Positions 1-64,000 of a stretch of 64,000 bases of DNA are shown here, piece by piece. Made by a program: the position numbers and the translations under genes. The notes under the pieces are model-generated. The model saw only the letters and a list, made by a program, of their open reading frames with translations. It did not search any database and had not been told where the DNA came from. The DNA comes from Dictyostelium discoideum (taxonomy: Eukaryota). Numbering within the stretch: the first letter of the stretch is position 1; each line of letters starts with the position of its first letter. The stretch lies in the NCBI GenBank assembly GCA_000004695.1, contig CM000152.2, positions 4,544,001 to 4,608,000 of the forward strand, written 5' to 3'.

Positions 1-1445
1 TATTTTTTTTTATACATATGTATAAAATCTATCTAAAAAAAGAAAACAAAATAAAATAAAAAAAAATAAAAAAAATAAAAAAAAAATAAAAAAAAACCAC
101 ACCACTTCAATTAAATTTGTATTGTTGTGGAAAACATAAATTTTTGCAGTAATCGTATAATGATTTTCTTTAAAAAAGTGTGTTTATGTAATATAATTTT
201 TTTTTTTTTTTTTTTTTTTGTTTTTTGTTTTTATCTGTTGTTTGAATATAAAATTATATTTATAAAAGTGTAATTTATTTTAACAATATGATTGAAATTT
301 TTTATAATTGTTATTATTATTATTATTATTTTTTTTTATTTTTTTTTTATTTTTTTTTTTTTATTTTTTTTGTTATCTTGCCTTTATTTTGATAATCCAC
401 TATTGTCTACATGCTATGTCCTTTTTTTAAAATGATTTTTTTTTTTTTTCATAAAAAAAAAATCTCCACTTTTTTGTAATTAATCCAAATTATCTAATCT
501 TTTTATGTTATTTGTTCTTTATTAATGTTGTGGTGATTGAAATTTATTTTTTTTTTTTTCTTTTTTTTTAAATTTTTTGTTTATTTATTTTTTTAAAAAA
601 AAAAAATATAAAATAAAAATAAAATGTGATTTGATTTTGTATATATACAAACTTATATATACATATATTGAAACAAACAATATGTAGAAAATCCTTTTTA
701 TTATATTATAAATAATAAAAAAAATAAAATAAAATAAAAAAATAAAAAAATAAAAAACAAATAATTAAAAAAATTATACCTTTTTTTTTTTTTTATTTTA
801 TTTTTTGTTTTTTTTTTTTTTCTTTGAGTATTAAAAAATAAATTGATAGTATTTTTTTTTTTTTTTTTTTTTTTTCTAAAAAACTTTTTTTTTTTTTTTT
901 TATTTATTTTTTTTTTTTTTTTTTTTTTTCGAGTCGGACTCCGGTTTAACAATAAAACTTTGTCATTTTTTAAAAAAAATTTTAAAATACTGGTGGTGAA
1001 AAACACTTTTTTTCAAACGAGTTTTTGTTTTTTTCAAAAACAATAGAAATTCATCTTTTGATCATCACCAAAAAAAAAAAAATTTTAAAAAAAAAAAAAT
1101 AAAAAAAAAAACAAAAAAAATAAAAATAAAAAAAAGATATTTTGAAAAAAAAAAAAAAAGTCAACTGTTTCATTTTTTTTTTTTTTTTCAAAATTTTGAA
1201 TTTTTTCAAAATTTTCCAATATTTTTTATTTCACTTAATCACTGTTTTGATTTTTTTTTTTTAATTATTTTATTTTAGTATTATTATTATTTTAATTATT
1301 ATTATTTTAATTATTATTTTAATTTTATATTGAATTGTTAATTTAATTTTATTTGTATTATTAATTTAATTTGGTTTATTTTATTTTATTTTATTTTATT
1401 TTTGTAAAGTTAAAAATAAAAAAAAAATAAAAAAAAAATAAAAAA

Positions 1446-2297
1446 ATGGAAATTTCGCCAACTAAAATTAAATCAGTTTTATTAAAATTAATCCAGATTT
1501 TATTTTTTACAATTTCAATTTCAATTTATATTGATTTAGTTGGTAATAGTAATAATAAAAATAATATTAATAATAATATAAATAATGAAGAATTATTATT
1601 AAATAAACAAATACAAATTTATTATTGGTTTGTTGGAATTATATTATTTTCAATTGCATGGAGTATTGGTACATTTAAATGGTTATCAAGATTCTTTTTA
1701 ACATTTTTCATAATTAAATCAATTCAACAATTAATTCAACATTTACCAATTGAGTTTTATGATAAACTTAGAAATTTAATAGTTTTTGGAACATTTTCAA
1801 AATTTGATTTCACAAGTACTGGCATAATCACTGAATCATTACCAACATTATATGATAACTTTTTTGGTGGAAACATTTCACCATTTTCAATTGAAATAAT
1901 TGGTATTCAATCTTGTTTAATCATTTTCTTTAGTACATTAGGTTTCAATATTTATTTAGCTGACAAATTTTGGTTAATTAAAACCATCATTGTAGATTGG
2001 ATAATCAGTGCTATACTTTTAATCATTTTCTCCATCACTGACCTATTAATGAACCAAAGTAATGTTTATTCCGTAATCTCCTATATCTTTGGTTCAAATG
2101 TCTTAGGTTTCGGTACCATCAAAATCCAAGAATTCCTTTGGAACCTTTCTTCAAAATATGATGATAAATTAAATTCAACAATAATAAAATCCACAAAATC
2201 AAATAATAACAATAATAACAATAATAATAATAAACAAGATGATAATATAATTTATGATACAGATTCCTCATTTAATGGACAATCATCTTCTTCCTCT

Positions 2298-2332
<35 letters not shown>

Positions 2333-2801
2333 AGCAACAACAACAACAACAACATTGGTTAATGATAATTCAATAATTTCAGAATATGTTACAGAGAAAA
2401 TTATGATTGAAGAAAATGGTGAAATTAAGGAGCAGGAAGTTCAAGTTGATAAATTAGATTATAGTAAATTAAATGAAGATCAATTGAATGCAATTTTAAG
2501 TGAACCAATTTTAGAAACCCAAATTACAACTAGAAATGTTTCATATCATAAATCAACGAGATTTATAAATAATTTAATTGCACCCGAAAATATTAATTCA
2601 AGAATTAGTGCAAAGGAATTTGTTGGCGTAATTATTTTATGGGTTTACACAATTTCAAATTTTATAATTTCAGATTATTCACTTTTAACAATTCCAAATA
2701 TTTTAGTTGTAGTTGGTTTCTCTGGTACAATTCTAACTTATTTATCAACAATTTCTGCTAAAAGATTAACAAATAAAAATCCTTCAAAAAGAGAATGTTA
2801 A
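1446..2801 (+). CDS. Hypothetical multi-pass membrane protein (451 aa), single exon
   Basis: Long ORF with several hydrophobic helices (e.g. YYWFVGIILFSIAWSIG, IIGIQSCLIIFFSTLGFNIY, WIISAILLIIFSI). Internal poly-Ser/poly-Asn tracts are typical of Dictyostelium coding sequence. No recognisable catalytic motif. Confidence 0.5.
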
Positions 2802-3455
2802 ATCTTTAAAAAAAAAAAAAAAAAAAAAAATGGTATTATATAAAAAGTAATAAAATAGATTTTTTATTTTTAAATCATAAAATATAATGGTGTTCATATT
2901 TTAATAATAGTTATTAGTACGCGTAAAAATCAATCAATTTATTTTTAGATATAATTAATATTTTTAATATAGGTTATATGTTTTTAATTTTTTAATTTTT
3001 TAATTTATTAAATATTTAGATATTTAGTAATAATAATAATAATAATTATAATAATAATAATAATTAAGAAAAAGGATAAAACACCAAAAAATATTGGGTT
3101 AATTTATTAATATATTTTTAAAAAAAAAATAACCCTCCCCCTCCCCCATCTTTTTTTAACCCCTTTTTCCTATTTCGACTAAATTTTTTTTTTTTTTATT
3201 TTAATTTTATTTTTTTTTTTTTTCGTGTTAAATAAAATTTAAAATGGTTCTATAAAAGTGTTAAAATTTTAATTTATAATTTAAAAAAAAAAAAAAAAAA
3301 TGTCTACAATAAAGAGATTGAGAAACCATTTAAAAAAGTAATTTTTAAATAAATATTATATTTTTTTAAAAAAAAAAACAATTAAGATAATAATATTTTT
3401 TTTTTTAAATTTAATATTAAATAATAATAAAAACAATAATAATAAAATTAAAATT

Positions 3456-3668
3456 ATGTTATGCTTTAATGATTTTAATTTTCCAAAGGAATGGGAAGTA
3501 GTACCAAATTCATTCAAATATATTGATATAGTAATAAAAGAAATAATTGGTTTTGGTTTAATCAAAGAAAATGATCAAGAATTAAAAATGATTGTAAATC
3601 AAGCCATTTCAATTGCTGCTTATTTTTGGCCATATGCAAATGAAGAACAAATGGTAATGGGAGGGTTA

Positions 3669-3715
<47 letters not shown>

Positions 3716-4845
3716 TAAATATTAAAAAAAAAATATAACAATAATAAATAAATAAAATAAAATAAAATTTTTTTTTTTTTTAAAAACTAATATTTTCGAA
3801 AATTATAATTATTACTATTATAGGTCAGTACTGTGTTGGTGTGTCTTATTTGATGATCCACTAGATACAAATAAATTAGATGAAAAAAAAGGTTTAGAAA
3901 TTGTTAGTAGAACAGAGAAATTACTTTTAACTAGAACTTTACCAAATAACCCCACAAATCTTGAAAAGTATGGATTTACAATTTTTGAAAAATGTTTAAA
4001 ATATTGTGGAACCAATACTCATATGTATGACATGTTAATTAAATTAACAGTTCAGTGGATTTATTCTATAATTCCATTCAATAAATTAAATGTAAGTAAT
4101 TTTTTTTTATTTTTTTTATTTTTAAATTAATAAAATAAAAAAAAAAAAATTAGAAATTAATATTAAAACTGTTAATTTTAAAATAGGAATCACCAGTTCA
4201 CCCAGAAACCCTAAAATATATAAGAAAAATAAATATTGGTATAGAATTCACTGTAAGTTTATTTATTAATTTTTTTTATATTTTATTTATTTAAGAAACG
4301 GTTTAGATTATTAATAATGCAATATTTTTATTAATTTTTATTAGCAATCAATATTTTATATAATAAATTCAAATAATAAAGTTGATTTGATAGTTTTGGC
4401 AAATCCTTTATATCAGAAATTGGTTGATTTAAGTTCATTAAATATTTCGTTTGTTAATGATGCAGCAAGTTTTTGTAAAGAAATAAAAGATGGCGGTAGT
4501 GATAATAATTTATTTATTATTTTAATGAAAAGATTAGGTGGTATTGAATTTATTAAAGAAGCATATAAACAATTAACAGATTTATCAAATGGATACATAG
4601 ATGAATTTTGTTATTATGAGAAATTATTACTTTCAAGTCTTTCAAAACAACAACAAAATGAAATTCAAATCTTTATTGACCACCTAAAATATTTAATGAA
4701 AGGAAATCAAATATGGTCAACCAAAACAATAAGATATGCAACGGAAGATCATCCAATTATTCAATTAAGAAATTCAACTAATAAATTAATTGAAAATAAT
4801 ATTAATATGGATAAAGTATCATTAACAAATAAAAACTATATTTAA
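3456..4845 (+). CDS. Class I terpene synthase. Four exons: join(3456..3664, 3824..4091, 4187..4252, 4345..4845), about 348 aa
   Basis: Aspartate-rich DDxxD-type motif VLFDDPLD in exon 2. NSE/DTE motif NDAASFCKE (NDxxSxxxE) in exon 4. Introns carry GTTAGT/GTAAGT donors and TAG/AAG acceptors with conserved phase. Size and motifs match the Dictyostelium microbial-type terpene synthase family. Confidence 0.8.
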
Positions 4846-4967
4846 TATATTTATATTATTATATTTAAAAAATAAATAATAAATAATTTTTGAAATTCAA
4901 AAAAACACACTGTTAATATGTTTTAAATTATCGACGTTATTAAAAATCATTATTTATTTATTTTTTG

Positions 4968-5339
4968 GCAGCAGCTTTTTTGGCAGCTAATTTGGCTTTA
5001 GCAGCAGCGACGATGGTCTTTAATGGTTGTCTTGGGTTTTTGTGGGCTTTGACCTCTTGCATATCACCACGAACGTATCTTTTGATTTCAGTACCAATAC
5101 GAGCGTATCTTTGATTTCTGGCGAAACCTAATTCAACCTATTTTATGTATGTTATTTTATATTTTTTAATTTTAACATGATTAATACCTATACATCATAT
5201 CTATCTATAATAACCTGTTTCTTCTTTATCTACTTACACCTTTTGAGGAGGTCTTTTTGTGGACGACGGCTTTTTTAATACCGTTTCTGTGGTCCTTTCT
5301 GTTTTTGTGATGGGTTGAGTGATTCTTTGACTTGGCCAT
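4968..5339 (-). CDS. rpl29: 60S ribosomal protein eL29. Two exons: 5238..5339 and 4968..5137
   Basis: Translation is MAKSKNHSTHHKNRKDHRNGIKK...KAKLAAKKAAAKK. The N-terminal MAKSKNHT-HN-RK-HRNGIKK signature of eL29 is present. One GTAAGT...TAG intron after the codon GGT. Confidence 0.85.
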
Positions 5340-6104
5340 TTCTATTTTTTTTTTTTTTTTTTTTTTTGATAATGGGTATGTGATAATTGTATGTTAGTTT
5401 CAATCTTTAATCTTTAATCTTTAATCGTGTTATTGATTATTAATCAATCTTCTCCATTGATAATCATTAACTAATATTGGGTCTATTTGTCTCTTTATCT
5501 CTTCTCTCTTTCTATGTCTCATAGAAAGAAAAAGTGATTACGGATATACATATAAAATGTGACATACCTTTGTGGTGATAAAAAAACAATAAATTTGAAC
5601 AAAAAAAAAAAATTCGATAAAAAAAAAAATTTTATGCGGGCACTCGCTCAAAAAAAAAAAATTGGATTAATTTTTCGTGACTAAACGTTTTTCATTTTTC
5701 ATTTTTTCATTTTTTTTATTTTTTTTTTTTTTAATAAGATAATTTTTTTTTTTTTTTTTTTTTTTGGGAAGATAATTAAAATATTTTCCTTTTTATTATT
5801 ATTATTTTTATTATTATCATTATTGTTTTATTTTTATTATTATTATTATTGTTCCAAATATTAATATTTTTATTTATTATTATTTACTTATTTATTTAGT
5901 TAATTAATTTTAAAATTAATAAAAATTGGAATAATATTATTTCTATAATTTATTAATTTTTAAAAATTTACTATTGGTTTTTTTTTTTTTATTTAAATAT
6001 TTTTTTTTTCTATTGGTTTTTTTCTTTTTTTTTTTTTTTTTTTTCTTCTTTTTTTTTTTTTATTTTTTTTTTTTTATTTTTTTATTTTATTTAATTTTAA
6101 CAAA

Positions 6105-7239
6105 TTAATTTGAAGAACCAGATGATAATATTACACTTTTAATCGAGTCAACCCATTTTTGAGGATTATGAGCAACATCTTCTAAAAGATATTTTCTTTT
6201 TGGAGTTTTAATAACGAAATTATTGTTTGATTTTAATTTTGGTTTTATTGAATCGGACCATGGAATTTCGCCTTTAAGTTCCATTTTCTTTGGATCTATA
6301 TAAATTAATCTTGGTGTATCAGTTAAAATTAATTGTCTCTTTTTTATAGAGAAACCTTTACGTTTCCAAACTAAACCTTGATAAATGACATTTTCACCAT
6401 TATTTAACCATTTACTAATATTATTACTACTACTACCACCATCTCTACTACCGCCACTACTACCACTACGTTGAGTTGGTTGTTGAGATGATGACGATGA
6501 CGATGATCTTGGTGTTGATAAATTTCCATTACTAATATTAAGGTTATTACTACTATTACTATTACTATTACTATTACTAATATTATTGCTACTACTATTA
6601 TTATTATTATTTATATTATTTATATTATTATTATTATTATTATTATTATTACATGAATTTTGTTGATGATTTTCATCAACATTATTATTTCTTGGTGTTG
6701 TACAATCTAAAGATGGTGAAAATAATTCATCACCATCGAAAATGATTTTTTCTTGAGGTGGTTGAATTGGTGGTGGTGGGTGAGACATATTTGATAAAGA
6801 GGACCAATTGAAATCTTGAAAGAATGGATGTGCTTTTAGGTTATCAAAACCACCAGGTGTTGAACTTGAACCTAAACGATCAGTTGGTTTAATTACTAAT
6901 AGTTTTTCAACTAAATCTTTAATCACTGGATTCATATTGATTGGATAAACCAATTCTCTATTCGATACTTTTTGAAATGTTAAAAATTCAGTTTTACCAC
7001 GAAATGGCACTCTTCCACTTGCCATTTGATATATAATACACCCTAATGCCCATAAATCTGAATCAGTTGATGTCTCTTTATTACTAATTAATTCTGGTGA
7101 TACATATTCTGCTGTACCAACAAATGAATTATTTCTTGTTAATTTTGGTATTTCTGTTGTTTTTATATTATTTATATTTGCATTTATATTTGTATTTATA
7201 TTTGTATTTGTATTTGTATTTGTATTTGAACCTGCCGCT

Positions 7240-7289
<50 letters not shown>

Positions 7290-8331
7290 TGTTGTTGTTG
7301 TTGTTGGTTGTAAATTTGGTGATATCATTGAGTCTGTGGTACTTGCACTATCCACACTACTTGTTCTATTTTGTTGTTGTTGTGTTAAATCAGTACTAAC
7401 TGATAAATTATTTACATTATTTAATAAACTACTTAAATTACCAGAACTATTTGTTGGTAATTGTTGTTGTTGTTGCTGCTGTTGTTGTTGCTGTTGTGAT
7501 GATTGTGGTGGTGGTAAAATTTTACCAGTACCAAAATCAGTAATTTTAACATGTAAATCACTAGACATTAAAATATTTTCAGGTTTTAAATCTCTATGAA
7601 CAATACCTAATGAATGTAAATGCTCTAATCCACTTATAATTTCCGCTACATAATATTGACATGATCTATAATCAAATGATCCAACTTTTTTAATTTGATG
7701 TAATAAATCACCTTGTGAACATAATTCTAAAACATAATCTTTATAAAATAAAATAAAAATAAAAAAAAAAAAAATTAGTATTTTTTAATTCTTATATGAA
7801 CACATTAAGAATATAATTAAATTAATAATAAAAATGAAATTAATTTGATATTATTAATTAGCTAATTAATTAATTAATTAATTAATTAATTAATTAATTA
7901 ATTCTTACATAAACATTGTTCAGATCTAAAAGTAAAAAATAATTTTACAATATTTGGGTGATTTGATTTACAAAAGATTTCTTTTTCAATTTGTACATAT
8001 TTTATTTTATTTTCTTTAATGATTTGTTTCTTTTCTAATATCTTTATTGCGTATTGTTGTTGTGTTTCTTTTTCTGTGCCTAAAACCACTGCACCATAAG
8101 ATCCTTCTCCTAAAACTTTACCAATTATAAAATCTTCAATAGTTTTCTTTTTAGCTGATTGAATAGATGGTGATGATAATGATGGTGATGATAAAAATGG
8201 TGAAAGTGACATATTTAAATCAATTGCTGATGCTGTTGCAGTAGTGGTTGTTGTATTATTAGGAGGATCAGTTGATGATGATGGTACACCACCACCACCA
8301 CCACCACTCGTATTTGTAATAACAATATTTT

Positions 8332-8335
<4 letters not shown>
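6105..8335 (-). CDS. pdkA: 3-phosphoinositide-dependent protein kinase 1 (PDK1) homologue. Two exons: 7909..8335 and 6105..7738, about 687 aa
   Basis: Kinase subdomains are present: GxGxxG-like GEGSYGAV, VAIK-like YAIKILEK, HRDLKPEN, DFG, and SPE/DLWALGCIIYQM. A C-terminal PH domain is present (WKRKGFSIKKRQLILTD...). The exon junction restores FTFRSEQCLYYVLELC, matching the PDK1 core. The intron carries a (TTAA)n microsatellite. The symbol is inferred from size (about 686 aa) and is not proven. Confidence 0.75.
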
Positions 8336-8394
<59 letters not shown>

Positions 8395-8626
8395 CCTTCT
8401 TTACTTATTATTATTATTTGTAATTATTATTAATAATTTTGATTGTGACTTTAGGTGTGGTACTAAATTTTCGGTATATTATTAACAAAAATATAGAACA
8501 AAAAAAAAAAAAAAAAAATATAAAAAAAATAAAAATCCAAGTGTTGCGGAATCAAATCTTATGTGGTGTAATGATGGAAATTTTATTATAAAATTAATAT
8601 GGCTGGGTCAGTTATTCAGTTTCCTT

Positions 8627-8660
<34 letters not shown>

Positions 8661-9149
8661 AAAAAAAAAAATGATGGATGAGATGAATACAAATAACACA
8701 AGATAAAAACATTTAAAATTCATTATTATTTTTGAATTTATATAAATAAGTTTACTTATTTTTAAACCATACAAAATCAAACCACCATTTTTTATTTTTT
8801 TCAAATAATTTCAATTAATATTTTTATTTTTTTTTTTTTTTTTTATTTTCTTTTTTAAATAGACACCGAAATTTTAGCATTAAGGAATTTAAATTAAAAT
8901 TTCAATATTTATATCCATTAATGCTACCACTTTAATTTTTATTTTTTTATTTTTTTTTATTATTTTTTTTTTTTTATTTTTAATTTTTTTTCTTTTTCTT
9001 TTTCTTTTTCTTTTCACTTGTCTCTTATCTTTTTTTTTTTTTTTTTATTTTTTTAATTTTTTAATTTTTTATTTTTTTAATTTTTAATTTTTTAATATTG
9101 TCACCATCAATTAATGAAATAATAATAAAAATAAAAATAAAATATATTT

Positions 9150-9183
<34 letters not shown>

Positions 9184-9202
9184 TAATAATAATTATAATA
9201 AA

Positions 9203-11374
9203 ATGACAATTCCATATAAAATTTCATATTTTTTAATATTTTTTACGATACCACTTATGGGATCATTCCTATTATTATTTATAAGATTTCTATTCCTAGA
9301 AAATAAACATCATATAAGGAATTTTAATTATAATGGTGATAATAATAATAACAATCGAAATAAGAAATTAAAAAAGTATTTCATATTATCATTATTTTTA
9401 TATACATCAGCTATAATTGGATTCATTTTCACTTTATCATCATTTTCAAGTTGGAATTATTTACCTATAGAATTAACAACTATTACTTCAATAATAATAT
9501 TATTATTTTTTACATTTTATCAATTAATAATTCAATTTGAAGTTGAAAGAAAGAAACGAATTTTTAAAGTTAGAAAAAATAAAAATAAAAAATATTTCAT
9601 TCAAAGCCCACCAAATTTTAATAATGGTATAATTTTAAATAATAATAATAATAATAATTATGAAGATGATAAATCAAATATTAAAGAAAATATATTATTA
9701 GAATCATTAAATAGTAAACAAGATGGAGTAGTAATAGCAGCAGCAGAAGAAGAATATTATGAACAAGAGGAAGAAGAAGAAGAAGAATATAATGAAAATA
9801 AATCATTTTATAATTATAGTAATCAAATTGATACAAAATTAGGAATTTTAGATAGATTTAAAAAGAAGATAATTTATTTTATAAAGGATATTATAGAGAC
9901 TATTAAATTTAAACCAAAATTATCAATAACTTTAATATTGATATCACTTTTAATTTCAATAATGATACCAGTACTTTTGAATGATGTTTGTATTTGTTCA
10001 CATCCAATGAATGTTTCAACATCATTCACTAGAAAACTATTTCAAGAATCTTATTGTAAAAATGGTGAAATCTGTTTCCTTTATTTAACATTACCCAAAG
10101 ATGCATCAACATCAATGGTTTTACAAATTCATACATTTAATAAACCATCAAATATTATAATTACAATAACAAAGAATACTAATACTACTGGTGGTGGTGG
10201 TGGTGGTGGTGGTGGTAGTGGTGAAGATATTATATCAATTTCAAAATTTAATTTCATATCAATGTCAAAAATAATTAATGATTATCCAAGATATATAAGT
10301 TATATTGATTTAATTGGATTAAAAGAGAATACAAATTATAGTTTTAAAGTTAATTTCACAAGTAAAGAAATTCAAAAAACTTTAAATACTTATGATGGTG
10401 TAAATCTATTTCAATTTAAAACATTTTCAAATCAATCAGATTCAATCATTAAATTTGTATCTGGTGGTGATATAGTAATAAATAAAGATTCAAAAGATTT
10501 AGCAAAACATGCATCAATTAATTTTAATCCTGATTTCATTGTTGTTGGTGGTGATGTGGTTTATGAAGATGGTATAGGTTCATGTTATAAAAGATGGGAT
10601 GAAAAATTATCATTTTTCAATACTTATTTTAATTTAAAAATTAGTAATAATAATAGTAGTAGTAGTAGTAGTTTATTTTTAAAACCAATATTATTATCAA
10701 TTGGTAATCATGAGGCTGGTGCATTTTATCAAACTCATAAACAAGTACCATTTTATTTTAAATATTTCTTATTTGAATTGGATGGATTTAAAGATGGAAT
10801 TGATGAAAATAAAAACTCTTATCATATTCATAAAATTGCATCACATACATCAATAACTTCATTGGATAGTTGTGTAGTATCGACATGGGATCAACAAGCT
10901 CAATGGTTACATAATCAATGGAGTAATGAGGAATTCAATAATACAAATAAATTAGTAGTTTATCATCATCCAATTTATCCTGCTTGGAATTTGGATGGTT
11001 TAATACCAGAGTCTGGTAGAGATGTAATGATACCATTATTCGATAAATTTAAAGTACCTTTTGTTTTTGAAAATCATGAGCACCTTTTTAGACGTACAAA
11101 GAAATTAAAAGGAAATAAAATAATAGAGAATAATTCTACAACAACAACGACAACATTATCTCAAGGTACTTATTATGCTGGTTCAGGAAGTTTTGGTATT
11201 TCAAATACAAATATAATTCCATCCAATAATGATGAGTCATTACCTTGGTATTTAGCTAAAAGATCTTATTGTAATCATCTTTGGTATATAACTGCAACTC
11301 AAAAAGAAATTCTCGTTGAGGCATTTGCACCAAATGGTGATAAAATTGATAAAATTAATTATATTCAAAATTAA
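9203..11374 (+). CDS. Membrane-anchored calcineurin-like metallophosphoesterase (purple acid phosphatase-like), 723 aa
   Basis: N-terminal transmembrane helices. C-terminal metallophosphatase motifs are present: GGDIV...VVGGDVVYEDG (GDxxY), GNHEAG (GNHE), VVYHHPIYP, and ENHEHLFRR (GHxH-like). Confidence 0.7.
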   Translation: MTIPYKISYFLIFFTIPLMGSFLLLFIRFLFLENKHHIRNFNYNGDNNNNNRNKKLKKYFILSLFLYTSAIIGFIFTLSSFSSWNYLPIELTTITSIIILLFFTFYQLIIQFEVERKKRIFKVRKNKNKKYFIQSPPNFNNGIILNNNNNNNYEDDKSNIKENILLESLNSKQDGVVIAAAEEEYYEQEEEEEEEYNENKSFYNYSNQIDTKLGILDRFKKKIIYFIKDIIETIKFKPKLSITLILISLLISIMIPVLLNDVCICSHPMNVSTSFTRKLFQESYCKNGEICFLYLTLPKDASTSMVLQIHTFNKPSNIIITITKNTNTTGGGGGGGGGSGEDIISISKFNFISMSKIINDYPRYISYIDLIGLKENTNYSFKVNFTSKEIQKTLNTYDGVNLFQFKTFSNQSDSIIKFVSGGDIVINKDSKDLAKHASINFNPDFIVVGGDVVYEDGIGSCYKRWDEKLSFFNTYFNLKISNNNSSSSSSLFLKPILLSIGNHEAGAFYQTHKQVPFYFKYFLFELDGFKDGIDENKNSYHIHKIASHTSITSLDSCVVSTWDQQAQWLHNQWSNEEFNNTNKLVVYHHPIYPAWNLDGLIPESGRDVMIPLFDKFKVPFVFENHEHLFRRTKKLKGNKIIENNSTTTTTTLSQGTYYAGSGSFGISNTNIIPSNNDESLPWYLAKRSYCNHLWYITATQKEILVEAFAPNGDKIDKINYIQN

Positions 11375-11468
11375 TTATAATAAATTCCAATTTTTAATAA
11401 AAATTAATTTTTTTCAATCAACTATAAAACATTTTATTTTAAAAGATATTTTTAATTCATAATATTTT

Positions 11469-11501
<33 letters not shown>

Positions 11502-12004
11502 ATAAACAAATAATAAAAATAATATTTCAGATTTTTTTTTTTATTATTTTATTTTTTTTTTTCTTGGGTTCGGGATTATTTTTTTTTTTTTGGGTTTTGG
11601 CCTAGGAATACAAAAAAAAAAAAAAAAAAAAAAGAGATAAAAAAAGAGGAAAAAAAAGAGATAAAAAAAAAGAGATAAAAATTAAAATGTAAATTAAATT
11701 TTTATATTTTTTTTATTAAAAATAAAACTCCAAGTTTAATTAATTGCCACCTTTTTTTTTAATTTTATCTTTTCTTTTCAATTTTTTTTTTTTTTTTTTT
11801 TAGGGTAAAATTTCTTTGTTTTTAAAATTAAATTATTTTTAAATTTAATAAAAAAAAAAAAAAAAATTATGGATGTTTGGAATTATCTTGAGCTTATTAA
11901 ATTTATTTTTTATGTTTTAATGACTATATAAATGACATTCACCACTTTTTTATTTATTTTTAACAAAATTTAATTTTTTGTGTTTTTTGGTTTTTGTGCG
12001 CCCC

Positions 12005-12047
<43 letters not shown>

Positions 12048-12536
12048 CGAACAAAAAATAAGGAAAAATTTTCACATCTTAATTTTCTCTGCCTTATGAA
12101 ATCTTCACAATAAAAAACTCCATCCTAAAATGTTTCTAAATAAATAAACCTATTTTTTTTTTTATTTATTTTTTTATTTTTATTTTGTTACGTAATGATT
12201 ATTGGCAATGTTGTTACAAGGATGGGATCTTAAGAATGAATAGCTATTGGAACAGCGGCAGACGACCATTTGCCCGCAGTAGGTTTTTTATTTTTTACAC
12301 TTTCTATATTCTAACTTCGAATAATATATAATTTAATTATAGCTATCAACCACAAAATTTTTAAAAATAATAAAAAATTATAAATAATGTTTTTTTATTT
12401 TTTATTTTTTTTTTTTTTATTAAATAAGTTACTTTATTTTAAAATAAATTATAATAATAATAATAATAATAAAAATAATAATAATAATAATAAAAAAAAT
12501 AATAATAATTTTTTAAAAAATTTCATTCAACATCAA

Positions 12537-15500
12537 ATGGGTTTTAAAGTAAATAAAAATTTAAATGAAACAAATGACAATAGTGATAATGATGTTGCAA
12601 TTATTGGTATTGGATTTAGATTACCATCAGGTAATTTAAATAAATCAAATGATTCTCCAATTATTTTATGGGATAATTTAATGAAAGGATTTGATGGTAT
12701 GGTTGAAACATCAGAAAGATGGAGTGATAATTTCAATCAACTTGGTGAAATTTCAAATAAAAGTGGTGGATTATTACCATTAGATGAATGGAAATCATTT
12801 GATCCATTATTTTTCGGTATTAACCCATCAGAAGCTCAAACAATTGATCCTCAACAAAGAATACTATTAAAATGTACATGGGAGGCAATAGAGGATTCAA
12901 ATATTGATCCAATTAAAATTCGTGGTTCAAAAACATCAGTTTACATGGGTGGTACTTCTGTTGAATATAAAGAATTAAATAAGAATTCAAATGAAATTAA
13001 TCCAAATATTTTTGGTTCAACATTTAATACAATTGCGAATCGTATTTCATATTGTTTTGATCTTAGTGGTGAGTCTATGACATTAGATACTGCTTGTTCA
13101 TCATCTTTAAATGCAATTATCTTAGGTTATCAATCAATTAAAAGTGGTACTTCCAATTTATCAATTGTTGGTGGTGTTAATTTAATATTAGGTATGTAGT
13201 TTTATTAAATTATATAATACATATGTATATATTCATTTTTAATTACTAATAATTTTAAATTTAAAAAATAGATTCAAATTTATCAAAATCTTATTCTTAT
13301 TTAAATATGTTAAGTAAGAAAGAAGGTAAATGTATGTCATTTGATTCACGTGCAGATGGATTCGTTAGAAGTGAGGGTGCTGGTGTATTTATATTAAAAA
13401 GTTTAAAACAATCAATAATTGATGGTAATAATATTTATTGCGTTATTAAAGGAGCAAGTTCAAATATTGATGGTAATGGTTTAAATGATAAACAAAACTT
13501 TTATTCACCATCATCATCTTCACAAGCTGAAAATATTAATAGAGCACTATCATCAACTAAAGGATCTGTAAAAATTGATGATATTGTTTATGTAGAAGCA
13601 CATGGTACTGGTACACCAACTGGTGATCCAATTGAGTTAGAAGCAATTTCAAGAGTTTTCAAAACCAATAATAATGATAATAATAATCAACAACACCAAA
13701 ATCCAATATTAATTGGATCATTTAAAAGTTCCGTTGGTCATTTAGAATCAGCCTCAGGTTCAGCATCATTAGTAAAATGTTGTTTAATGTTTAAAAATCA
13801 ATATTTAACACCCAATGTTAATTTCAAAACACCAAATCCATCAATTAAATTTGATGAATGGAATTTAAAAGTTGTTACAGAACCAATACAATTTAAAGAT
13901 GTAAAGAAATCAAACAACTTTTCAATGATTTTAAATAATTTTGGTATCACTGGTTCAAATTGTTGTTTAATTTTATCACAATACAATGGAAACCATAATG
14001 ATGAACAGGAAAATCAACAACAACAACAACAACAAGGAAAACAATATTTAATTCCATTTTCAGCAAATTCAATACAATCATTAAAACAATATGAATCATT
14101 AATTAATGAAAATCAATTTAAAGAATCAAATGATTTTAAAGAATTTGTTAAACATCAAATATATAGTAAATCAATATCACTTTATCAACGTTCGGTTTCA
14201 ATAGCATCAAATTGGAATGATTTTAATGAAGGCATGAAATCAACAAATAACAACAATAATAAAACACAAACATCAAATTCAAAATCATCAAATATTTCAA
14301 TAATTCCAAAGAATCCAATCACTGTAATGGTATTTGCAGGACAAGGTTCACAATATAGTACAATGGCAATGGAATTATATAATAATGAACCAATATTTAA
14401 AGAATCAATGGATAGATTAGATAATAGATTATTAAGATATTATGGATACTCTGTATTGGAGAAATTTAGATCAAGCTGTGATAGTGATAGTATTCATTAT
14501 CCAACAATTGCTCAACCATCAATGTGTATGCTAACCATATCATTATTCGAATTATATAAACATTGGGGTATTGAAACATCATTTATTATTGGTCATAGTT
14601 TAGGTGAAATTCCAGCTGCTTATTGCTCAGGTATGATTTCATTAGATACTTTATGTTTTTTGATTTATCATAGATCAGTTGCACAAACTCATACACATCG
14701 TAATGGTAGAATGTTATCAATTAATATTAGTCCTGAAGAATATAATTCAAATTATTCATTAAAATACCCAAAAGTTGAAATTGCATGTTATAATTCACCA
14801 ACTTCGATTGTACTTGGTGGTGAAGAAACAATATTAAATCAAATATCAAATGATTTAAAAGAAAAAGGAATATTCTCAGCGATGTTAGGTTCACTATCAT
14901 CATTCCATACATCAAGCCAAAGAATTATTAAAGACCAAGTCATTGATTTAAATATTGAATGTAAATTAGCAAAAATTCCATCATTTTCAACAGTTACAAC
15001 CAATTTATTCAATGAAACGACATTATTCAATTCAGAATATATTTTTAATAATATGGCTCTACCAGTTAAATTTTCACAATCAATTTCAAATCTATTTAAA
15101 CATATTGAAATAAATAATTTAGGAAGTGATATTGTTTTCATTGAATTAGCACCACATCCAACATTACAATTTTATTTAAAACAAATGGCATCATCATATG
15201 AAAAAGTCAATTCAAATTTAAAAATATCAACATATTCACCACTTCACAAGAAAAAGAATGATATCGAAGAGATTCAAAAAACAATTTCACAACTTTATTG
15301 TAATAATGGGTACAGTATTAATTTTAAATCACAATTTAATAATGATTTTAAAATTAATAAAATCAATTCAATATTACCAAATTATCAATGGGAAGATGTA
15401 ATTCACTGGAGAGAAGATTTAATTCATCAAAAACATAATACTCAAGGACCACCAATTGATCAACTTGGTTTATCATTAATTGAAAGTTCACCAAATTTAA

Positions 15501-15809
15501 AATCATATCAAACATTTATTGATATTTCTAGAAAACCATTCCAATATCTTAAAGGTCATTTTGTGAATGGCAAATATTATTTCCCAGGTTGTGGTTATAT
15601 TGATAATCTTTTAAAAATTTATGGTTCACAAGATTTTACAATTGCTTCAATGGAATTTAAATCACCATTAATTTTTACGGAAGGTGTTAGTCAATGTTTA
15701 CAAACAAACATTTTCCAAACTGGTAAATCAGAATTCAGAGTTAACTATCATTTTAAAGATACAAAATCAAATGAATGGATACAATCATCAGTTGCTCATT
15801 TCCAATTAT

Positions 15810-15879
<70 letters not shown>

Positions 15880-18800
15880 TAGTGACGATGGAAATAGTAC
15901 CAATAAAAAATATAATATTGAAGATATTATAAATAATAAATGCAATTTCACAAAATTATCAAACAATGAACTTTATGAAAATATTAAATCAAAAACTGGT
16001 ATATATTATACTGGAGAATTTAAAACAGTATCAAACCTTTATGTGGGTGAAAATTGTTCATTAGCAGAAATACCAATAACAATTAAATCTTATGAATCAT
16101 CATTTTTCTCACCATCAATATTAGATACTTGTTTACATGGTACAATTGGATTAATTGATGAAAAATCTCAAATTGTATTTGAAAGAGTTGAAGGATTCGA
16201 ATACCATTCTTCAAATATTCCATCACAAAATGAATTATCATCATTAAAACATACAAAGCTATATTCATTAACAGAATCATTCAAAAGGGTTGGAGATTCA
16301 TATTCAAGTTCAATTACAGTTATGTTGGAGGATGGTAGAGTTTTAATTGAATTTAAAAAGGTTGTATGTAAATCTTTAACTAATGTTATTGATTCATTAA
16401 TAATACAATCACCATTAAATGAATTATATTCAACATGTATGCAAACAATTGATTCACCAATTCAACCTTCTTTATCATCATCATCATTGATACAACTACT
16501 TGGCAACACCAATGAAAAAGTTAAAATTAATTATAGTCAATTCATTTCAAATCAATTGTATTACAATATAATTAAAAGATGTCCACAACTTAATATTGAA
16601 ACAATCAAATCAAAGAATATTGAACAGTTAAAAGAAAGTTACAACTCTTTAAATACTAAATATTCAAAATTATTCAAATCAGTATTTGAAACAATTCAAT
16701 CGATTGGTATAAATAATGAAGATAATAGTGAATTTAATGAAACAAACATTCAGCATTATAAAATCTTATTGAAATCAACTAGAATAATTGCAAAATTATT
16801 ATTCCCATTAAAAGATGATGATTTAAGTAAGGATACAGGACAATCATTATTTGAAAATGGAATTTTAGATGAATTCAATTCAAATTATTTTAATAATAAT
16901 AATCAAGTTATTAGCAACATAATTAAAGAATCACTTTTACCAATATTAAATGAAAAGATGGTATTCAGAATATTTGGATTTGGAGGTTTTGGATCATCAT
17001 TATCATCAGTTGTTTTAAATAAAATCAATGAATTACTTCAAGAATTTCCAAATAGCGAAATTGATATAGAATTCACTCATGCTGATATTTCATCATCATC
17101 ATCTTCTTTTGGTAGTAGTACACCAAATTTCAAACCAAATTTCCCACAAATAAATGAAAAAGTTCATATAATTTATAAATCATTAGATCTTGAAAAACAA
17201 TTATCAAGTGAACAAATGATTAAACCATCATATTATGATTTTGTAATCATGTCAAATGTTTTACATTTTACAAAAGATGTTAAATCGGTATTGGATCAAA
17301 TCCATCAAATTTTAAAACCAAATGGCCAAATTATATTAGTAGAACCTATTAATAAATCAATTTTACTTGATAATATATTTGGTATTTTCGATCAATGGTG
17401 GAGTTTTACAGATTTAAATATTAGAAGAAATGATTGTTATATTTCAAAAGATACTTGGAATAGCTTACTATTAGATTGTAATTTTGATAATAGTAAAGTT
17501 TTAATTTCAACAAAAGAAATTTCAAACTTTTATATAATTCAAACTCAAAAACCTTCAATTTCAAATTTAAATACAAATTCAACTACAAATGGTGATACAG
17601 TTATAATCTATGGTGATGAATTAAAATTTATAAGTTCTGATAGTAATAAAGAAATTAAAATTTCAAATATTCAACAATTTAATGAATTAATTGAAAAATC
17701 AATAATAACAGATGAATCAATTATTTACTTTACAAAATCAACAAATCAATTAACAGTAGATAATTTCAAATTAGTAACATTGGAATATATTCAAATCAAT
17801 CAAAAACTATTATCAAATAATTTAAAATGTAAACATGTATTGATTACATTAAATTCTGACAATATGAATTATTTATCAGCATCATTAATAGGAGCAACTA
17901 GATATTTTGAAGAATTTCCACAATTAAATTTATTCAATTTAGATTTCGATCAAAATTCAATAAATAATAATGAATTAGAAAAAACAATTAAATTGTTATT
18001 AGATTCAAACCAATTCATTCAAAAAGAATTCTTTATAAAGAATAGTAAAGTTTATTACGAAAGATATAAGAGAGAATTGAATTTAAATAATTTCTTTAAA
18101 GAATCCCAATCATTTTCAAATGAAAAGAACCAATTATACGCAAAATTATCACCAAATTTAGAATATATTTTAAAATCAAAAAAGGTTATAAAAGATGATG
18201 AAATTGAAGTAGAAGTAAAAGCAACAGGTATTAATTATAAAGATTATTTAATTTATTGTGGATTAGTATCAGCTGAATCAATTAATCGTTATGGTGATGT
18301 TAATAATCCTGAATTTGGTATTGAATACTCTGGTATTATTTCACGTATTGGTAATAATATAACAAATTTTGAAATTGGTGACCAAGTTTATGGTATGGGA
18401 TTAGATACAATTTCAACTCATGTAATTGTAAATCCAAACTATTGTTATCATAAACCAACAAATATCAGTTTTCAAGAAGCAGCATCAATACCATGTGTTT
18501 ATTTAACATCATTATGCTCAATATTTAATATTGGATGTTTAAGTGTTAGTGGTAATGAATCAATTTTAATTCATTCAGGTACAGGTGGTGTAGGATTATC
18601 AGCATTGAATATATTAAAATGGAAAGGTCATAAATCTCATGTATTTGTAACAGTAGGTTCAAAAGAAAAAGAAAAATACCTACTAGATACATATGGTGAT
18701 TTTATAACTGGAATTTATTCAACAAGAAATAAAAATTATGTTGAACAAATTAAATTAAAATTAAAACAATTAGGATCAAATAAGAATGGTGTAGATTTAA

Positions 18801-21616
18801 TATTGAATACATTATCAAGTGATTATATGGAATCAAATTTCAAATGTTTAAATACAAGTGGTAGAATTGTAGATTTATCTGTGACTCATTTAAATCATAA
18901 TGAATATATTAATAATAATAATTTTAAATTCAATTTTGGTTATCATAATTTTGAATTAACATTTATTAATAAATTTTTAATTCAAAAATCATTAAAGAAA
19001 ATTAAAATTGGAATTGAAAGCGGTGAATTAAAATTAATACCAATAACTGCATATTCAAACTCAAATGCAAAAGAAGCAATTGAATTTATTAATCAACGTA
19101 AACATATTGGTAAAATAGTTTTAAATAATGATAATGATATTTTAGATTCATTATTTAATAATCTTTCAAATGAAAGAAATTCAAAATTTACAACTCTTAA
19201 ACCAAATTATCAAATAAATAAAGACCATTTGGGTTCAAATATAATAGTTACAGGTCAATCTGGTATAATTTTAGAGATTTTAAAATGGATTGTTAAATTT
19301 TCAGAAAATGTTAAAAATATTATTATATTATCAAAATCATCTATGAAATGGGGTTTGGAATTATTAATTAAAAAGAATAAACATATAAATTTCAATTTTA
19401 AGAGTATTGATATTGGTGATTCAAATCAAGTTGATAAATCAATTGATGAAATTTTAAATGAAAATTCAATAACAAATATTGATTCAATTTTTCATTTTGC
19501 ATTCGAACATACTATATGTGATGTAAATGATATTGAAATTAATCATTTGACCAAATCTCATGGTGCAAAAACAATGGGTGCAATTAATTTACATAATCAA
19601 TCAATTAAAAGAAATTGGAAATTAAAACAATTTATTTTATCATCATCAGTAACATCGATGATTGGTTCAACTGATCAATGTACATATGTTTGTTCTAATA
19701 GATTATTGGATTCATTATCAAAGTATAGAAATTCTATTGGATTACCTTCAATATGTACAAACTATGGGTCAGTACAATCTGCAGGTATTGTTTCAAGAAA
19801 TAAATCTATTGAAAAATTATTAGATGCTCAAGGTTTAGATCCATTATCAATTAATATGATATTAGGTTCATTAGATTCACAAATTCAAAATGTAAACAAA
19901 TCAACAAATTTAATGGTATCACCGTTCAATTTTAATAATTTCTTTGAAACTTTTAAAAATCATTCAATGATTCATAAATTTGATTTCATTACAAATCTTT
20001 TAGAAAATAATAAATCAAAAAATAGTAATAATGGTAATACAGAAGGAGAATCAAATATTGATACATTATTTTTAAATAAAGTTTCAGAATTATTATCAAT
20101 GGAATTACCAAAGATTAATCAGGATTTGAAGTTGGTGGAGTATGGTTCAGATTCATTATTAATTGTTCAATTAAAAAATTGGATAGATAAAGAAATCTTT
20201 CCAAATTTAATTACAATTCAACAACTTCAAACTAATACAATTTCATCATCAATTAAAATCATTACAAATCAATTTAATTCTAAATCAACTGATGGTAGAA
20301 AAAAACAAAAACAAAATGGAATTAATGTTTCATCAAATAAATCATCATTACCAACTTTAGAATTTTGGAAAAATGAAACTAAACTTGATGAAGAAGAATT
20401 TAATTTTATATTAGATTCTTCAACCAAATCAAAAATAAATCATAAAGATCAATTAAAAGATAATGAAAAAAGAATTCTTTTAACTGGTAGTACTGGATTT
20501 TTAGGTGCATACCTACTTTGGCATTTAATTCAAATGGACAATTGTAAAATTGTTTATTGTTTATTAAGAAACAAAAAACTATTTAATAATCCATTAAATG
20601 ATATAATAGATAATTTAAAACATCATCAATTATATGATAAACAATTAAATGAAAGTCATTTATCAAAAATTGTTGCAGTTGTAGGTGATTTATCAAAAAT
20701 TAAATTTGGTTTATCAGATGATAATTATTCATTACTTTCAAATGATACAAATTTATTATTAAATTGTGGTGCTGATATTAATTTATCATCAAATTATGAA
20801 GAGTCAAAACAAGTAAATGTAGTTGGTACAAAAGAAATGATAAAAATATCATTAATTGGTAATATAAAACCAAAACCAATTATTACAATCTCATCATTTT
20901 CAGTATTTTATAATCAAAAGTTAAATCAAGAGTTTGATGAATCAATTGTTACACCAAAACTTGAAACGATTAATGATTTACCAGCAGGTTATATTCAAAG
21001 TAAAGTTATTTCAGAAATTATATTAACAGAAGCATCATCAAGATTCAATATACCATCAGCAATAATCAGAGCACCAAGTATTTTCTCAAATCCTGAAACT
21101 GGTATTGGTCATAGTGCTGATATCATTCAATTAATGTTACAATCTTGCTTTAAATTAGGTTATTACCCAAGTGGTAATGGAGTTGATTTTGATCTTCTTT
21201 GTTCACCAATAACATGGGTCGCTGATAATACTATTAAAATTATTTTTAATGATAATATTATTAACAACAAAGAACCTCAACAATTAACATCACCATTAAA
21301 ACCAAATATTTACAGTGTATATGGAAAAGTTTTAGATTTATTTGAGATTTTACAAGTATTAAAGAGTGATGAAGGTGGCAATTGTAAAGAAATTGAAATT
21401 AATCAATGGAAGCAAATGGTAATGGATTCAAAAGAAAAAGCATGTATTAAATTAAGAACTTTTCACACTTTACAATTTGATGGTAGAAATATTTTAAATA
21501 AAGGTCATGGAATTTCAAATAAACAAAAATCATATCTACAATCAATTGGATCTTTTGGAAATGGTGGTGAAATCACTAATCAAATGATATTCAAGAATGT
21601 TCAATCAAATAATTAA
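12537..21616 (+). CDS. Type I iterative highly reducing polyketide synthase, KS-AT-DH-cMT-ER-KR-ACP-R. Two exons: 12537..13195 and 13274..21616, about 3000 aa
   Basis: - KS: active site DTACSSS around 13090, and EAHGTGT.
- AT: GHSLGE around 14596.
- DH: HxxxGxxxxP-like [16 protein letters not shown].
- cMT: SAM motif IFGFGGFG and VLHFTKDV...[11 protein letters not shown].
- ER: [17 protein letters not shown].
- KR: [13 protein letters not shown] and YVCSN.
- ACP: EYGSDSLL.
- Terminal SDR-type thioester reductase: [14 protein letters not shown].
- Single intron GTATGT...AATAG immediately after the KS catalytic Cys region.
- An (AAT)23 poly-Asn insertion lies in the DH region. Confidence 0.9.
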
Positions 21617-21970
21617 AAAAACAGGTTCTCTATCAAGTTAATATAGACTTTATTGTACTTAAGCTGAGGAAGATAAAGAATTTTAGAGTAGTCTAAAAAT
21701 AAAAAATAATAAAAAAATAAAAATAAATAAATAAATTAATAGCTTATAAATTACAATTATTATTTTGGTTTAGATTTATCTAATTCAGAATTATGATTTT
21801 AAATAAGATGTTATTGTTTTTTTTTTTTTTAAAGTTTAAAAATTAGATAAATGAATAATTAAATAATATTTTGTTATGTTTATAAAATACCTTTCTAGAG
21901 TGGTATAAATTTGGGAAGGTTGATTTTAGAATTCCGAACTTCGGATTTTCTGAAGAAAGACATAAAATTT

Positions 21971-22041
21971 TGCGTATGCTGGGAATCGAACCCAGTTCGC
22001 ATCCGTGGCAGGGATGCATCATACCACTAGACCACATACGC
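21971..22041 (-). tRNA. tRNA-Gly (anticodon GCC), 71 nt
   Basis: The reverse complement folds as a cloverleaf: acceptor GCGTATG/CATACGC, anticodon arm CATCC-CTGCCAC-GGATG, T arm CTGGG-TTCGATT-CCCAG, discriminator A. A B-box-like GTTCGGAATTC about 30-40 bp downstream (plus coordinates about 21931..21942) is consistent with a Dictyostelium ex-B box. Confidence 0.85.
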
Positions 22042-22088
22042 TTTTTTGATATTTTGAAAAAAGATAACGTAATTGTATTTTTAAAAAT

Positions 22089-22149
22089 AGAAGATCGAAA
22101 AAAACAAACAATCTCTTTTTTTGATTATTTCATTTTTCATATAAAAAGC

Positions 22150-22184
<35 letters not shown>

Positions 22185-22190
22185 GGAACC
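22089..22190 (+). repeat. Short poly(A)-terminated retroelement-like fragment about 48 bp upstream of tRNA-Gly (candidate solo 3' module of a TRE5-type element)
   Basis: The sequence ...ctctttttttgattatttcatttttcatataaaaagcc is followed by A36. The same about 30-bp motif recurs in every unit of the 24053..25380 satellite. The position roughly 48 bp 5' of a tRNA gene is the known TRE5 target distance. This is an inference only. Confidence 0.35.
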
Positions 22191-22381
22191 CAAGTTAATC
22201 AGAAAATTTCCAGATTTTTTAACTTATTTAAGTAAAATAAAAAAAATAGAAAGAAAATAAGATGAAAATCACAAATATGTCATCAACATCAATCACGAAG
22301 CCGACGATAAAATAAAAAAGATTAAGAAAAAAGTGTGGACGAAAAAGATGTTATAATCAAAAGTAATAATACAATAGAAAG

Positions 22382-22430
<49 letters not shown>

Positions 22431-23820
22431 CTAACCCCTCTTTTAGAGACCGTGTAAAAAACTACAAATAAAATGAGATCTTGCATCTCAAGGAGAAGCA
22501 ACTAATAATTGCGTTATCCAATTCAAAAAAAAAAAGTATTTTCAAAAATAGCTTTGAATTAAAACCTTCACAGTTAATCCATTAAAGGAAATAAACAACA
22601 ATTATTAGTTTTACTTAATAATTATTTTAAAATATTGGTTGTAATTTCATTCTTCTAACATAAAATAGACTTTTTTTTATTTGAATCGGAATATAATATA
22701 TTTTTTTAAATAACATCATCACAATTTAAATTTAGTGTGATTAAAAATAAATTTGAGAGTCACTTTATTTTTTTTTTGGAAAATATCAAAATGCGAATTT
22801 AAATTTTAAAATGTAAAGTAGTAATTCTTTTTTTATTTATTTTGAATTACTTAAATAAAGAATTTTAATTTTAAAATATAGTGTATTATTATTATAATTA
22901 TTATTTTTTTTTAAAATATATTCAGTTTTAAATATGTTGGTATTTAAAATTAAATGAATTAAATATTGAAATTGTTGTTAATTATAAGAATTGGTCAAGG
23001 GTACTATATTCAGAAGATACAATAAGCTTGTCATGTTAATTCAAATTAATAATAAAGTATGTGTAAAATAAATATATGTAGTAATATTATCAGATATTTA
23101 AAATTAATGTTTTATTTGTTTTTATTTTTTAAGAATAAACACGATGACGCTATGAAATCAACAAAAAACAAATCGCATAAGTCGACTTCACCTTTAGAAA
23201 AGCGATGTGACAAAAATTCTAACAAAAGTTAAAACGAAACCTCAAATAACAAAACCATCACAATTATTTTTTTTTTTTTTTATTTTATTATAATATAATT
23301 AATCAGATTTTTTTTTTTTTTTTGATATAAATAAACTATTGTAGTATACAATTAGTATGTAATTTTTATTTATTTATTTTAGGTTTTTTAGTTTTTGTGA
23401 ATTTAAAATAGTATGTTATTTTAGATTAGGTAATTAATAATTAATTGGTGGTGTAATTGTTGGAATTGGTTCATTAGTGTTTATGCTCCATTCTTTTTTA
23501 AATTTTTTGATGGTTTCGGACCATTGGGTTTCTTTTTGAGTTTTTGTGAGGTTGTTTTTAATTGAGTATTGGTTAAAGTTTGTTTTTTTTTTTTTTTTTT
23601 TAATATTGGATTAACAAGATTGATATATGTCCATCTGTGTTAATACGAGTTTTATTTAATATTTATTTATAGGCTTATCATTTAAGCTGAAGGGTTATTT
23701 TAATCATATGAATTGATCAAAAGATATAATATTTGGGAGAGATGATTCTGGAATACAATAGTAATTAGCTGTTGTTTTTCTTAGCTTGATCGTTGAGGTG
23801 ATTAAAGTTTGATAAAGTAT

Positions 23821-23847
23821 TTAATTAATCAGATATCGAACCCATGA

Positions 23848-23881
<34 letters not shown>

Positions 23882-23930
23882 TAAAAGCGGTGTTAGAACC
23901 CATGACCTATAATAGATATTTACTAAAAAA
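23821..23930 (-). promoter_or_regulatory. Two ex-B-box-like elements downstream of tRNA-Arg, separated by a T28 tract
   Basis: On the minus strand the elements read AGGTCATGGGTTCTAACACC and GGTCATGGGTTCGATATCTG. Both approximate the pol III B-box GGTTCGANTCC, as expected for Dictyostelium external B boxes. Confidence 0.5.
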
Positions 23931-23933
23931 ATT

Positions 23934-24006
23934 CACCCATTGTGGGTCTCGATCCCACGACCTGCAGCTTAGAAGGCTGCCGCAATTCCAACTTTGCTAA
24001 ACGGGC
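23934..24006 (-). tRNA. tRNA-Arg (anticodon UCU), 73 nt
   Basis: The reverse complement is GCCCGTT-TA-GCAA-AGTTGGAA-TTGC-G-GCAGC-CTTCTAA-GCTGC-AGGTC-GTGGG-ATCGAGA-CCCAC-AATGGGT-G. All four stems pair, with two G-U wobble pairs in the acceptor stem. The anticodon loop is CTTCTAA. Confidence 0.8.
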
Positions 24007-24052
24007 TTTGATATTTTTTCATTTTTAATATCTTTAATAACTACTTATTTGA

Positions 24053-25316
24053 GAGTAAGAGAAAAAACATCAACAACAACACTTTTTTTATTTGATTATT
24101 TCATTTTTCATATAAAAAAAAGACTTAAAAAAAATAAAATAAAATACACTTAGAGTAAACTACTTTATTTCTTTATTTTATTGTAATTTATTTTTTTCTT
24201 TTTTTTGAAAATTTTGCGAAGCAAAATTGAAAAAAAAAAGGAAAAAATAATCAGTAAGAGAAAAAACATCAACAACAACACTTTTTTTATTTGATTATTT
24301 CATTTTTCATATAAAAAAAAGACTTAAAAAAAATAAAATAAAATACACTTAGAGTAAACTACTTTATTTCTTTATTTTATTGTAATTTATTTTTTTCTTT
24401 TTTTTGAAAATTTTGCGAAGCAAAATTGAAAAAAAAAAGGAAAAAATAATCAGTAAGAGAAAAATCATCAACAACAACACTTTTTTTATTTGATTATTTC
24501 ATTTTTCAGATAAAAAAAAGACTTAAAAAAAATAAAATAAAATACACTTAGAGTAAACTACTTTATTTCTTTATTTTAGTGTAATTTATTTTTTTCTTTT
24601 TTTTGAAAATTTTGCGAAGCAAAATTGAAAAAAAAAAGGAAAAAATAATCAGTAAGAGAAAAAACATCAACAACAACACTTTTTTTATTTGATTATTTCA
24701 TTTTTCATATAAAAAAAAGACTTAAAAAAAATAAAATAAAATACACTTAGAGTAAACTACTTTATTTCTTTATTTTATTGTAATTTATTTTTTTCTTTTT
24801 TTTGAAAATTTTGCGAAGCAAAATTGAAAAAAAAAAGGAAAAAATAATCAGTAAGAGAAAAAACATCAACAACAACACTTTTTTTATTTGATTATTTCAT
24901 TTTTCATATAAAAAAAAGACTTAAAAAAAATAAAATAAAATACACTTAGAGTAAACTACTTTATTTCTTTATTTTATTGTAATTTATTTTTTTCTTTTTT
25001 TTGAAAATTTTGCGAAGCAAAATTGAAAAAAAAAAGGAAAAAATAATCAGTAAGAGAAAAAACATCAACAACAACACTTTTTTTATTTGATTATTTCATT
25101 TTTCATATAAAAAAAAGACTTAAAAAAAATAAAATAAAATACACTTAGAGTAAACTACTTTATTTCTTTATTTTATTGTAATTTATTTTTTTCTTTTTTT
25201 TGAAAATTTTGCGAAGCAAAATTGAAAAAAAAAGGAAAAAATAATCAGTAAGAGAAAAAACATCAACAACAACACTTTTTTTATTTGATTATTTCATTTT
25301 TCATATAAAAAAAAGA

Positions 25317-25380
<64 letters not shown>
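24053..25380. repeat. Tandem satellite: 7 copies of a roughly 195-201 bp unit (last copy truncated), terminating in an A60 tract
   Basis: The unit core (agtaagagaaaaaacatcaacaacaac...ttgattatttcatttttcatataaaaaaaagac...gaaaattttgcgaagcaaaattgaaaaaaaaaaggaaaaaataatc) recurs with starts near 24053, 24253, 24454, 24650, 24849, 25047 and 25243. Copies differ by a few substitutions. Confidence 0.9.
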
Positions 25381-25383
<3 letters not shown>

Positions 25384-25659
25384 CCGAAAACATTCTTTCA
25401 GGGAATTTCCAGAATTTTAAATTTTTAAAGCCGAATAAAGATTTTAAAGAAAAAAAAAAGAAATGAATAAATTGGCAAATACAATAATGACAGTGTTAGA
25501 GACTCAAAACTAAATTAATTTAAAGTTAGTATGAGCTCAACAACGTAACAAATTCGCGCATCTCCATGTAAAAATATTTCATTTAATTTTTATTTTTATT
25601 TTTTAATTTTTTAATTTTTTATTTTTTCAGTCAAAAAATAAAAAATTAAATTAAAAAAA

Positions 25660-26418
25660 CACAGCAAAGAAAAATGCACCTTTAAAGCAAATTTAAAGAA
25701 AAGTTGATTTAAATTGGATTTAAATTGAATTTAAAGCCGCGTTTAAAAAATTCATTTTTAAGGTAATTTTTAAGGTAATTTTTAAGATATTTAAAAATGC
25801 CTTTAAAATTTGCTTTAAAATAAATTTTTAAGCAATTTTAAAGGTGATTTTAAAGGTGATTTTAAAGGTGATTTTTAAGGTAATTTTTAAGATAATTTTT
25901 AAGATATTTAAAAATACCTTTAAAATTTATTTTAAATTAATTTTAAATAGGATTTAAAGTAGATTAAAAGTAGATTTAAAGTGAATTTAAATTTCCTTTA
26001 AACATAAATTTAAGGTTTTTAATAAAAAAGATCTAATTTTAGCACAAAAAAATGGGGATAAAATATTCTATCATTTTTAAATTTTTCATCAAAGCAATCA
26101 AATGGTGTAATGGTTGTTGAGACTCCCCTTTGATAGAGGGTCGGCGGATCGAATCCCTTTTGGGTAATTTTTGAAAAATTAAAAAAAAATTTTAAAAAAT
26201 TTATCCGTTAAATAACGGATTCGAACTCAGGACCTCGCTTTTAAAGCCATTAAAAAGGTAATTTTAAAGGTAATTTTAAAGGTAATTTTTAAGGTGATTT
26301 TAAAGTAACCTTAAAAATTACCTTTAAAATTACCTTTAAAATTGCTTTAATTCAGGACTTTAAAGCAAATTTAAATTTAATTTAAAGCGAATTTAAAGGT
26401 GGTTTTTTCTTTGCTGTG
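25660..26418. mobile_element. 759-bp terminal-inverted-repeat element (non-autonomous DNA transposon-like), copy 1, nested inside the Skipper 5' LTR
   Basis: - Perfect 15-bp terminal inverted repeats: CACAGCAAAGAAAAA ... TTTTTCTTTGCTGTG.
- No ORF.
- Interior is built from short direct repeats (GGTAATTTTTAAG / GGTGATTTTAAAG / TTTAAAG).
- Central A-box-like (TGGTGTAATGG) and B-box-like (GGATCGAATCC; GAGTTCGAATCCG) tRNA-derived motifs.
- The LTR sequence resumes exactly after the insertion, by comparison with the intact 3' LTR. Confidence 0.75.
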
Positions 26419-26954
26419 AAATTAAATTAAATTAAAATTTAAAAAAATAATAAAAATTCTGATTTTTCGGTTTAGTTGGAATAACGCCCTTACTTTTAAT
26501 TATCTCTTTTATGTATGTTTACTTTTATGATATTAGTCTTTCACTCTTTCTATCCTTCATATTAAAAAACATTACTTTAAAGATTGGACTGTTTGATAAA
26601 AGATTGAACAAATGTGACAATGGATTGAAGATTAGTGTGAGTGACTTTTACACTTTTTTTTTTCTAATTTTAACATAAAACAAATACATTAAAACAAATA
26701 ATTAGATACAATCCTTATATTTCGTATACAATGACACCTCATGATGAAGAAGTCGACTCTTCAGATTAGAGGAATAACAGTAGTATTTAAAACAAAATAA
26801 AAATGCATTACAATGGCCCTTCTGTTTGCAAGATTAACGCTGTACTGCTTAGGCGGTACAACGACACTTCCTACTCACATTGTAAACATGCATCTTTTAT
26901 AAAGTAATATAAAACAAGATTGTATCAATTAATTTAATAATAATGCTCAAATAC

Positions 26955-27230
26955 AAAGACACCACAATATAAATTATTAGTGGAATAACAGTTAAACAAA
27001 GACACCACAATATAAATTATTAGTGGAATAACAGTTAAATAAAGACACCACAATATAAATTATTAGTGGAATAACAGTTAAATAAAGACACCACAATATA
27101 AATTATTAGTGGAATAACAGTTATATTGATGCATTGTTATAATTAAAATAATTTAAGATAATATTTATTATCAATTAAATAATATAAAGACACCACAATA
27201 AAAATATATTAGTGGAATAACAGTTAACAT
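26955..27230 (+). repeat. Tandem 41-bp repeats (5 adjacent copies plus one diverged copy) in the 5' untranslated leader of the Skipper-like element
   Basis: The unit aaagacaccacaatataaattattagtggaataacagttaa recurs head-to-tail from about 26955 to 27165. A further copy lies at 27187..27230. Confidence 0.85.
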
Positions 27231-27378
27231 ATATTAATACTTATATTTAATTATTTAATTAAAAATTAAATTAAATTAAATTAAATAAATTAAATTAAAT
27301 TATATAATTAAATTATGTAAATTAAATTAAAAAATTAAATTATAAAATTAAATTATATTTAATAAATTTTATATATAA

Positions 27379-28542
27379 TTGTTGGTGAAAGTCATGTCAT
27401 CAACTACTACTCCTTCAAAGAAAGCCATCCGTAAAGCCAAAGTGTCTTCCACCGCCAAACGTGCCGCTGAAGTGACAACCGCCTCCGATGATGCTATTAC
27501 TGTTCAAGTAAAATCAAAAAAGACTCTTCGTCCCACTGAAGTTGATGATGAAATTTATTCAACTGAAAGCACTGATGTATCCGACGTCGAAGTCAGAGAG
27601 AAAGTGCCAAAGAAATCAAAGACCAATTCCATTGAAGCTAAAACCATTGACGCTTTAAAAAATGCTGCCACTGCTGTCATCTTCATGAATCTCTTTACCA
27701 TCCACTGCTCCCAGAATGGTGTTGAACCAACCTTGAAGACCATTATGGACAATGGTGCTGCATCAAATGAATTATTTCAATTGCTTCAACCTACCCACAA
27801 TGAATCAGTTAAGAACAACGATAAAATTGAAGGTGAAACATTGAAGAAGCTAATCCACCGTAACTTTAGATCCAAGACTTTGGTTCCATTCAAAACTGAC
27901 TACGAAGCTGCCAACACTAAAGTAGTCGAAGCTATTAACCATCGTAACTGCTACTCAGCCCAAGATGTTATAAAAAACATCGAAGCCATTATGAGTTACC
28001 ACAATGTAATTAATCCGGTGTATCTCATCCATGGTACTGCTGAAGTTCAATTAGAGTATCTAAGATCAATTTTAGATAATAATATCCTTGCTTTGTTAAA
28101 GATGGTCGTACCAGACTGGTTACAAACTGATGTTGCAATCAAACTCAACACTCAAACCGATATCACCGAGTGTCGTGAAGCCATCACCGAGTTGGTTCTT
28201 AACAATGCTGATAAGTTCTCGAGAAGAAGACCTTCCGATTCCGCATCGAATACTGATGAGAAGTTTCCATTAAAAAAGAATCATGCTACTCCAAATCATA
28301 ACTCTCATAACAGGAATTCCTTTGATGCTCAAGCTGATAAGATTAGAGCTGCAATATTACCCGAAATAAGAAAAGACTCTAAGGTAGACCTCAAAAAGAT
28401 AAGAAGCAGTTTCATCGTTTACCGTCAAAGCAAAGGCTACTGTCTCAATTGTGGTAAATCAAATCACTCCACATCTACATGTAGAATTGATCCGGTCGAT
28501 GCCAAAGCCAATCCAGGTCCATCAGCCAAAAAGCAACAATGA
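27379..28542 (+). CDS. Skipper-like Gag (387 aa) with a C-terminal CCHC zinc knuckle
   Basis: The motif CLNCGKSNHSTSTC (CX2CX4HX4C) lies near the C-terminus. The ORF ends in TGA at 28540..28542. Codon usage is less AT-biased than host genes. Confidence 0.85.
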   Translation: MLVKVMSSTTTPSKKAIRKAKVSSTAKRAAEVTTASDDAITVQVKSKKTLRPTEVDDEIYSTESTDVSDVEVREKVPKKSKTNSIEAKTIDALKNAATAVIFMNLFTIHCSQNGVEPTLKTIMDNGAASNELFQLLQPTHNESVKNNDKIEGETLKKLIHRNFRSKTLVPFKTDYEAANTKVVEAINHRNCYSAQDVIKNIEAIMSYHNVINPVYLIHGTAEVQLEYLRSILDNNILALLKMVVPDWLQTDVAIKLNTQTDITECREAITELVLNNADKFSRRRPSDSASNTDEKFPLKKNHATPNHNSHNRNSFDAQADKIRAAILPEIRKDSKVDLKKIRSSFIVYRQSKGYCLNCGKSNHSTSTCRIDPVDAKANPGPSAKKQQ

Positions 28543-31500
28543 CTCGATGAAGGTGATGAGTCCAAGTCAAAGATTTTAAATAAAAATTATAAAATTTCTC
28601 AATATCATCACCTTGAGGATAATGATTACCCAGTGAACAAAGATTCACTTTATACTCTTAACTCTTTTTATAATCAAAACATTGTTAAACAGTTACATCA
28701 ACAAAGCCAGCAACATGATGTTCATAAAAACATCAACAAACTTAAAGAATACGTCAAAGACTCATATGGTATAAAACTAGTTCCTGATACAACCGTTCCA
28801 ATTCCAAAAGCTGTTGAATCAGAGATGAAGTATAAACCACAGAAGATTGAATTTAATACTCCAACAGAGTTAACAAATGTTCAAGATAAAAACTATACTG
28901 TAAACATATTCAATCGTCCAAAGATATTAAATTCTAGTAAAGAATTAATTAACGATGAAGAAGATGAATTGCTTTACACAATTAAATTCGATAAAGAAAC
29001 AAACAAACCAATCATCTCATTATTACATAGTACTGGTACAAGTGATACTGCTCTCATTCCGACTCTCAAATGTTTAATCGTTCCAAACAGAGAAAACATG
29101 GATAAACCCAAGATTATAATTAACTCTCATTCCAAAGAAAAACAATTCAAATTAATTCTCGATACTGGAAGTAATGTTAGTTTAATCAATAAGAGGTTGA
29201 TTTCAAAAGATATGAAGAACCACGTTCACAAAACGAAAGCCAAGATTAACTTCCCGCTACTAGACGTCAAAGAAGAGTTTGTTGAACAAATCAATATACA
29301 AGTTAACAATGAAATTCATAACTTCTTTATTATAGAATTGGATATCATTGATGTACTTTTCGGTAATGATATCCTTAAGGACTCTATCATTAACCAAAAA
29401 GATAAAATAATCAAGTTGAATAATAGTACATACAAAATTAATTATCAACAGTCGAATCAATTACATTGTAATGTAAAAGCTCCAAGAAAACATGTTACCG
29501 TATCCAATGATAATCAGTCACAGTCACATAATCTACTAGATGATGATGAAGATATCAAAGAACAAGTTACAAAGTTTGTTGAAAGCATCCCATCACAACT
29601 TTGTGATATACTGGTTAAAACTAATCCAGAAGAAGAAGAGATACAAGCAGTACGTGATTTCATTAATGATTCATTCGAAGATGTTATAGTAGATAAACTT
29701 CCTGATATTCCAGATCAGATTAACAATTCCAGAAGAGGTAATATCATACATAATATCATAATAAAGAAAGATCAAGATGTTGAACCAACAAAGAAACAAA
29801 TCTATTATTCAACAGATGATCATAAGAGACATGTCGAAGAAATGGTTCTCAAATTTATAGATTTAGGTATTATCAAAAGATCAGAATCAAATTACTCATC
29901 TCCAATCATGTTATTAAAGAAGAGAGATTCATGGCGTGTAGTCCACGACTATCGTCAACTAAATAAAGTCACTGTTAGAGACGATCATCCATTCACTCCG
30001 GTTGATAGTCTTTTAAATCAATGTAAAGATTCAAAGCTTTTCTCAAAGTTTGACATGATTATGGGTTATTTCCAAGTGTTAATTAATCCAGAACACGCAA
30101 AGTACACCGCTTTCATTACACATATTGGTAAATTTGAATATACTAGAATGCCACAAGGTTTAGTCAACTCTCCATCCACATTCGCCAGATTGATGGTCGA
30201 AATATTTGGAAAAATCAAAAGTTTATTACAATACTTTGATGATCTTTTGGTTCATTCAAAACTCGACTACATGGTACATTTCATTGAAATCATTAGAATG
30301 CTTCTATATTGTAGAAAGTACCTATTATTCATTTCAAGAGAAAAGAGTGAAATGTTAAAGACTGAAGTTGATTTCCTTGGTTTTCACATTCATAAAGATG
30401 GTATATCTCCAAGAGCTGCAAAGGTTAGAGCTATCTCTGAGTTACCTGAACCAAGAAACGCCAAAGAAGCTGAAGCTGCATTAGGTCTTTTTGGATTCTT
30501 CAGGAGACACATTGAAAATTACGCTGAAAAAACCTATCACCTTTCCAAAGAATCAAAAGGAAAAAACAAGAAAACACTTTCTGATGAATCACTCAAAGAA
30601 TTCAATAATCTAAAGAAAGAGTTTGAAGGTGAAAATATTGTCGCTATTCCAATTGAACAAGATAACTCCATACCAATAGATATCGAAAAGGTTAAAGCAT
30701 CAACAGACATGCCAATCCATTCAGATAATAATAATCTAAACAATGGTAGTTTTCACTTGTATTGTGATGTTAGTGATAAAGCATTATCAGGTGTATTATA
30801 TCAAATTCAAGGTAATAAATTCAAAGTCATTTGGTTTCACAGTAGAAAACTTACTGATACTCAAAAGAGGTACAGCATAGGTGATAGAGAGTTCCTTTCA
30901 ATCATTGATTCTCTAAAGAAGTTTCAACATTTATTAATTGGTAAAAAGGTTTCAATCTACACTGATCACCAAAATCTTACATATATTATCAATAAGTCAA
31001 ACGATAAACCGTTCACAAAGAGACAAGATAATTATATGAAATATATTAAAGAATTTGATTATGAATTAAGACATATAAGTGGTAAAAAGAATGGTATAGC
31101 TGATTTTTTATCTCGTAAATATGATAATTTCCAATGGGATGAATCGTTTTTAAATAAAATTAAGGAAGAACAAATCAATTCTCAATGGCTATTAGAGATG
31201 AAAAAGAATCCAAATTTATGCATTGAAGAAATTAATGATATCTGTTACCTTAGTGAAGATGGGTTCAAGAAATTAATCATCATAGATAAAGAAACTATTC
31301 ATACCGTCATTAGAGAATATCACGATACCAAATATAGTGGTCATCACGCTTTAGATATCACATACAATAATATAAGACAAGATTACTATTTCAAAGAAAT
31401 GTTTTCTATTATCAAGAGGTACATAAAGTCTTGTGCAACATGTCAATTGAACATTAACCGTAAAGATAATGGTATACTCCAAAGTTTAGAAATTCCCTTT

Positions 31501-32826
31501 GAAGTTTGGAGAGATATATCAATCGATTTCTTATCGCTACCAAAAACAATGTATGCAATAAACGGATTTACAGTTGAAGTCGATCAAGTTTGTGTCATTG
31601 TTTGTAGATTATCTAAAATGGTTCATATAGTTCCATGTCATAAGACAATAGATGCCCAACATACCGTTCAATTATTGTTGAATCATGTGTTCAGACTCCA
31701 TGGTTATCCAAGAACAATCGTCTCCGATAGAGATCCAAGATTCCTTTCAGAAATATGGGAGAGATGGGCAAAGACGATGGATTCTAAACTCAAGATGACT
31801 GTGGCACACAGAGCACAAGCTGATGGTCAAACTGAAAGAATGAATAGAGAAATTATTAGAATATTAACTAAAGCCTCAACAGAGTATGGGGAGAATTGGT
31901 CAGATATCATTCCACTTATTGAATTTGCAATGAACTCATCAATGAGCAAGTCTACAAAGATGTCACCATTCCAAATCGTTTATGGATTCAATCCACCAAC
32001 TCCCGTTAATCATTTCAATTCATTAACAAAGACTCGTATACCAATGAGCAACATCAAAAAGATTGTCCGTGATAATATACTAGATGCTCAAATCAATGCT
32101 CAAAAGTATTACAACCGAGGTCGTGGTGATGTTATCTTCGTAGTCGGAGAAAAGGTGATGGTTAAAAGAAAATTCTTCCAAACTAATCTTTCAAAAGATC
32201 TAATCTCTCACAAACTTGAATCCAAGAATTGTGGACCATTCATAATCACTGCCGTTCATGGTAATAATGTAACACTCGATTTAGTAGGTTATCCAAAGAA
32301 ACACAATGTGTTCAACAAAGATCAAATCGTAAAACTATACGAGGACAGTGAGTGGTTAAGAGAAGAGATATCGATGCCGGAACCTGAGGAGATGGACGAA
32401 GCAAGTTACGAAGTTGAAAGTATTCTCAATCACGATAAAGTCAAAAAGATGTACCTAGTGAAGTTCAAAGGTTACCCAGAACCTGAATGGATCAAAGAAG
32501 TCGATACAGACTGTGAAGAGTTAGTCAGAGAGTATTGGAATAACGTGCAGAAGAAACAATTGAACTCAAGAAGAGAAAGAGAGAATGTAACTACAGAAGC
32601 CGTTGAGCCAATTGTGTCACCTCCACTCTCCCAAGAAGTTCAAAGTTCTCAAACATTGCAACCAATTACTCCAAGACAACAAAACTCCATCTCAAATCAA
32701 AGAAACCAATCAAAGAAAAGAAAATCAAGAAATCAAAATACTTCAAGTGATGATGATGAACTTGATCTTAGTTTACAAATTAAAACAACTAGATCAGGAA
32801 GAAAAGTTACACCCAAGAGTTTATAG
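28543..32826 (+). CDS. Skipper-like Pol polyprotein (PR-RT-RNaseH-IN-chromodomain), in the same frame as gag directly after its UGA. Has no ATG of its own (the ORF track start at 28633 is GTG)
   Basis: - Protease LILDTGSNVSL.
- RT motif LQYFDDLLVHS.
- Integrase zinc finger HHALD...CATCQ.
- DDE core (DFLSLP...VDQVCVIVCRLSKMVHIVPCHK...).
- Chromodomain YEVESILNHDKVKKMYLVKFKGYPEPEWIKEVD.
- The frame is open from 28543 onward. Confidence 0.85.
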   Translation, partial: LDEGDESKSKILNKNYKISQYHHLEDNDYPVNKDSLYTLNSFYNQNIVKQLHQQSQQHDVHKNINKLKEYVKDSYGIKLVPDTTVPIPKAVESEMKYKPQKIEFNTPTELTNVQDKNYTVNIFNRPKILNSSKELINDEEDELLYTIKFDKETNKPIISLLHSTGTSDTALIPTLKCLIVPNRENMDKPKIIINSHSKEKQFKLILDTGSNVSLINKRLISKDMKNHVHKTKAKINFPLLDVKEEFVEQINIQVNNEIHNFFIIELDIIDVLFGNDILKDSIINQKDKIIKLNNSTYKINYQQSNQLHCNVKAPRKHVTVSNDNQSQSHNLLDDDEDIKEQVTKFVESIPSQLCDILVKTNPEEEEIQAVRDFINDSFEDVIVDKLPDIPDQINNSRRGNIIHNIIIKKDQDVEPTKKQIYYSTDDHKRHVEEMVLKFIDLGIIKRSESNYSSPIMLLKKRDSWRVVHDYRQLNKVTVRDDHPFTPVDSLLNQCKDSKLFSKFDMIMGYFQVLINPEHAKYTAFITHIGKFEYTRMPQGLVNSPSTFARLMVEIFGKIKSLLQYFDDLLVHSKLDYMVHFIEIIRMLLYCRKYLLFISREKSEMLKTEVDFLGFHIHKDGISPRAAKVRAISELPEPRNAKEAEAALGLFGFFRRHIENYAEKTYHLSKESKGKNKKTLSDESLKEFNNLKKEFEGENIVAIPIEQDNSIPIDIEKVKASTDMPIHSDNNNLNNGSFHLYCDVSDKALSGVLYQIQGNKFKVIWFHSRKLTDTQKRYSIGDREFLSIIDSLKKFQHLLIGKKVSIYTDHQNLTYIINKSNDKPFTKRQDNYMKYIKEFDYELRHISGKKNGIADFLSRKYDNFQWDESFLNKIKEEQINSQWLLEMKKNPNLCIEEINDICYLSEDGFKKLIIIDKETIHTVIREYHDTKYSGHHALDITYNNIRQDYYFKEMFSIIKRYIKSCATCQLNINRKDNGILQSLEIPFEVWRDISIDFLSLPKTMYAINGFTVEVDQVCVIVCRLSKMVHIVPCHKTIDAQHTVQLLLNHVFRLHGYPRTIVSDRDPRFLSEIWERWAKTMDSKLKMTVAHRAQADGQTERMNREIIRILTKASTEYGENWSDIIPLIEFAMNSSMSKSTKMSPFQIVYGFNPPTPVNHFNSLTKTRIPMSNIKKIVRDNILDAQINAQKYYNRGRGDVIFVVGEKVMVKRKFFQTNLSKDLISHKLESKNCGPFIITAVHGNNVTLDLVGYPKKHNVFNKDQIVKLYEDSEWLREEISMPEPEEMDEASYEVESILNHDKVKKMYLVKFKGYPEPEWIKEVDTDCEELVREYWNNVQKKQLNSRRERENVTTEAVEPIVSPPLSQEVQSSQTLQPITPRQQNSISNQRNQSKKRKSRNQNTSSDDDELDLSLQIKTTRSGRKVTPKSL

Positions 32827-33302
32827 TCCACCTCTGAGCCATAGCTAGCCTAAAGAAGGAAGGGGAAGGTGTTAGAGACTCAAAACTAAATTAATTTAAA
32901 GTTAGTATGAGCTCAACAACGTAACAAATTCGCGCATCTCCATGTAAAAATATTTCATTTAATTTTTATTTTTATTTTTTAATTTTTTAATTTTTTATTT
33001 TTTCAGTCAAAAAATAAAAAATTAAATTAAAAAAAATTAAATTAAATTAAAATTTAAAAAAATAATAAAAATTCTGATTTTTCGGTTTAGTTGGAATAAC
33101 GCCCTTACTTTTAATTATCTCTTTTATGTATGTTTACTTTTATGATATTAGTCTTTCACTCTTTCTATCCTTCATATTAAAAAACATTACTTTAAAGATT
33201 GGACTGTTTGATAAAAGATTGAACAAATGTGACAATGGATTGAAGATTAGTGTGAGTGACTTTTACAGACAGAATCAACAGAAACATTGGCAGATAAAAT
33301 CA

Positions 33303-34060
33303 CACAGCAAAGAAAAATGCACCTTTAAAGCAAATTTAAAGAAAAGTTGATTTAAATTGGATTTAAATTGAATTTAAAGCCGCGTTTAAAAAATTCATTT
33401 TTAAGGTAATTTTTAAGGTAATTTTTAAGATATTTAAAAATGCCTTTAAAATTTGCTTTAAAATAATTTTTTAAGCAATTTTAAAGGTGATTTTAAAGGT
33501 GATTTTAAAGGTGATTTTTAAGGTAATTTTTAAGATAATTTTTAAGATATTTAAAAATACCTTTAAAATTTATTTTAAATTAATTTTAAATAGGATTTAA
33601 AGTAGATTTAAAGTAGATTTAAAGTGAATTTAAATTTCCTTTAAACATAAATTTAAGGTTTTTAATAAAAAAGATCTAATTTTAGAACAAAAAAATGGGG
33701 ATAAAATATTCTATCATTTTTAAATTTTCATCAAAGCAATCAAATGGTGTAATGGTTGATGAGACTACCCTTTAATAGAGGGTCGGGGGATCGAATCCCT
33801 TTTGGTAATTTTTGAAAAATTAAAAAAAAAAATTTTAAAAAATTTATCCGTTAAATAACGGCTTCGAACTCAGGACCTCGCTTTTAAAGCGATTAAAAAG
33901 GTAATTTTAAAGGTAATTTTAAAGGTAATTTTTAAGGTGATTTTAAAGTAACCTTAAAAATTACCTTTAAAATTACCTTTAAAATTGCTTTAATTCAGGA
34001 CTTTAAAGCAAATTTAAATTTAATTTAAAGCGAATTTAAAGGTGGTTTTTTCTTCGCTGT
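33303..34060. mobile_element. 759-bp terminal-inverted-repeat element, copy 2 (about 97% identical to copy 1). Lies 35 bp downstream of the Skipper 3' LTR and abuts a non-LTR retroelement fragment
   Basis: Same termini (CACAGCAAAGAAAAATGCACCTTTAAAG ... AAAGGTGGTTTTTTCTTCGCTGTG) and same internal organisation as copy 1. It differs by scattered substitutions and indels. Confidence 0.75.
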
Positions 34061-34730
34061 GATGACATAAAGAAACTGGAGAACGTTAATGCCAACATGT
34101 TATTCAAAGGGGACAGGTGGGCTATCTCAAAAGAAAGGAGCAGAAGAGACTATGAAATTGGAGGCCTGGAACTCTGGAATAGGGACTTAGCATGGAGATA
34201 TCTACTCAAGGCACTTCCAAAACACCATGGGGAGAATTGCCACTCATGTAAAGAAGAAGAATCGTCTATGCACATCTTCTTCGAATGCAAATCAATAAAA
34301 CAGAATATCGACTCAATCTATCAAAAGGTCTGTAAAGACTCCAACAACACTTACCACGGTCCATGGAGCGAAAAAGTTCTCGGAAAACTACTCACACCAT
34401 TCTCATCAAATCTGATAGGAGCCATTATGGAATCGATATGGTACAGAAGAAATCAAATAAAATTCAACGATAACACTACAATAATAACAGAGAACCAAAT
34501 AATTCATAAAATCAAAAAAGCGAGAGATGCCGAATGGGATAGAACAAGAAAGATAGTAGAAAAACAACTACGTCAAGAACTAAGATGCACTGATAACCGA
34601 GAGTCAATCAATCGGACCGCATCAATAAAAAGAAGACTCGAAAAATTCAGCCACAACTGGAACTCGAAACTCATGACCATAAACATCCCGGAACACTTCA
34701 TACCATACTGCTCATATAACACCAACTACT

Positions 34731-34764
<34 letters not shown>

Positions 34765-34856
34765 ATAACAATAATAATAATAATAATAATAATATAATAA
34801 TATAATAATAATAATATAATAATAATAATAATAATAATAAAAATAAGAATAACAAG

Positions 34857-34904
<48 letters not shown>

Positions 34905-34920
34905 AAACTCTCCTAGAACA
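34061..34920 (+). mobile_element. 5'-truncated non-LTR (TRE/LINE-like) retrotransposon 3' end: ORF2 C-terminal portion (34097..34735), then a poly(A)/(AAT)n tail
   Basis: The ORF has comparatively GC-rich codon usage (gggacaggtgggctatctc...) like Dictyostelium retroelements. It has a Cys/His-rich C-terminal region (HHGENCHSCK...HIFFECKS...). It ends in A27 followed by (AATAAT)n and A35. The 5' boundary is the TIR element end at 34060. Confidence 0.5.
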
Positions 34921-35211
34921 CACTCAAATTGAGTGATGTTATTAAAAAAAAAAAAAACTACTTATTTGAAAATATTTAAATATTTAAAAATAAAAGATTA
35001 ATTATAAAATATTAAGATAAATTAAAATAAAAAATATAAATTACAATAACTTGTGTACAAATACTCATTACGTTAGTCCACTTTCGTTACAGGCTAATTA
35101 AACCAATAATTATGTGCATAAAATACTTTTCAATAAGTACCAAAAAGAATCTTAATACAAAGGACCTTTTGAAAAATGTTTTTTTATTGTTTATTTTTTT
35201 AAAAATTTAAT

Positions 35212-36831
<1,620 letters not shown>

Positions 36832-37014
36832 TTTTTTTTTTGATTAAAATTGAAAAAAAAAATTTTTAATTAAAAAAAAATAAAAAAAAAAAAAAAAACA
36901 AAATTTACCAGAATTCCAAATTTCTTTGAAAGAAAAATTTTAAATGCCCAAAGAAAAATATTGTTTCTAATTTTATTTTTTTTTTTTTTTTTTATTTTTT
37001 TTTATTTTTTTTTT

Positions 37015-38873
37015 TTAATCAAAAACAACATTTAAATGAATATATTTAATATAATTTGAAAATTCTTTAATAACTGGATTAATAAAATTAATAATTGAAT
37101 ATTGAACTAATAATTTTGAAGTTTCATCTAATGGTATTGATTGATGTTGTTGTAATTTATCATTAATTTCCTTTTGATGTTTAAATTTTGATATTAAAAT
37201 ATTTGAAATAATATTTGAAATATTTTTATCAAAATTAATAATTTTATCTTTATTTTTAAAAATTTCCAAACAATTAATAATTGGATTTACAATTTCACCC
37301 AAAACATTTTTATCAATGATATGATTTAAATTTAAATTTTGTTTTGATAATGGATCAATATCATCCATTTGAAAATCAAAATTTAAATTTAAATCATTAT
37401 CCATATAACGTGTTACTGATGGATTAAATAATAATTTGAAATCAATTTGGCTTTCAAATCTTTCAATTAACTCATTAATAAATATGATTAAAAAGTTATT
37501 TGGAATTCCTTTATTTTCAAATTCATCAATTGATTTTGCTAATAATGAATATTTTAAAAAGAAACTTTTAACCAATGAATTAATTTTTAATTGAGGTTTT
37601 GGAATTGGTAATTCACCACCATGGTTATGATTATCATTCAAATTGGAATTTTTTTTCTCTTCAATTTCATCAATATCTTCATCTTGCATAAAGGTCTTTT
37701 TCTTTAATTTTGAAATTTTAAATGGTTTAATTATTGTAATATTTGGTTGATAATTACTTTGTTTTAATTTCTTTATTAAATCTAATGTTGAGGCTGCATT
37801 TCTAATTGGATTAGCACCACCACCACCAGATTCTTTATCATCTTTTGAAGAATTTAATAATGAAGAATTTTTTAAAAGTGGTGATATTGGTGGTGAAGAT
37901 GGCATTTTAACTATTGGTGGAAGTAATAATGATGATTTTGTTTCAATAAATTGTTGTTGAGATGGTGATGATGATGATGAAGCTCCATTTAACTGTGATG
38001 GTGATGATGGAATACTATTAGAATTTGTGAAAATTTTGGGAAGAATTGGTGATAAATTTTTAATATTTCTTTTATCTTGATCATCATTTAATGAAATTGA
38101 ATTTTCAAAAATTGAATTCATCATAGTTTGTAAATTAAAAGAATTATCTGATCGGTTTTGAGCTAAATCTAAATTATTAACTAAAATATCCAAAATCTTT
38201 TGGAATCTAACACCATTTGAATCCAATTCAATATATTGAAATATGACAACATCTTTTTGAAGCTCAGAATTTTGTTCTCTTCTTTTTGAATTTGTCTCAT
38301 AAATCGATTTAAATATTGAAGAATCATATGGATTTAAACCTTTTAATAATAGGTAAATTTGACTGATAACAATCTCTTCAATATAACTCTTTGTTTCAAC
38401 TGCTTTTTTTCTTGACCAACCATTTGTAATCGATGGGAAGAACGTTTTCACATAGGTATCACCAACTCTATCCTTTAGAATGGTTGTGTAGGTTTTTAAA
38501 TTTTCAATTATACCATTATCATTTAGATAAGTTGATAAATCTTTTGACATTTGAACAAATCCCATAACATATCTATAGGCTCTTGTATCTTTTCCTGATG
38601 TACCAACTTTATAACCAACCTCTAATAATAATGCATATTTAAATTCATTATTTTCATTTATTAAATTTCTATATTTTTCAATTAATCCTGTTTTTTTATA
38701 TTTTTTTTTTTCTTCCATTTTATCTAAAATCTTTGAAATTTTCTTAACTGAAACAATACTAAAAAATGAAAAAACATGACTAATAATTCTATTTTTAATA
38801 ATATCATTACGTATTTTTACTCCCATATCATATCCAGTACTTAAATTAAAAAAAATTATTATTAATATTAATT

Positions 38874-38910
<37 letters not shown>

Positions 38911-39017
38911 AATAAAAAAAATAAATAAATAAATAATAAAAAAAATAATCCTTACTTGATAGCCTGGAATGAACTATTGATAAAATCAATTCCACCTTTT
39001 GCTGCTACCTGTGCCAT
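37015..39017 (-). CDS. Hypothetical protein (about 625 aa). Two exons: 38956..39017 and 37015..38839
   Basis: Exon 1 (MAQVAAKGGIDFINSSFQAI) ends at a GTAAGG donor. The AT-rich intron ends TTTAAG. Splicing keeps the frame (..AIN TGYDMGVKIR..). Ser/Pro-rich central region. No recognisable catalytic motif. Confidence 0.5.
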
Positions 39018-39081
39018 TTTTTTTTATTTATTTTTTATTAAAAAAATAATAGTGTTATTAAAAATAAAATTAGTGTGATAA

Positions 39082-39115
<34 letters not shown>

Positions 39116-39387
39116 AGTAAAAATTAAATTTTTTTAATTTTTAAAATAAAAAAAAACAGTCCAAAGATATTTATAGAACAAACAACCAACCAAAAAAATT
39201 TTTTAAAAAAAAAAATTAAATTAAAAACACAGTCCAAAGATATTTATAGAAAAAACAACCAACCATAAAAAAATTTTTAAAAAAAAAAAAAATCTAATCA
39301 AAATCCAAGAATATTATTGGGTCGATATTTAATACAATATTTTTTATTATTATTTATTTATTTTATATATTATAAATATTATTTTTA

Positions 39388-39457
39388 TTATTCTGTCGTT
39401 AAAACTTCAGTATTATTATTATTATTATTAAAATTATTATTATCTTCTATATTATTT

Positions 39458-39539
<82 letters not shown>

Positions 39540-40991
39540 CATCATTAAAATCACTATTATTATTTAAAACATTACTATTATTATCATCATTATTATTATT
39601 ATTATTTAATTTACTGAAATATAAAACATCATTATCTTGATCAGTTTGAAGTACTTCAATTGCAGAAGCAACATCTTGATTATTTGCAAAGTGTTGATTA
39701 GAGTGAATTTTACATAAGATTTCAGCAGTAACTAATCTAACATTTGGTACTGGATCGTGAACCAATTTTAATAGAGTTGGTAAAAAGGTTTGTTCAAAGT
39801 AAATTGGATCTAATTGCTCAACGAGATAACCACAAATCTTTGTAAAAACCTGTCTATTTGAAAATGAAATATCAGTTCCTAAACATTGAATACTTTCAAT
39901 GGTAGAATTCTTTAATTGATTAATTTCTTCTAATGTTAATTCTGCTTCAGCTGTATTTGTTCCATTGCTGCTGCTGTTGCTACTATTATTACTATTATTT
40001 ACATCTGTATTTGTTCCATTGCTGCTGCTGTTATTACCGCTATAATTAACTTCACTATTTAAAATCTTTAAAATTAAATGACCAACGCTAGAAGCGGCAT
40101 ATGATCTAACCTTTGCAACAGAGTCATTTAATAAAGTAATTAAAATTGGTGTTAATTGAGTTAAATTTGTCTTTAAATTAAATAAGTCGCACATTTCTCC
40201 AATTTGTCTAAAAATAAAAATAAAAAAATAAATTAATATTATTCTATTATTGATGGTGGTGGTGGTTTATGTGTAGTTTTAAAAAAAAAATACAAACTTT
40301 GAAATTAATTTTCTAAATCTCCATTTACTTGGATCATTAACAAAACTATGAATGATTAATATGTAAGATTCTCTTTGAGCAGGTTCTAATGAAGCAAGGA
40401 AACCAGAGAAATGTCTAACAACACCAACTCTAACTTCATCTAAATCTTGTAAGAATAAATTGAAACATTGTACCAATGATGCTTTAGTTTCAGCTGGTCC
40501 TAAAATCTTTGCAATCTCATGAATTGAATGAGATAAAGTTCTTCTTACTTTCCACTTTAAAGAGTAATAATAATAAAAAAAAATAAAAAAAAAGGTAAGT
40601 ATTTGTATATTAAAAAAAGTTATTATTATTAAAAAGTTTTAATTAAAAAAAAGAGTAATAATATACAAACATTTGTATCTTTAACTAAAGTTAAATAAGT
40701 TTCTTTTAATTCAGGCCATCTTGAACTACCAACAGTGTATAATACAGCAGGGAAATTAAAAGCACAATGAGTAACCAAATCACTATCAGGGAATCTAATA
40801 GTTGATGGATTGATCATATTGGTATAGAGATTTAATAATTTTGGGGTAATTTGAGAACCTTCAAATGTTGCAATGAATGGTCCTAAATTTTGAAATGCTG
40901 TATTATTTACCCATCTTGATGACTATTATATATATATAATTAATATAAAATATATTAATATAAATATAAATATTTATTTTTACTACCAATA

Positions 40992-41043
<52 letters not shown>

Positions 41044-42436
41044 ATATATAGATATATTTACATCGTCACCGACAAACTCTTCAAATACAGGGATAAGTAT
41101 TGAATATCTTTCAATTGGAGAAATATTTTGACTAATGAAAATTAATACTTCAGCACAACCCTTTCTAACAGCCCACATTTCATCTCTTGATAATTGAACG
41201 AAAATTGGTAACTATATATAAATAAAAAATAAAAAAAAAATAAAAAAAATTAATAAAAAAAATTAATAAAAAATATTCACTATCATATGTGACATATGTG
41301 TTTATAGAATATAGTTACCAATAATTCAGTTGTATCTTTAACACCAATAGTTTGGCAAATACCACCTAAATTTAATGCGATTGATTTTCTAACTCTAAAA
41401 GAAAGATCATTTGATAATTTAACAATGAAAGGTAAAATTATTGATTTTGTTAATTGTTCTCCTAAAATTGGTGCTAAATTATGGCAAAGCTAAAAAGATA
41501 AAGAAAATAAAAATAAAATATATATATAATATGAATTAATAAAAGAACTGTATATTGTGGAGTGATACTATTTATATATAAGCATATATATATATATATA
41601 TTATTTACATTTGCAGCTTGAACTCTATGCTCTTCATCAGTTGAATCATTAACTAAACTTTTAATAAAAGGTATTAAATGAACTTCAATGTCTTCATGTC
41701 TAATGATTCTAGCCATATCTTGTAATGATTCAACGGCTGACATTCTAACTTGTGGATTTCTGTCAGTGGTTAATTGAGCTACAATTGGTAATAGATTTTT
41801 CAATACTTTTTGATAACCATCCTCTCTACCAAATTGAATATAACATTCACTAATTGATGGAATTTGTTCTACTAATGCTTGTCTAATCACTGGTTCATTA
41901 TCTGTTACTGCTTCCTCTATAAATGTTATTAATATTTCATTTGCTTGTTCAAATTGAATTCTAATTAAATCAGAAAATTCTCTAATAACATATAATCTAT
42001 ATAATAAATAATAAATAATAAAAAAAAAAATAATAAAAAATAGTGATGTTCAAAAAAAAAAAAAAAAAAAAAAAAAATTTATTAATACAATAAAAAATTG
42101 AATAATTAAAGGGATGAATGATTAATTGATAAATACCTATGAAGAACTAATTCACTTTTAACATATTTTTTAATTTTTTCAATTAACGGTAAACTGTCAT
42201 CAATAACGTATTCATTTCCATTTGATTCTTCTTTATTTAAATAAATTATTAAAAGATAAAATAAAAATAAAATAAAATGTAATAATAATATAAAAAAAAA
42301 TAAAAAAATAAAAAATAAAAAAAAAAATAAAAAAAAAAAAGTTAGTATGAATTATTTAAAATTAATGAATGTATATTATAACCATACCAATATTATCATA
42401 ATTATCTGCATCTGATAAACCAATAAAATCTGACAT
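39388..42436 (-). CDS. HEAT-repeat phosphatase scaffold of the PP2A-A (PR65)/PP4R1 family. Multi-exon, at least 8 exons
   Basis: - Start MSDFIGLSDADNYDNI at 42436, followed by a GTATGG donor.
- Exon ORF segments at about 42127..42240, 41474..41890, 40903..41178, 40629..40817, 40279..40476 and 39388..40194 align in order to PR65 HEAT repeats (e.g. VRMSAVESLQDMARII, MWAVRKGCAEV, SKWRFRKLISK, LVHDPVPNVRLVTAEILCKI, LQTDQDNDVLYF at the C-terminus).
- Poly-Asn/Ser insertion in the last exon. Confidence 0.65.
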
Positions 42437-42991
42437 TTTATTATTACTTTTATTACTATTATTTTCCTTTAATAATAATATGATAATAAAAATGGTCTGT
42501 TGTGTGTTAGAAAAAAAAATTTGAAAAAAAAAGAAAAAAAAAAAAAAAATTCAATTTTTTTTTTTTTTTTTATTTTTTTTTTTTATATTTTATTTTTTAC
42601 TTTTCTTTTTTGATGGCCATGCAAGATCTTTTTTTTTTTTTCCTTTTTTTATTTTTTTTTGGGGTATTGGTTTTATTTTTTTTTTTTGAGTGGTGTCAAA
42701 TTTGAATGTCTTTTTTTTAATTTGTTTTGCATTAAAAATAGTTAAGAAAAAAAAAAGAATGTTACTAGTAACTTTAAAAGATAATTTTTTTAAAAAAAAA
42801 AATATGAATAGATATTTTCTAAGACCCATGGACTAAGGGCAGATATAGATAATTTCGAACACTAATTTTCTATTTCCAATTTTTTTTATTTATTTTTTTT
42901 TATTTTAATCTTTTTTTTTATTTCTTTTTTTTTTTATTTTTTTTTTTTTTATTTTTTATTTTTTTTTTTGAATATATTTAATTTGAGATGA

Positions 42992-45900
42992 TTAACGATT
43001 GAGCCATCTAACTTTTTTGAAACCCCAGAAACTTAAACCAACAAAAATGAAAATGTAACCAAAGATAGCAGCAATATCGATATATCTCATGAATTTATGG
43101 AAACCATAAGTTAACATGAAATCATCACCATTTGTAATTGGACAATAATATTTAATCGCTATTTGAACACCATTTTCAATGATTGGAATTGGTACAGCAC
43201 CTTTATTATTTGTACAAACAAATGTTAAACCTGTGAATTCATTGGTACAAGATGCTTCCAAAGGATACCTGAGCCAGTCTAAATAATGACACCAATAATA
43301 TGCAGATGGATAATTTGGTCTTGCAATGACGAAACCACCAAATAATGTTGCCAATGATAAACCAATACCACATATTGTTGATGCCATAACTTCATTTGGT
43401 AAGCAAACCGCCAGACATAATGCAAACGCATCATACATAATATAGGTGATAATGAAAATGAATAGACAATACCAAAATTTAGATGAATGTCGACCGGAAT
43501 CCAGACCAGCAATCCAAAATGTTGGAATAATATAAAGAATACCAGTTGATAGAATAAATGGATACGATGTTAATACATATGATATCATATATGCCGTTGA
43601 ATGATAGAAACCTGCGGTAACTTCACGATAGAATACACCTCTTTCTAATACTGTTGTTGGAATATTACCAATTGCGACCATACCGGCAAAAAGGAACGAA
43701 AAGAAGAGTAATGAAACACGAGATCTTGCATCCTTTTGTTCATAGTCCATACGAACAAATAGTGTACCTAATAGGACTGCCAACAATATTGAACGAAGAC
43801 AATTTGAAACGAATATTGCTGGACGCCTCAACCGAGATAACCAACTTCTCATACAAAGTGCGCGGAATTGTGTCATCCATGATGAAGCAAACCTTGAATC
43901 ATACGTTTTAACTACAAAGTCATCAGGTATTAATTGTCCTTCCATAATTTCATATTCTTTTTTACAAATATTAGATTCAAAATATGCCTTCTTTGCATCA
44001 AGATGTTCTTGTTCACCATTTGGACCTTCAACCATTTTACCTTCATCAGCTAATGTCATTACGAAATCAGCAGGATTAATATGTGGTTTAATATGCATAC
44101 CTAATTTATCACAATAATCTAAAATCACACTTGACTGATTACCCAATGGCCCAAAATAAATTGTTTCACCACCTTTTTTTAGTAATAATAATTGGTCAAA
44201 GAATTCGAAAATTGCAGCAGATGGTTGATGTACTGTACAAATTACAGTTCTATTCATTACTTTGGCAATTTTATTAACTACATCAATTACTTTAAATGCG
44301 TCACCAGAGTCTAAACCACTTGTTGGTTCATCAAGGAAAAGAATTTCTGGATTTGAAGCTAATTCAACACCAATATTTACTCTTTTTCTTTGCGATACTG
44401 ATAAACCATTTCCAAGTACACCAATCTTTAAATCTTTAATACTTGATAGACTTAAAACTTCAACGATCTTATCAACAAAGATCTCTCTTTCTTCTTTAGT
44501 AACTTCAGGTGGTAGTCTACATCTTGCACTGAATGCAATCGCTTCTCTAACTGTTTGTGTTGGTGGTAAAACATCCATTTGTTCAACATATGCTCTTATT
44601 CTATTTGTAAATTCAGAAGGTGGTTTACCATTAATTAAAATTTCACCAGTGATATGGCCACCAGTTTTTCTTTGAGCTAAAACATCTAATAATGTTGATT
44701 TACCTGCACCTGATGGTCCCATTAATGCTAACATCTATAATAAAAAAATAAAATTAATAATTAGTAATAAATAAATTAAACAAAAGAATATTTTTAAAAA
44801 ACATACTTGACCAGGTTTAACATAACCATCAATATCAGTTAATAGTTGTAATCTTTGACTTTTCTTTTTCTTTGGATTGTCTGGATCATCAGCTTTTACA
44901 TCAACAGCATAACAAAGTTTTTTAAATTGTAAATAACTACCAGTTTCTGAACTTATATCTTTTTGAGAGGTACTTATTGGTTTTTGTTTTGAATGATTAC
45001 CATTTTTTGAAGGAGTATTAACCATTGGTGATAAATTTGTTAATGGGGAATTAACCATTGGTGATAGAGTCGAAGGTGTTTTAACTTTTCTTCTTTTTAT
45101 ATTATTACCGGATCCTGATAAATTATTATTATTATTGTAATTGGGAGATGTTAATGGTGATTTCATATCAATTACAGTATCATCGTCATAGTTTGAAATA
45201 TCAGCATTATCATCATTATCATCACTAACTCTTTCTAATGCTTCAGTAGTAACTTTACAATTTGGCTCTTCATCTTCTTTACAAACAATAACTTTTTTCT
45301 TTTTCTTTAATTTCTTTACTGCTAATTTGGATTTTTTATCTTCAAAATTTAAATATTTCAAAGCAAAGAAACAAACTGAATAAAAGAATACAATATAAGC
45401 ACCTAAAATTGCATAAACAATCCATTTGAAATAATCTGGGTTATTAATACCAAATGCATCCATAATTTGTTCACCAGATGTATATTGACAAACTTGATTA
45501 CCACCGAAACCTTCTGGATATGGTAATAGATTTTGAGGAGTTCTTGGTGGTATTAATTCAGAATCTTTACAACCATACGCTTGATATGTAAATTCATTAA
45601 TTGATAAACCTTGGAAAATCCATGTATAGGGTGATATATAATATAACCAAATCCACCAACCTCCAATATCATTCTTTGGTGCCGTGAAACCTGAAAATAA
45701 TAACCAAATTGAAAGTATTACTGATGCTGTTACATTTGCAATTTCAATTGTTGGTGAAATTGCTGCACACATTTTAGCAAATGATAATGATAAATTATCA
45801 GTTCTAAAAAAAAAAAAAAAAAATTAGGATTTATAAAAATAAATACTTGAATAAATTAATTAAAATAAAAATACATACATAAATAATAAAATCATAAAAT

Positions 45901-46532
45901 AAACAAACCTAATGAAAACTGGCCTAAGATTTGCTAGCCAATAAACAATTGGACCAAAGAATGCGACTTCAATTAAACCAGCGGGAATATCACAAATGAT
46001 ACTTGAAATAAAGTATGCACCAGTTTTATAATAATGTAATGCTTTTTGAGAATAAAATACTTTTCTTTCACCAAAGAATGAATTAACAGCGGCAAATGAA
46101 GAGAAAATAATTGTTGTCATAATAAAGAATAAAAGACCAAATCTTTCCATACCACCACTTTGATTATGACCAATTCTCCAATAGAGTGTACCTAATAATA
46201 ATCCAAAGAAAATTCCTTTAAAAACACGAGTTGCAAAATTATAATAATTTCTACTAATCATAATGAAACCCCTCTTTAAACAAATTTTAGTTTGATAACC
46301 AATACCATGTGGATACATTCCTAATTCTTTAGCTGTACTATCTACTAAGACTTTTGGTTTATTATCATCAACAATACCATCTTTATTTGCATCCATCTTT
46401 TCCATTAATTCAAGATAAATATCTGATTCTCTATATGCTTTAACAAAATCATCACTAGTTTTACATTTTGGTGGATGAATAAATGAATATCTTTCTGGTG
46501 CATCTACAACTTCCTCTATTTTACATTTTTTT

Positions 46533-46566
<34 letters not shown>

Positions 46567-47572
46567 ATTAAAATTTAAAATTAAATGTTATTAAAACTTA
46601 CGAAAGAATTCAGCAGGATTATTATGAGATGGACATGCAAAACCTAATTTTTTAAAATAGCCTAATGCTCTATTCATTGGACCAAAATAACAAATTTTAC
46701 CTTTACTCATAATCATTAAATTATCAAATAATGAAGTTAATTGAACACTTGGTTGTAGTAAAGTGATGAGTGCAGGTGAATAACCATATGTTACAAACTT
46801 TTTAACATCACTTAAAATTTCGAAACTTGTTGAAGAATCTAAACCTGATGTTGGTTCATCCATTAATAATAGATTACTACCTTTAATAACACCAACACCA
46901 ATTGTAACTCTTTTCTTTTGACCACCTGATATACCTCTAATGAAATTATCACCAACCAATGTATTTTCTGCATGTTTTAAACCTAATAGTTTCATACAAT
47001 TATCAACGCTTACTTGTTTTTCTTCACGGGTGAGTTCTTTTTTACCTAAACAATCCAATGCGAATCTAAATGTTTCTTTTACAGTTAATGTCGGTACATG
47101 AATATCATCTTGAGTTACATATGAAATATCACGATGGTGATTTTTATGATTGATTGGATGACCATTAAATAATAATTCACCTTCAAAATGTTTATCTTTT
47201 AATTGACCTGCTAACATTTGGAAAATGGTTGATTTACCACAACCAGGAGTACCTAAAATTAATGTCATTTGTTTTGGTCTTAAAAAAAATGAAACATCAT
47301 CTAATAATTTAATTTTAACTTTTTTATTTTCTCTATGTTTTACTGTATATGTTGCATTTCTACAATAAACATATAAACCTGTTTTATCCTCTGGTCTAGT
47401 TTGTTTAATCTTTTTTGTTAATTCATCATTTTCATGATTTGGCATTAATTCATCTAATGGAATTGGGAAATATTCATCATCTTCTTCTCCTTCATGCTCT
47501 TTTGCAATTTGATAAATACTATCTTCAAAATCATTTTCTTCATCTTTATGTTTTATATTATTATTATTATTG

Positions 47573-47652
<80 letters not shown>

Positions 47653-47754
47653 GTTATTATTATTATTATTTAGGGTTGGTTCTTCTTGATTATTTATTGG
47701 TATTGATAGATTCGGAGAATATGAAGATTTATCTCTTGGATCTTGTTTTACCAT
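42992..47754 (-). CDS. Full-size ABCG (PDR/WBC-type) transporter, copy 1. Domain order NBD-TMD-NBD-TMD; 4 exons (about 46591..47754, 45860..46530, 44735..45786, 42992..44734)
   Basis: - NBD1: Walker A GTPGCGKST, signature ISGGQKKRVT, Walker B LLLMDEPTSGLDS.
- NBD2: GPSGAGKST, LSVSQRKRVN, ILFLDEPTSGLDS.
- Two six-helix TMD regions.
- Introns carry GTAAGT/GTTTGT donors.
- N-terminal poly-Asn. Confidence 0.85.
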
Positions 47755-48280
47755 TTTTTAGATTTTAAAATTTTTTTTTATTTTAAATTATAATTTATTA
47801 TTATAAATAAAAAAATTTTAAAAAATCACTTTTAAATTGAGGTAAGAAATATATTTTTTTTTTTTTTTTTTACCTTAATTTCTATTATTTTTTTTTTTTT
47901 TTTAATAAAATTTAATTCAACCCAACAAAGATTATTAAAAAAAACATATATATAATTATATTATTGATTGGATGCAATACATTTAAAAAAGTATTTACAA
48001 ACAAAGCATTTATTTTTGAAAATTTGTAGATTCTATTGCGTATTTACATTGAACGAGCAAATATATAAAAATTCGAATAATTACCACACAACAGAAATAA
48101 ACACACAAACAAATAATTAAAAAATTTGGTGTGGTAAGAAAAAAAAAAAAAAATAATAATTTAAATGAAATTATACATTCATAAACATTTTAATAATTTT
48201 CTTAAATTTTACATTTAATTTGTTTTTAATAAAAAATGATTCAAAAAAAAAAAAAAAAAATAAAAAACTAGGTTTTTAAT

Positions 48281-48383
<103 letters not shown>

Positions 48384-48821
48384 GGAGAGACCTTTTTTTT
48401 TTTATTTTTTAATTTTTTTTTTAATTTAAAATAATGATTTGGTTTATTTAAATTATTATGAATTTAGATAGATAAATAGAGCACTATAAAATACACAAAA
48501 TTTTATAAAATATAAGAAAAATGAATGTCATCATTCTGGTTTTTTTTTTCTTTTTAACCAAAAAAATGTTTATTTTTTTAAAAATTTAAGTTTTATAATA
48601 AATTTATTTATATATATTTTGAAAAATTATTTATTATATTAAATAAATATTCTAATTTTTTTTTTTAAAAAAGTGAGAACACTTCTTTTATAAATAATTT
48701 AATAATCAACCCTTAATTTTTTGACAAATATTAAAAGATTATTACTTTTTTTTTTTTAATTATTTTTTTTTATTTTTTATTTTTCTTTTTTATTTTTTGA
48801 ATATATTTAATTTTGAGATGA

Positions 48822-50565
48822 TTAACGATTGAACCATCTAATTTTTTTGAAACCCCAGAAACTTAAACCAACAAAAATGAAAATGTAACCAAAGATAGCA
48901 GCAATATCAATATATCTCATGAATTTATGGAAACCATATGTTAACATGAAATCATCACCATTTGTAATTGGACAATAATATTTAATCGCTATTTGAACAC
49001 CATTTTCAATGATTGGAATTGGTACAGCACCTTTATTATTTGTACAAACAAATGTTAAACCTGTGAATTCATTGGTACAAGATGCTTCCAAAGGATACCT
49101 GAGCCAGTCTAAATAATGACACCAATAATATGCAGATGGATAATTTGGTCTTGCAATGACGAAACCACCAAATAATGTTGAGAGTGATAAACCAATACCA
49201 CATATTGTTGATGCCATAACTTCATTTGGTAAGCAAACCGCCAGACATAAACCAAACGCATCATACATAACATAGGTGATAATGAAAATGAATAGACAAT
49301 ACCAAAATTTAGATGAATGTCGACCAGAATCCAGACCAGCAATCCAAAATGTTGGAATAATATAAAGAATACCAGTGGATAAAGTAAATGGATATGATGT
49401 TAATACATATGATGTCATATATGCCGTTGAATGATAGAAACCTGCAGTGACCTCACGATAGAATACACCTCTTTCTAATACTGTTGTTGGAATATTACCA
49501 ATTGCGACCATACCGGCAAAAAGGAACGAAAAGAAGAGTAATGAAACACGAGATCTTGCATCCTTTTGTTCATAATCCATACGAACAAATAGTGTACCTA
49601 ATAGGACTGCCAACAAAATTGATCGTATACAATTTGAAACGAATATTGCTGGACGCCTCAACCGAGATAACCAACTTCTCATACAAAGCGCACGGAATTG
49701 TGTCATCCATGATGAAGCAAACCTTGAATCATACGTTTTAATTACAAAGTCATCAGGTATTAATTGTCCTTCCATAATTTCATATTCTTTTTTACAAATA
49801 TCAGATTCAAAATACGCCTTCTTTGCATCTAGGGGTACTTGTTCACCATTTGGACCTTCAACCATTTTACCTTGGTCAGCTAATGTCATTACGAAATCAG
49901 CAGGATTAATATGTGGTTTAATATGCATACCTAATTTATCACAATAATCTAAAATCACACTTGACTGATTACCCAATGGCCCAAAATAAATAGTTTCACC
50001 ACCTTGTTTTAGTAATAATAATTGGTCAAAGAATTCGAAAATTGCAGCAGATGGTTGATGTACTGTACAAATTACAGTTCTATTCATTACTTTGGCAATT
50101 TTATTAACTACATCAATTACTTTAAATGCGTCACCAGAGTCTAAACCACTTGTTGGTTCATCAAGGAAAAGAATTTCTGGATTTGAAGCTAATTCAACAC
50201 CAATATTTACTCTTTTTCTTTGCGATACTGATAAACCATCACCAAGTACACCAATCTTTAAATCTTTAATACTTGATAAACTTAAAACTTCAACGATCTT
50301 ATCAACATAGCTCTCTCTTTCTTCTTTAGTAACTTCAGGTGGTAGTCTACATCTTGCACTGAATGCAATCGCTTCTCTAACTGTTTGTGTTGGTGGTAAA
50401 ACATCCATTTGTTCAACATATGCTCTTATTCTATTTGTAAATTCAGAAGGTGGTTTACCATTAATTAAAATTTCACCAGTGATATGGCCACCAGTTTTTC
50501 TTTGAGCTAAAACATCTAATAATGTTGATTTACCTGCACCTGATGGTCCCATTAATGCTAACATC

Positions 50566-50597
<32 letters not shown>

Positions 50598-53500
50598 TTT
50601 ATTAATAAATTAATTAACAAAAGAGTATTATTAATTTTTAAAAAACATACTTGACCAGGTTTAACATAACCATCAATATCAGTTAATAGTTGTAATCTTT
50701 GACTTTTCTTTTTCTTTGGATTGTCTGGATCATCAACTTTTACATCAACAGCATAACAAAGTTTTTTAAATTGTAAATAACTACCAGTTTCTGAACCAAT
50801 ATCTTTTCCATTTTTAGATTTTTCATTTGAATTATTATTATTATTATTATTGCTTGGAGATGTTGGCATTGGTGAATTTATAGTAATTGGTGAATTAACT
50901 GAAGGTGATAAATTTGAAGGTGTTTTAACTTTTCTTTTCTTTATATTATTACCAGATCCTGATAAATTATTATTATTATTATTAATATTATAATAAGGTG
51001 AACCAGTTGTTAAACTTGATGGTGATTTTACATCGATTACAGTATCTTCTTTTTGTTTCTTATGAGATTTCTTTTTCTTTATTTCAGTTTCATAATCAGC
51101 ATCATCATCATTATCATCATCAATTCTTTCTAATGCTTCAGATGAAATAGCAGCTGATTCTTCATCTTGTTTCGTTGTTTTTACTTTTTTCTTTTTCTTT
51201 AATTTCTTTACTGCTAGTTTTGATTTTTTATCTTCGAAATTAAAGTATTTCAAAGCAAAAAAACAAACCACATAAAAGAATACAATATAAGCACTTAAAA
51301 TTCCAAAAACAACCCATTTGAAATAATTTGGATTAGTAATACCAAATGCATCCATAATTTGTTCACCAGATGTAAATTGACAAACTTGATTACCCCCAAA
51401 ACCTTCTGGATATGGTAATAGATTTTGAGGAGTTCTTGGTGGTATTAATTCAGAAGTTTTGCAACCATACTCTTGATATGTAAATTCATTAATTGATAAA
51501 CCTTGGAAAATCCATGTATAGGGTGATATATAATATAACCAAATCCACCAGCCTCCAATATCATTCTTTGGTGCCGTGAAGCCTGAAAATAATAACCAAA
51601 TTGAAAGTATTACTGATGCAATAACATTAGCAATTTCAATTGTTGGTGAAATTGCTGCACACATTTTTGCGAATGATAATGATAAATTATCAGTCCTAAC
51701 AATGTAGATATATGGCAGGGGTAGTGGACATGGAGGAGGAGACAGAGAGAGACAGGGCGAAATAAGGGAGGGAGACAGAGAGACAGGGCAGAGACACGGG
51801 AGGAGACAGGGAGAGATAAGGGAGGGGAGATAGGAAGAGACAGGGAGAGACAAGGAAGGAGAATAAGGGTGAAGAAAATAAAAAAATAAAATTAGTATAT
51901 ATGAAATTAAATACTTAAATAAATTAATAAATTAAAATAAAAATACATACATAATTAATAAAAGCATAAAATAAACAAACCTAATGAAAACTGGCCTAAG
52001 ATTTGCTAACCAATAAACTATAGGACCAAAGAAAGCAACTTCTAAAATACCAGCAGGAATATCACAAATGATACTTGAAATAAAATATGCACCAGTTTTA
52101 TAATAATATAATGCTTTTTGAGAGTAAAATACTTTTCTTTCACCAAAGAATGAATTAACAGCGGCAAATGAAGAAAAGATAATAGTTACCATAATAAAGA
52201 ATAAAAGACCAAATCTTTCCATACCACCACTTTGATTATGACCAATTCTCCAATAGAGTGTACCTAATAATAATCCAAAGAAAATTCCTTTAGCAACACG
52301 AGTTAAAAAATTATAATAATTTCTTCTAATCATTGTAAAACCTCTTTTCATACATATTTTAGTTTGATAACCAATACCATGTGGATACATTCCTAATTCT
52401 TTAGCTGTACTATCCACTAAGACTTTTGGTTTATTATCATCAACAATACCATCTTTATTTGCATCCATCTTTTCCATTAAATCTTTATAAAATTCTGATT
52501 CTCTATAGGCTCTAACAAAATCTTTACTGGTTTTACATTTTGGTGGATGAATAAATGAATATCTTTCTGGTGCATCTACAACTTCCTCTATTATTTTACA
52601 TTTTAAATAATTAATAAAAATTAATAAATAAAATTTTAAATTTTAAAAATTAAAATTAAATATTTTTTAAAAAAACTTACGAAAGAATTCAGCAGGATTA
52701 TTATGAGATGGACATGCAAAACCTAATTTTTTAAAATAACCTAATGCTTTGTTCATTGGACCAAAATAACAAATTCTACCTTTATTTAAAATCATTAAAT
52801 TATCAAATAATGAAGTTAATTGAACACTTGGTTGTAGTAAAGTGATGAGTGCAGGTGAATAACCATATGTTACAAACTTTTTAACATCACTTAAAATTTC
52901 GAAACTTGTTGAAGAATCTAAACCTGATGTTGGTTCATCCATTAATAATAGATTACTACCTTTAATAACACCAACACCAATTGTAACTCTTTTCTTTTGA
53001 CCACCTGATATACCTCTAACGAAATTATCACCAACTACTGTATTTTCAGATTCTTTTAAACCTAATAAATTCATACAATTATCAACAGTTTCTTTCTTTT
53101 CTTCATTTGTTAATTCTTTTCTACCTAAACAATCTAATGCGAATCTAAATGTTTCTTTTACAGTTAATGTCGGTACATGAATATCATCTTGAGTTACATA
53201 TGAAATATCACGATGGTGATTTTTATGATTGATTGGATGACCATTAAATAATAATTCACCTTTAAAATGTTTATCTTTTAATTGACCTGCTAACATTTGA
53301 AAAATGGTTGATTTACCACAACCAGGAGTACCCAAAATTAATGTCATTTCTTTTGGTTTTAAATAAAATGAAATATCATCAATTAATTTAATTTTAACTT
53401 TTTTATTTTCTCTATGTTTTACTGTATATGTTGCATTTCTACAATAAACATATAAACCTGTTTTATCCTCTGGTCTAGTTTGTTTAATCTTTTTTGTTAA

Positions 53501-53668
53501 TTCATCATTTTCATGATTTGGCATTAATTCATCTAATGGAATTGGGAAATATTCATCATCACCATCATCTTCACCCTCATGCTCTTTTGCAATTTGATAT
53601 ACACTCTTTTCATCATCACTATCATAATTACTTTCTTCATCCTTATGTTTTCTACTACTACTAATTAA

Positions 53669-53755
<87 letters not shown>

Positions 53756-53860
53756 TAATAGTTCTTGATCATTATCTAAATTTTCATTATTATTATTATT
53801 TATAGGTATTGATAAATTGGGAGAATCTGAATTTTTATCTTTTGGATCCTGTTTTGCCAT
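48822..53860 (-). CDS. Full-size ABCG transporter, copy 2, tandem paralogue of copy 1 with the same exon structure
   Basis: - Same motifs as copy 1.
- The 3' exon (48822..50564) is about 97% identical at the protein level to 42992..44734, and even the spurious antisense ORFs are conserved.
- 3' flanks are near-identical.
- The N-terminal and linker low-complexity regions are diverged.
- The first 75 residues of tracked ORF 50558..51853 are intronic repeat translation, not coding. Confidence 0.85.
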
Positions 53861-54296
53861 CTATTGGCAATTAATTTTAAAAATAAAATCTATTTTATTT
53901 TATTTTTAATATTTTTAACCAGAAATTTTTATTTTAATGTATTAGTTTTATTTTGATTTTTTTAAAATAAATAATTTTACTATGCAATGATTAATGAATA
54001 TATAATAAATATTTTTTTGAAATAGATATCTACTTTTTTAAAGATTTAATAATTGTTTTTTTTTTTTATTTTTTTTTTTTTTTTTTTTTTTTTTTATTTT
54101 TGGGGTTAGGGTGTTTTTTTCATACTCAATAAAAATAAACTACATGTGTAAATTATGGACACATTGCATTGATTATTATAAAAATAATTATATAATTTAT
54201 TTTGTATTTACAAATAATATTATTTATTAATTATCCAAATAATTTGTAAATTATCAAAAATTCTTGGAAAGTTCAAATTCCAACACACCCACACAC

Positions 54297-54331
<35 letters not shown>

Positions 54332-55040
54332 TATTGTATATTGTCATACTAATAATATTTTTAGGTGAGGAAACAAAAAAACAAAAAAACAAAAAAAAAA
54401 AATAAAAAAAAAAAATAAAAATAAAAATAAAAATAAAAATGTGTTTGGTAATGTGCTAGATTAGATGATTTATTTTAAATTTATATTTTTTCAACTAAAG
54501 TTGAGAAAAAAAAAAAAAAAAAATTCTTTTCTAAAAATAGAATTTATTACCTAAATTGATCACTAAAAAAAAAAAAGAAAAAATTTTTATGGATACACAC
54601 ACAATTGTTTTTTTATTATTGAATACATGATTTTAAATTATCATCACCAAAAAATAGGTGGTAATTTTTTTTTTTTATTTTATTTTATTTTCATGTATTA
54701 TTTTTTTTTATTTTTTATTTTTTTTTATTTTTGATGATTATAAATAAATACACACTTCATAAACCTTTTCTATATTTTTTATTACATATCAGAAATTAAT
54801 AAATATATATATATGTGTGTGTATCTCTTTTTGTTTGTGTGTGTTTGTGTGTAATTTAAAAATAAAAAATTTTATTTATTTTTTATTTTAAAAATTATTT
54901 ATTATTTTTTTTTTTATTTGTTTAATATATTTTAAAACACAAAGATAAATAAAGATTTATTTTTATTTTTTTTTTCTTTCTTTTTTTAGTGAAAAAATAA
55001 TATTTATGTGTTAATAAAAAAAAATAAAAAAAAAAGGAAA

Positions 55041-55045
55041 ATGGA

Positions 55046-55076
<31 letters not shown>

Positions 55077-55100
55077 AATAGTAATAATAATAATATTGAA

Positions 55101-55181
<81 letters not shown>

Positions 55182-57437
55182 TTTGAAAATAAAAAATCAT
55201 TAAATGATAGTGGTGGAGCACAAAGTAAATCATATCAATTATATTCAAGTTTAGATTCAGCATTAAATTCTGGATCACAAGATGATAGTGAAAATAATGA
55301 AATTGATCAAGATTTATTAGATGGTATTGATGATCTATCATCATTTGATGAGAATGATCCAGCAATTTTAAAAGATATCGGTGACTATGATTTAAAATCT
55401 TTGGAATCCTATGAACTTTCATTGGAACAAAAATTTACATCAGAATTGGATGAATCATTCCGATCAGAATTAGAAGAAGCTGAAAAGAAATATGAACAAT
55501 CATTAAGAAAAACTTTAACATTAAAACAACATCATAATTTTAATAATTATCATAATCTAAAAAATCAATTCCCCTCATCACCACCAGTATCTTCCCCATC
55601 ATCAATCCCAATTGGTACACCATCCTCTTCCTCGTTCTCATCATCACCTCTATCATCATCAACATCATCATTTGTTTCTGATGATGACGATGATGACGAT
55701 GACGATGAGAATGAAGAAGATGAAGAGCATGATCACAGAGAAGGCGATGAAAAAGAAGATGATAAAAGTAATATTATTACAGGTAGTGGAAAAATAATAA
55801 ATAATAAATTTAAAAATAAAATTAAAAATAATCAAGATAATAATGATAATGAAAATGAAAATAGTGATCAAATTAATATTGAAGATGAATTAAAAGAGAA
55901 TAGAGAAACATTAAAGAATGCAAAGAAAACAATTGCATCATTGATTGAACAAATATCAGATTACCAAACATTAATTGAAGAAGAGAAAGAGAGAGAAAAA
56001 GAAGAACTAATTCAACAATTCAATCAAGAGATTCAAGAAATGTCTGAAATTATTGATTATTTAAAATTAGAAAAACAATCAATAACTCAAACCAATATTA
56101 AAAATTTAGAAACTTTAATGAAAGAAATTGAAATCATTGAAGAAACAAATACAAATTTAAAAGAATCTTTAGAAAAAGAAAAACTTGAAAATTTAAGATC
56201 AATGGAAACTATATTCAATTTAAAACAAGAAATTTTAAAAAATCAATTTAATAATGATCAACAACAAATAATATCTGATGGTGCAAATCAAATTAATGCT
56301 AATACCCCACCACCATCATTCCTTTCACAAGCATTATTAGAATTTAAAATTGAAAATGGTACAATTTCAAATATTAAATTAATTCCTAATAATAATAATA
56401 GTAGTATCAGCAACAATACAATTAATAATAATTCATCGTCAATATTTGAAATTGAAAATGAGAATAATCAATTAATGAAGAAATTAATTGAAGAAAAGGA
56501 ATTTAGAAATGGAATTGAAAAGGAATTAAAAGAAGAGAAGCAAAGGAATGAAACTTCAAAGAATAGTATTGAAGAATTGGTTAAAAATATAAAAAGATTA
56601 ATTAAAGATCATACTGGTGTATTAAAGGAATTAGAAGAAGAGAAATCAAAATTACAACAAAAAACTGATGAATTTAATAAATTAAAAATTCAATTATCAA
56701 ATCAATCAAATAGTAATAATAATAGTAATTCAAATTCACCAACAACTCAATCTTCTAGACATAAACTTTTACATAGAACTAGTACATCTTTTGATATTGG
56801 TAGACAAAAACATAATAGATCTGGTACATTTGGTGGTGACCTTATTCAAAAATCAACAATTGTTGATAATGAAAATGATAAAAAATCAACTACAACCACC
56901 ACTACTACTTCTACTACATCGACATCATTTGTTGCATCAAGTAGTCCATCAACAACATCAGTTCAATCACCATTACCATCAAGTCCAAGTTCAAATGGTT
57001 TATTAACATCACCACCAAGAAAAGTATCACTTTCATTACCTCCTAAACCAATTTTAAAAGTGTCAACACCTGTTAAAGATAATAATAATTCAACAACCCC
57101 TACCCCAACAACAAACAAACAAAATAATGTACAAATTAAAACACCACCAGTATCACCAATTCCATCATTATCTTCATCAGCTGAAGATGAAAATTCTAAA
57201 CAAAAAAATGAATCTTCATCACCATTAACATCTCCAACATCATTATCATCTTCATTATCAGTTAGTACTGGTAGTAATAATAATGAAGAAAATAATAAAA
57301 AACCCCAAGGATCATTAAGTTCATCTACAGGTGGTGATGCATGTAGATTATTAAGAAGAGGTTCCGCAATTTTAGATTTAAGAAATGATACAGTTGGTAG
57401 ATCAAGTAGTAATAAAATACCATTATCTGTATCTTCA

Positions 57438-57503
<66 letters not shown>

Positions 57504-59561
57504 TTTAATAATAATAATAATTATAATAATAATAATAATAATAACAATAGTAATAGTAGTAGTAATAATAATAGTAATAATATTATTAATAATAGTAGTA
57601 ATAATAGTAGTGGTAATAATAATAATGGTACACTCTCTTCATTATCTTCAGTATCAACTACATCTTCTTCTTCTTCAATTTCAAAATCAAATTCTATATC
57701 AAATAATAATAAAAATAATAATACTAATAATAATAATAATTATAATAATAATAATATAAATAATAATAGTTGTTATAATACAATGACAATTAATAATATT
57801 AATGATTATATGATTAAATGGTTAAATGAAGATCACATTTCACCATCACCAATTCAATGTATGATTGAAGTTAATAAAAACGTTTGGATTGGTTGTAGTG
57901 ATGGTTCAATTAGAATAATTGATAAAATCACCCATTTACCAGTTTCATGTAAAATGTCTCAAAATCGTCAACATAATGGTGGAATTTATCAAATGATTTT
58001 AGTTGGTAAAACAGTTTGGAGTTGCAGTCGTGATTCAAAAATTAGAGTTTGGTCTTCAAAATCTGGTAAATTATTAAAAGAATTAGATGGTCATTCAAGT
58101 CATGTAACTGCACTATTATTAGTATCAAATAATAATAATAATAATAATAACAATAATAATAACAGTATTAATAATAATGCAACAGTACAAGGTAGTACAA
58201 TAATACAACCAACAGTTTGGAGTGTTTCAGCTGATATGACAATTAGGATTTGGAGTTTATCATCATATAAATGTATTAAGAAAATTGAAACTAAAAATTA
58301 TTTAGTATCAATGGTTTGTTTTGGTAATGAAGTTTGGATTGGTACTGAATCGACTATATTGAGATGGAACTGTTCAACTTTTGAACAAATTGGTATATTA
58401 AGTGGTCATAAGAAAATGATACATTGTTTAATTGTGGTCAAACAATATGTTTGGTCATGTAGTAGTGATAATTTAATTTGTGTTTGGGATCCTGTAAATG
58501 GGAAATGTATAAAACAATTTAAAGATCATTCATCTCGAGTTTTCTATTTATTAAATGTTGGTTCACATGTTTGGTCTTGTGATTGGGGTAAAAATATTAT
58601 AATTCATGATGTAAATGATTTGGAATTGGTTAAAGAAATTGACCCAATTCATAGAGATGCTCTAAGTTGTCTAATCACTATTAAACTACCAGATGGTACT
58701 CGTCAAATTTGGAGTGGTTCTTGGGATAATTCAATCATAATTTGGAAACCATCCTCATTATCAAAACAAGAACAACAACAATTAATTGAAAAACAATATG
58801 CTGAACTTCAAGCACAGCAATTACAACAACAATTACAACAACAATTATTATTAAATCAATCACAAGATAATTATTTAGCATCAGATTATCCATTAATTGA
58901 TGAAATGGAGAATAATAATAATATAAATTCAAATAATAGACATAGAAAATCAAATAGTAGTCATTCATTACAAACCACACCAAAAACATCAACACCTAAT
59001 CTTCATAATACATTAGCAGCAGTTGGTGGTAGTAATAATAATAATAATAACAATGGTGAAAAACAACATAAAAGAAGTACTGTTCGTTTATCATCTCTAT
59101 TTAAAAAAGAATCATCTTCACCAAATGTTATTCATAATTTAGCATCTAGTAGTGGTATGGTTGGTAGTAAAAGTGATCCTGGTATTATAAATATAAATAA
59201 TAATCATAATAATCATAATCATAATAATGAATCTGACGAATATTTAATTTATTTAAATAATCATAAACATCAACTCGAAAAAATTATTTCAAATCAATTA
59301 AATCCAGTTTGTTCAATATGTCAATTGTAAGTTATTTATTTATTATTTATTATTTATTATTATTATTATTATTATTATTTTGTTTTTTTTATAAAATATA
59401 TATATTAATATATTTATGATAATAGAAAAATAAAAGCAAAAAAGACAATATATCAATGTCGTTTATGTGCAAATTGTATTCATTTGGAATGTGGTGATAA
59501 AAGTAGTCAAGAAACTGGTGGTAGGGGTGGTCTTATTTGTTCTGCGACTTTAAACAGATAA
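55041..59561 (+). CDS. Large coiled-coil + WD40-repeat protein with a spliced C-terminal Cys-rich exon. Two exons: 55041..59326 and 59426..59561
   Basis: - The ATG is at 55041 (the tracked ORF start at 55008 is GTG).
- Long coiled-coil region (EELKENRETLKNAKKTIASLIEQ...).
- At least 6 WD40-like blades (VWSCSRDSKIRVWS, VWSVSADMTIRIWS, VWSCSSDNLICVWD, IWSGSWDNSIIIWK).
- The apparent stop TAA is part of a GTAAGT donor (CAATT|GTAAGT).
- The acceptor AATAG restores the frame into KIKAKKTIYQCRLCANCIHLECGDKSS..., completing a CxxC...CxxC..CxHxxC zinc-binding-like motif. Confidence 0.7.
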
Positions 59562-59816
59562 AATATATATATATATAAATAAAATATAAAAAAAAAAAAT
59601 AAAATAAATATTTATTTTTAATCAAAAAGAAAAAAAATGGCTGCACACCCATGAAGATATTTTATTTTTTTTTAATTTAATTTTATTTTATTTATTTTTT
59701 TTTTTTTTTTTTTAAAAAACGATCAAAAAAAAAAAAAAAAAAAAAATGATGATTTCCTGTGATTGGTTTTTTTTTATTTTTTTTTTAATCAACCTTTTTA
59801 ATAAAATTAAAATTAA

Positions 59817-60947
59817 ATGTCAAAAGTAATATAAATTTATTAAAATAAAATTTTTTTTCAAAACAATTTTATTAATATTTTTAATTTTTAAAAAAAAAAA
59901 AAAAAGTCATATTTAGTTGTTGGTGGTTGTGGATTTTTAGGTAGATATATTGTTGAATCATTATTAGCAAGAGGTGAAAAGAATGTTCATGTATTTGATA
60001 TTAGAAAATCATTTGAAGATGATAGAGTAACATTTCATATTGGTGATATTAGAAAAACTGAAGATTTAGAAAGTGCATGTAAAGGAATTACCACAGTTTT
60101 CCATACAGCATCACCAACTCATGGTATGGGATATGATATTTATTATAGTGTAAATGTTATTGGTACAGAGAGATTAATTGAAGCATGTATTAAATGTGGA
60201 GTTAAGCAATTGGTTTATACAAGTAGTTCAAGTGTTGTATTCAATGGTAAAGATATTGTCAATGGTGATGAAACTTTACCATATGTAGACAAACATATAG
60301 ATCCATATAATAAAACCAAAGAATTGGGTGAACGTGCAGTTTTAAAGGCAAAGGGTAGCAATTTATTGGTTTGTGCATTACGTCCAGCTGGTATTTTTGG
60401 TCCAAGAGAGGTCCAAGGTTGGCCACAATTTTTAAAGGCTGCTAAAGAGGGTAAAAATAAATTCATGTTTGGTGATGGTAATAATCTCTGTGATTGGACT
60501 TACATTGATAATGTAGTTCATGCTCATATTCTAGCAGCTGATAATATGACCACAAATAGTCCAATCTCAGGTAGTGTCTATTTCATTACAAATGATGAAC
60601 CAATTCCATTTTGGGATATGCCAATCTTTGCCTACGAGGCATTCGGTTATGAAAGACCAAAAATGAAAATTCCATTCACCATCATGTATTGTATAGCTTG
60701 GATGATCGATCTCATTACACTCTTATTATCACCATTTGTTAAACTTCATCCAACCATCTCTCTCTTCCGTATCATTTATACCAATAGTACTCGTTATTTT
60801 AACATTGAAAAAGCAAAGAAAGAACTTAAATATAAACCAATAGTTTCACTTAGAGATGGTATGGAAAAAACTAAAGAATGGTTCCTTCAACAAAATCCTT
60901 CCTTCATAAACAAATCAAAAGAAACTTCAAAATTATTAAAAAAATAA
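59817..60947 (+). CDS. NAD(P)-dependent 3-beta-hydroxysteroid dehydrogenase/NSDHL (ERG26)-like sterol-4-alpha-carboxylate 3-dehydrogenase. Main exon 59907..60947 plus a putative 9-nt first exon 59817..59825
   Basis: - Rossmann motif VVGGCGFLGRYIV.
- Catalytic YxxxK (PYNKTKELGE).
- TSSSSVVF.
- The open frame extends upstream of the tracked ORF start (60126) to an AAAAG acceptor at 59906.
- The upstream micro-exon ATGTCAAAA|GTAATA is an inference. Confidence 0.7.
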
Positions 60948-60989
60948 TTTAAAATAAATTATTATATAATTTTATTTCTATTATTATTA

Positions 60990-61027
<38 letters not shown>

Positions 61028-61057
61028 TTTATTTAATATATTTTATTTTATTTAATT

Positions 61058-61743
61058 TTATCTTGTTTTCTTTTCTTCTGGTAATGCCCATGGATTAGCT
61101 TGTTTTGTTTTTGGTGGAGCAGTACCAAGAATTAATTGAATATTATTTCTAATAAACATCGAGCAAATTGCATAAATAAAAGTCATTGAACAATCTGTAT
61201 AATCATCACCTGCAATAGTTCTATGTGAAATACCTTGTAAAAATCCAATTGGTACAAATGGTAATTTACAAACAACAACTCCATCAAAACTAAATATATA
61301 TTTAAATATAAAAAAAGGTGTTAACAAATTTGTTAATTTCTTTATTATATATAAAAATTATAAATAAATATATATTTATTTTATTAATTTATAAAAAATA
61401 ATAATAATAATTACATTCTATTTAAATAACTAAATAATGCAATCATTGAAATTGCAACAGCAAACATTGATTTCATTTTTGAGAATGATAATTCTTTATT
61501 TGCAATTTTTAATTGTTCTTCAATTTTTTCAATCTTTTTATCTTTATTTCCTTTTTTTGATAATGAAGAAGTTTCAGATTCTTGATCTACTAATTTATCT
61601 AATTGAATTTGTAATCTATCAATGTTTGCTTTTCCTCTTTTATAGTTTTCTGTTCTATATACAAGTAACCATGATACACCTTCTGATGCTAATGAACTTG
61701 CAATTGAAACAAATAAAATGAATAAAACTTCGAGTGCTGCCAT
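61058..61743 (-). CDS. tmco1: TMCO1 homologue (ER calcium-load-activated Ca2+ channel). Two exons: 61425..61743 and 61058..61299, 187 aa
   Basis: Exon 1 (MAALEVLFILFVSIASSLASEGVSWLLVYRTENYKR...MKSMFAVAISMIALFSYLNR) and exon 2 (IFDGVVVCKLPFVPIGFLQGISHRTIAGDDYTDCSMTFIYAICSMFIRNNIQLILG...) align collinearly with human TMCO1. The GTAATT...ATTTAG intron is phase-consistent. Confidence 0.8.
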
Positions 61744-61823
61744 TTTTTAATTTAATTTAGTTTTATAATTTGATTTGATTCGATAAATATTTCATATGAA
61801 CCGAATAAAAAACTATTTTTGAA

Positions 61824-61878
<55 letters not shown>

Positions 61879-62290
61879 TTTTTAAAAATGATTGACAAAT
61901 TGTTAAATTTTCTAAACAAATGACAAAGCAAACAAACATACTACTCGGAAATATTTAAACTTAAAATTTTAAATTTCTTCATACTTCAGTATACTGACAA
62001 AATATTAATTAGATCATAAAAATTAACTTTTTAACTAAATTTAAATTTTCCCATATATAAAAAATATTTTATATTTTTACTAAAAAGTAGGATCTTACAA
62101 ATTTTTTGGGGATTTTTTTAAAACAATAACGAACATTTGTTGTTGAATTGGATTATTAAAATAATAACGAAGTTTTTTCTTTAGAATCGAAACATTATTA
62201 TAAAAAATGAACTTTTTTTTTTTTTTTTTTTTAGAACGGACACTATAAAAAACGAACGTAATATAGTAAAAAAGAAAAATTCCATCCAAG

Positions 62291-62373
62291 GCAAGGGTAG
62301 GAAAGTCTGGTTAAATCCGTGTGACTTAAGATCTCATCCATTCGGTTCGCGAGTTCGAATCTCGCCTCTTGCA
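62291..62373 (+). tRNA. tRNA-Leu (anticodon UAA), type II with long variable arm, 83 nt
   Basis: Acceptor GCAAGGG/CTCTTGC with discriminator A. Anticodon loop CTTAAGA is identical to eukaryotic Leu-UAA, although the anticodon stem has one T:T mismatch. The 12-nt variable arm and T arm GCGAG-TTCGAAT-CTCGC are present. Ex-B box GTTCGAATC at 62407..62415. Confidence 0.6.
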
Positions 62374-62459
62374 AGCTTTTCCCAATCCTCAAATATGTGT
62401 TCGTATGTTCGAATCTTGTTTTGTCCATTTAACGATTGATCAATATTATATAGATTTTT

Positions 62460-64000
62460 TTGAAGAAAAAAACCGTACCGCGATCAAGAGGATACAAGAT
62501 ACACGTGAAAACAGAAATCATTCAAAAACCGTACCGCTATCAAGAGGATACAAGATACACGTGAAAAGTAATTCATCCTTTTCTATCCTTAATCTCGGTC
62601 AATTTTAACCAATCTTTCGAAAAAAATCACCAATCCACCACGATCTACAGATCTAACTTACCAAATCGCCGATTCAAAGGAATCCCATCGAGATGAATTC
62701 CTACGCAGACGCGGCTAAAATGGCCAACCCCTCCACCCATATGGACGAGGCATCGGAGAACTTCATTAAGGAATTCTCCACAAAAACAGCAGAGATAAAG
62801 GAAACTTACCCCAAACTATCAATAGGCCTCAAAGACATCTCCAAATACTGCGAGACCATATTGAACATGACTGCGCTCTCAACCTACGAGAAGAACAACG
62901 GATTCTACCCAATTACACTCGAATTCCCCAAAATGGATCTCAAGGGGTTAGAAGAAATGAGAAAAACACTCTCAAACTACGATATCCCAATCGACAAGAT
63001 ATACATAGGCAAAGGAACTAGAAAAATGATCCACCTGATGATTAAAAAAGAACAATCTCTCCTAAATATCATTAGAGATAGAAGCAAATTGGGAACCTTC
63101 ATCACCTCCAGTAGAGACTTCCACGTTCTCACAGGAAGAGTAAGAATTCCCAGAGAAAAGGCAGGAATAGTGGACGCCCTCATCAAAACTGCCTTTGCAG
63201 AAGAAATACCCTATGCAATATACAATACTATATACTCCACCGACCACCTCATAGTATTCGGTCTAATAGAATGCAAAATAGGCGATCAAATGAAATCTGG
63301 CCAACACATTACAGAAATCGCAAACTTTACCATCAGAACGGCCACCAAAACCTACTCCTCACAAAAGAAAAACAAGAAAGTAGAGACAAACAACACGGAG
63401 GAACCATTAGAAGATAAGATGACAGATCCTCCTAACACTCAAAACAGGATAGCAATCAAATCCTCTCAACCAAAACCACAACAACAAACAAACAACCCAG
63501 CAAACAATCAGTCTGATAAACAATCAACACAAGAGAAAAAAGCCCAAGCAAAAAAGTCATCTCAACCTCTTCCCCCCAAAAACCCAGCAGAATCTCAATC
63601 TGTCAAACCCACCACAACCACTACCACAACATCCAACGCCATCCAAAAAGACAATGCCAACAAAACAAGCACTAACATCCATTCATCCTCGGAAAACAGA
63701 GAGAAGACACTAAACATCCCTCCATCACATAAACGCAAGAACGAGGAAATCCACTCAAACAATGAAGTCACCCAACTCTCACCAACAATAAACAGAAGCA
63801 ACCCTTACATCCCATCCACCCCTAAGACACCTGTCAAAAAAGAAAGGAAAGGAATCATTGAGAGCTTCATAGAGAGTATCTACCCTTCACCATCCAAACC
63901 GCAGCTATACGACTCCCAAGAGGAGATCGATATCATCTCATAATGGTAGTAATCAAAATCAACCAATGGAATGTCAGAGGTTGGGGCACTGACACCTCCT
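62460..64000 (+). mobile_element. 5' part of a TRE3-type non-LTR retrotransposon, about 100 bp downstream of tRNA-Leu: duplicated 5' module plus ORF1 (62693..63943)
   Basis: - Two about 44-bp direct repeats, aaaccgtaccgc(g/t)atcaagaggatacaagatacacgtgaaaa, at 62471..62515 and 62528..62571.
- A GC-richer ORF (MNSYADAAKMANPSTHMDEASENF...) with a Ser/Thr/Pro/Gln-rich tail.
- Its position about 98 bp 3' of a tRNA gene, in the same orientation, past the ex-B box matches the TRE3 target rule.
- The element runs off the window edge. Confidence 0.55.

Follow-up and report, generated by a model that had tools for sequence, protein, structure and literature searches.

The 64,000-nucleotide stretch of DNA analysed here (the window; Dictyostelium discoideum AX4 chromosome 3) carries a large polyketide synthase (PKS) gene and, on the same strand, a terpene synthase gene, which raises the question of how the polyketide is released, what it would look like and whether the two enzymes serve one pathway. 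A sequence-only reading had proposed the reductive release of a methylated, fully reduced aldehyde or alcohol and had singled out the terminal reductase, the intron, a poly-Asn run and the terpene synthase. Our analyses point to a genuine thioester reductase, make the methylation doubtful and give little weight to the terpene synthase.

Gene model and identity of the locus

The PKS gene, rebuilt from sequence, occupies positions 12537-21616 on the plus strand in two exons; this span is exactly that of the CDS, whose 9000 nt encode 2999 aa and end in a single terminal stop (Table 1). The ORF upstream of it exactly matches DDB_G0281473 of AX4, and GCA_054883475.1 lists the PKS as a product of 2999 aa, the first 2923 of which (the part contained there) are identical to the window protein. 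The locus is thus very probably the annotated AX4 chromosome 3 PKS adjoining DDB_G0281473, one of about 19 reductase-terminated, iterative, FAS-like, highly reducing type I PKSs. The gene has been annotated in the D. discoideum reference ever since the genome was published, and its architecture was already known. The gene is presumably pks18 (DDB_G0281475), and the name "pks18" in the microarray study cited next presumably refers to the same locus. In that study, the sole literature mention found, "pks18" was slightly induced on Pseudomonas aeruginosa (PMC2474670); the searchable literature yielded neither a product of this PKS nor an expression profile nor a phenotype of mutants.

Sequence comparison shows an intact gene under purifying selection. 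In the orthologue from a strain that has diverged by about 4% at the nucleotide level, annotated as 2978 aa, the ORF is open over the 2946 aa covered, and the protein is 95.7% identical with an overall dN/dS of 0.19 (KS 0.08, KR 0.08, R 0.25 and MT 0.36). Two D. cf. discoideum genomes encode products of 2987 and 2984 aa at the syntenic site.

Domain architecture

Pfam domain calling on the spliced 2999-aa protein gave the order KS-AT-DH-MT-ER-KR-ACP-R, as the sequence-only reading had it. At the level of profile matching, the E-values rule out chance: 4e-65 and 9e-30 for the KS (aa 18-403, followed by a C-terminal extension at aa 406-520), 4e-40 for the AT (Acyl_transf_1), 3e-22 for the KR and 4e-33 for the ACP. 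Each domain is present once, i.e. the protein is one module. The KS contains a Cys-His-His triad formed by Cys187 (in DTACSSS, residues 184-190, nt 13086-13106), His329 (EAHGTGT) and His375 (VGHLE), and the AT has both the GHSxG serine (Ser661) and the carboxylate-binding arginine (Arg686). The reducing loop is complete, with the motifs of DH, ER and KR all intact; the KR motif VTGQSG is of the same type as in the functional Pks16, and the DH carries the beta-hairpin of the family (DTKSNEWI, aa 1048-1055). The ACP motif reads EYGSDSLL and includes Ser2513, the predicted site of phosphopantetheine attachment. Dependence on DiSfp, an Sfp-type PPTase, has been shown for the PKS family as a whole (PMC12625978).

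Table 1. Features of the PKS gene and protein, with positions in the window
Feature	Position	Strand	Remarks
PKS exon 1	12537..13191	+	Codons 1-218 and base 1 of codon 219; N-terminal KS half with Cys187
Intron	13192..13271	+	80 bp, GTATGT...TAG, phase 1
PKS exon 2	13272..21616	+	Remainder of codon 219 through stop codon
KS and C-terminal extension (aa 18-520, spans intron)	12588..14176	+	Pfam; Cys187, His329, His375
AT (aa 571-883)	14327..15265	+	Pfam; GHSLGE with Ser661, Arg686, SSFH motif
DH double hotdog (aa 970-1258)	15524..16390	+	Pfam; HxxxGxxxxP His981, DxxxH Asp1170
Poly-Asn run, 22 residues (aa 1066-1087)	15812..15877	+	In the loop that joins the two double-hotdog halves
C-methyltransferase-like domain, MT (about aa 1400-1650)	16814..17566	+	Pfam 1505-1625; His1550/Glu1576 dyad, degenerate SAM motif I
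ER (aa 1860-2169)	18194..19123	+	Pfam; NADPH motif intact
KR (aa 2207-2387)	19235..19777	+	Pfam; VTGQSG motif, Tyr2357-xxx-Asn2361
ACP (aa 2472-2565)	20030..20311	+	Pfam; DSL motif, predicted phosphopantetheine-attachment Ser2513
Terminal thioester reductase, R (aa 2618-2999)	20468..21613	+	TGSTGFLG, Arg2651, triad Ser2759/Tyr2792/Lys2796

Two smaller features of the gene had been given in the sequence-only reading with slightly different values. The intron is indeed single and lies inside the KS; its length is 80 bp rather than 78 bp, and it does not follow DTACSSS by a few codons but splits codon 219, 31 codons past Cys187 and 28 past the end of that motif. There is nothing special about its position (GGVNLIL/D), which is common to six other dictyostelid PKS genes, two from D. 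purpureum and four D. discoideum paralogues. The poly-Asn run does lie in the DH region, with 22 residues counted instead of 23, and is a length-polymorphic repeat, another D. discoideum strain having only 5 residues at this site.

The terminal domain is a thioester reductase

The C-terminal domain, described earlier as a reductase in place of a thioesterase or chalcone synthase, proved to be just that. Pfam assigns aa 2622-2870 to NAD_binding_4 (PF07993) with an E-value of 4e-46, and the SDR NAD(P)-binding motif on which the original proposal relied corresponds to residues 2621-2634, of which 2621-2630 form the NAD(P)H loop. The best solved relative by sequence is the R domain of MxaA (E 9e-29), to which the TGxTGFLG loop, the Ser and the YxxxK motif can all be aligned. 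Arg2651 (CLLRNKK), predicted to serve the 2'-phosphate of NADPH, aligns to CLVRSK of MxaA, and no columns other than those of Ser2759, Tyr2792 and Lys2796, the counterparts of the MxaA triad, are invariant in an alignment of 17 homologous sequences. The AF2 model of the domain (pLDDT 82.6, pTM 0.87) retrieved as its top Foldseek matches the MxaA R domain, the PKS thioreductase 8V1X from S. coelicolor and the R domains of CAR and NRPS enzymes, and its alignments to MxaA R and 8V1X span about 390 columns at TM scores of 0.75-0.79. With the ACP reaching residue 2565 and the R domain beginning near 2618, the reductase directly follows the carrier domain. Judged by its motifs and predicted fold, the domain is a genuine, redox-competent thioester reductase, so that an aldehyde or alcohol, released by reduction, can reasonably be expected.

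Release without reduction would require the domain to act in the manner of an R* domain (Dieckmann cyclase-like), or to be vestigial and leave the chain to hydrolysis or transfer. Fungal PKS-NRPSs do contain R-like domains that carry out a Dieckmann release without reduction, and Pks5 and Pks16 of D. discoideum give off acids without any terminal domain. For the present enzyme we consider such a release very unlikely, because the features usually missing from R* domains, namely Ser2759, Tyr2792, Lys2796, the TGxTGFLG loop and the 2'-phosphate Arg, are all intact, the dN/dS of the R domain is 0.25, and its nearest solved relatives (MxaA R, 8V1X and CAR) are true reductases. In R* domains the SDR triad typically lacks its catalytic Tyr; here Tyr2792 is retained and does not vary among the homologues, and an R* identity was rejected.

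The methyltransferase-like domain has probably lost SAM binding

The other half of the predicted product, its methylation, depends on the MT. SAM motif I of the MT (nt 16964-16999, 12 residues) is degenerate, having lost its acidic residue and all but one of its three glycines (GxGxFxS in place of ExGxGxG), whereas the four paralogues examined keep the canonical form, FRILE(A/I)G(G/A)G(T/Y)G. Positions 1-98 of the PF08242 profile are matched in three paralogues but only positions 56-97, the C-terminal half, are matched here. On the strength of this one motif and of the profile coverage, the MT probably cannot bind SAM, and it is probably kept as a SAM-blind pseudo-methyltransferase, as a structural element or remnant.

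An active MT, and with it the C-methylated, fully reduced aldehyde or alcohol of the sequence-only reading, would be in keeping with the alignment of the domain to the C-methyltransferases of CurJ and LovB, in which the catalytic His (SNVLH), the Glu (LVEP) and the motif II Asp (THADIS) are conserved. The dN/dS of the MT can be read in two ways, since 0.36 is the highest value of all domains yet below 1, still indicating constraint. Set against the damage to motif I and the unmatched N-terminal half of the Pfam MT profiles, both of which distinguish this MT from its paralogues, these points lead us to give an active MT tentative credence at most. Reductive release therefore stands as the reasonable part of the original product prediction, and methylation, because the MT has lost SAM motif I, as the doubtful one. 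Anyone pursuing this PKS should expect an unbranched product, as the MT is probably SAM-blind.

Taken together, the enzyme would be a homodimer with a Pks16-like architecture, in which the AT would place malonyl units on the phosphopantetheinylated ACP (Ser2513) and the KS (Cys187/His329/His375) would extend the chain, presumably in an iterative manner. KR, DH and ER would reduce the beta-carbons. The MT-like domain, a probable structural remnant without SAM binding, would take no part, leaving the chain probably without C-methylation, and the acyl-S-ACP would finally be released by the R domain through NADPH-dependent hydride transfer as an aldehyde (two-electron release), which may be carried on to the primary alcohol (four-electron release).

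The neighbouring terpene synthase

The terpene synthase model is exactly DDB_G0281467/TPS5_DICDI, i.e. DdTPS5, the beta-pinacene synthase. Its CDS (3456-4845) lies on the same strand as the PKS gene and 7.7 kb away from it, and a further D. discoideum strain as well as two D. cf. discoideum genomes keep the order of terpene synthase, kinase, phosphoesterase and PKS. Clusters of terpene synthase and P450 genes are also known in D. discoideum; in these, however, the partner gene is directly adjacent (PMC6524965), whereas DdTPS5 and the PKS are separated by rpl29, a PDK1-type kinase gene with a PH domain and a metallophosphoesterase gene. The kept order belongs to a wider colinearity, which includes a glycogen phosphorylase gene and others, and is hence not specific evidence for a cluster. 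Furthermore, the diterpene hydrocarbon made by DdTPS5 has been detected unmodified in the volatile bouquet (PMC6524965), the nearest terpene synthase homologues in D. citrinum and D. firmibasis (of doubtful orthology) have no PKS within 10 kb, and no prenyltransferase, P450 or acyltransferase gene was found near DdTPS5 and the PKS.

The link to a terpene synthase drawn in the sequence-only reading is therefore weak, the two genes lying apart across three unrelated ones and the diterpene being emitted as such. It is highly improbable that they form a functional biosynthetic gene cluster with a hybrid or co-regulated product, for instance a polyketide (alcohol or aldehyde) that is linked to the diterpene or acts together with it. 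There is an equally slim chance that the conserved neighbourhood reflects a loose functional pairing, for example one in which the cell makes a long-chain polyketide aldehyde or alcohol alongside the diterpene, or coupled to it, while developing or when responding to bacteria. If real, this pairing would represent the first amoebozoan PKS-terpene pathway.

Relation to other polyketide synthases

None of the features highlighted earlier, whether the R domain, the intron, the poly-Asn run or the terpene synthase, is unusual. A terminal reductase had been presented as confined to a subset of Dictyostelium PKSs; all 40 D. discoideum PKSs have been modelled with AlphaFold, and 21 of them carry an offloading domain after the ACP, in two cases a chalcone synthase, the others being "most likely thioester reductases" (PMC12828403), so that about 19 of 40 share this supposedly uncommon feature. 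The reductase-terminated enzymes have the same KS-AT-DH-MT-ER-KR-ACP-TR order and a similar length (about 3000 aa), and they share the DH beta-hairpin DxK(S/T)NEWI and the KS intron position with the present PKS. One paralogue likewise has a terminal R domain, which shares 37% identity with the one described here, and identity to other dictyostelid R domains is only 37-44%. The sequence gives no reason to put this PKS ahead of its roughly 18 siblings, and knockout or heterologous expression would add to a known gap, the products of the reductase-terminated synthases. To our knowledge, the only D. discoideum PKSs with assigned products are stlA, stlB, pks5 and the FAS-like pks16.

Over KS to ACP, the best solved relative is the FAS-like Pks16 of D. 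discoideum (cryo-EM 9NJU; 1559 bits); the two proteins agree in the type of their KR NADPH motif and in the DSL motif of the ACP. The MT of Pks16 is inactive, and Pks16 differs from the present PKS in lacking the DH beta-hairpin and a release domain after the ACP. For the terminal domain, the MxaA R domain of the myxalamid PKS-NRPS (4U7W/4W4T) and 8V1X provide the closest comparison, with the same SDR-type fold and C-terminal subdomain, the same TGxTGFLG loop and Ser/Thr-Tyr-Lys triad and the same place directly after the carrier domain, although identity in the structural alignment is just 21-25%. These bacterial domains terminate modular assembly lines, whereas the R domain described here terminates a eukaryotic iterative synthase. 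LovB (7CPX) and other highly reducing PKSs of fungi follow the same single-module iterative KS-AT-DH-cMT-ER-KR-ACP logic, and the catalytic region of the MT can be aligned; in LovB, however, the last domain is a condensation domain and the ER is inactive, whereas the D. discoideum enzyme combines an intact ER motif and a reductase end with an apparently defective SAM site in its MT.

Gene model and identity of the polyketide synthase

The PKS is a correctly read, previously annotated, and ordinary member of the Dictyostelium discoideum PKS-thioester-reductase class, and the rebuilt gene model and the Pfam analysis bear out the sequence-only reading of the locus, small corrections aside. In the very AT-rich window (GC 14-38% per 2-kb window), the plus-strand ORFs 12387-13199 and 13307-21616 are parts of one gene, which after splicing of GTATGT (13192) to TAG (13271) gives a CDS of 9000 nt encoding 2999 aa with one terminal stop. 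The in-frame ATG at 12387 was rejected as the start, the extra leader being merely A/T-rich and low-complexity, and the start at 12537 was preferred because it yields the 2999 aa at which the product is annotated. A D. discoideum chromosome record of 6.43 Mb also has a call for a 2999-aa product, and as far as that product could be obtained, over its first 2923 aa, it is identical to the window protein.

We take the gene to be pks18 (DDB_G0281475, UniProt Q54TW0), a name that is consistent with the order of gene identifiers (...467, ...473) and accessions (Q54TW4, Q54TW1) in the neighborhood. The 2999-aa sequence has no exact copy in the protein collection searched, and homology searches queried with either the R domain or KS-AT-DH returned only fragmentary dictyostelid gene models, none longer than ~1900 aa. 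In the literature searched, the sole specific mention is in one microarray table, in which "pks18", presumably this locus, is slightly induced on Pseudomonas aeruginosa (PMC2474670).

Pfam domain calling, which the sequence-only reading had suggested as a check, recovered the order of domains that it had proposed, and the core catalytic motifs are all intact, MT excepted (see table). The DH also contains the beta-hairpin motif DxK(S/T)NEWI described in PMC12828403.

Features of the PKS and of the window (aa, residues of the PKS; other positions, window nucleotides with strand)
Feature	Position	Details
KS	aa 18-403	Pfam; Cys187, His329, His375
DTACSSS motif	aa 184-190	
KS C-terminal extension	aa 406-520	Pfam
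AT	aa 571-883	Pfam; Ser661, Arg686
DH	aa 970-1258	Pfam; His981, Asp1170
DH beta-hairpin motif	aa 1048-1055	
Poly-Asn run	aa 1066-1087	
MT SAM motif I, degenerate	aa 1450-1461; 16964-16999 (+)	
Methyltransferase	aa 1505-1625	Pfam
ER	aa 1860-2169	Pfam; NADPH motif intact
KR	aa 2207-2387	Pfam; Tyr2357-xxx-Asn
ACP	aa 2472-2565	Pfam; attachment residue Ser2513
SDR motif	aa 2621-2634	
NAD_binding_4 (R domain)	aa 2622-2870	Pfam, E 4e-46
DdTPS5	3456-4845 (+)	exons 3456-3664, 3824-4091, 4187-4252, 4345-4845
PDK1-type kinase	6105-8335 (-)	two ORFs; C-terminal PH_3 domain; long poly-Gln and poly-Asn runs
ORF upstream of PKS	9203-11374	DDB_G0281473 of D. discoideum AX4, residue for residue
tRNA-Gly(GCC)	21971-22041 (-)	
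tRNA-Arg(UCU)	23934-24006 (-)	
LTR-retrotransposon-like element	27379-32826 (+)	gag-like ORF with CCHC knuckle (27379-28542), then 1397-aa pol ORF
ORF near LTR element	34097-34735	resembles a further retroelement remnant; no Pfam match
ABCG-type full-size transporter, tandem duplicate	42992-47754 (-), 48822-53860 (-)	ABC_tran + ABC2_membrane
Partial ORF, 3-beta-hydroxysteroid dehydrogenase/isomerase family	60126-60947 (+)	E 3e-54
tRNA-Leu(UAA)	62291-62373 (+)	
416-aa ORF	62693-63943 (+)	GC-rich (0.38); no Pfam match

Intron and poly-Asn run

Both quoted motifs, DTACSSS and the SDR motif, were found as described, whereas the Asn run counts 22 residues rather than 23. The intron measures 80 bp instead of the 78 bp claimed and, rather than lying right after the KS active site, splits codon 219, 31 codons past Cys187. 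When KS residues 101-330 were compared by tblastn with four other PKS loci, a break or intron read-through occurred exactly between GGV(N/S)LIL and the following D in two D. purpureum genes and four D. discoideum paralogues, with an extra intron just upstream of this break in some of them. Judged by these alignments, the intron is ancestral and family-wide. Some D. discoideum paralogues carry a second intron directly before G-E-x-x-T-x-DTACSSS (16106-16190 and 10801-10890 of L004, a locus with other PKS genes), a position far nearer the catalytic Cys than that of the intron in the window PKS. The poly-Asn run, placed in the loop joining the two DH hotdog halves, is 22 residues long in AX4 versus 5 in a second strain and is an ordinary polymorphic Dictyostelium homopolymer.

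The terminal reductase domain

The claim of a terminal reductase holds, the R domain being genuine and competent by sequence, motifs, and predicted fold. Its closest solved sequence relative is the MxaA terminal reductase (E 9e-29), other solved relatives including a PKS thioreductase from Streptomyces, NRPS R domains from mycobacteria, and carboxylic acid reductases (CARs); TGxTGFLG, Ser, and YxxxK are all aligned. When the domain was aligned with 16 homologues, no columns were invariant apart from Ser2759, Tyr2792, and Lys2796. The AlphaFold2 model (mean pLDDT 82.6, pTM 0.87) superposes on the MxaA R domain and 8V1X with TM 0.75-0.79 across ~390 columns, CAR and NRPS R domains being the next matches. 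The catalytic Tyr, whose loss is characteristic of non-redox R* domains, is present here.

The domain had been presented as confined to "only a subset" of the family. In the 2025 Pks16 paper, in which all 40 D. discoideum PKSs were modelled, 21 of the 40 have a post-ACP offloading enzyme, two of them chalcone synthases and the rest "most likely monomeric thioester reductases" (PMC12828403), so that the R domain is the commonest ending of the family.

Elsewhere in the window, the partial 3-beta-hydroxysteroid dehydrogenase/isomerase ORF is a separate extended-SDR gene, unconnected with the R domain. In L003, another PKS locus (D. discoideum GCA_054859385.1, 10001-14368), a 1175-aa model consists of KS, AT, and R without reducing loop or ACP and is probably either a PKS that has decayed to a pseudogene or a model joined in error.

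Conservation and the methyltransferase domain

In the second D. discoideum strain, the gene is ~96% identical at the DNA level (~4% nucleotide divergence), and its orthologue (annotated at 2978 aa) is open across the 2946 aa covered, with 95.7% protein identity and all motifs kept, including the odd MT motif. The syntenic site in two D. cf. discoideum genomes encodes products of 2987 and 2984 aa. The dN/dS is 0.19 overall; KS and KR show the lowest values (0.08 each) and MT the highest (0.36). A pseudogene was rejected because of this overall dN/dS, the open frame over the covered part in the second strain, and the full-length products annotated for three other genomes.

A methylated product had been proposed, which is doubtful because SAM motif I is degenerate and Pfam Methyltransf_12 is matched in part only (profile 56-97, versus 1-98 in three paralogues). 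Alignment with CurJ and LovB shows the His/Glu dyad to be conserved. The paralogue counterparts of the degenerate motif read FRILEAGGGTGS or FRILEIGAGYGT, motif I in four D. discoideum paralogues being FRILE(A/I)G(G/A)G(T/Y)G, and the degenerate form is identical in the second strain. On these grounds we consider, with moderate confidence, that the MT would be unable to bind SAM, in which case the product would probably lack C-methylation.

Genomic neighborhood

The four-exon terpene synthase DdTPS5 encodes a 347-aa product that is exactly DDB_G0281467/TPS5_DICDI, beta-pinacene synthase, with DDxxD (FDDPLD) and NSE (NDAASFCKE) motifs. A link between this gene and the PKS had been suggested, and the two would then form a biosynthetic cluster, for which there is no positive evidence. 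DdTPS5 lies upstream, ending 7.7 kb before the PKS start, and three unrelated genes intervene, namely rpl29, a PDK1-type kinase with a PH domain (presumably pdkA/DDB_G0281471), and a metallophosphoesterase. Gene order around the pair is kept in close relatives, but the entire neighborhood is equally kept. In D. citrinum and D. firmibasis, the closest TPS homologues, although doubtful as orthologues, have no PKS within 10 kb. In published D. discoideum TPS clusters, a P450 is directly adjacent, and the DdTPS5 diterpene is detected unmodified among the volatiles (PMC6524965). The best D. purpureum match (58% identity) lies where a contig ends, next to a further PKS and with no TPS near; it is uninformative on synteny, as published analysis finds few PKS orthologues between the two species (PMC3188802). 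Their PKS genes have diversified lineage-specifically (PMC3188802).

Just downstream of the PKS stop, the tRNA-Gly and tRNA-Arg genes lie in a ~5.7-kb stretch without a long ORF. Farther downstream, the LTR element is GC-richer than its surroundings and resembles the Skipper family; its pol ORF has RT, RNase H, and integrase domains (Pfam) and, by eye, a motif like that of a protease and a C-terminus resembling a chromodomain. Introns split each ABCG-type copy into at least four ORFs, the proteins being visibly near-identical. The 416-aa ORF, ~300 bp downstream of tRNA-Leu, may be ORF1 of a non-LTR retrotransposon of the TRE type, which targets tRNA genes.

Proposed product release and comparison with known synthases

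Most likely, the PKS would act iteratively to build a largely reduced, probably unbranched chain, and an NADPH-dependent reduction would then most likely set this chain free as an aldehyde or alcohol. Functions have been characterized for only three D. discoideum pks genes, according to recent work (PMC12625978). The last domain is a chalcone synthase in StlA and StlB and the ACP in Pks5 and Pks16 (PMC12828403); none of these four is reductase-terminated. Pks16, a putative fatty acid synthase (PMC12828403, PMC12625978), is the closest solved relative of the window PKS over the KS-ACP region, and this functional FAS-like synthase shares its KR and ACP motif types.

What the first reader, a model, noticed from the sequence alone, without database searches (positions are those of the whole stretch)
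24053..25380. Seven-copy roughly 198-bp tandem satellite ending in A60, apparently derived from a tRNA-proximal poly(A) retroelement tail
Each unit contains the motif ttgattatttcatttttcatataaaaa. The same motif, followed by a poly(A) tract and a related downstream sequence (cct..gaa.ac...atttccaga.ttttaa), lies about 48 bp upstream of tRNA-Gly at 22117..22230. The array therefore looks like an amplified 3' module of a TRE5-like element (C-module-like) rather than a random AT-rich repeat. It sits between two tRNA genes and the Skipper insertion. Arrays this long and this regular are unusual outside centromeric and rDNA regions.
Basis: partly seen in the sequence, partly recalled or inferred. 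Interest (0 to 1): 0.5.

Follow-up and report, generated by a model that had tools for sequence, protein, structure and literature searches.

The report
Repeated promoter module of TRE5 retrotransposon
The 199-bp array is the tandemly repeated 5' promoter module (the "A-module") of a tRNA-gene-targeted TRE5 retrotransposon of Dictyostelium discoideum, a feature already described for this element family, so it is not a new satellite or an amplified 3' tail.

Summary
The array is real. It has six full units of 199 bp (98.5-100% identical), a 73-nt seventh partial unit, and a run of 61 A. The interpretation needs correcting. The array starts at position -47 upstream of tRNA-Arg(UCU) and is transcribed away from it. 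It is the 5' end of one TRE5-type non-LTR retrotransposon spanning 24053-34955. A 14-bp target-site duplication flanks this element, a Skipper-like LTR element is nested inside it, and the whole block is absent from the same site in another strain.

The unit is about 78-80% identical to the ~199-bp 5' module of a primer-verified TRE5-A copy. It shows no similarity to C-modules. The "poly(A)" is an internal A-run found at the same place in every related element examined: partial A unit, A-run, then 5' UTR and ORF1 start. It is not a retroelement tail.

Other copies carry 0.46, 1.46 or at least 6 units. The same insertion in an independent assembly has 4.46 units and A38, so copy number varies. 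The motif near tRNA-Gly belongs to a second, deleted TRE5-A copy at position -48.

The feature is already known and of low interest.

The parts
23934..24006 (-). tRNA-Arg(UCU), the integration target. Its 5' end faces the array.
   Evidence: ARAGORN; Rfam tRNA 59.2 bits.
24039..24052 (.). Left copy of the 14-bp target-site duplication AACTACTTATTTGA.
   Evidence: This 14-mer occurs exactly twice in the 64-kb window, at 24039 and 34956, the two predicted junctions.
24053..24053 (+). Extra G in front of AGTAAGAG, at position -47 from the tRNA. It is not part of the repeat unit, where a C precedes AGTAAG internally.
   Evidence: Sequence. The independent full-length relative L003 has the same extra G at 6605 between its duplication and AGTAAGA. 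That it derives from the RNA cap is an inference.
24054..25246 (+). Six full 199-bp A-module units (unit 6 is 198 bp).
   Evidence: About 78-80% identical to the 5' A-module of primer-verified TRE5-A (L006 1905-2103).
25247..25319 (+). Seventh, partial unit (unit positions 1-73, ending ...catataaaaaaaagactt).
   Evidence: Every related element has the same partial unit just before the A-run (L003, L005, L006, L010, L011).
25320..25380 (+). Internal A-run (A61) at the junction between the A-module and the B-like 5' UTR. It is not a tail.
   Evidence: TRF. The homologous run is A38 in L009, A22 in L003, A33 in L006, A30 in the window Gly element and A44 in L005.
25381..25475 (+). B-module-like 5' UTR (cctccgaaaac...atttccagaatttt...) and an ORF1-start remnant (ATG at 25463). 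An internal deletion junction follows at about 25472-25478.
   Evidence: 83.6% identical to L003 6722-6794, which lies just upstream of and across the L003 ORF1 ATG. ATG position.
25488..25492 (.). Left copy of the 5-bp duplication (TGACA) made by the nested LTR element. The right copy is at 34063-34067.
   Evidence: Removing 25493-34067 restores the ORF2 frame ..KYNNDIKKLENVN.., which matches L003 ..LYINDIADIKKLENVN...
25493..34062 (+). Nested Skipper-like Ty3/gypsy LTR retrotransposon with gag 27379-28542 and pol 28633-32826. It is not part of the array.
   Evidence: RVT_1, RNase H and integrase domains. Weak Chromo hit, E=2e-4. Terminal repeats. The two-ORF organisation is that of Skipper per PMC5633606 and PMC5006619.
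34068..34735 (+). C-terminal remnant of TRE5 ORF2 (zinc-finger region, still an open frame), with the stop codon at 34733-34735.
   Evidence: Translation. All seven hits at E<=0.001 are Dictyostelium proteins, mostly short TRE ORF2-derived fragments. 82-98% nucleotide identity to copies in L001, L002 and L003, all beside tRNA genes.
34734..34941 (+). 3' UTR: A29, an (AAT)n stretch, A41, then a 44-nt terminal module with the hairpin CACUCAAAUUGAGUG.
   Evidence: Fold -9.2 kcal/mol, z=-3.3. L003 has CACCCAAAUUGGGUG, a compensatory change.
34942..34955 (+). The true oligo(A) tail (A14) of the TRE5 element.
   Evidence: It is followed directly by the right copy of the duplication.
34956..34969 (.). 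Right copy of the target-site duplication AACTACTTATTTGA.
   Evidence: The empty allele in L004 joins the tRNA-Arg spacer directly to sequence matching window 34970 onwards.
21971..22041 (-). tRNA-Gly(GCC), the target of the second element.
   Evidence: The published D. discoideum primer Gly(GCC)rev (PMC3159450, quoted) is read in the window sequence at about 21975-21994 (by eye).
22089..22535 (+). Second element: a heavily deleted TRE5-A copy. It consists of a 62-nt partial A unit, A30, a B-module with an internal deletion, A44, a C-module and an A11 tail. It starts at -48 and is flanked by the duplication GTATTTT(T/C)AAAAAT (22075-22088 and 22536-22549).
   Evidence: The B part is 91-95% and the C part 89% identical to the primer-verified TRE5-A locus L006. 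C-module positions C38, A35, C26 and T15 of Siol 2011 all match. Primer Rep-108 matches 15/16 at 22279-22294.

Best explanation
The array is the tandemly repeated 5'-terminal A-module of a TRE5-family non-LTR retrotransposon of Dictyostelium discoideum. In TRE5-A this module is the RNA polymerase II promoter for the element's plus-strand RNA. The element integrated by target-primed reverse transcription at position -47 upstream of tRNA-Arg(UCU), in divergent orientation, and made a 14-bp target-site duplication. Its layout is: G, six A units, a partial A unit, an internal A-run, a B-like 5' UTR with the ORF1 start, a large internal deletion, the ORF2 C-terminus, a 3' UTR with a terminal hairpin, and an A14 tail. 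A Skipper-like LTR element later inserted into it. The family is related to TRE5-A but distinct from it, and fits TRE5-B best. Elements of both families begin exactly at a unit boundary (AG(T/A)..AGA). This suggests that the boundary is the transcription start, so RNAs started in the first unit carry all downstream units into new copies. Copy number also changes in place: 4.46 versus 6.46 units at this one insertion in two assemblies, probably by unequal recombination or replication slippage. Shown here: anatomy, homology, position, duplications, the empty allele and the copy-number difference. Inferred: promoter function (from the TRE5-A literature), the start site at the unit boundary, the cap origin of the extra G, and the mechanism of expansion.
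For: Position and orientation:
- The array starts 47 nt from the 5' end of tRNA-Arg on the opposite strand.
- This matches the published primary TRE5-A site, 47+/-3 bp upstream (PMC5391098), and the opposite orientation (PMC5911963).

Single insertion:
- The 14-mer AACTACTTATTTGA occurs only at 24039 and 34956.
- Strain locus L004 has the same tRNA-Arg with an unoccupied site.

Homology to the TRE5-A A-module:
- L006 is TRE5-A by published qPCR primers: Rep-109 matches 29/29 and Rep-108 matches 26/26 with one indel (PMC4559204).
- Its 5' end beside tRNA-Thr is one 199-bp unit, a partial unit, A33, the B-module and the ORF1 ATG.
- The window unit aligns to it at 79.7% over 295 columns and 164/211 in a global alignment.
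- The local alignment score is 114 against 24.5+/-3.7 for shuffles, with 0 of 300 shuffles reaching it.

Same architecture in the window's own family:
- L003 is a full-length relative with its own duplication. It has 0.46 unit (93.6% identical), A22, the 5' UTR and the ORF1 ATG.
- L011 3298-3582 has 1.46 units at 96-98% identity.

Multi-copy arrays recur:
- L011 has at least 6.0 copies of the 199-bp TRE5-A A-module in front of a 444-aa ORF1.

Independent assembly:
- L009 has the same insertion with 4.46 units and A38.

No other reading fits:
- The array has no ORF of 40 aa or more and no credible Rfam match.

Function:
- The literature describes a 200-bp A-module with promoter activity for plus-strand RNA (PMC3159450; PMC5633606).
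Against: - No reference consensus of TRE5-A, TRE5-B or TRE5-C could be searched. The family assignment (TRE5-B-like) rests on indirect published criteria only.
- Identity to the TRE5-A A-module is only about 78-80%, and promoter activity has not been shown for this variant.
- The statement that DRE carries one or multiple A modules (Marschalek 1992) is from memory, because the paper was not held. It is backed here only by the L011 array.
- The element is internally deleted and interrupted, so the array may be functionally inert at this locus.
- The 4.46 versus 6.46 difference could be an assembly error in one of the two sequences.
Confidence: 0.9

Rival explanations
1. One reading: the array is an amplified 3' (C-module-like) terminus of a TRE5 element, and the A60 is its retrotransposition tail.
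For: Each unit, and the copy near tRNA-Gly, has the motif followed by an A-rich or poly(A) stretch, which looks like a 3' end.
Against: - The homologous unit lies at the 5' end, upstream of the ORF1 ATG, in primer-verified TRE5-A and in L003.
- The true TRE5-A C-module, validated by the four Siol 2011 positions, and the 3' module of this element's own family show no similarity to the unit beyond shuffles. Scores were 14 against 12.4+/-2.0 and 10 against 9.8+/-1.7.
- No target-site duplication follows the A61. The duplication and the A14 tail lie 9.6 kb further on.
Confidence: 0.03
2. The array arose from repeated independent insertions of a short 199-bp SINE-like retroelement at the same -47 hotspot.
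For: TRE5 elements do re-hit the same tRNA site. L003 shows two successive insertions at one tRNA-Phe site.
Against: - Successive insertions leave a copy of the duplication between the elements. L003 has TTCATTACAAA three times.
- The array has none. It has an exact 199-bp period and identical junctions, with units up to 100% identical.
- Only a degenerate A-rich stretch lies within each unit.
Confidence: 0.02
3. The array, or its copy number, is an assembly artefact such as a collapse or expansion of a repeat.
For: Two assemblies of the same insertion disagree: 6.46 versus 4.46 units, and A61 versus A38.
Against: - The array is present in both assemblies, with flanks 99.57% identical.
- Unit 3 of the window carries three private substitutions, which argues against simple duplication by an assembler.
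- Comparable arrays exist at another locus, L011.
- The existence of the array is therefore solid. Only the copy number is uncertain.
Confidence: 0.15
4. It is a host satellite or minisatellite unrelated to mobile elements, lying near a tRNA gene by chance.
For: AT-rich tandem repeats are common in this genome.
Against: - The start is exactly at -47.
- The duplication encloses the array together with the ORF2 remnant.
- The block is absent from the L004 allele.
- The unit is homologous to TRE5 5' ends at six other tRNA-linked loci.
Confidence: 0.01

Closest known systems
A-module of DRE/TRE5-A (Dictyostelium discoideum tRNA-gene-targeted non-LTR retrotransposon)
   Same: - About 200-bp unit at the tRNA-proximal 5' end.
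- Followed by an A-run, the B-module and the ORF1 start.
- About 78-80% sequence identity.
- Occurs in one or many tandem copies (L011 has at least 6).
- Element start at about -47 in divergent orientation.
   Different: - The window element is not TRE5-A itself. TRE5-A ORF1/ORF2 primers do not match it or its full-length relative L003.
- L003 ORF1 is only 26-42% identical to TRE5-A ORF1 in the aligned stretches.
- The 3' end has no B-module duplicate and no TRE5-A-type C-module.
TRE5-B (and TRE5-C), the low-copy sister families of TRE5-A
   Same: - Published criteria (PMC3159450): no 3' B-module, and for TRE5-B no C-module, with ORF1 only about 25% identical to TRE5-A ORF1.
- The window element and L003 fit these criteria, and they have the same integration preference.
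   Different: - No reference sequence was available, so TRE5-B versus TRE5-C is not settled.
- The terminal 44-nt hairpin module shows a short resemblance to the start of the TRE5-A C-module (taaact..c.tc..tagaga).
Mouse L1 5'-UTR monomers (A, F, Tf and Gf types); comparison from general knowledge
   Same: - Tandem ~200-bp promoter units at the 5' end of a non-LTR retrotransposon.
- Variable copy number, with a partial unit at one end.
- Transcription is thought to start within or at the units.
   Different: - Unrelated sequence and host.
- This is an analogy of mechanism only, not membership.

Membership tests
TRE5 (tRNA-gene-targeted non-LTR retrotransposon, upstream class) | Integration about 47+/-3 bp upstream of a tRNA gene | tested here: met
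   The element's first nucleotide, 24053, is at -47 from the tRNA-Arg 5' end at 24006. The Gly element starts at -48. Criterion from PMC5391098.
TRE5 (tRNA-gene-targeted non-LTR retrotransposon, upstream class) | Transcriptional orientation opposite to the tRNA gene, with the 5' end proximal | tested here: met
   The tRNA is on the - strand and the element on the + strand, with its A14 tail distal. Criterion from PMC5911963.
TRE5 (tRNA-gene-targeted non-LTR retrotransposon, upstream class) | Target-site duplication and a 3' oligo(A) tail, the hallmarks of target-primed reverse transcription | tested here: met
   A 14-bp duplication unique to the two junctions, plus an A14 tail. Empty allele in L004.
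TRE5 (tRNA-gene-targeted non-LTR retrotransposon, upstream class) | ORF2 with endonuclease, reverse transcriptase and zinc-finger domains | tested here: inconclusive
   Only the C-terminal zinc-finger region survives in the window. The 82%-identical relative L003 carries RVT_1 and endonuclease-like ORFs.
A-module of TRE5-A/DRE | Module of about 200 bp at the extreme 5' end, upstream of the B-module and ORF1 start | tested here: met
   199-bp period. It is followed by an A-run, the B-like UTR and an ATG. The layout is the same in primer-verified TRE5-A.
A-module of TRE5-A/DRE | Sequence homology to the A-module of an authenticated TRE5-A | tested here: met
   79.7% over 295 columns against L006. 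Local score 114 against shuffles 24.5+/-3.7. L006 was authenticated with published primers.
A-module of TRE5-A/DRE | May occur as one or several tandem copies before a single B-module | tested here: met
   Window 6.46, L009 4.46, L011 at least 6.0, and L005, L006 and L010 about 1.4-1.46. The original statement (Marschalek 1992) is from memory only.
A-module of TRE5-A/DRE | RNA polymerase II promoter activity for plus-strand RNA | not testable with these tools
   Reported for TRE5-A (PMC3159450, PMC5633606). No expression data were available here.
TRE5-A proper (for the tRNA-Arg element) | TRE5-A ORF sequences, and a 3' end made of a B-module plus a C-module | tested here: not met
   The primers do not match the window Arg element or L003. 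ORF2 is followed directly by an A-run, (AAT)n, an A-run and a 44-nt hairpin module, with no B or C module.
TRE5-A proper (for the tRNA-Gly element 22089-22535) | B-module and C-module of TRE5-A | tested here: met
   The B part is 91-95% and the C part 89% identical to the TRE5-A locus L006. The four C-module positions of Siol 2011 (C38, A35, C26, T15) all match.
   The array is at the 5' end. Alignment scores to both kinds of 3' module equal shuffled controls.
Skipper (for the neighbouring LTR element) | Ty3/gypsy element with separate gag and pol ORFs and a C-terminal chromodomain | tested here: inconclusive
   Two ORFs with RT, RNase H and integrase domains. The Chromo hit has E=2e-4, which is below Pfam's cut-off. 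At 8.57 kb it is longer than the 6998-bp consensus, and its terminal repeats are rearranged (PMC5006619).

The most novel reading that the evidence does not exclude
The A-module array behaves as an unstable promoter minisatellite. One and the same insertion carries 4.46 units in one D. discoideum assembly and 6.46 in another. Elements begin exactly at a unit boundary, twice with an extra, possibly cap-derived G. Module dosage could therefore be a fast-evolving, heritable determinant of TRE5 transcription, and perhaps of the adjacent tRNA gene's chromatin, in parallel with mouse L1 monomers. A further speculative point: the constant layout of partial unit plus A-run in front of the B-module hints that the A-module was originally captured as a polyadenylated retro-copy.
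Probability: 0.2. Interest if true: 0.35.

Novelty: already known. Interest (0 to 1): 0.12.

Why it matters
It matters mainly as a correction. A conspicuous, very regular 1.3-kb tandem array in a gene-dense amoeba genome turns out to be the known multi-copy promoter module of a tRNA-targeted retrotransposon. It is not a new satellite or an amplified 3' tail. Three minor points have some value:
- The module is shared at about 80% identity between TRE5-A and a sister family.
- Copy number differs between assemblies at a single insertion.
- All copies start at a unit boundary, which gives a testable position for the transcription start.

Tried and rejected
- Full-text search for six 17-18-mers of the unit in the paper library found no hits.
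- Glöckner 2001 (PMC311061) and Schumann 1994 (PMC358675) are not held. Marschalek 1992 was not requested, so its statement on multiple A modules is cited from memory.
- A literature search for "A modules"/DRE returned only noise.
- The third protein search (PKS C-terminus, meant to fetch orthologous loci) was wasted. The candidate cap kept the true orthologues from being scored. Orthologous loci were obtained instead by exact look-up of window ORFs.
- A first permissive BLAST of the unit against the window was swamped by low-complexity hits. A fuzzy-regex primer search timed out.
- A coding reading was rejected: no ORF of 40 aa or more.
- A structured-RNA reading was rejected: only sub-threshold Rfam noise.
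- The idea that the sequence after A61 is an older element's 5' end with A61 as a tail was rejected, because no duplication lies between them in three independent cases.
- TRE5-A membership of the Arg element was rejected on the primer and 3'-end tests.

Full report
**Observation**

The array exists as described. TRF reports 24054-25337 with period 199, 6.5 copies and 99% matches, followed by a pure run of 61 A at 25320-25380. The anchor AGTAAGAGAAAAA lies at 24054, 24253, 24452, 24651, 24850, 25049 and 25247. Units 1, 2, 4 and 5 are identical. Unit 3 has three private substitutions, and unit 6 lacks one A. The seventh copy ends after ...catataaaaaaaagactt. The related block near tRNA-Gly is also present. 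The array holds no ORF of 40 aa or more and no credible Rfam match.

**Context**

The window is Dictyostelium discoideum DNA. GC content is about 14-38%. It carries a polyketide synthase gene, ABCG transporter genes and a Ty3/gypsy element. The published D. discoideum primer Gly(GCC)rev (PMC3159450, quoted) can be read in the tRNA-Gly sequence at about 21975-21994. All protein relatives are from D. discoideum assemblies. tRNA-Gly(GCC) lies at 21971-22041 and tRNA-Arg(UCU) at 23934-24006, both on the minus strand.

**The array is the 5' end of one large insertion**

- The array starts 47 nt from the 5' end of tRNA-Arg, on the opposite strand.
- The 14-mer AACTACTTATTTGA occurs exactly twice in the window. 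One copy ends at 24052, just before the array. The other starts at 34956, just after an A14 tract.
- Between the two copies lie, in order:
  - an extra G (24053);
  - 6.46 A units;
  - A61;
  - a 5' UTR-like segment with an ATG at 25463;
  - a nested LTR retrotransposon (25493-34062) with its own 5-bp duplication TGACA;
  - the last ~223 codons of a non-LTR ORF2, still an open frame;
  - a 3' UTR made of A29, (AAT)n, A41 and a 44-nt module with a hairpin;
  - the A14 tail.
- Removing the LTR element and one TGACA copy restores the ORF2 frame ..KYNNDIKKLENVN... The full-length relative L003 reads ..LYINDIADIKKLENVN...
- In another strain (L004) the same PKS, tRNA-Gly and tRNA-Arg neighbourhood has an unoccupied tRNA-Arg site. 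It joins directly to sequence matching window 34970 onwards.
- Position -47, divergent orientation, a duplication and an A tail are the published hallmarks of TRE5 elements (PMC5391098; PMC5911963).

**What the unit is**

- Locus L006 is a bona fide TRE5-A. Published qPCR primers match it: Rep-109 29/29 and Rep-108 26/26 with one indel (PMC4559204). It has a 444-aa ORF1.
- L006 starts about 47-48 nt upstream of a tRNA-Thr. Its 5' end is one ~199-bp unit, a partial unit ending ...catataaaaaagactt, A33, the B-module (cctgggaaccaagttaat...) and the ORF1 ATG.
- The window unit aligns to this at 79.7% over 295 columns and 164/211 in a global alignment. The local score is 114 against 24.5+/-3.7 for shuffles.
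- The literature describes a 200-bp A-module at the 5' end of TRE5-A with promoter activity for plus-strand RNA (PMC3159450; PMC5633606). The unit is therefore an A-module homologue.
- Against the TRE5-A C-module and against the 3' module of the window element, the unit scores no better than shuffles. The C-module was validated by the four positions mutated by Siol 2011, C38, A35, C26 and T15.

**The "poly(A)" is internal**

- The same order (partial A unit, A-run, cct...atttccaga...ttttaa, ORF1 ATG) is found in several places:
  - the window Arg element (A61);
  - the window Gly element (A30);
  - L003, a full-length relative with its own duplication TTCATTACAAA (A22);
  - L005 (A44) and L006 (A33);
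  - L010 and L011, as far as the partial unit and, in L011, the A-run.
- In none of the TSD-checked cases (window Arg and Gly, L003) does a duplication follow the A-run.
- L003 shows what successive insertions look like: the duplication appears three times.
- In TRE5-A the 3' copy of the B-module is also preceded by an A-run, directly after the ORF2 stop. The A-run is therefore part of the module junction.

**Copy number**

- The number of A units before the A-run varies:
  - 0.46 in L003 and the window Gly element;
  - about 1.4-1.46 in L005, L006, L010 and a second element in L011;
  - at least 6.0 in front of a TRE5-A ORF1 in L011, where the locus edge cuts the array;
  - 6.46 in the window.
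- L009 is the same insertion in an independent chromosome-scale assembly. It is 99.57% identical over 20.3 kb, with the same duplication and the same nested LTR element. It has 4.46 units and A38.
- The array is therefore real. Its length either changes in place or is mis-assembled in one of the two sources.

**Which family**

- The tRNA-Gly element (22089-22535) is a deleted TRE5-A copy. It has the duplication GTATTTT(T/C)AAAAAT. Its parts are a partial A unit, A30, a B-module with an internal deletion, A44, a C-module and A11.
- The tRNA-Arg element is not TRE5-A:
  - TRE5-A primers do not match it or L003.
  - L003 ORF1 is 26-42% identical to TRE5-A ORF1 in the aligned stretches.
  - The 3' end has neither a B-module nor a TRE5-A-type C-module.
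- By the criteria in PMC3159450 this fits TRE5-B best: TRE5-B and TRE5-C lack 3' B-modules, TRE5-B lacks the C-module, and TRE5-B ORF1 is about 25% identical to TRE5-A ORF1. This is an inference, because no reference sequence could be searched.

**Mechanism**

- Shown: the anatomy, homology, integration hallmarks, empty allele and copy-number variation.
- Inferred:
  - The units act as promoter modules, as in TRE5-A.
  - The unit boundary is the transcription start. Five independent elements of two families begin at AG(T/A)..AGA, and two of them carry an extra G that may come from reverse transcription of the cap.
  - RNAs started in the first unit carry the whole array into daughter copies.
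  - Unequal recombination or replication slippage changes the number in place.
- The closest analogy from general knowledge is the tandem monomers of the mouse L1 5' UTR.

**Verdict**

It is wrong about which end of the element this is and about the nature of the poly(A). Multiple A modules at the tRNA-proximal end of DRE/TRE5-A have been described before (Marschalek 1992, cited from memory). They are directly visible here in L011. The finding is ordinary for this genome.

Noticed in passing
window 25493-34062: An apparently intact Skipper-like LTR retrotransposon is nested in the TRE5 element, with a 5-bp duplication TGACA. It has gag 27379-28542 and pol 28633-32826 with RT, RNase H and integrase domains and a weak chromodomain hit. 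It lies on a chromosome arm beside tRNA genes rather than in a centromere. PMC5006619 lists only 2 full-length Skipper-1 copies. It is present in L009 and absent from L004.
   Followed up: partly
window 25493-26652 versus 32869-34062: The terminal repeats of the LTR element are permuted. Calling the three repeat segments a, b and c: the left end reads a (167 bp), c (768 bp), b (234 bp). The right end reads a, b, 27 bp, c. Segments a plus b total about 400 bp, which matches the published 390-bp Skipper LTR. The 768-bp segment c therefore looks like an extra sequence, lying inside the left LTR and again after the right LTR. The element is 8.57 kb against a 6998-bp consensus. This is unexplained.
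   Followed up: partly
window 23838-23910 (minus strand, downstream of tRNA-Arg): The direct repeat GAACCCATGACCT (B-box-like, ex-B region) flanks a 46-bp insert. On the minus strand the insert reads taacaccgcttttaggt plus A29. It looks like an extremely 5'-truncated TRE3-type retro-insertion with a duplication. L004 has only one copy of the repeat.
   Followed up: partly
window 62291-64000: tRNA-Leu(UAA) on the + strand is followed, about 100 bp downstream, by a GC-richer element (37.6% GC). This element has a tandemly duplicated ~58-bp 5' segment (62470-62567) and a 416-aa ORF (62693-63943) with no Pfam match and no similarity to TRE5-A ORF1. The position fits a TRE3 element, again with a repeated 5' module.
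   Followed up: partly
window 34898-34941; L003 13790-13836; L004 10728-10762: The 3'-terminal hairpin of this TRE5 family is kept by compensatory changes: CACUCAAAUUGAGUG in the window, CACCCAAAUUGGGUG in L003, and CACUUAUUAAGUG in the L004 Gly-site element. This parallels the essential C-module hairpin of TRE5-A (PMC3159450).
   Followed up: partly
L003 5117-13860: The duplication TTCATTACAAA appears three times (5117, 6594 and 13850). This documents two successive TRE5 insertions, a TRE5-A fragment and then the full-length sister-family element, at the same tRNA-Phe site.
   Followed up: yes
L004 9860-10790 versus window 22042-22550: The same tRNA-Gly(GCC) gene carries different TRE5 elements in two strains. 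The window has a deleted TRE5-A. L004 has a 5'-truncated element of a third ORF2 type, with the duplication GTATTTTATT. These are independent hits on one target.
   Followed up: partly
window 42992-47754 and 48822-53860: Two tandem, similarly organised ABCG-type (PDR-like) transporter gene copies lie on the minus strand.
   Followed up: no
window 26953-27123: A 43-bp unit repeated 4 times (99% identical) lies in the leader region of the LTR element, upstream of gag.
   Followed up: no
L005 5440-6020: A TRE5-A-type ORF2 end (..SLFK*) runs into about 60 A and then directly into a B-module that continues into ORF1 and RT ORFs. This is either two elements joined at the A-run or an element whose 5' end lies in the A-run. 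It hints that the A-run is a recombination or template-switch site, or a second start site.
   Followed up: no

Follow-up and report, generated by a model that had tools for sequence, protein, structure and literature searches.

How is pol expressed when a single stop codon separates it from gag in the same reading frame? This question is raised by an LTR retrotransposon found in the 64-kb stretch of Dictyostelium discoideum DNA analyzed here (the window). The element is located on an arm of chromosome 3, approximately 4.65 Mb along the 6.4-Mb chromosome. The original prediction described it as an apparently intact, recently inserted, Skipper-like element whose pol is reached only through a UGA. 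We are highly confident that the element is a full-length copy of Skipper-1, a Ty3/gypsy chromovirus of D. discoideum, whose pol is most likely expressed by readthrough of this UGA.

The retrotransposon spanned 25494-33267 and was 7,774 bp in length, or 7,015 bp without a nested insert of 759 bp (Table 1). Both LTRs and the perfect 5-bp target-site duplication were present, as predicted. From the window composition, recurrence of GACAG at a given position by chance is approximately 2.6e-4. On aligning the LTRs outside the nested insertion, a prefix of 166 nt and a suffix of 234 nt of the 5' LTR, overlapping by 2 nt, matched the 3' LTR with 0 mismatches (398/398 identical). The LTR halves corresponded to repeat families D6 and D7, with 100% identity. 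Because the mutation rate of this organism is extremely low, zero LTR differences give only a very loose bound on the age of the insertion. A second, independent assembly (L004), in which the locus occupies 4,647,936-4,669,555 of a 6,429,748-bp chromosome, already contains this insertion together with its nested element. Directly after the left LTR, no TGG primer binding site was found, and a polypyrimidine tract was observed there instead. Such a tract, marked by a characteristic C and replacing the primer binding site, is a hallmark of Skipper (Spaller et al. 2016, PMC5006619).

Table 1. Coordinates of the Skipper-1 copy, its insertion host and neighboring genes in the window.
Feature	Position	Strand	Details
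PKS gene	12387-21616
tRNA-Gly	21971-22041
tRNA-Arg(UCU)	23934-24006	-
Insertion host, left part	24054..25488	+	199-bp tandem repeat x6.5, then ORF start ATG 25463
Left target-site duplication GACAG	25489..25493	+	Read in sequence; same flanks in second assembly L004
5' LTR	25494..26652	+	398 bp of LTR sequence, 25494-25659 + 26419-26652, split by nested element
Nested non-autonomous TIR/foldback element, 759 bp	25660..26418	.	Termini CACAGCAAAGAAAAA...TTTTTCTTTGCTGTG
Polypyrimidine tract CTTTTTTTTTTC	26653..26664	+	Abuts 5' LTR; at position of tRNA primer binding site
43-bp tandem repeats in 5' leader	26912..27169	+	~4-5 units; repeat family D4
gag ORF, 382 aa + UGA	27394..28542	+	Translation; 382-aa gene call at same place in L004
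Zinc knuckle CX2CX4HX4C in gag	28441-28482	+	CLNCGKSNHSTSTC; motif coordinates
In-frame UGA	28540..28542	+	Context CAA CAA UGA CUC; sequence
Predicted stem-loop 3' of UGA	28543..28617	+	CUCG/…GAGG outer stem + AGGUGAUGA/UCAUCACCU; 13 bp, ~45-nt loop
pol ORF, 1427 codons + TAG	28543..32826	+	Codons 28543-32823, TAG at 32824; frame of gag
Protease motif DTGS	29161-29172	+	Motif
Reverse transcriptase (RT)	29917-30390	+	Pfam RVT_1 8.9e-25; YFDD 30232-30243
RNase H	30748-31056	+	Pfam RT_RNaseH 8.5e-26
Integrase (IN) zinc domain	31282-31452	+	Pfam Integrase_H2C2 3e-15
Integrase core	31588-31812	+	Pfam rve 2.8e-7
GPY/F-SH3	32146-32331	+	Pfam SH3_Tf2-1 1.6e-3
Chromodomain	32404-32541	+	Pfam Chromo 1.1e-3, below gathering score
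Polypurine tract AAAGAAGGAAGGGGAAGG	32852..32869	+	Adjoins 3' LTR
3' LTR	32870..33267	+	398 bp, TG...CA, uninterrupted
Right target-site duplication GACAG	33268..33272	+	Read in sequence
Insertion host, right part	33273..34900	+	Same ORF continued; RT C-terminus + zinc-binding region, A-rich tail
Second foldback copy, 759 bp	33303-34061		Interrupts host right part

The pol product was identical to the chromosome-3 protein DDB_G0281535 of D. discoideum AX4 at 1322/1322 aligned residues, and the gene of this protein lies on a 6,357,299-bp contig. Comparison with both Skipper families, suggested as a check on the original prediction, revealed that VMVKRKFFQTNLSKDLISHKLESKNCGPFIITAV of the window matched the GPY/F row of Dd_Skipper-1 at 34/34 positions and differed from the Dd_Skipper-2 row (Spaller 2016 Fig. 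S1). The predicted family was therefore right, whereas "Skipper-like" is replaced by a firmer statement: the element is the Dd Skipper-1 of the AX4 reference. Without the nested element its length compares with 6,998 bp in the consensus, and its LTR with 390 bp. Skipper-1 has approximately 60 genomic copies, of which most are fragments and two have intact ORFs, and it is described as a two-ORF element with a CX2CX4HX4C motif in gag and protease (PR), RT, RNase H (RNH), IN and chromodomain in ORF2 (PMC5006619). The window element shares with Skipper-1 (Leng et al. 1998; Spaller et al. 2016, PMC5006619) the species, the protein, a size of approximately 7.0 kb, LTRs of approximately 390 bp, the gag motif, the single PR-RT-RNH-IN-chromodomain ORF2, and the polypyrimidine tract. 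The differences are not of substance: the 5' LTR of the window copy holds the foldback element, and the copy lies within a TRE5-like element close to a tRNA gene, not in a DIRS-1 cluster.

Skipper-2 (formerly DGLT-P) is a related chromovirus family, and the window element is likewise near tRNA genes. However, Skipper-2 has LTRs of 208 bp and a diverged chromodomain without the first and third cage aromatics, whereas the window element, judged by eye, keeps Y/F/Y; the D. discoideum copies of Skipper-2 are all degenerate and lie 8-23 bp downstream of tRNA genes. Skipper-2 was rejected on the LTR length of 398 bp, the position of the element on the 5' side of tRNA-Arg at a distance of 1,488 bp, and the GPY/F difference. 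DGLT-A, the other Ty3/gypsy family of D. discoideum, shares the RT-RNH-IN order and a zinc-knuckle gag. Unlike the window element, it is encoded in one ORF, lacks a chromodomain, and combines LTRs of 265 bp with a TGG primer binding site. Its insertions lie 13-33 bp upstream of tRNA genes, and none of its copies is full length.

The predicted tRNA and PKS neighborhood was confirmed, and ABCG and WD40 genes are also neighbors of the locus. No other Skipper or DIRS sequence was found in the 64-kb window. The location on an arm, away from a DIRS cluster, was as predicted, but it is not unusual for Skipper, which makes up approximately 0.9% of the non-centromeric genome (PMC2665215). The 199-bp repeat of the insertion host begins exactly 48 bp upstream of tRNA-Arg(UCU); for TRE5, insertion distances of 40-54 bp upstream of tRNA genes are described (PMC5911963). 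A reconstructed host ORF of 244 aa was in frame across both insertions, and its homologues were non-LTR RT fragments (P0112, "Reverse transcriptase z..."; P0114, with RVT_1). These results suggest that the Skipper-1 copy was inserted into a TRE5-type non-LTR element.

Translation confirmed a single TGA, followed by C at 28543, between gag and pol in one frame. The gag frame was open from 27379, with an ATG at 27394; the 388 codons predicted for gag included an upstream TTG plus the stop, and the true length is 382 aa. No match to gag was obtained in the Pfam search. The predicted pol of about 1430 uninterrupted codons with PR, RT, RNase H, IN and chromodomain agreed with the open frame, in which no Pfam family matched the protease, assigned from its DTGS motif only. 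The chromodomain match scored 19.3 bits against a gathering cut-off of 25.1 (E = 1.1e-3). Judged by eye, Y, F and Y occupy the aromatic cage positions of a canonical (group I, HP1-like) chromodomain in SYEVESIL...LVKFKGYPEPEW, and the D. purpureum relative P0020 has a precomputed PF00385 (chromodomain) annotation. The start of the ORF track at 28633 was indeed GTG, but pol is not without an ATG of its own, as had been claimed: the first in-frame ATG is codon 95 (28825), which is used by the AX4 gene model. Both gag and pol were open in two independent assemblies. No frameshift between gag and pol was found in the element. The 1998 description of Skipper reportedly had a separate pro ORF and a +1 frameshift ahead of pol. 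The window copy, having no frameshift, agrees with the two-ORF description of 2016.

We compared eight gag-pol junctions of D. discoideum, D. cf. discoideum, D. firmibasis and D. purpureum, whose gag proteins were down to approximately 23% identical. The in-frame UGA was kept in seven of them, the exception being one degenerate copy with TTA. The stop contexts were UGA CUC in D. cf. discoideum, UGA CUA in D. purpureum and UGA UGC in D. firmibasis; AA-UGA-CU was common to three lineages, whereas D. firmibasis had UGA-U (UGA-UG) rather than UGA-C. Across the 94 codons that separate the UGA from the first AUG of pol, pN/pS was 0.20 (pS 0.54), and a YHH(L/I)ED block after the stop was conserved as far as D. 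firmibasis. These results demonstrate that the UGA is conserved and that the sequence directly after it is constrained at the protein level. The predicted stem-loop had an MFE of -21.2 kcal/mol (z = -2.0). Between the window and L003, 0/26 stem nucleotides were changed compared to 10/49 other nucleotides (Fisher p = 0.0099), but the residues encoded there, EGDE and YHH, are conserved as well, which confounds the comparison. In D. firmibasis an analogous stem of 9 bp, built with another 5' arm, occupies the corresponding position, while the D. purpureum junction showed no clear equivalent stem. From the conserved UGA, the low pN/pS and the conserved stem adjoining the stop, we infer, with good support, that the gag-pol UGA of Skipper is read through and that frameshifting is not used, in line with the original prediction. 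The original prediction described UGA-C as a leaky context, and AA-UGA-C(U) is summarised as a permissive readthrough context in PMC10085805. The mechanism is not new; the same paper counts Skipper among gag-pol readthrough elements, citing Leng et al. 1998.

We propose that Gag would be translated from the genomic RNA with termination at UGA 28540, and that in a minority of ribosomes a near-cognate tRNA would be accepted at the UGA, so that translation continues in frame. The resulting Gag-Pol polyprotein would comprise a protease, a reverse transcriptase with RNase H, an integrase and a putative canonical chromodomain of the HP1-like type, and would then be cleaved by the protease. Readthrough is probably promoted by AA before the stop and C or CU after it, and the stem starting directly 3' of the stop probably contributes as a putative stimulatory structure. 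Reverse transcription is presumably primed at the polypyrimidine tract and not at a tRNA primer binding site. Any activity of the window copy is likewise something we infer from its sequence. The Skipper stem resembles alphavirus-type readthrough, in which UGA-C is combined with an extended stem. MuLV (UAG + pseudoknot) also has one frame, one stop and an RNA structure near the stop, although this structure is a pseudoknot and that of Skipper a predicted long-range hairpin with a loop of approximately 45 nt. Gag and pol of Candida Tca2 are in one frame with a single stop between them, like those of Skipper-1. The AA-UGA-CU context is common to Skipper-1 and the fission-yeast elements Tj1, Tosmo and Tcry (GAA UGA CU; PMC10085805).

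Other readings of the UGA were weighed against readthrough. It is very unlikely that Pol is made without Gag, by initiation at AUG codon 95 or from a spliced mRNA that lacks the stop, although public gene models take both forms: the AX4 model DDB_G0281535 begins at the Met of codon 95, and in model P0002 of D. cf. discoideum gag and pol are joined by removal of a 96-nt "intron" across the UGA. The purifying selection on the 94 codons ahead of the AUG and the reach of the YHH(L/I)ED block to D. firmibasis argue against this reading, and scanning ribosomes would have to bypass many gag AUGs. The AX4 model, moreover, drops 11 codons inside pol, a typical gene-finder artefact. The P0002 intron is not conserved, because its AG acceptor is absent from the window (TTATAAAATTTC vs TTATAAGATTTC), and the segment is coding-like and not AT-rich like an intron. 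The chance that the UGA encodes selenocysteine is almost negligible; D. discoideum has selenoproteins, but no SECIS or other relevant Rfam match was found in 23800-34800 (E<=1), the UGA is in a non-conserved gag-pol linker, and the arrangement fits the readthrough layout of retroelements. We also consider it highly improbable that the UGA truly terminates translation, or arose as an inactivating mutation, in a dead element whose pol is never translated. Most of the approximately 60 Skipper-1 copies are fragmentary (PMC5006619). However, copies from four lineages carry the UGA at an identical codon position, 1427 codons are open past it despite a GC content of 22-32% at which stops are frequent, all catalytic motifs are present, and the layout is that described for two-ORF Skipper-1 (PMC5006619).

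It is unlikely, though less so than these readings, that the pristine look of the element is partly a product of assembly, the sequence at this locus being a composite into which reads from other Skipper copies were merged. The second assembly carried a different 3-kb haplotype within the element, and all 17 differences between the window and L004 were inside 27328-30384, compared to only 2 substitutions in the unique flanks (approximately 13 kb); the LTRs and the 3' half of the element were free of differences. The differences included 12 synonymous and 4 non-synonymous changes, which fits functional copies rather than sequencing errors, and at some sites each assembly matched the outgroup. 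Some of the "pristine" sequence may thus derive from another copy. Against a composite, the two assemblies agreed exactly on the insertion site, target-site duplication, length of 7,774 bp, nested element and LTR sequence, and both frames were open in either version; with no assembly error at all, such a pattern would also result from ectopic gene conversion within a single strain lineage.

With readthrough as the preferred reading, the copy is coding-intact yet not pristine, owing to the foldback element in its 5' LTR. This element, possibly of thug type, landed there after the Skipper insertion; it follows LTR position 166, where 2 bp (AA) are duplicated, and was 98% identical to the second foldback copy. 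The arms of its hairpin gave sub-threshold matches to miRNA precursors. It likely sits approximately 30 nt downstream of the probable transcription start. Since the 5' LTR is disrupted near this site, the predicted transposition competence appears doubtful: the two LTRs are not both intact.

Skipper-1, its two-ORF layout, the polypyrimidine priming site, the copy census and the presumed readthrough are all published, and the window copy is already part of the reference genome. A coding-intact copy on an arm could nevertheless be a template for tagged-element retrotransposition assays, as called for in PMC5633606, and AA-UGA-CUC with the adjoining stem provides a defined, testable readthrough cassette. 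The public gene models at the locus are artefacts that dodge the stop, by a Met95 start and removal of a 33-nt "intron" in AX4 and by removal of the 96-nt "intron" across the UGA in the sister species D. cf. discoideum.

There is also a slim chance that the 3-kb tract of 17 mostly synonymous differences between the two assemblies, which come from closely related lab-strain lineages, stems from very recent ectopic conversion among Skipper-1 copies at this arm locus and that, separately, the foldback hairpin could act as an RNAi trigger. If true, transcripts of one of the two coding-intact Skipper-1 copies would carry a long perfect hairpin, and the locus would be a built-in trigger for RNAi control of Skipper.

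The LTR retrotransposon at 25494-33267 is a coding-intact copy of Dd Skipper-1, located on an arm of chromosome 3 inside a TRE5-like element and carrying the gag-UGA-pol readthrough layout of its family. The element is already known, and the original prediction described it correctly. Repeat finding and exact comparison confirmed the predicted pair of LTRs and perfect GACAG target-site duplication (TSD): the 398-bp LTRs are identical, and the pentamer, which would recur by chance at any one position with a probability of about 2.6e-4, was present at both element ends. The insertion point is flanked by ...AATACAATAATGACAG and AATCAACAGAAAC..., and the window as a whole is AT-rich (14-38% GC).

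Features of the Skipper-1 element and its surroundings (window positions)
Feature	Position	Strand	Description	Method
Polyketide synthase gene	12387-21616		upstream of element	
tRNA-Gly	21971-22041	minus	upstream of element	
tRNA-Arg(UCU)	23934-24006	minus	upstream of element	
TSD GACAG	25489-25493 and 33268-33272		flanks element	
5' LTR	25494-26652		same 398 bp as 3' LTR, 0 mismatches	repeat finding and exact comparison
Polypyrimidine tract CTTTTTTTTTTC	26653-26664		directly after 5' LTR	
gag	ATG 27394		382 aa	translation
pol			1427 codons, same frame as gag	translation
Polypurine tract	32852-32869		adjoins 3' LTR	
3' LTR	32870-33267		398 bp, TG...CA	repeat finding and exact comparison
Restored ORF	25463-25493, 33273-33302 and 34062-34735		244 aa, three pieces	

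The ORF listing contained two long ORFs in one frame (27379-28542 and 28633-32826). Single-frame translation of 27379-32850 revealed one internal stop only, the TGA at 28540-28542 followed by CTC, before the terminal TAG at 32824, so that gag and pol were uninterrupted and separated by a single TGA-C as predicted. The predicted gag length of 388 codons counted from an upstream TTG and included the stop; the frame is open, and the product from the ATG is 382 aa. The statement that pol has no ATG was incorrect, as the first in-frame ATG was found at codon 95 (28825).

Pfam searches of pol matched RVT_1, RT_RNaseH, Integrase_H2C2 and rve, with weak matches to Tf2-type SH3 (GPY/F) and Chromo, and gag had no Pfam match. 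The translation contained a zinc knuckle CLNCGKSNHSTSTC in gag, and in pol the protease DTGS, RT YFDD, the HHCC and DDE residues of integrase, GPF and a chromodomain with aromatic residues at 3 of 3 cage positions. The LTR retrotransposons of D. discoideum fall into two families, Skipper and DGLT-A (PMC5633606). The published Dd Skipper-1 has a consensus of 6,998 bp with LTRs of 390 bp, two ORFs, a CX2CX4HX4C motif in gag, a PR-RT-RNH-IN-chromodomain ORF2 and a polypyrimidine tract where the primer binding site is expected, and only two of its 60 copies are full length with intact ORFs (PMC5006619). The window element agreed with the published Dd Skipper-1 on every character listed. The Dd_Skipper-1 row of Figure S1 in that paper (VMV-KRKFFQTN-LSKDLIS-HKLESKNCGPFIITAV) was identical to the window translation, whereas the Dd_Skipper-2 row differed from it. 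Assignment to Skipper-2 or to a tRNA-targeted insertion was rejected because of misfits in tRNA distance, LTR length and the GPY/F block.

In protein searches, the best match to pol was DDB_G0281535 of D. discoideum AX4, on a contig of 6,357,299 bp (chromosome 3), followed by many Skipper-like copies from other Dictyostelium assemblies. All 1322 aligned residues were identical, the sole difference being 11 residues missing from the database model; therefore, the window and the AX4 reference agree at this locus. Looking up P0001 and the window gag by exact sequence returned no match.

We located the gag-pol junction in related loci from D. cf. discoideum, D. firmibasis and D. purpureum. The junction was CAA CAA UGA CUC in D. 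discoideum (window and second assembly) and in three D. cf. discoideum copies, AAA UGA UGC in two D. firmibasis copies and AGC UGA CUA in one D. purpureum copy (locus L001), where a deletion through the zinc knuckle left the junction but not the full gag usable. In one degenerate D. cf. discoideum copy from a transposon nest (L006/L007), UUA replaced the stop. The stop was thus held at the same place even though gag identity between D. discoideum and D. firmibasis was only about 23%. Over the 94-codon stretch between the UGA and the first AUG of pol, comparison of the window with an 86%-identical D. cf. discoideum element gave a pS of 0.54 and a pN of 0.10 (ratio 0.20), which indicates that this stretch is translated in frame and argues against initiation at Met95. 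Because gag and pol occupy one frame, no frameshift is needed, and a readthrough product would contain ...AKKQQ-X-LDEGDESK... at the junction. Skipper RNA is elevated in drnA-, rrpC- and dnmA- strains. Leng 1998 reportedly invoked a pseudoknot 3' of the stop, and a +1 frameshift to pass from pro to pol. The window copy has no frameshift, in agreement with the two-ORF description of 2016 (PMC5006619).

Two further routes past the stop were considered. Splicing is implied by a D. cf. discoideum gene model (P0002), which joins gag and pol into a predicted fusion of 1804 aa by removing a 96-nt pseudo-intron over the gag UGA (7183-7280 of L003, the D. cf. discoideum element compared with the window). 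The window lacks the AG acceptor of this intron, which argues against splicing; with the acceptor not conserved and the segment constrained as coding sequence, this route was rejected. Selenocysteine insertion at the UGA was also rejected, as no SECIS or SECIS-like match was found in the region searched. Stop-codon suppression rather than frameshifting, as originally predicted, would fit the single frame, the conserved UGA and the literature. PMC10085805 summarizes AA-UGA-C(U), a context shared with the Skipper junction, as the readthrough-permissive context of the fission-yeast Tj1/Tosmo elements, and its list of retroelements with gag-pol readthrough includes Leng et al. 1998 (Skipper); the predicted mechanism is therefore the published one. 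Public gene models at the junction dodge this biology. The AX4 model DDB_G0281535 begins at pol Met95 (28825) and splices out 11 codons (GNIIHNIIIKK).

RNA folding predicted a hairpin beginning at the first base 3' of the stop, with a 13-bp outer stem, which includes arms at 28551-28559 and 28605-28613, and a loop of ~45 nt (z = -2.0). Between two elements of the D. discoideum complex, none of the 26 stem nucleotides had changed, compared to 10 of the 49 others (p = 0.0099). In D. firmibasis a stem of 9 bp occupied the corresponding site, with a shared 3' arm (YHH codons) and a different 5' arm, and the D. purpureum junction had no clear equivalent stem. Conservation of the predicted stem is suggestive of a role in readthrough but not proof, because amino-acid conservation confounds it.

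The element sits on a chromosome arm, at 4.65 Mb along the 6.43-Mb chromosome of the second, long-read assembly, and the predicted arm location with tRNA and PKS neighbours was borne out. Its being unusual for Skipper was not, since the family accounts for ~10% of centromeric DNA and also ~0.9% of the remaining genome (PMC2665215). The downstream side contains unannotated ORFs, a tandem pair of ABCG transporter genes and one WD40 gene, and self-BLAST of the window returned only low-complexity noise, with no further Skipper, LTR, DIRS or foldback copies. In contrast to this arm copy, the D. cf. discoideum copies at L006 and L007 are fragmented and interleaved with RVT_1 and tyrosine-recombinase (Phage_integrase) genes, in DIRS-like, centromere-type nests.

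Exactly 48 bp separate tRNA-Arg(UCU) from the start of an upstream 199-bp tandem repeat of 6.5 nearly identical units (24054-25337). This spacing is the one expected for TRE5, and the repeat resembles the 5' module of a TRE5-type non-LTR retrotransposon in multimerised form. When Skipper and a second foldback copy were removed in silico, an ORF of 244 aa ran from ATG 25463 in frame across both insertion points, with homology to the C-terminal RT and zinc-binding region of non-LTR elements. The repeat spacing and the restored ORF together place Skipper-1 within a TRE5-like remnant.

An insertion of 759 bp (25660-26418) with a 2-bp AA duplication breaks the 5' LTR after its position 166. The insert has terminal inverted repeats of ~30 bp (CACAGCAAAGAAAAA...), and its arms carry 12-bp TTTAAAGGTAAT-type repeats that form perfect hairpins, with miRNA-precursor matches below threshold. 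Its tRNA-like core (about 26094-26165) was called by neither ARAGORN nor Rfam. A second, 98% identical copy without visible TSD occupies 33303-34061 in the same TRE-like ORF, 35 bp past the Skipper 3' LTR; the two copies show 14 differences, 5 of them inside the ~60-nt tRNA-like core. These may be thug-type elements, and thug-S is a known source of miRNAs. As the 3' LTR lacks the insert, the latter entered after Skipper integration. About 30 nt before LTR position 166 there is a long T-run and then CAGTC, an arrangement similar to Dictyostelium start sites, and AATAAA motifs come after that position; T-runs ahead of Dictyostelium transcription starts have been described (PMC6161686). From these motifs, the insert may lie in R, in which case its hairpin would enter the RNA and pass into both LTRs of new copies; an insert in U3 would displace the promoter but be missing from progeny.

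The copy had been predicted to be intact and recently inserted. Its coding capacity is intact, with gag and pol open, but the interruption of the 5' LTR means that the copy is not pristine. The mutation rate of D. discoideum is very low, about 3e-11 per site per generation. At this rate, 0 differences in 398 bp bound the age only roughly, at ~1e8 generations, so the identical LTRs constrain a recent date weakly. The second assembly (L004, GCA_054883475.1) shares the insertion with the window, as well as the TSD, the length of 7,774 bp and the nested element; it is probably from the lab strain AX2-214 (bioRxiv 10.1101/2025.08.01.668227), judging from 99.6% identity and chromosome-level status. 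As queries for orthologous loci or an empty site in wild isolates, the neighbouring 539-aa ORF gave no scored match, and the ORF reconstructed without the insertions matched only further copies of the non-LTR fragment. The best candidate from the latter query, P0111/L005, was rejected as non-orthologous, its neighbours being MCM5, Arp2/3 and Na/H-exchanger genes.

The window and L004 represent two Skipper-1 haplotypes at one locus. They differ by 17 substitutions, all inside 27328-30384 (3 kb within the Skipper copy); the LTRs and the 3' half of the element are free of differences, and ~13 kb of unique flank has only 2. Four of the 16 coding substitutions are non-synonymous and 12 synonymous, and one is non-coding; gag, UGA and pol are open in both versions. 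The outgroup state is found at some sites in the window and at others in L004. Ectopic gene conversion in one lineage could explain the difference, as could an artefact of assembling or polishing the repeat in one of the two assemblies.

The ABCG-type (PDR-like) genes on the minus strand (42992-47754 and 48822-53860) are paralogous with the same exon-like ORF pattern, and look like a local gene duplication. At 62001-64000, beside tRNA-Leu(UAA) (62291-62373), GC content reaches 37.6% with strong skew. An ORF in this region (62693-63943) had no Pfam match, and the region may be another tRNA-associated retroelement.

Follow-up and report, generated by a model that had tools for sequence, protein, structure and literature searches.

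A non-coding 759-bp terminal-inverted-repeat element nested in the 5' LTR of a Skipper-type retrotransposon of Dictyostelium discoideum

Retroelements and tRNA genes at the locus

The window (the whole 64,000-nucleotide stretch of D. discoideum DNA that was analysed) contains a TRE5-type element that starts ~48 bp upstream of a tRNA-Arg gene (23934-24006, minus strand). This is the position relative to tRNA genes that is reported for TRE5-A (PMC3159450). The TRE5-type element is split by a Skipper-type retrotransposon and by the second of two copies of a 759-bp unit, the first of which lies within the Skipper 5' LTR. The nested features, with window coordinates, are as follows.

24054-25493, plus strand: 5' part of the TRE5-type element, made up of 199-bp modules in tandem (6.5 of them), then an A-run, the 5' UTR and the first part of ORF1
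25494-33267, plus strand: Skipper-type Ty3/gypsy LTR retrotransposon, 7013 bp without the insert, recognised by its LTRs, domains and target-site duplication (TSD)
25494-26652: Skipper 5' LTR (interrupted), TG...CA
32869-33267: Skipper 3' LTR, TG...CA
25489-25493 and 33268-33272: 5-bp Skipper TSD, GACAG
25660-26418, plus strand: copy 1, a 759-bp non-autonomous terminal-inverted-repeat (TIR) element in the Skipper 5' LTR, with boundaries at the limits of homology
33303-34061, plus strand: copy 2, which has the orientation of copy 1 and 98% identity to it, at the internal deletion junction of the TRE5-type element
34062-34900, plus strand: 3' part of the TRE5-type element, with the ORF2 C-terminus and an A-rich tail

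The retrotransposon encodes gag and a pol in which RT, RNase H and integrase domains were found. The gag product matches the D. discoideum AX4 protein DDB_G0281533 'Gag' at 100% identity. The size (7.0 kb) and structure of this Ty3/gypsy element fit Skipper, which we take it to be. The Skipper leader, which separates the 5' LTR from gag, contains about five tandem 43-bp repeats (26912-27169).

The 199-bp modules of the TRE5-type element (24054-25380) are 99-100% identical and are followed by an A-run of ~60. The ORF2 C-terminal product encoded in the window is identical to AX4 DDB_G0281479. Compared to intact copies, the TRE5-type element is also without roughly 110 codons between ...ELWN and RDLAWRYLL. 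A TRE5-like 5' end, with similar sequence and A-runs, was also found shortly upstream of a tRNA-Gly(GCC) gene on the minus strand (region 21971-22440). Since TRE5-like ends lie near both the tRNA-Gly(GCC) and the tRNA-Arg gene, both tRNA genes are retroelement landing sites. Elsewhere in the window, a gene for an ABC-G (PDR-type) transporter is present twice in tandem, at 42992-47754 and 48822-53860. Each copy is visible as a parallel set of four exon-like ORFs (minus strand), and the first set was checked against Pfam.

The orthologous locus was looked up by exact protein. The only match was in GCA_054883475.1, an assembly made independently from Nanopore data for the same lineage, and the flanking 539-aa protein gave no entries in the protein collection. 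An empty-site allele of the LTR insertion was thus not seen in any other strain. GCA_054883475.1 was 99.5% identical to the window over 14 kb and contained both copies of the 759-bp element. Its gag differs, whereas that of the window is exactly the AX4 protein. We take this assembly to be AX2; an identity to AX4 of the same value has been reported for AX2-214, which was assembled from long reads. About two fewer of the 199-bp modules were apparent in it (offset ~416 bp). The agreement of two independent assemblies supports the reality of the nested structure; as the two have common ancestry, it is silent on polymorphism.

Structure of the 759-bp element and its insertion into the Skipper 5' LTR

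Copy 1 and the duplicated target bases that flank it comprise the following features.

25658-25659, unstranded: left copy of the target-site duplication AA, 2 bp (7+3 A compared to 8 A)
25660-25674, plus strand: left TIR, 15 bp and perfect, CACAGCAAAGAAAAA, from the sequence and an alignment of eight termini
25754-25992, plus strand: arrays of 11-12-bp units (ATTTTTAAGGTA / TTTAAAG-type) in the left subterminal region, from Tandem Repeats Finder and motif enrichment
26096-26166, plus strand: central 71-nt tRNA-like relic with A-box/B-box-like TGGTGTAATGG and GGATCGAATCC, then TTTT, from relaxed ARAGORN
26237-26366, unstranded: subterminal repeats of the right side, which make up a near-perfect palindrome of 2 x 65 nt whose arms are 82% complementary and directly adjoin (0 nt apart)
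26404-26418, minus strand: right TIR, the exact reverse complement of CACAGCAAAGAAAAA, ending TTTTTCTTTGCTGTG
26419-26420, unstranded: right copy of the target-site duplication AA, 2 bp (7+3 A compared to 8 A)

An earlier note on this DNA had described a discrete, non-coding 759-bp unit with perfect 15-bp TIRs, and this description proved exact. The TIRs extend imperfectly to 51 nt at 76%, and the 729 bp between the 15-bp repeats have a G+C content of 22%. Copy 1 has no ORF; its longest stop-free stretch is 62 codons, for which a search of 1.84 billion representative proteins returned no homologue. The similarity of copy 1 to copy 2, and to a homologue from a wild isolate (locus L009, below), is bounded exactly by CACAGC...GCTGTG, and the three full-length copies fix the element boundaries to the base. 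Allowing up to two mismatches, the TIR 15-mer occurs six times in the window compared to 0.70 expected, a count reached by 0 of 100 shuffles, and four of the six matches are the ends of the two element copies.

The interior of copy 1 consists of a less repetitive centre flanked on both sides by arrays of 11-12-bp TTTAAAG-type units, with dense short repeats in both orientations in the subterminal regions. The subterminal TTTAAAG motifs that had been pointed out before were recovered in quantity: copy 1 contains 15, or 19.8 per kb, compared to 0.37 per kb in the rest of the window. Folded as single-stranded DNA, the whole of copy 1 gave -143 kcal/mol compared to -79 for shuffles (z = -15.5). 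The 130-nt palindrome at 26237-26366 had sub-threshold matches in Rfam to palindromic models of MITE-derived miRNA families, such as mir-548 (42.6 bits, gathering score 90). It has predicted hairpin potential, and hairpin small RNAs might be produced from it, as has been reported for the D. discoideum repeat thug-S.

In the centre of copy 1, ARAGORN at 90% of its default thresholds called a 71-nt cloverleaf. At 80%, each of the three full-length copies gave a cloverleaf at this position, with differing anticodons (33738-33808 in copy 2 and 7387-7457 in L009). Default ARAGORN called no tRNA in the centre of copy 1, and Rfam gave no tRNA match at E<=10. A real tRNA gene was thus ruled out, the cloverleaf being found at relaxed thresholds only. 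Also ruled out was a tRNA-derived SINE, as there is no callable tRNA and the element has TIR ends instead of a tail. We suggest that 26096-26166 is best termed a tRNA-like relic, and any role in Pol III transcription is speculation.

To either side of copy 1 the LTR sequence continues exactly, as had been noted from the comparison with the 3' LTR: 25493-25659 matches 32869-33035 and 26419-26652 matches 33034-33267, both at 100%. Apart from the insert, the two Skipper LTRs show 0 differences in 399 positions. Three full Skipper LTRs in the AX2 loci L005 and L006 are uninterrupted and ~399 bp long, and a fourth ends at the edge of L005. The element therefore does not belong to the Skipper LTR as such, being absent from the 3' LTR of the same retrotransposon and from the LTRs of L005 and L006. 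Reverse transcription renders both LTRs of a retrotransposon identical at integration. Since the insert is present in one of two otherwise identical LTRs, it arrived after Skipper had integrated. This is the order that the earlier note had proposed, and it is upheld by the 100% identity of both 5' LTR halves to the 3' LTR and by the uninterrupted LTRs elsewhere.

At the insertion site, the A-run reads 7+3 in the interrupted LTR and 8 in five intact Skipper LTRs, these five being the 3' LTR of this very Skipper and all site-covering LTRs of L005 and L006. The earlier note had left it between a 2-bp target duplication and a polymorphism as the possible source of the extra AA. Because every intact LTR that covers the site has 8 A, the first of these stands and a length polymorphism does not.

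The two copies in the window lie 7.6 kb apart and bracket most of Skipper, with copy 2 sitting 35 bp past the 3' LTR. Such a near-identical neighbour in the same orientation is what would be expected if gene conversion or ectopic recombination had carried copy 2 sequence into the LTR; transposition would likewise not be needed if the structure were natural variation of the LTR or an artefact of assembly. We regard all of these as highly improbable. The junctions of copy 1 are exact to the base at the TIR ends and carry the 2-bp duplication, and the two copy sites have no flanking homology. Copy 2 differs from copy 1 by 11 substitutions and 3 indels in 759 bp (~1.8%), whereas the Skipper LTRs are identical. 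The same structure is present in GCA_054883475.1, and the five other LTRs are without the unit. The spacing of 7.6 kb could be a coincidence, this tRNA neighbourhood being rich in transposons, or a third copy may have transposed locally.

Relatives in a wild isolate, target sites and superfamily

Comparison loci were gathered via the TRE and Skipper proteins, giving a sample of ~256 kb of D. discoideum DNA. Two relatives of the element were found in the wild isolate GCA_054859355.1. The first, at 11104-13120 of locus L001, is a 2017-bp non-coding element with the same termini and a 26-bp perfect TIR, CACAGCAAAGAAAATCACACCTTAAA. Its interior is unrelated AT-rich sequence with internal direct repeats of 184-187 bp. 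A relative with the same termini and an unrelated interior indicates that the family has size variants. This element interrupts a TRE ORF2, where the sequence reads GCAC-TA[..]TA-CCAAAAC; uninterrupted TRE copies read GCACTTCCAAAAC and all have A-L-P in frame there. Comparison of the L001 flanks with the uninterrupted copies thus reveals a TA duplication.

The second relative, in locus L009, is a full-length homologue of 754 bp that is ~83% identical, its centre included. It is flanked by TA/TA in intron-like sequence, and an adjacent paralogous intron is without the insert. At 6860-7900, this copy appears to lie within an intron (GTAAGT...TTTTAG), the gene in question having short exons that are repeated. 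If the intron-like call holds, the family also lands in the introns of host genes.

Alignment of the eight ends of the four elements gave the terminal consensus CACAGCAAWGAAAA..CACCTTTAAA. Identical dinucleotides flank the element at all three informative sites, which would occur by chance with a probability of ~0.001. The 2-bp duplication is supported by empty-site comparison at two of these sites (L001 and copy 1) and by the paralogous intron at L009. The duplicated bases are TA at two of the three (L001 and L009; P by composition ~0.03) and AA at copy 1. Copy 2, with flanks CA/AT, has no duplication.

No further members were detected in seven other loci (L005-L008 and L010-L012, ~150 kb), and no further copies in 105 kb of additional AX2 DNA. 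The ~256 kb of sampled D. discoideum DNA contained no autonomous partner with matching TIRs and no transposase. A scan for the TIR pattern gave 0 matches in a metagenome collection and 0 in a prokaryote genome collection, and a search for the TIR string in papers returned unrelated primers only. The odd N-terminus of the protein P0003, in the sampled loci, does not derive from the element.

The D. discoideum transposons Tdd-4/Tdd-5 (Ginger2) generate 5-bp duplications, carry TIRs of 260-297 bp and are ~3.8 kb long (PMC2836005). The 759-bp element shares with them the host and the organisation of a TIR DNA transposon but has a 2-bp duplication, TIRs of 15-26 bp and CACAG termini, and the differences in duplication and TIR length rule it out as a Tdd-4/Tdd-5 element. 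It resembles the Tc1/mariner-type, Stowaway-like MITEs, for which a TA target duplication is characteristic: it is shorter than 1 kb, does not code and is AT-rich, its TIRs are short and exact, its self-complementarity is strong, and it duplicates 2 bp (TA at two of three sites) on insertion into other repeats and an intron. Unlike Stowaway-like MITEs, it has one AA duplication, and its termini are CACAG... rather than the usual CAGT/CTCC types.

Elements of the CACTA/Mirage/Chapaev (CMC, En/Spm-type) group are characterised by 5'-CAC termini, TSDs of 2-3 bp and dense subterminal repeats. The element shares with non-autonomous CACTA/Mirage elements the 5'-CAC termini, the 2-bp duplication, and direct and inverted subterminal repeats, and differs from them in the TA bias of its target sites. 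We infer that it is either Tc1/mariner-like, on the TA bias, or CACTA/Mirage-like, on its CAC termini, 2-bp TSD and subterminal repeats. A CMC origin to the exclusion of Tc1/mariner, with TA at two sites by chance in AT-rich DNA, seems unlikely to us. It would account for termini that start CACAG, for a 2-bp TSD that is AA rather than TA at one site, and for short subterminal repeats that are as dense, and in both orientations, as in En/Spm-type elements. However, composition alone would give the TA/TA flanks at two of three sites with P of only ~0.03, and no transposase of either the CMC or the Tc1/mariner type was seen in the sampled loci.

Order of events, identity of the family and implications

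Exact TIRs, a fixed 2-bp duplication, the lack of an ORF, subterminal arrays and dispersed copies together make up the anatomy of a non-autonomous cut-and-paste element. We consider the 759-bp unit very probably to be a MITE-like, non-autonomous TIR transposon of class II that was mobilised in trans, duplicated 2 bp of its target and inserted after Skipper. The mobilisation we infer would be carried out by a transposase recognising the termini CACAGCAAWGAAAA..CACCTTTAAA and probably also the dense 11-12-bp TTTAAAG-type subterminal repeats. Integration would duplicate 2 bp of the target, AA here and TA twice elsewhere.

The surroundings of copy 2 are more complex. When Skipper is removed, the left flank of copy 2 is the TRE 5' UTR and the first ~20 codons of ORF1; its alignment to L001:6721-6842 scores 110, compared to a shuffle maximum of 73. 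The TRE5-type remnant around the deletion therefore consists of 25381-25493 and 33273-33302, followed by 34062-34900. Copy 2 marks the exact site at which ~3.7 kb of the TRE5-type element is missing, between ORF1 codon ~20 and a point close to the ORF2 end. A simple insertion of copy 2 into the TRE ORF2 was ruled out, as the sequence to its left comes from the TRE 5' UTR and the first codons of ORF1 instead of from neighbouring ORF2. Deletions at a single element without a duplication usually result from recombination between two insertions or from an adjacent deletion in an aborted transposition.

We reconstruct the history of the locus, including the origin of the ~3.7-kb deletion and of copy 2, as follows. 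The TRE5-type element would have integrated first, ~48 bp upstream of tRNA-Arg. One copy of the 759-bp element would then have settled in the TRE, and ~3.7 kb of the TRE would have gone, either because two element insertions recombined or through an adjacent deletion when a transposition failed. Skipper would have integrated 30 bp upstream of copy 2 (TSD GACAG), and these last two steps may have occurred in either order. Finally, a further copy would have entered the Skipper 5' LTR from a source other than copy 2. The difference of ~1.8% between copies 1 and 2, set against 0/399 between the LTRs, argues that copy 1 was not copied from copy 2 after Skipper integration. The comparison of these sequences implies a third, source copy for copy 1, and hence that the family probably occurs at least three times in the strain.

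Glöckner et al. 2001 reportedly named the elements thug-T, thug-S and DDT-S in D. discoideum. The DNA-transposon groups of this organism make up 0.5% (Tdd), 0.9% (DDT) and 0.1% (thug) of the genome (PMC5633606). thug-S is described as repetitive and multicopy; its hairpins give rise to miRNAs, and its annotation includes an ORF interrupted by an intron (PMC4894637, PMC6161686). By description only, the 759-bp element is like thug and DDT-S in host, in being a putative DNA transposon and in its low abundance. Because the catalogue was built on the same strain, where the family probably occurs at least three times, we lean towards the view that the family is already named, as thug-T, thug-S or DDT-S, and that the earlier note's 'previously uncharacterised' is probably wrong. 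The mechanism would then be the same and the nested insertion routine, the comparison with these families being one of descriptions. The repeats of D. discoideum have been catalogued exhaustively on this strain lineage, the 130-nt near-perfect palindrome recalls the hairpin-derived miRNAs of thug-S, and the lack of copies in 105 kb of further AX2 DNA fits a rare family like thug. Against this, thug-S is described with an intron-bearing ORF, whereas the element has none. The published D. discoideum miRNAs that we found match neither the element nor any of the loci, a comparison of little weight because the sources do not say which one belongs to thug-S; thug-T may also differ from thug-S. We consider it improbable that the family is absent from the published D. 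discoideum catalogue and constitutes a MITE with a preference for TA that has moved recently in the NC4/AX lineage, with a conserved tRNA-like A-box/B-box module and a long hairpin.

If the family is already named, the locus is a well-resolved example of nested insertion near a tRNA gene and of little further import. The expression and control of DNA transposons in D. discoideum are said to be unstudied (PMC5633606). Insertion after a Skipper whose two LTRs are still identical argues for recent DNA-transposon activity in the lineage of the standard laboratory strains. The 2-bp, TA-biased duplication provides a first handle on the transposase superfamily to seek, and the position of copy 2 at a 3.7-kb deletion suggests that such elements reshape other repeats. 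If the family is uncatalogued, its copies could make hairpin small RNAs, and they could seed Pol III/TFIIIC sites that would serve as new landing pads for tRNA-targeted TREs.

Follow-up and report, generated by a model that had tools for sequence, protein, structure and literature searches.

The TRE5 non-LTR retrotransposons of Dictyostelium discoideum target sites about 50 bp upstream of tRNA genes, and their sequences contain A-C modules and modular UTRs (PMC5633606). B-box attraction of such elements is established as a concept because isolated B boxes, as at rDNA palindrome sites, can attract TRE5-A, as cited in PMC5633606. Skipper-1, another retroelement, has two ORFs and a chromodomain (PMC5633606). 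Small DNA-transposon families of this organism, namely thug, DDT and Tdd, were catalogued by Glockner et al. 2001, as cited in the same paper, and thug-S carries a multicopy miRNA hairpin, AUUAAUUUCGGCAGCCAUAUU / UAUGGCUGCUGAAAUUAAUGUGG (PMC4894637).

At the locus described here, transposons are nested in one another next to a D. discoideum AX4 tRNA gene, an ordinary arrangement of a kind already described. It was analyzed within a stretch of 64,000 nucleotides, hereafter the window, which has a G+C content of 24% and whose proteins match D. discoideum alone. A near-identical strain (assembly GCA_054883475.1) shows an equal structure at this locus, with 99.6% identity across 21.7 kb. Its elements and the tRNA gene beside them are as follows.

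23934-24006, minus strand: tRNA-Arg(TCT) gene with a GGATCGA-type B box (ARAGORN; Rfam 59 bits).
24039-24052: left copy of the target-site duplication (TSD), AACTACTTATTTGA, exact match.
24053-34955, plus strand: TRE5-type non-LTR retrotransposon, host of the nested insertions (14-bp TSD, repeats, matches elsewhere).
25494-33267, plus strand: Skipper-1-like Ty3/gypsy LTR retrotransposon (LTRs, TSD, RT, RNase H, integrase).
25660-26418, plus strand: copy 1 of a 759-bp non-coding TIR element (right LTR as empty site, alignment).
33303-34061, plus strand: copy 2 of the same 759-bp element, a non-coding MITE-like TIR DNA transposon (TIR search, alignment to copy 1, TRE flanks).
34956-34969: right copy of the TSD, AACTACTTATTTGA, exact match, directly after the A-tail.

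The interval 24053-34955 represents a single TRE5-type insertion that was targeted to tRNA-Arg(TCT), because the exact 14-bp TSD pairs the 3′ fragment with the A-module 5′ end. Between its start at 24053 and the 5′ end of the tRNA gene at 24006 there are 46 bp of upstream sequence, and the two are arranged head to head. From left to right, the element comprises 5′ repeats (24054-25337), organized as 6.5 tandem units of 199 bp, a poly(A)/5′ UTR segment that extends to 25462, and ORF1 codons 1-20 (MNKLANTIMTESTETLADKI), which are split between 25463-25493 and 33273-33302. These are followed, beyond copy 2, by the ORF2 C-terminus (34062-34735), whose frame is open from about 34062-34064, and by an A-rich 3′ UTR and A-tail that end at 34955. 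A TRE5 ORF2 is expected to have APE, RT and zinc-finger domains; what remains of it here is the C-terminal 224 aa, with a weak zf-RVT match (E=0.0074), and related copies carry RVT_1. A non-LTR fragment had originally been placed beside copy 2 at 34061-34920, and its adjacency was confirmed, with its limits now corrected to 34062-34955.

This TRE family was found at four other loci, all of which share the terminus ..CTCCTAGAACACAC[T/C]CAAATTG[A/G]GTGATGTTATT(A)n. Two of these copies (L004 and L001) begin 48 bp upstream of tRNA-Lys and tRNA-Ile, also head to head, and the family has this position at other tRNA genes as well. In L003 and L004, the same 5′ repeat and the same 3′ end occur on a single element, and TSDs of 10-14 bp flank the copies in L001, L003 and L004, for which both ends are mapped. 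The host element resembles TRE5 (TRE5-A and its relatives) in its position 46-48 bp upstream of a tRNA gene in head-to-head orientation, as well as in its 10-14-bp TSD, modular 5′ repeats, putative zinc-binding motif at the ORF2 C-terminus, and A-tail. It departs from the TRE5 norm by its 6.5 tandem 5′ units, by the loss of about 3.7 kb from its interior and by two nested insertions. A 539-aa protein neighboring the locus had no scored homologues.

The Skipper-1-like element has TG..CA ends and is flanked by the TSD GACAG (25489-93 and 33268-72). Its LTRs are 398 bp long and 100% identical apart from the copy 1 insertion. The gag ORF (27394-28542) is 100% identical to AX4 DDB_G0281533, annotated as 'Gag', and the pol ORF (28633-32826) contains RT, RNase H and integrase domains, together with a chromodomain match (E=0.0012) that falls short of the Pfam cut-off. 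The element agrees with Skipper-1 in its identical LTRs, its 5-bp TSD, the separation of gag from pol, and this domain set, in which the chromodomain is weak.

When the Skipper-1-like element and one GACAG are excised, 25381-25493 is joined to 33273-33302, giving 143 nt of 5′ UTR and ORF1 codons 1-20 that are 99% identical to L007 and L008 as far as the junction with copy 2. Copy 2 is bordered on its left by the TRE at ORF1 codon 20/21 and on its right by the ORF2 C-terminus, and each border matches uninterrupted copies of the TRE at other loci with 99% identity. At the left junction, intact TRE reads ..gataaaatca followed by AGAAATC, and in the window copy 2 begins at that break. At the right junction, L008 reads ..CAACGAAATAA followed by atgacataaag, and in the window it is copy 2 that precedes atgacataaag. 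Because both flanks match contiguous TRE sequence, copy 2 lies inside the TRE, at a deletion. The TRE sequence absent exactly at copy 2 amounts to approximately 3.7 kb and extends from ORF1 codon 21 into the ORF2 C-terminus; this size is the distance between the two points in L008 (10.7 kb) minus L008's own Skipper (about 7 kb).

Copy 2 is flanked by CA and AT, with no target-site duplication. Because this coincides with the 3.7-kb deletion, the deletion may have arisen either as a transposon-associated adjacent deletion or by recombination between two former TRE-borne copies. No intermediate allele for the deletion was seen, the structure in GCA_054883475.1 being equal. TRE5-A.2, a form without ORF2 sequence (PMC5633606), was considered as the cause of the missing TRE and was rejected: the deletion starts at ORF1 codon 21 and coincides with copy 2.

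Copy 1 is located within the left Skipper LTR, and the right LTR (32870-33267) represents its exact empty site. The empty LTR has eight A's versus seven A's, the element and three A's in the filled site, which corresponds to a 2-bp AA duplication. The locus was built in four steps. The TRE5-type element integrated 46-48 bp upstream of tRNA-Arg(TCT) and generated a 14-bp TSD. Copy 2 then came to lie inside that TRE, where its position is clear and where it would have arrived by one of the two routes given above. The Skipper-1-like element inserted 30 bp to the left of copy 2, at ORF1 codon 10/11, with the TSD GACAG, and copy 1 inserted last, into the left Skipper LTR, with a 2-bp duplication. 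It is highly probable that the locus as a whole is a transposable-element nest beside a real tRNA gene, with no retroelement drawn in by the TIR element.

The TIR of the 759-bp element, CACAGCAAAGAAAAA, occurs at 25660 and 33303 on the plus strand and at 26418 and 34061 on the minus strand. It is perfect at three of the four element ends and has one mismatch at the 34061 end. Copy 2 had been predicted to span 33303-34060; the start was exact, and the true end is one base further, at 34061. The two copies align colinearly with 98% identity and 13 difference events, and neither has coding capacity (longest ORF ≤37 aa). TIRs, absence of coding capacity and multiple near-identical copies characterize the element as MITE-like. 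Both of its arms consist of arrayed TTTAAAG-type repeats of 11-12 bp, present in either orientation, which we infer to be transposase binding sites.

In the right arm of copy 2, inverted 12-bp subterminal repeats (I2/I4) form a near-perfect hairpin.

33898-33991, plus strand: near-perfect 41-bp hairpin in the right arm of copy 2.

This hairpin (dG -51 kcal/mol, z -11) had sub-threshold matches to MITE-type miRNA precursor models, and a strong internal hairpin is also a feature of MITE-derived small-RNA loci. Identity with thug-S was tested and rejected: neither of its miRNA sequences was present, at ≤3 mismatches, in the window, L003 or L010.

Two longer relatives of the element were detected. 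One of 2.0 kb (L003, 11105-13120) interrupts the ORF2 of a different TRE copy, where a TA dinucleotide stands on either side of it, and is without a long ORF. The other, of 3.9 kb (L010, 10905-14776), lies between two GT dinucleotides and has an ORF of 509-573 aa. Its first 29 nt are identical to those of the 759-bp form, the ends of the two are about 80% identical over 150-180 bp, and the 12-bp subterminal repeats are common to both. The family TSD is thus 2 bp at three independent insertions: AA (copy 1), TA (L003) and GT (L010). In about 200 kb of D. discoideum DNA (L001-L010), no further 759-bp copies were found, only longer relatives. Judged by its sequence, the 759-bp form is a MITE-like derivative of a family with longer coding members. 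Like other MITEs and non-autonomous TIR transposons with captured filler, it is short and non-coding, with perfect TIRs, subterminal repeat arrays, termini common with a longer coding relative, short TSDs and a habit of nesting in other repeats.

CMC (CACTA/Mirage/Chapaev) transposons are candidate kin of this family. A TIR that starts with CACAG and a 2-bp TSD are traits of the CMC superfamily, and the TIR family has both. The ORF of L010 belongs to a protein cluster with members of up to 852 aa, including an AX4 member, DDB_G0267352, of 813 aa, whose motifs look tnp2-like. Unlike CMC transposons, however, the coding relative had no match to Pfam tnp2 or any other transposase family at E≤1 (L010 ORF, P0072, P0073 and P0080), and no PDB relative of the L010-type protein cluster was detected. 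A single-sequence AlphaFold model of the coding relative had a pLDDT of 30. A search of the available literature found no description of this TIR family.

Each copy of the 759-bp element contains two tRNA-like segments, which are convergent: a pseudo-tRNA on the plus strand and a tRNA 3′ half on the minus strand.

26096-26166, plus strand: degenerate 71-nt pseudo-tRNA of copy 1 (ARAGORN -ps90; five differences from copy 2).
26204-26250, minus strand: tRNA 3′-half-like fragment of copy 1, with the B box AGTTCGAATCC (10 of 11 consensus positions).
33738-33808, plus strand: degenerate 71-nt pseudo-tRNA cloverleaf of copy 2 (Rfam tRNA model, ARAGORN -ps80, MFE structure).
33847-33893, minus strand: tRNA 3′-half-like fragment of copy 2, with the B-box-like AGTTCGAAGCC (alignment to tRNA-Pro/Asn).

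The pseudo-tRNA occupies positions 436-506 of the 759-bp element. In copy 2, an A-box-like TGGTGTAATGG (33745-55) and a B-box-like GGATCGAATCC (33788-98) are separated by 32 nt; in copy 1, the corresponding positions are 26103-13 and 26146-56. A T4 run follows at 33799-802 in copy 2, and the TTTT and TTTTT runs downstream of the boxes resemble a terminator in sequence. The arrangement expected of a tRNA gene, in which an A box and a B box at tRNA spacing are followed by a T run, appears to be preserved. The A box fits the consensus TRGYNNANNGG, and the B box fits 10 of 11 consensus positions. The boxes are well kept for a relic, both in the fit of the A box to its consensus and in their tRNA-like spacing. 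GGATCGAATCC is of the GGATCGA type, an A54 variant, and its T-to-A 'mismatch' is not disqualifying because the functional tRNA-Arg(TCT) gene has the same form. The 3′ half of the plus segment resembles tRNA-Lys(TTT), with GGTCGGGGG[A/T]TCGA..CCTTTGG in common.

On the minus strand, AGTTCGAATCC is found at 26217-27 (copy 1) and AGTTCGAAGCC at 33860-70 (copy 2). The order of parts in the minus half is an anticodon-arm-like hairpin, GGTC, and the 5′ strand and loop of the T arm, with a small hairpin and a T run beyond; the 3′ strand of the T stem is absent. GTCCTGAGTTCGA of this half matches tRNA-Pro and tRNA-Asn. The original prediction had quoted strings on the plus and minus strands of copy 1, with equivalents in copy 2, and had described the tRNA-like segments as no longer folding as tRNAs. 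All of the quoted strings are present, and the segments are indeed present in both copies at scores below the default thresholds of tRNA detectors.

The degree of decay is evident from the detector scores. Over its full length, the tRNA model of Rfam fits 33738-33808 with a score of 12.6 bits (E 5.4 for the search over 4227 families, or about 1e-3 for the tRNA family alone), compared with 49-64 bits for the three true tRNA genes in the window. The copy 1 pseudo-tRNA was not listed by this model at E≤10, and neither copy's segment passed default ARAGORN or the Rfam RF00005 gathering score (29 bits). ARAGORN draws a cloverleaf at relaxed thresholds only: copy 1 is called at 90%, whereas copy 2 requires 80%. 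At 90%, it made six calls in the 64-kb window, three of which are true tRNAs; at 80%, its false positives amount to about one per 3 kb (about 40 false calls per window). The MFE structure of the copy 2 plus segment is cloverleaf-like, and the folding energy of the tRNA-like segments is no better than that of shuffles.

The B-box motif GGTTCGAATCC (≤1 mismatch) occurs four times in the window versus 0.32 expected; three of the four matches are within copies 1 and 2, and the fourth is in tRNA-Gly. Local alignments were run against nine real D. discoideum tRNAs. In composition-matched shuffles, the alignment of the plus segment to tRNA-Lys was equaled by a fraction of 0.003-0.02, and that of the minus segment to tRNA-Pro or tRNA-Asn by a fraction of ≤0.007. 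The B-box excess, the ARAGORN calls at 90% and the alignments that beat shuffles argue that the core segments are real, decayed tRNA-derived sequence.

Like tRNA-derived SINEs, the 759-bp element has a tRNA-derived segment with A and B boxes, and a SINE was considered as its identity. Unlike in SINEs, the tRNA-like part is internal and not at the 5′ end, TIRs and 2-bp TSDs are present, and an A-rich 3′ tail is missing; for these reasons it is a DNA transposon rather than a pol III-driven retroposon, and the SINE was ruled out.

The core was found in the 759-bp form alone, and neither tRNA-like sequence nor a B-box match was present in the L003 and L010 relatives. Because these relatives have the same termini and 2-bp duplications and are without the core, the core is probably foreign filler captured from the host. 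One whole host tRNA gene and a convergent 3′ half may have been captured as filler and then decayed. The opportunity for such capture could have come from the nesting of the TIR family in elements beside tRNA genes. Eight of the 13 differences between the two copies are in the core, which makes up 24% of the length (binomial P=0.004, or 0.04 when weighted by G+C sites), and one of them abolishes the minus-strand B-box match in copy 2. This faster change of the core fits decay rather than constraint, at a significance that, in this comparison of two copies, is marginal after correction for the higher G+C content.

It is unlikely that the core instead functions as a pol III unit or as an extra-TFIIIC site, kept for the benefit of the element, for example through open chromatin or transcription, or incidentally making TRE landing pads elsewhere in the genome. 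The A box matching its consensus, the 10 of 11 B box positions at tRNA-like spacing, and the T4 and T5 runs after the cloverleaf are what such a unit would have, and the same GGATCGA variant is present in tRNA-Arg, a functional gene that has been the target of a TRE5. However, the 12.6-bit score is far from the range of real tRNA genes, the core diverges faster than the arms, including at the minus-strand B box, longer family members do without it, and there is no TRE at the predicted positions in either copy.

We regard as very unlikely the view that a patch richer in G+C looks like a tRNA by chance, with no tRNA-gene ancestry. The failure of default tRNA finders, the missing listing of copy 1 by the tRNA model, the folding energies equal to those of shuffles and the many false calls of ARAGORN at 80% are consistent with chance. 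On the other hand, three independent measures (B-box counts, tRNA-model alignment and shuffles) are above their controls, and an A box, an anticodon arm, a GGTC variable region, a T arm and an acceptor 3′ strand follow one another correctly and with proper spacing. Capture of host tRNA sequence, followed by decay, remains the preferred reading of the core.

The original prediction had also suggested that a mobile element with B boxes could seed TRE landing sites. At this locus, TFIIIC on the TIR-element B box would then have directed an independent, 5′-truncated TRE insertion beside copy 2. In favor of this, the tRNA-like half on the minus strand faces the TRE fragment on the plus strand head to head, which is also the orientation at real tRNA genes, and isolated B boxes can act on TRE5-A as cited above. 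The idea is nevertheless extremely improbable and is ruled out by TSD pairing: the partner of the 3′ TSD (34956-69) is found at 24039-52, about 10 kb away at the A-module 5′ end, and the junction with copy 2 has none. TRE sequence also borders copy 2 on its left, and no base is missing from the end of the TIR element. An independent insertion would be expected to have a TSD of its own at 34062 and to lie about 98 bp from the B box, as at tRNA-Arg, whereas the junction is 191 bp from it. Nothing interrupts either copy at the predicted positions, -48 and +100 relative to the pseudo-tRNA. The TIR element is contained in the very TRE that supplies the 3′ fragment, an outcome that the prediction itself had named as counting against it. 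What holds of that account is its description, with tRNA-derived A-box and B-box motifs at tRNA-like spacing adjoining a non-LTR fragment; the adjacency is explained by nesting and gives no hint of a landing site. There is no evidence at this locus for B-box attraction of TREs.

The 759-bp element is of a known type, in a genome that has been catalogued well, and the captured pseudo-tRNA pair inside it may be the sole unreported item. In addition, the nested cluster offers a worked example of an exact empty site for a TIR family with a 2-bp TSD, of a dated insertion order, and of a transposon-associated 3.7-kb deletion. It is quite improbable, even with a GGATCGA B box like that of the functional tRNA-Arg gene, that the pseudo-tRNA core binds TFIIIC or TFIIIB and that each new copy would add a pol III/TFIIIC site to the genome. 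If it did bind them, the core could serve as a fresh landing pad for TRE5, TRE3, DGLT-A or Skipper-2, or as a chromatin boundary. Were the boxes occupied by pol III factors, such mobile B boxes would bear on how tRNA-targeting retroelements find safe sites, and a DNA transposon would then redistribute the 'safe havens' of these retroelements in a compact genome.

The TRE5 subfamily represented in the window, a group of non-LTR retrotransposons, hosts nested Skipper-1-like elements (Ty3/gypsy LTR retrotransposons), which share the same gag protein, at three separate D. discoideum loci:

Window, 25494-33267: nested Skipper-1-like element
L007, about 10001: nested Skipper-1-like element
L008, about 10001: nested Skipper-1-like element

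The 5' end of the TRE5-type element in the window consists of 6.5 tandem copies of a 199-bp unit (24054-25337, 99% identity), and copies of this family elsewhere carried about one unit (L003) or 2.5 units (L004). A run of 60 A residues (25320-25380) was present downstream of the units in the window, and shorter A runs occupied the matching position in L003 and L004. Separately, the window holds a tandem segmental duplication whose two copies (42915-47754 and 48739-53860, 90-94% identity) each span about 5 kb.

Two longer relatives of the 759-bp non-coding TIR element were detected, both with TIRs beginning CACAG and 2-bp TSDs:

L010, 10905-14776: longer relative, TSD GT
L003, 11105-13120: longer relative, TSD TA

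The protein encoded by the L010 relative belongs to an orphan family whose AX4 member, DDB_G0267352, is 813 aa long; neither Pfam nor PDB yielded a relative of this family. The family's motifs, GHN..YACHTCD, DILHNILLGV and HLLLHYP..WGAP, are reminiscent of CACTA/tnp2 transposases.

tRNA-related features were also identified elsewhere in the window:

62291-62373: tRNA-Leu(TAA)
62406-62416: second B-box-like motif, TGTTCGAATCT, 33 nt downstream of tRNA-Leu(TAA)
1006-1080 and 39733-39812: two further weak tRNA-like segments (ARAGORN, 90% threshold)

The motif beyond tRNA-Leu(TAA) fits the 'ex-B box' arrangement known from Dictyostelium tRNA genes. The two weak segments may be spurious calls or the remains of further tRNA genes.

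Finally, the right arm of the TIR element contains a near-perfect 41-bp hairpin (dG -51 kcal/mol, z -11), for which models of MITE-type miRNA precursors, mir-548 among them, gave hits below threshold:

33898-33991: hairpin, copy 2
About 26255-26348: equivalent, copy 1

In D. discoideum, thug-S repeats have been reported as a miRNA source (PMC4894637). If transcribed, the right-arm hairpin would be a Dicer substrate.
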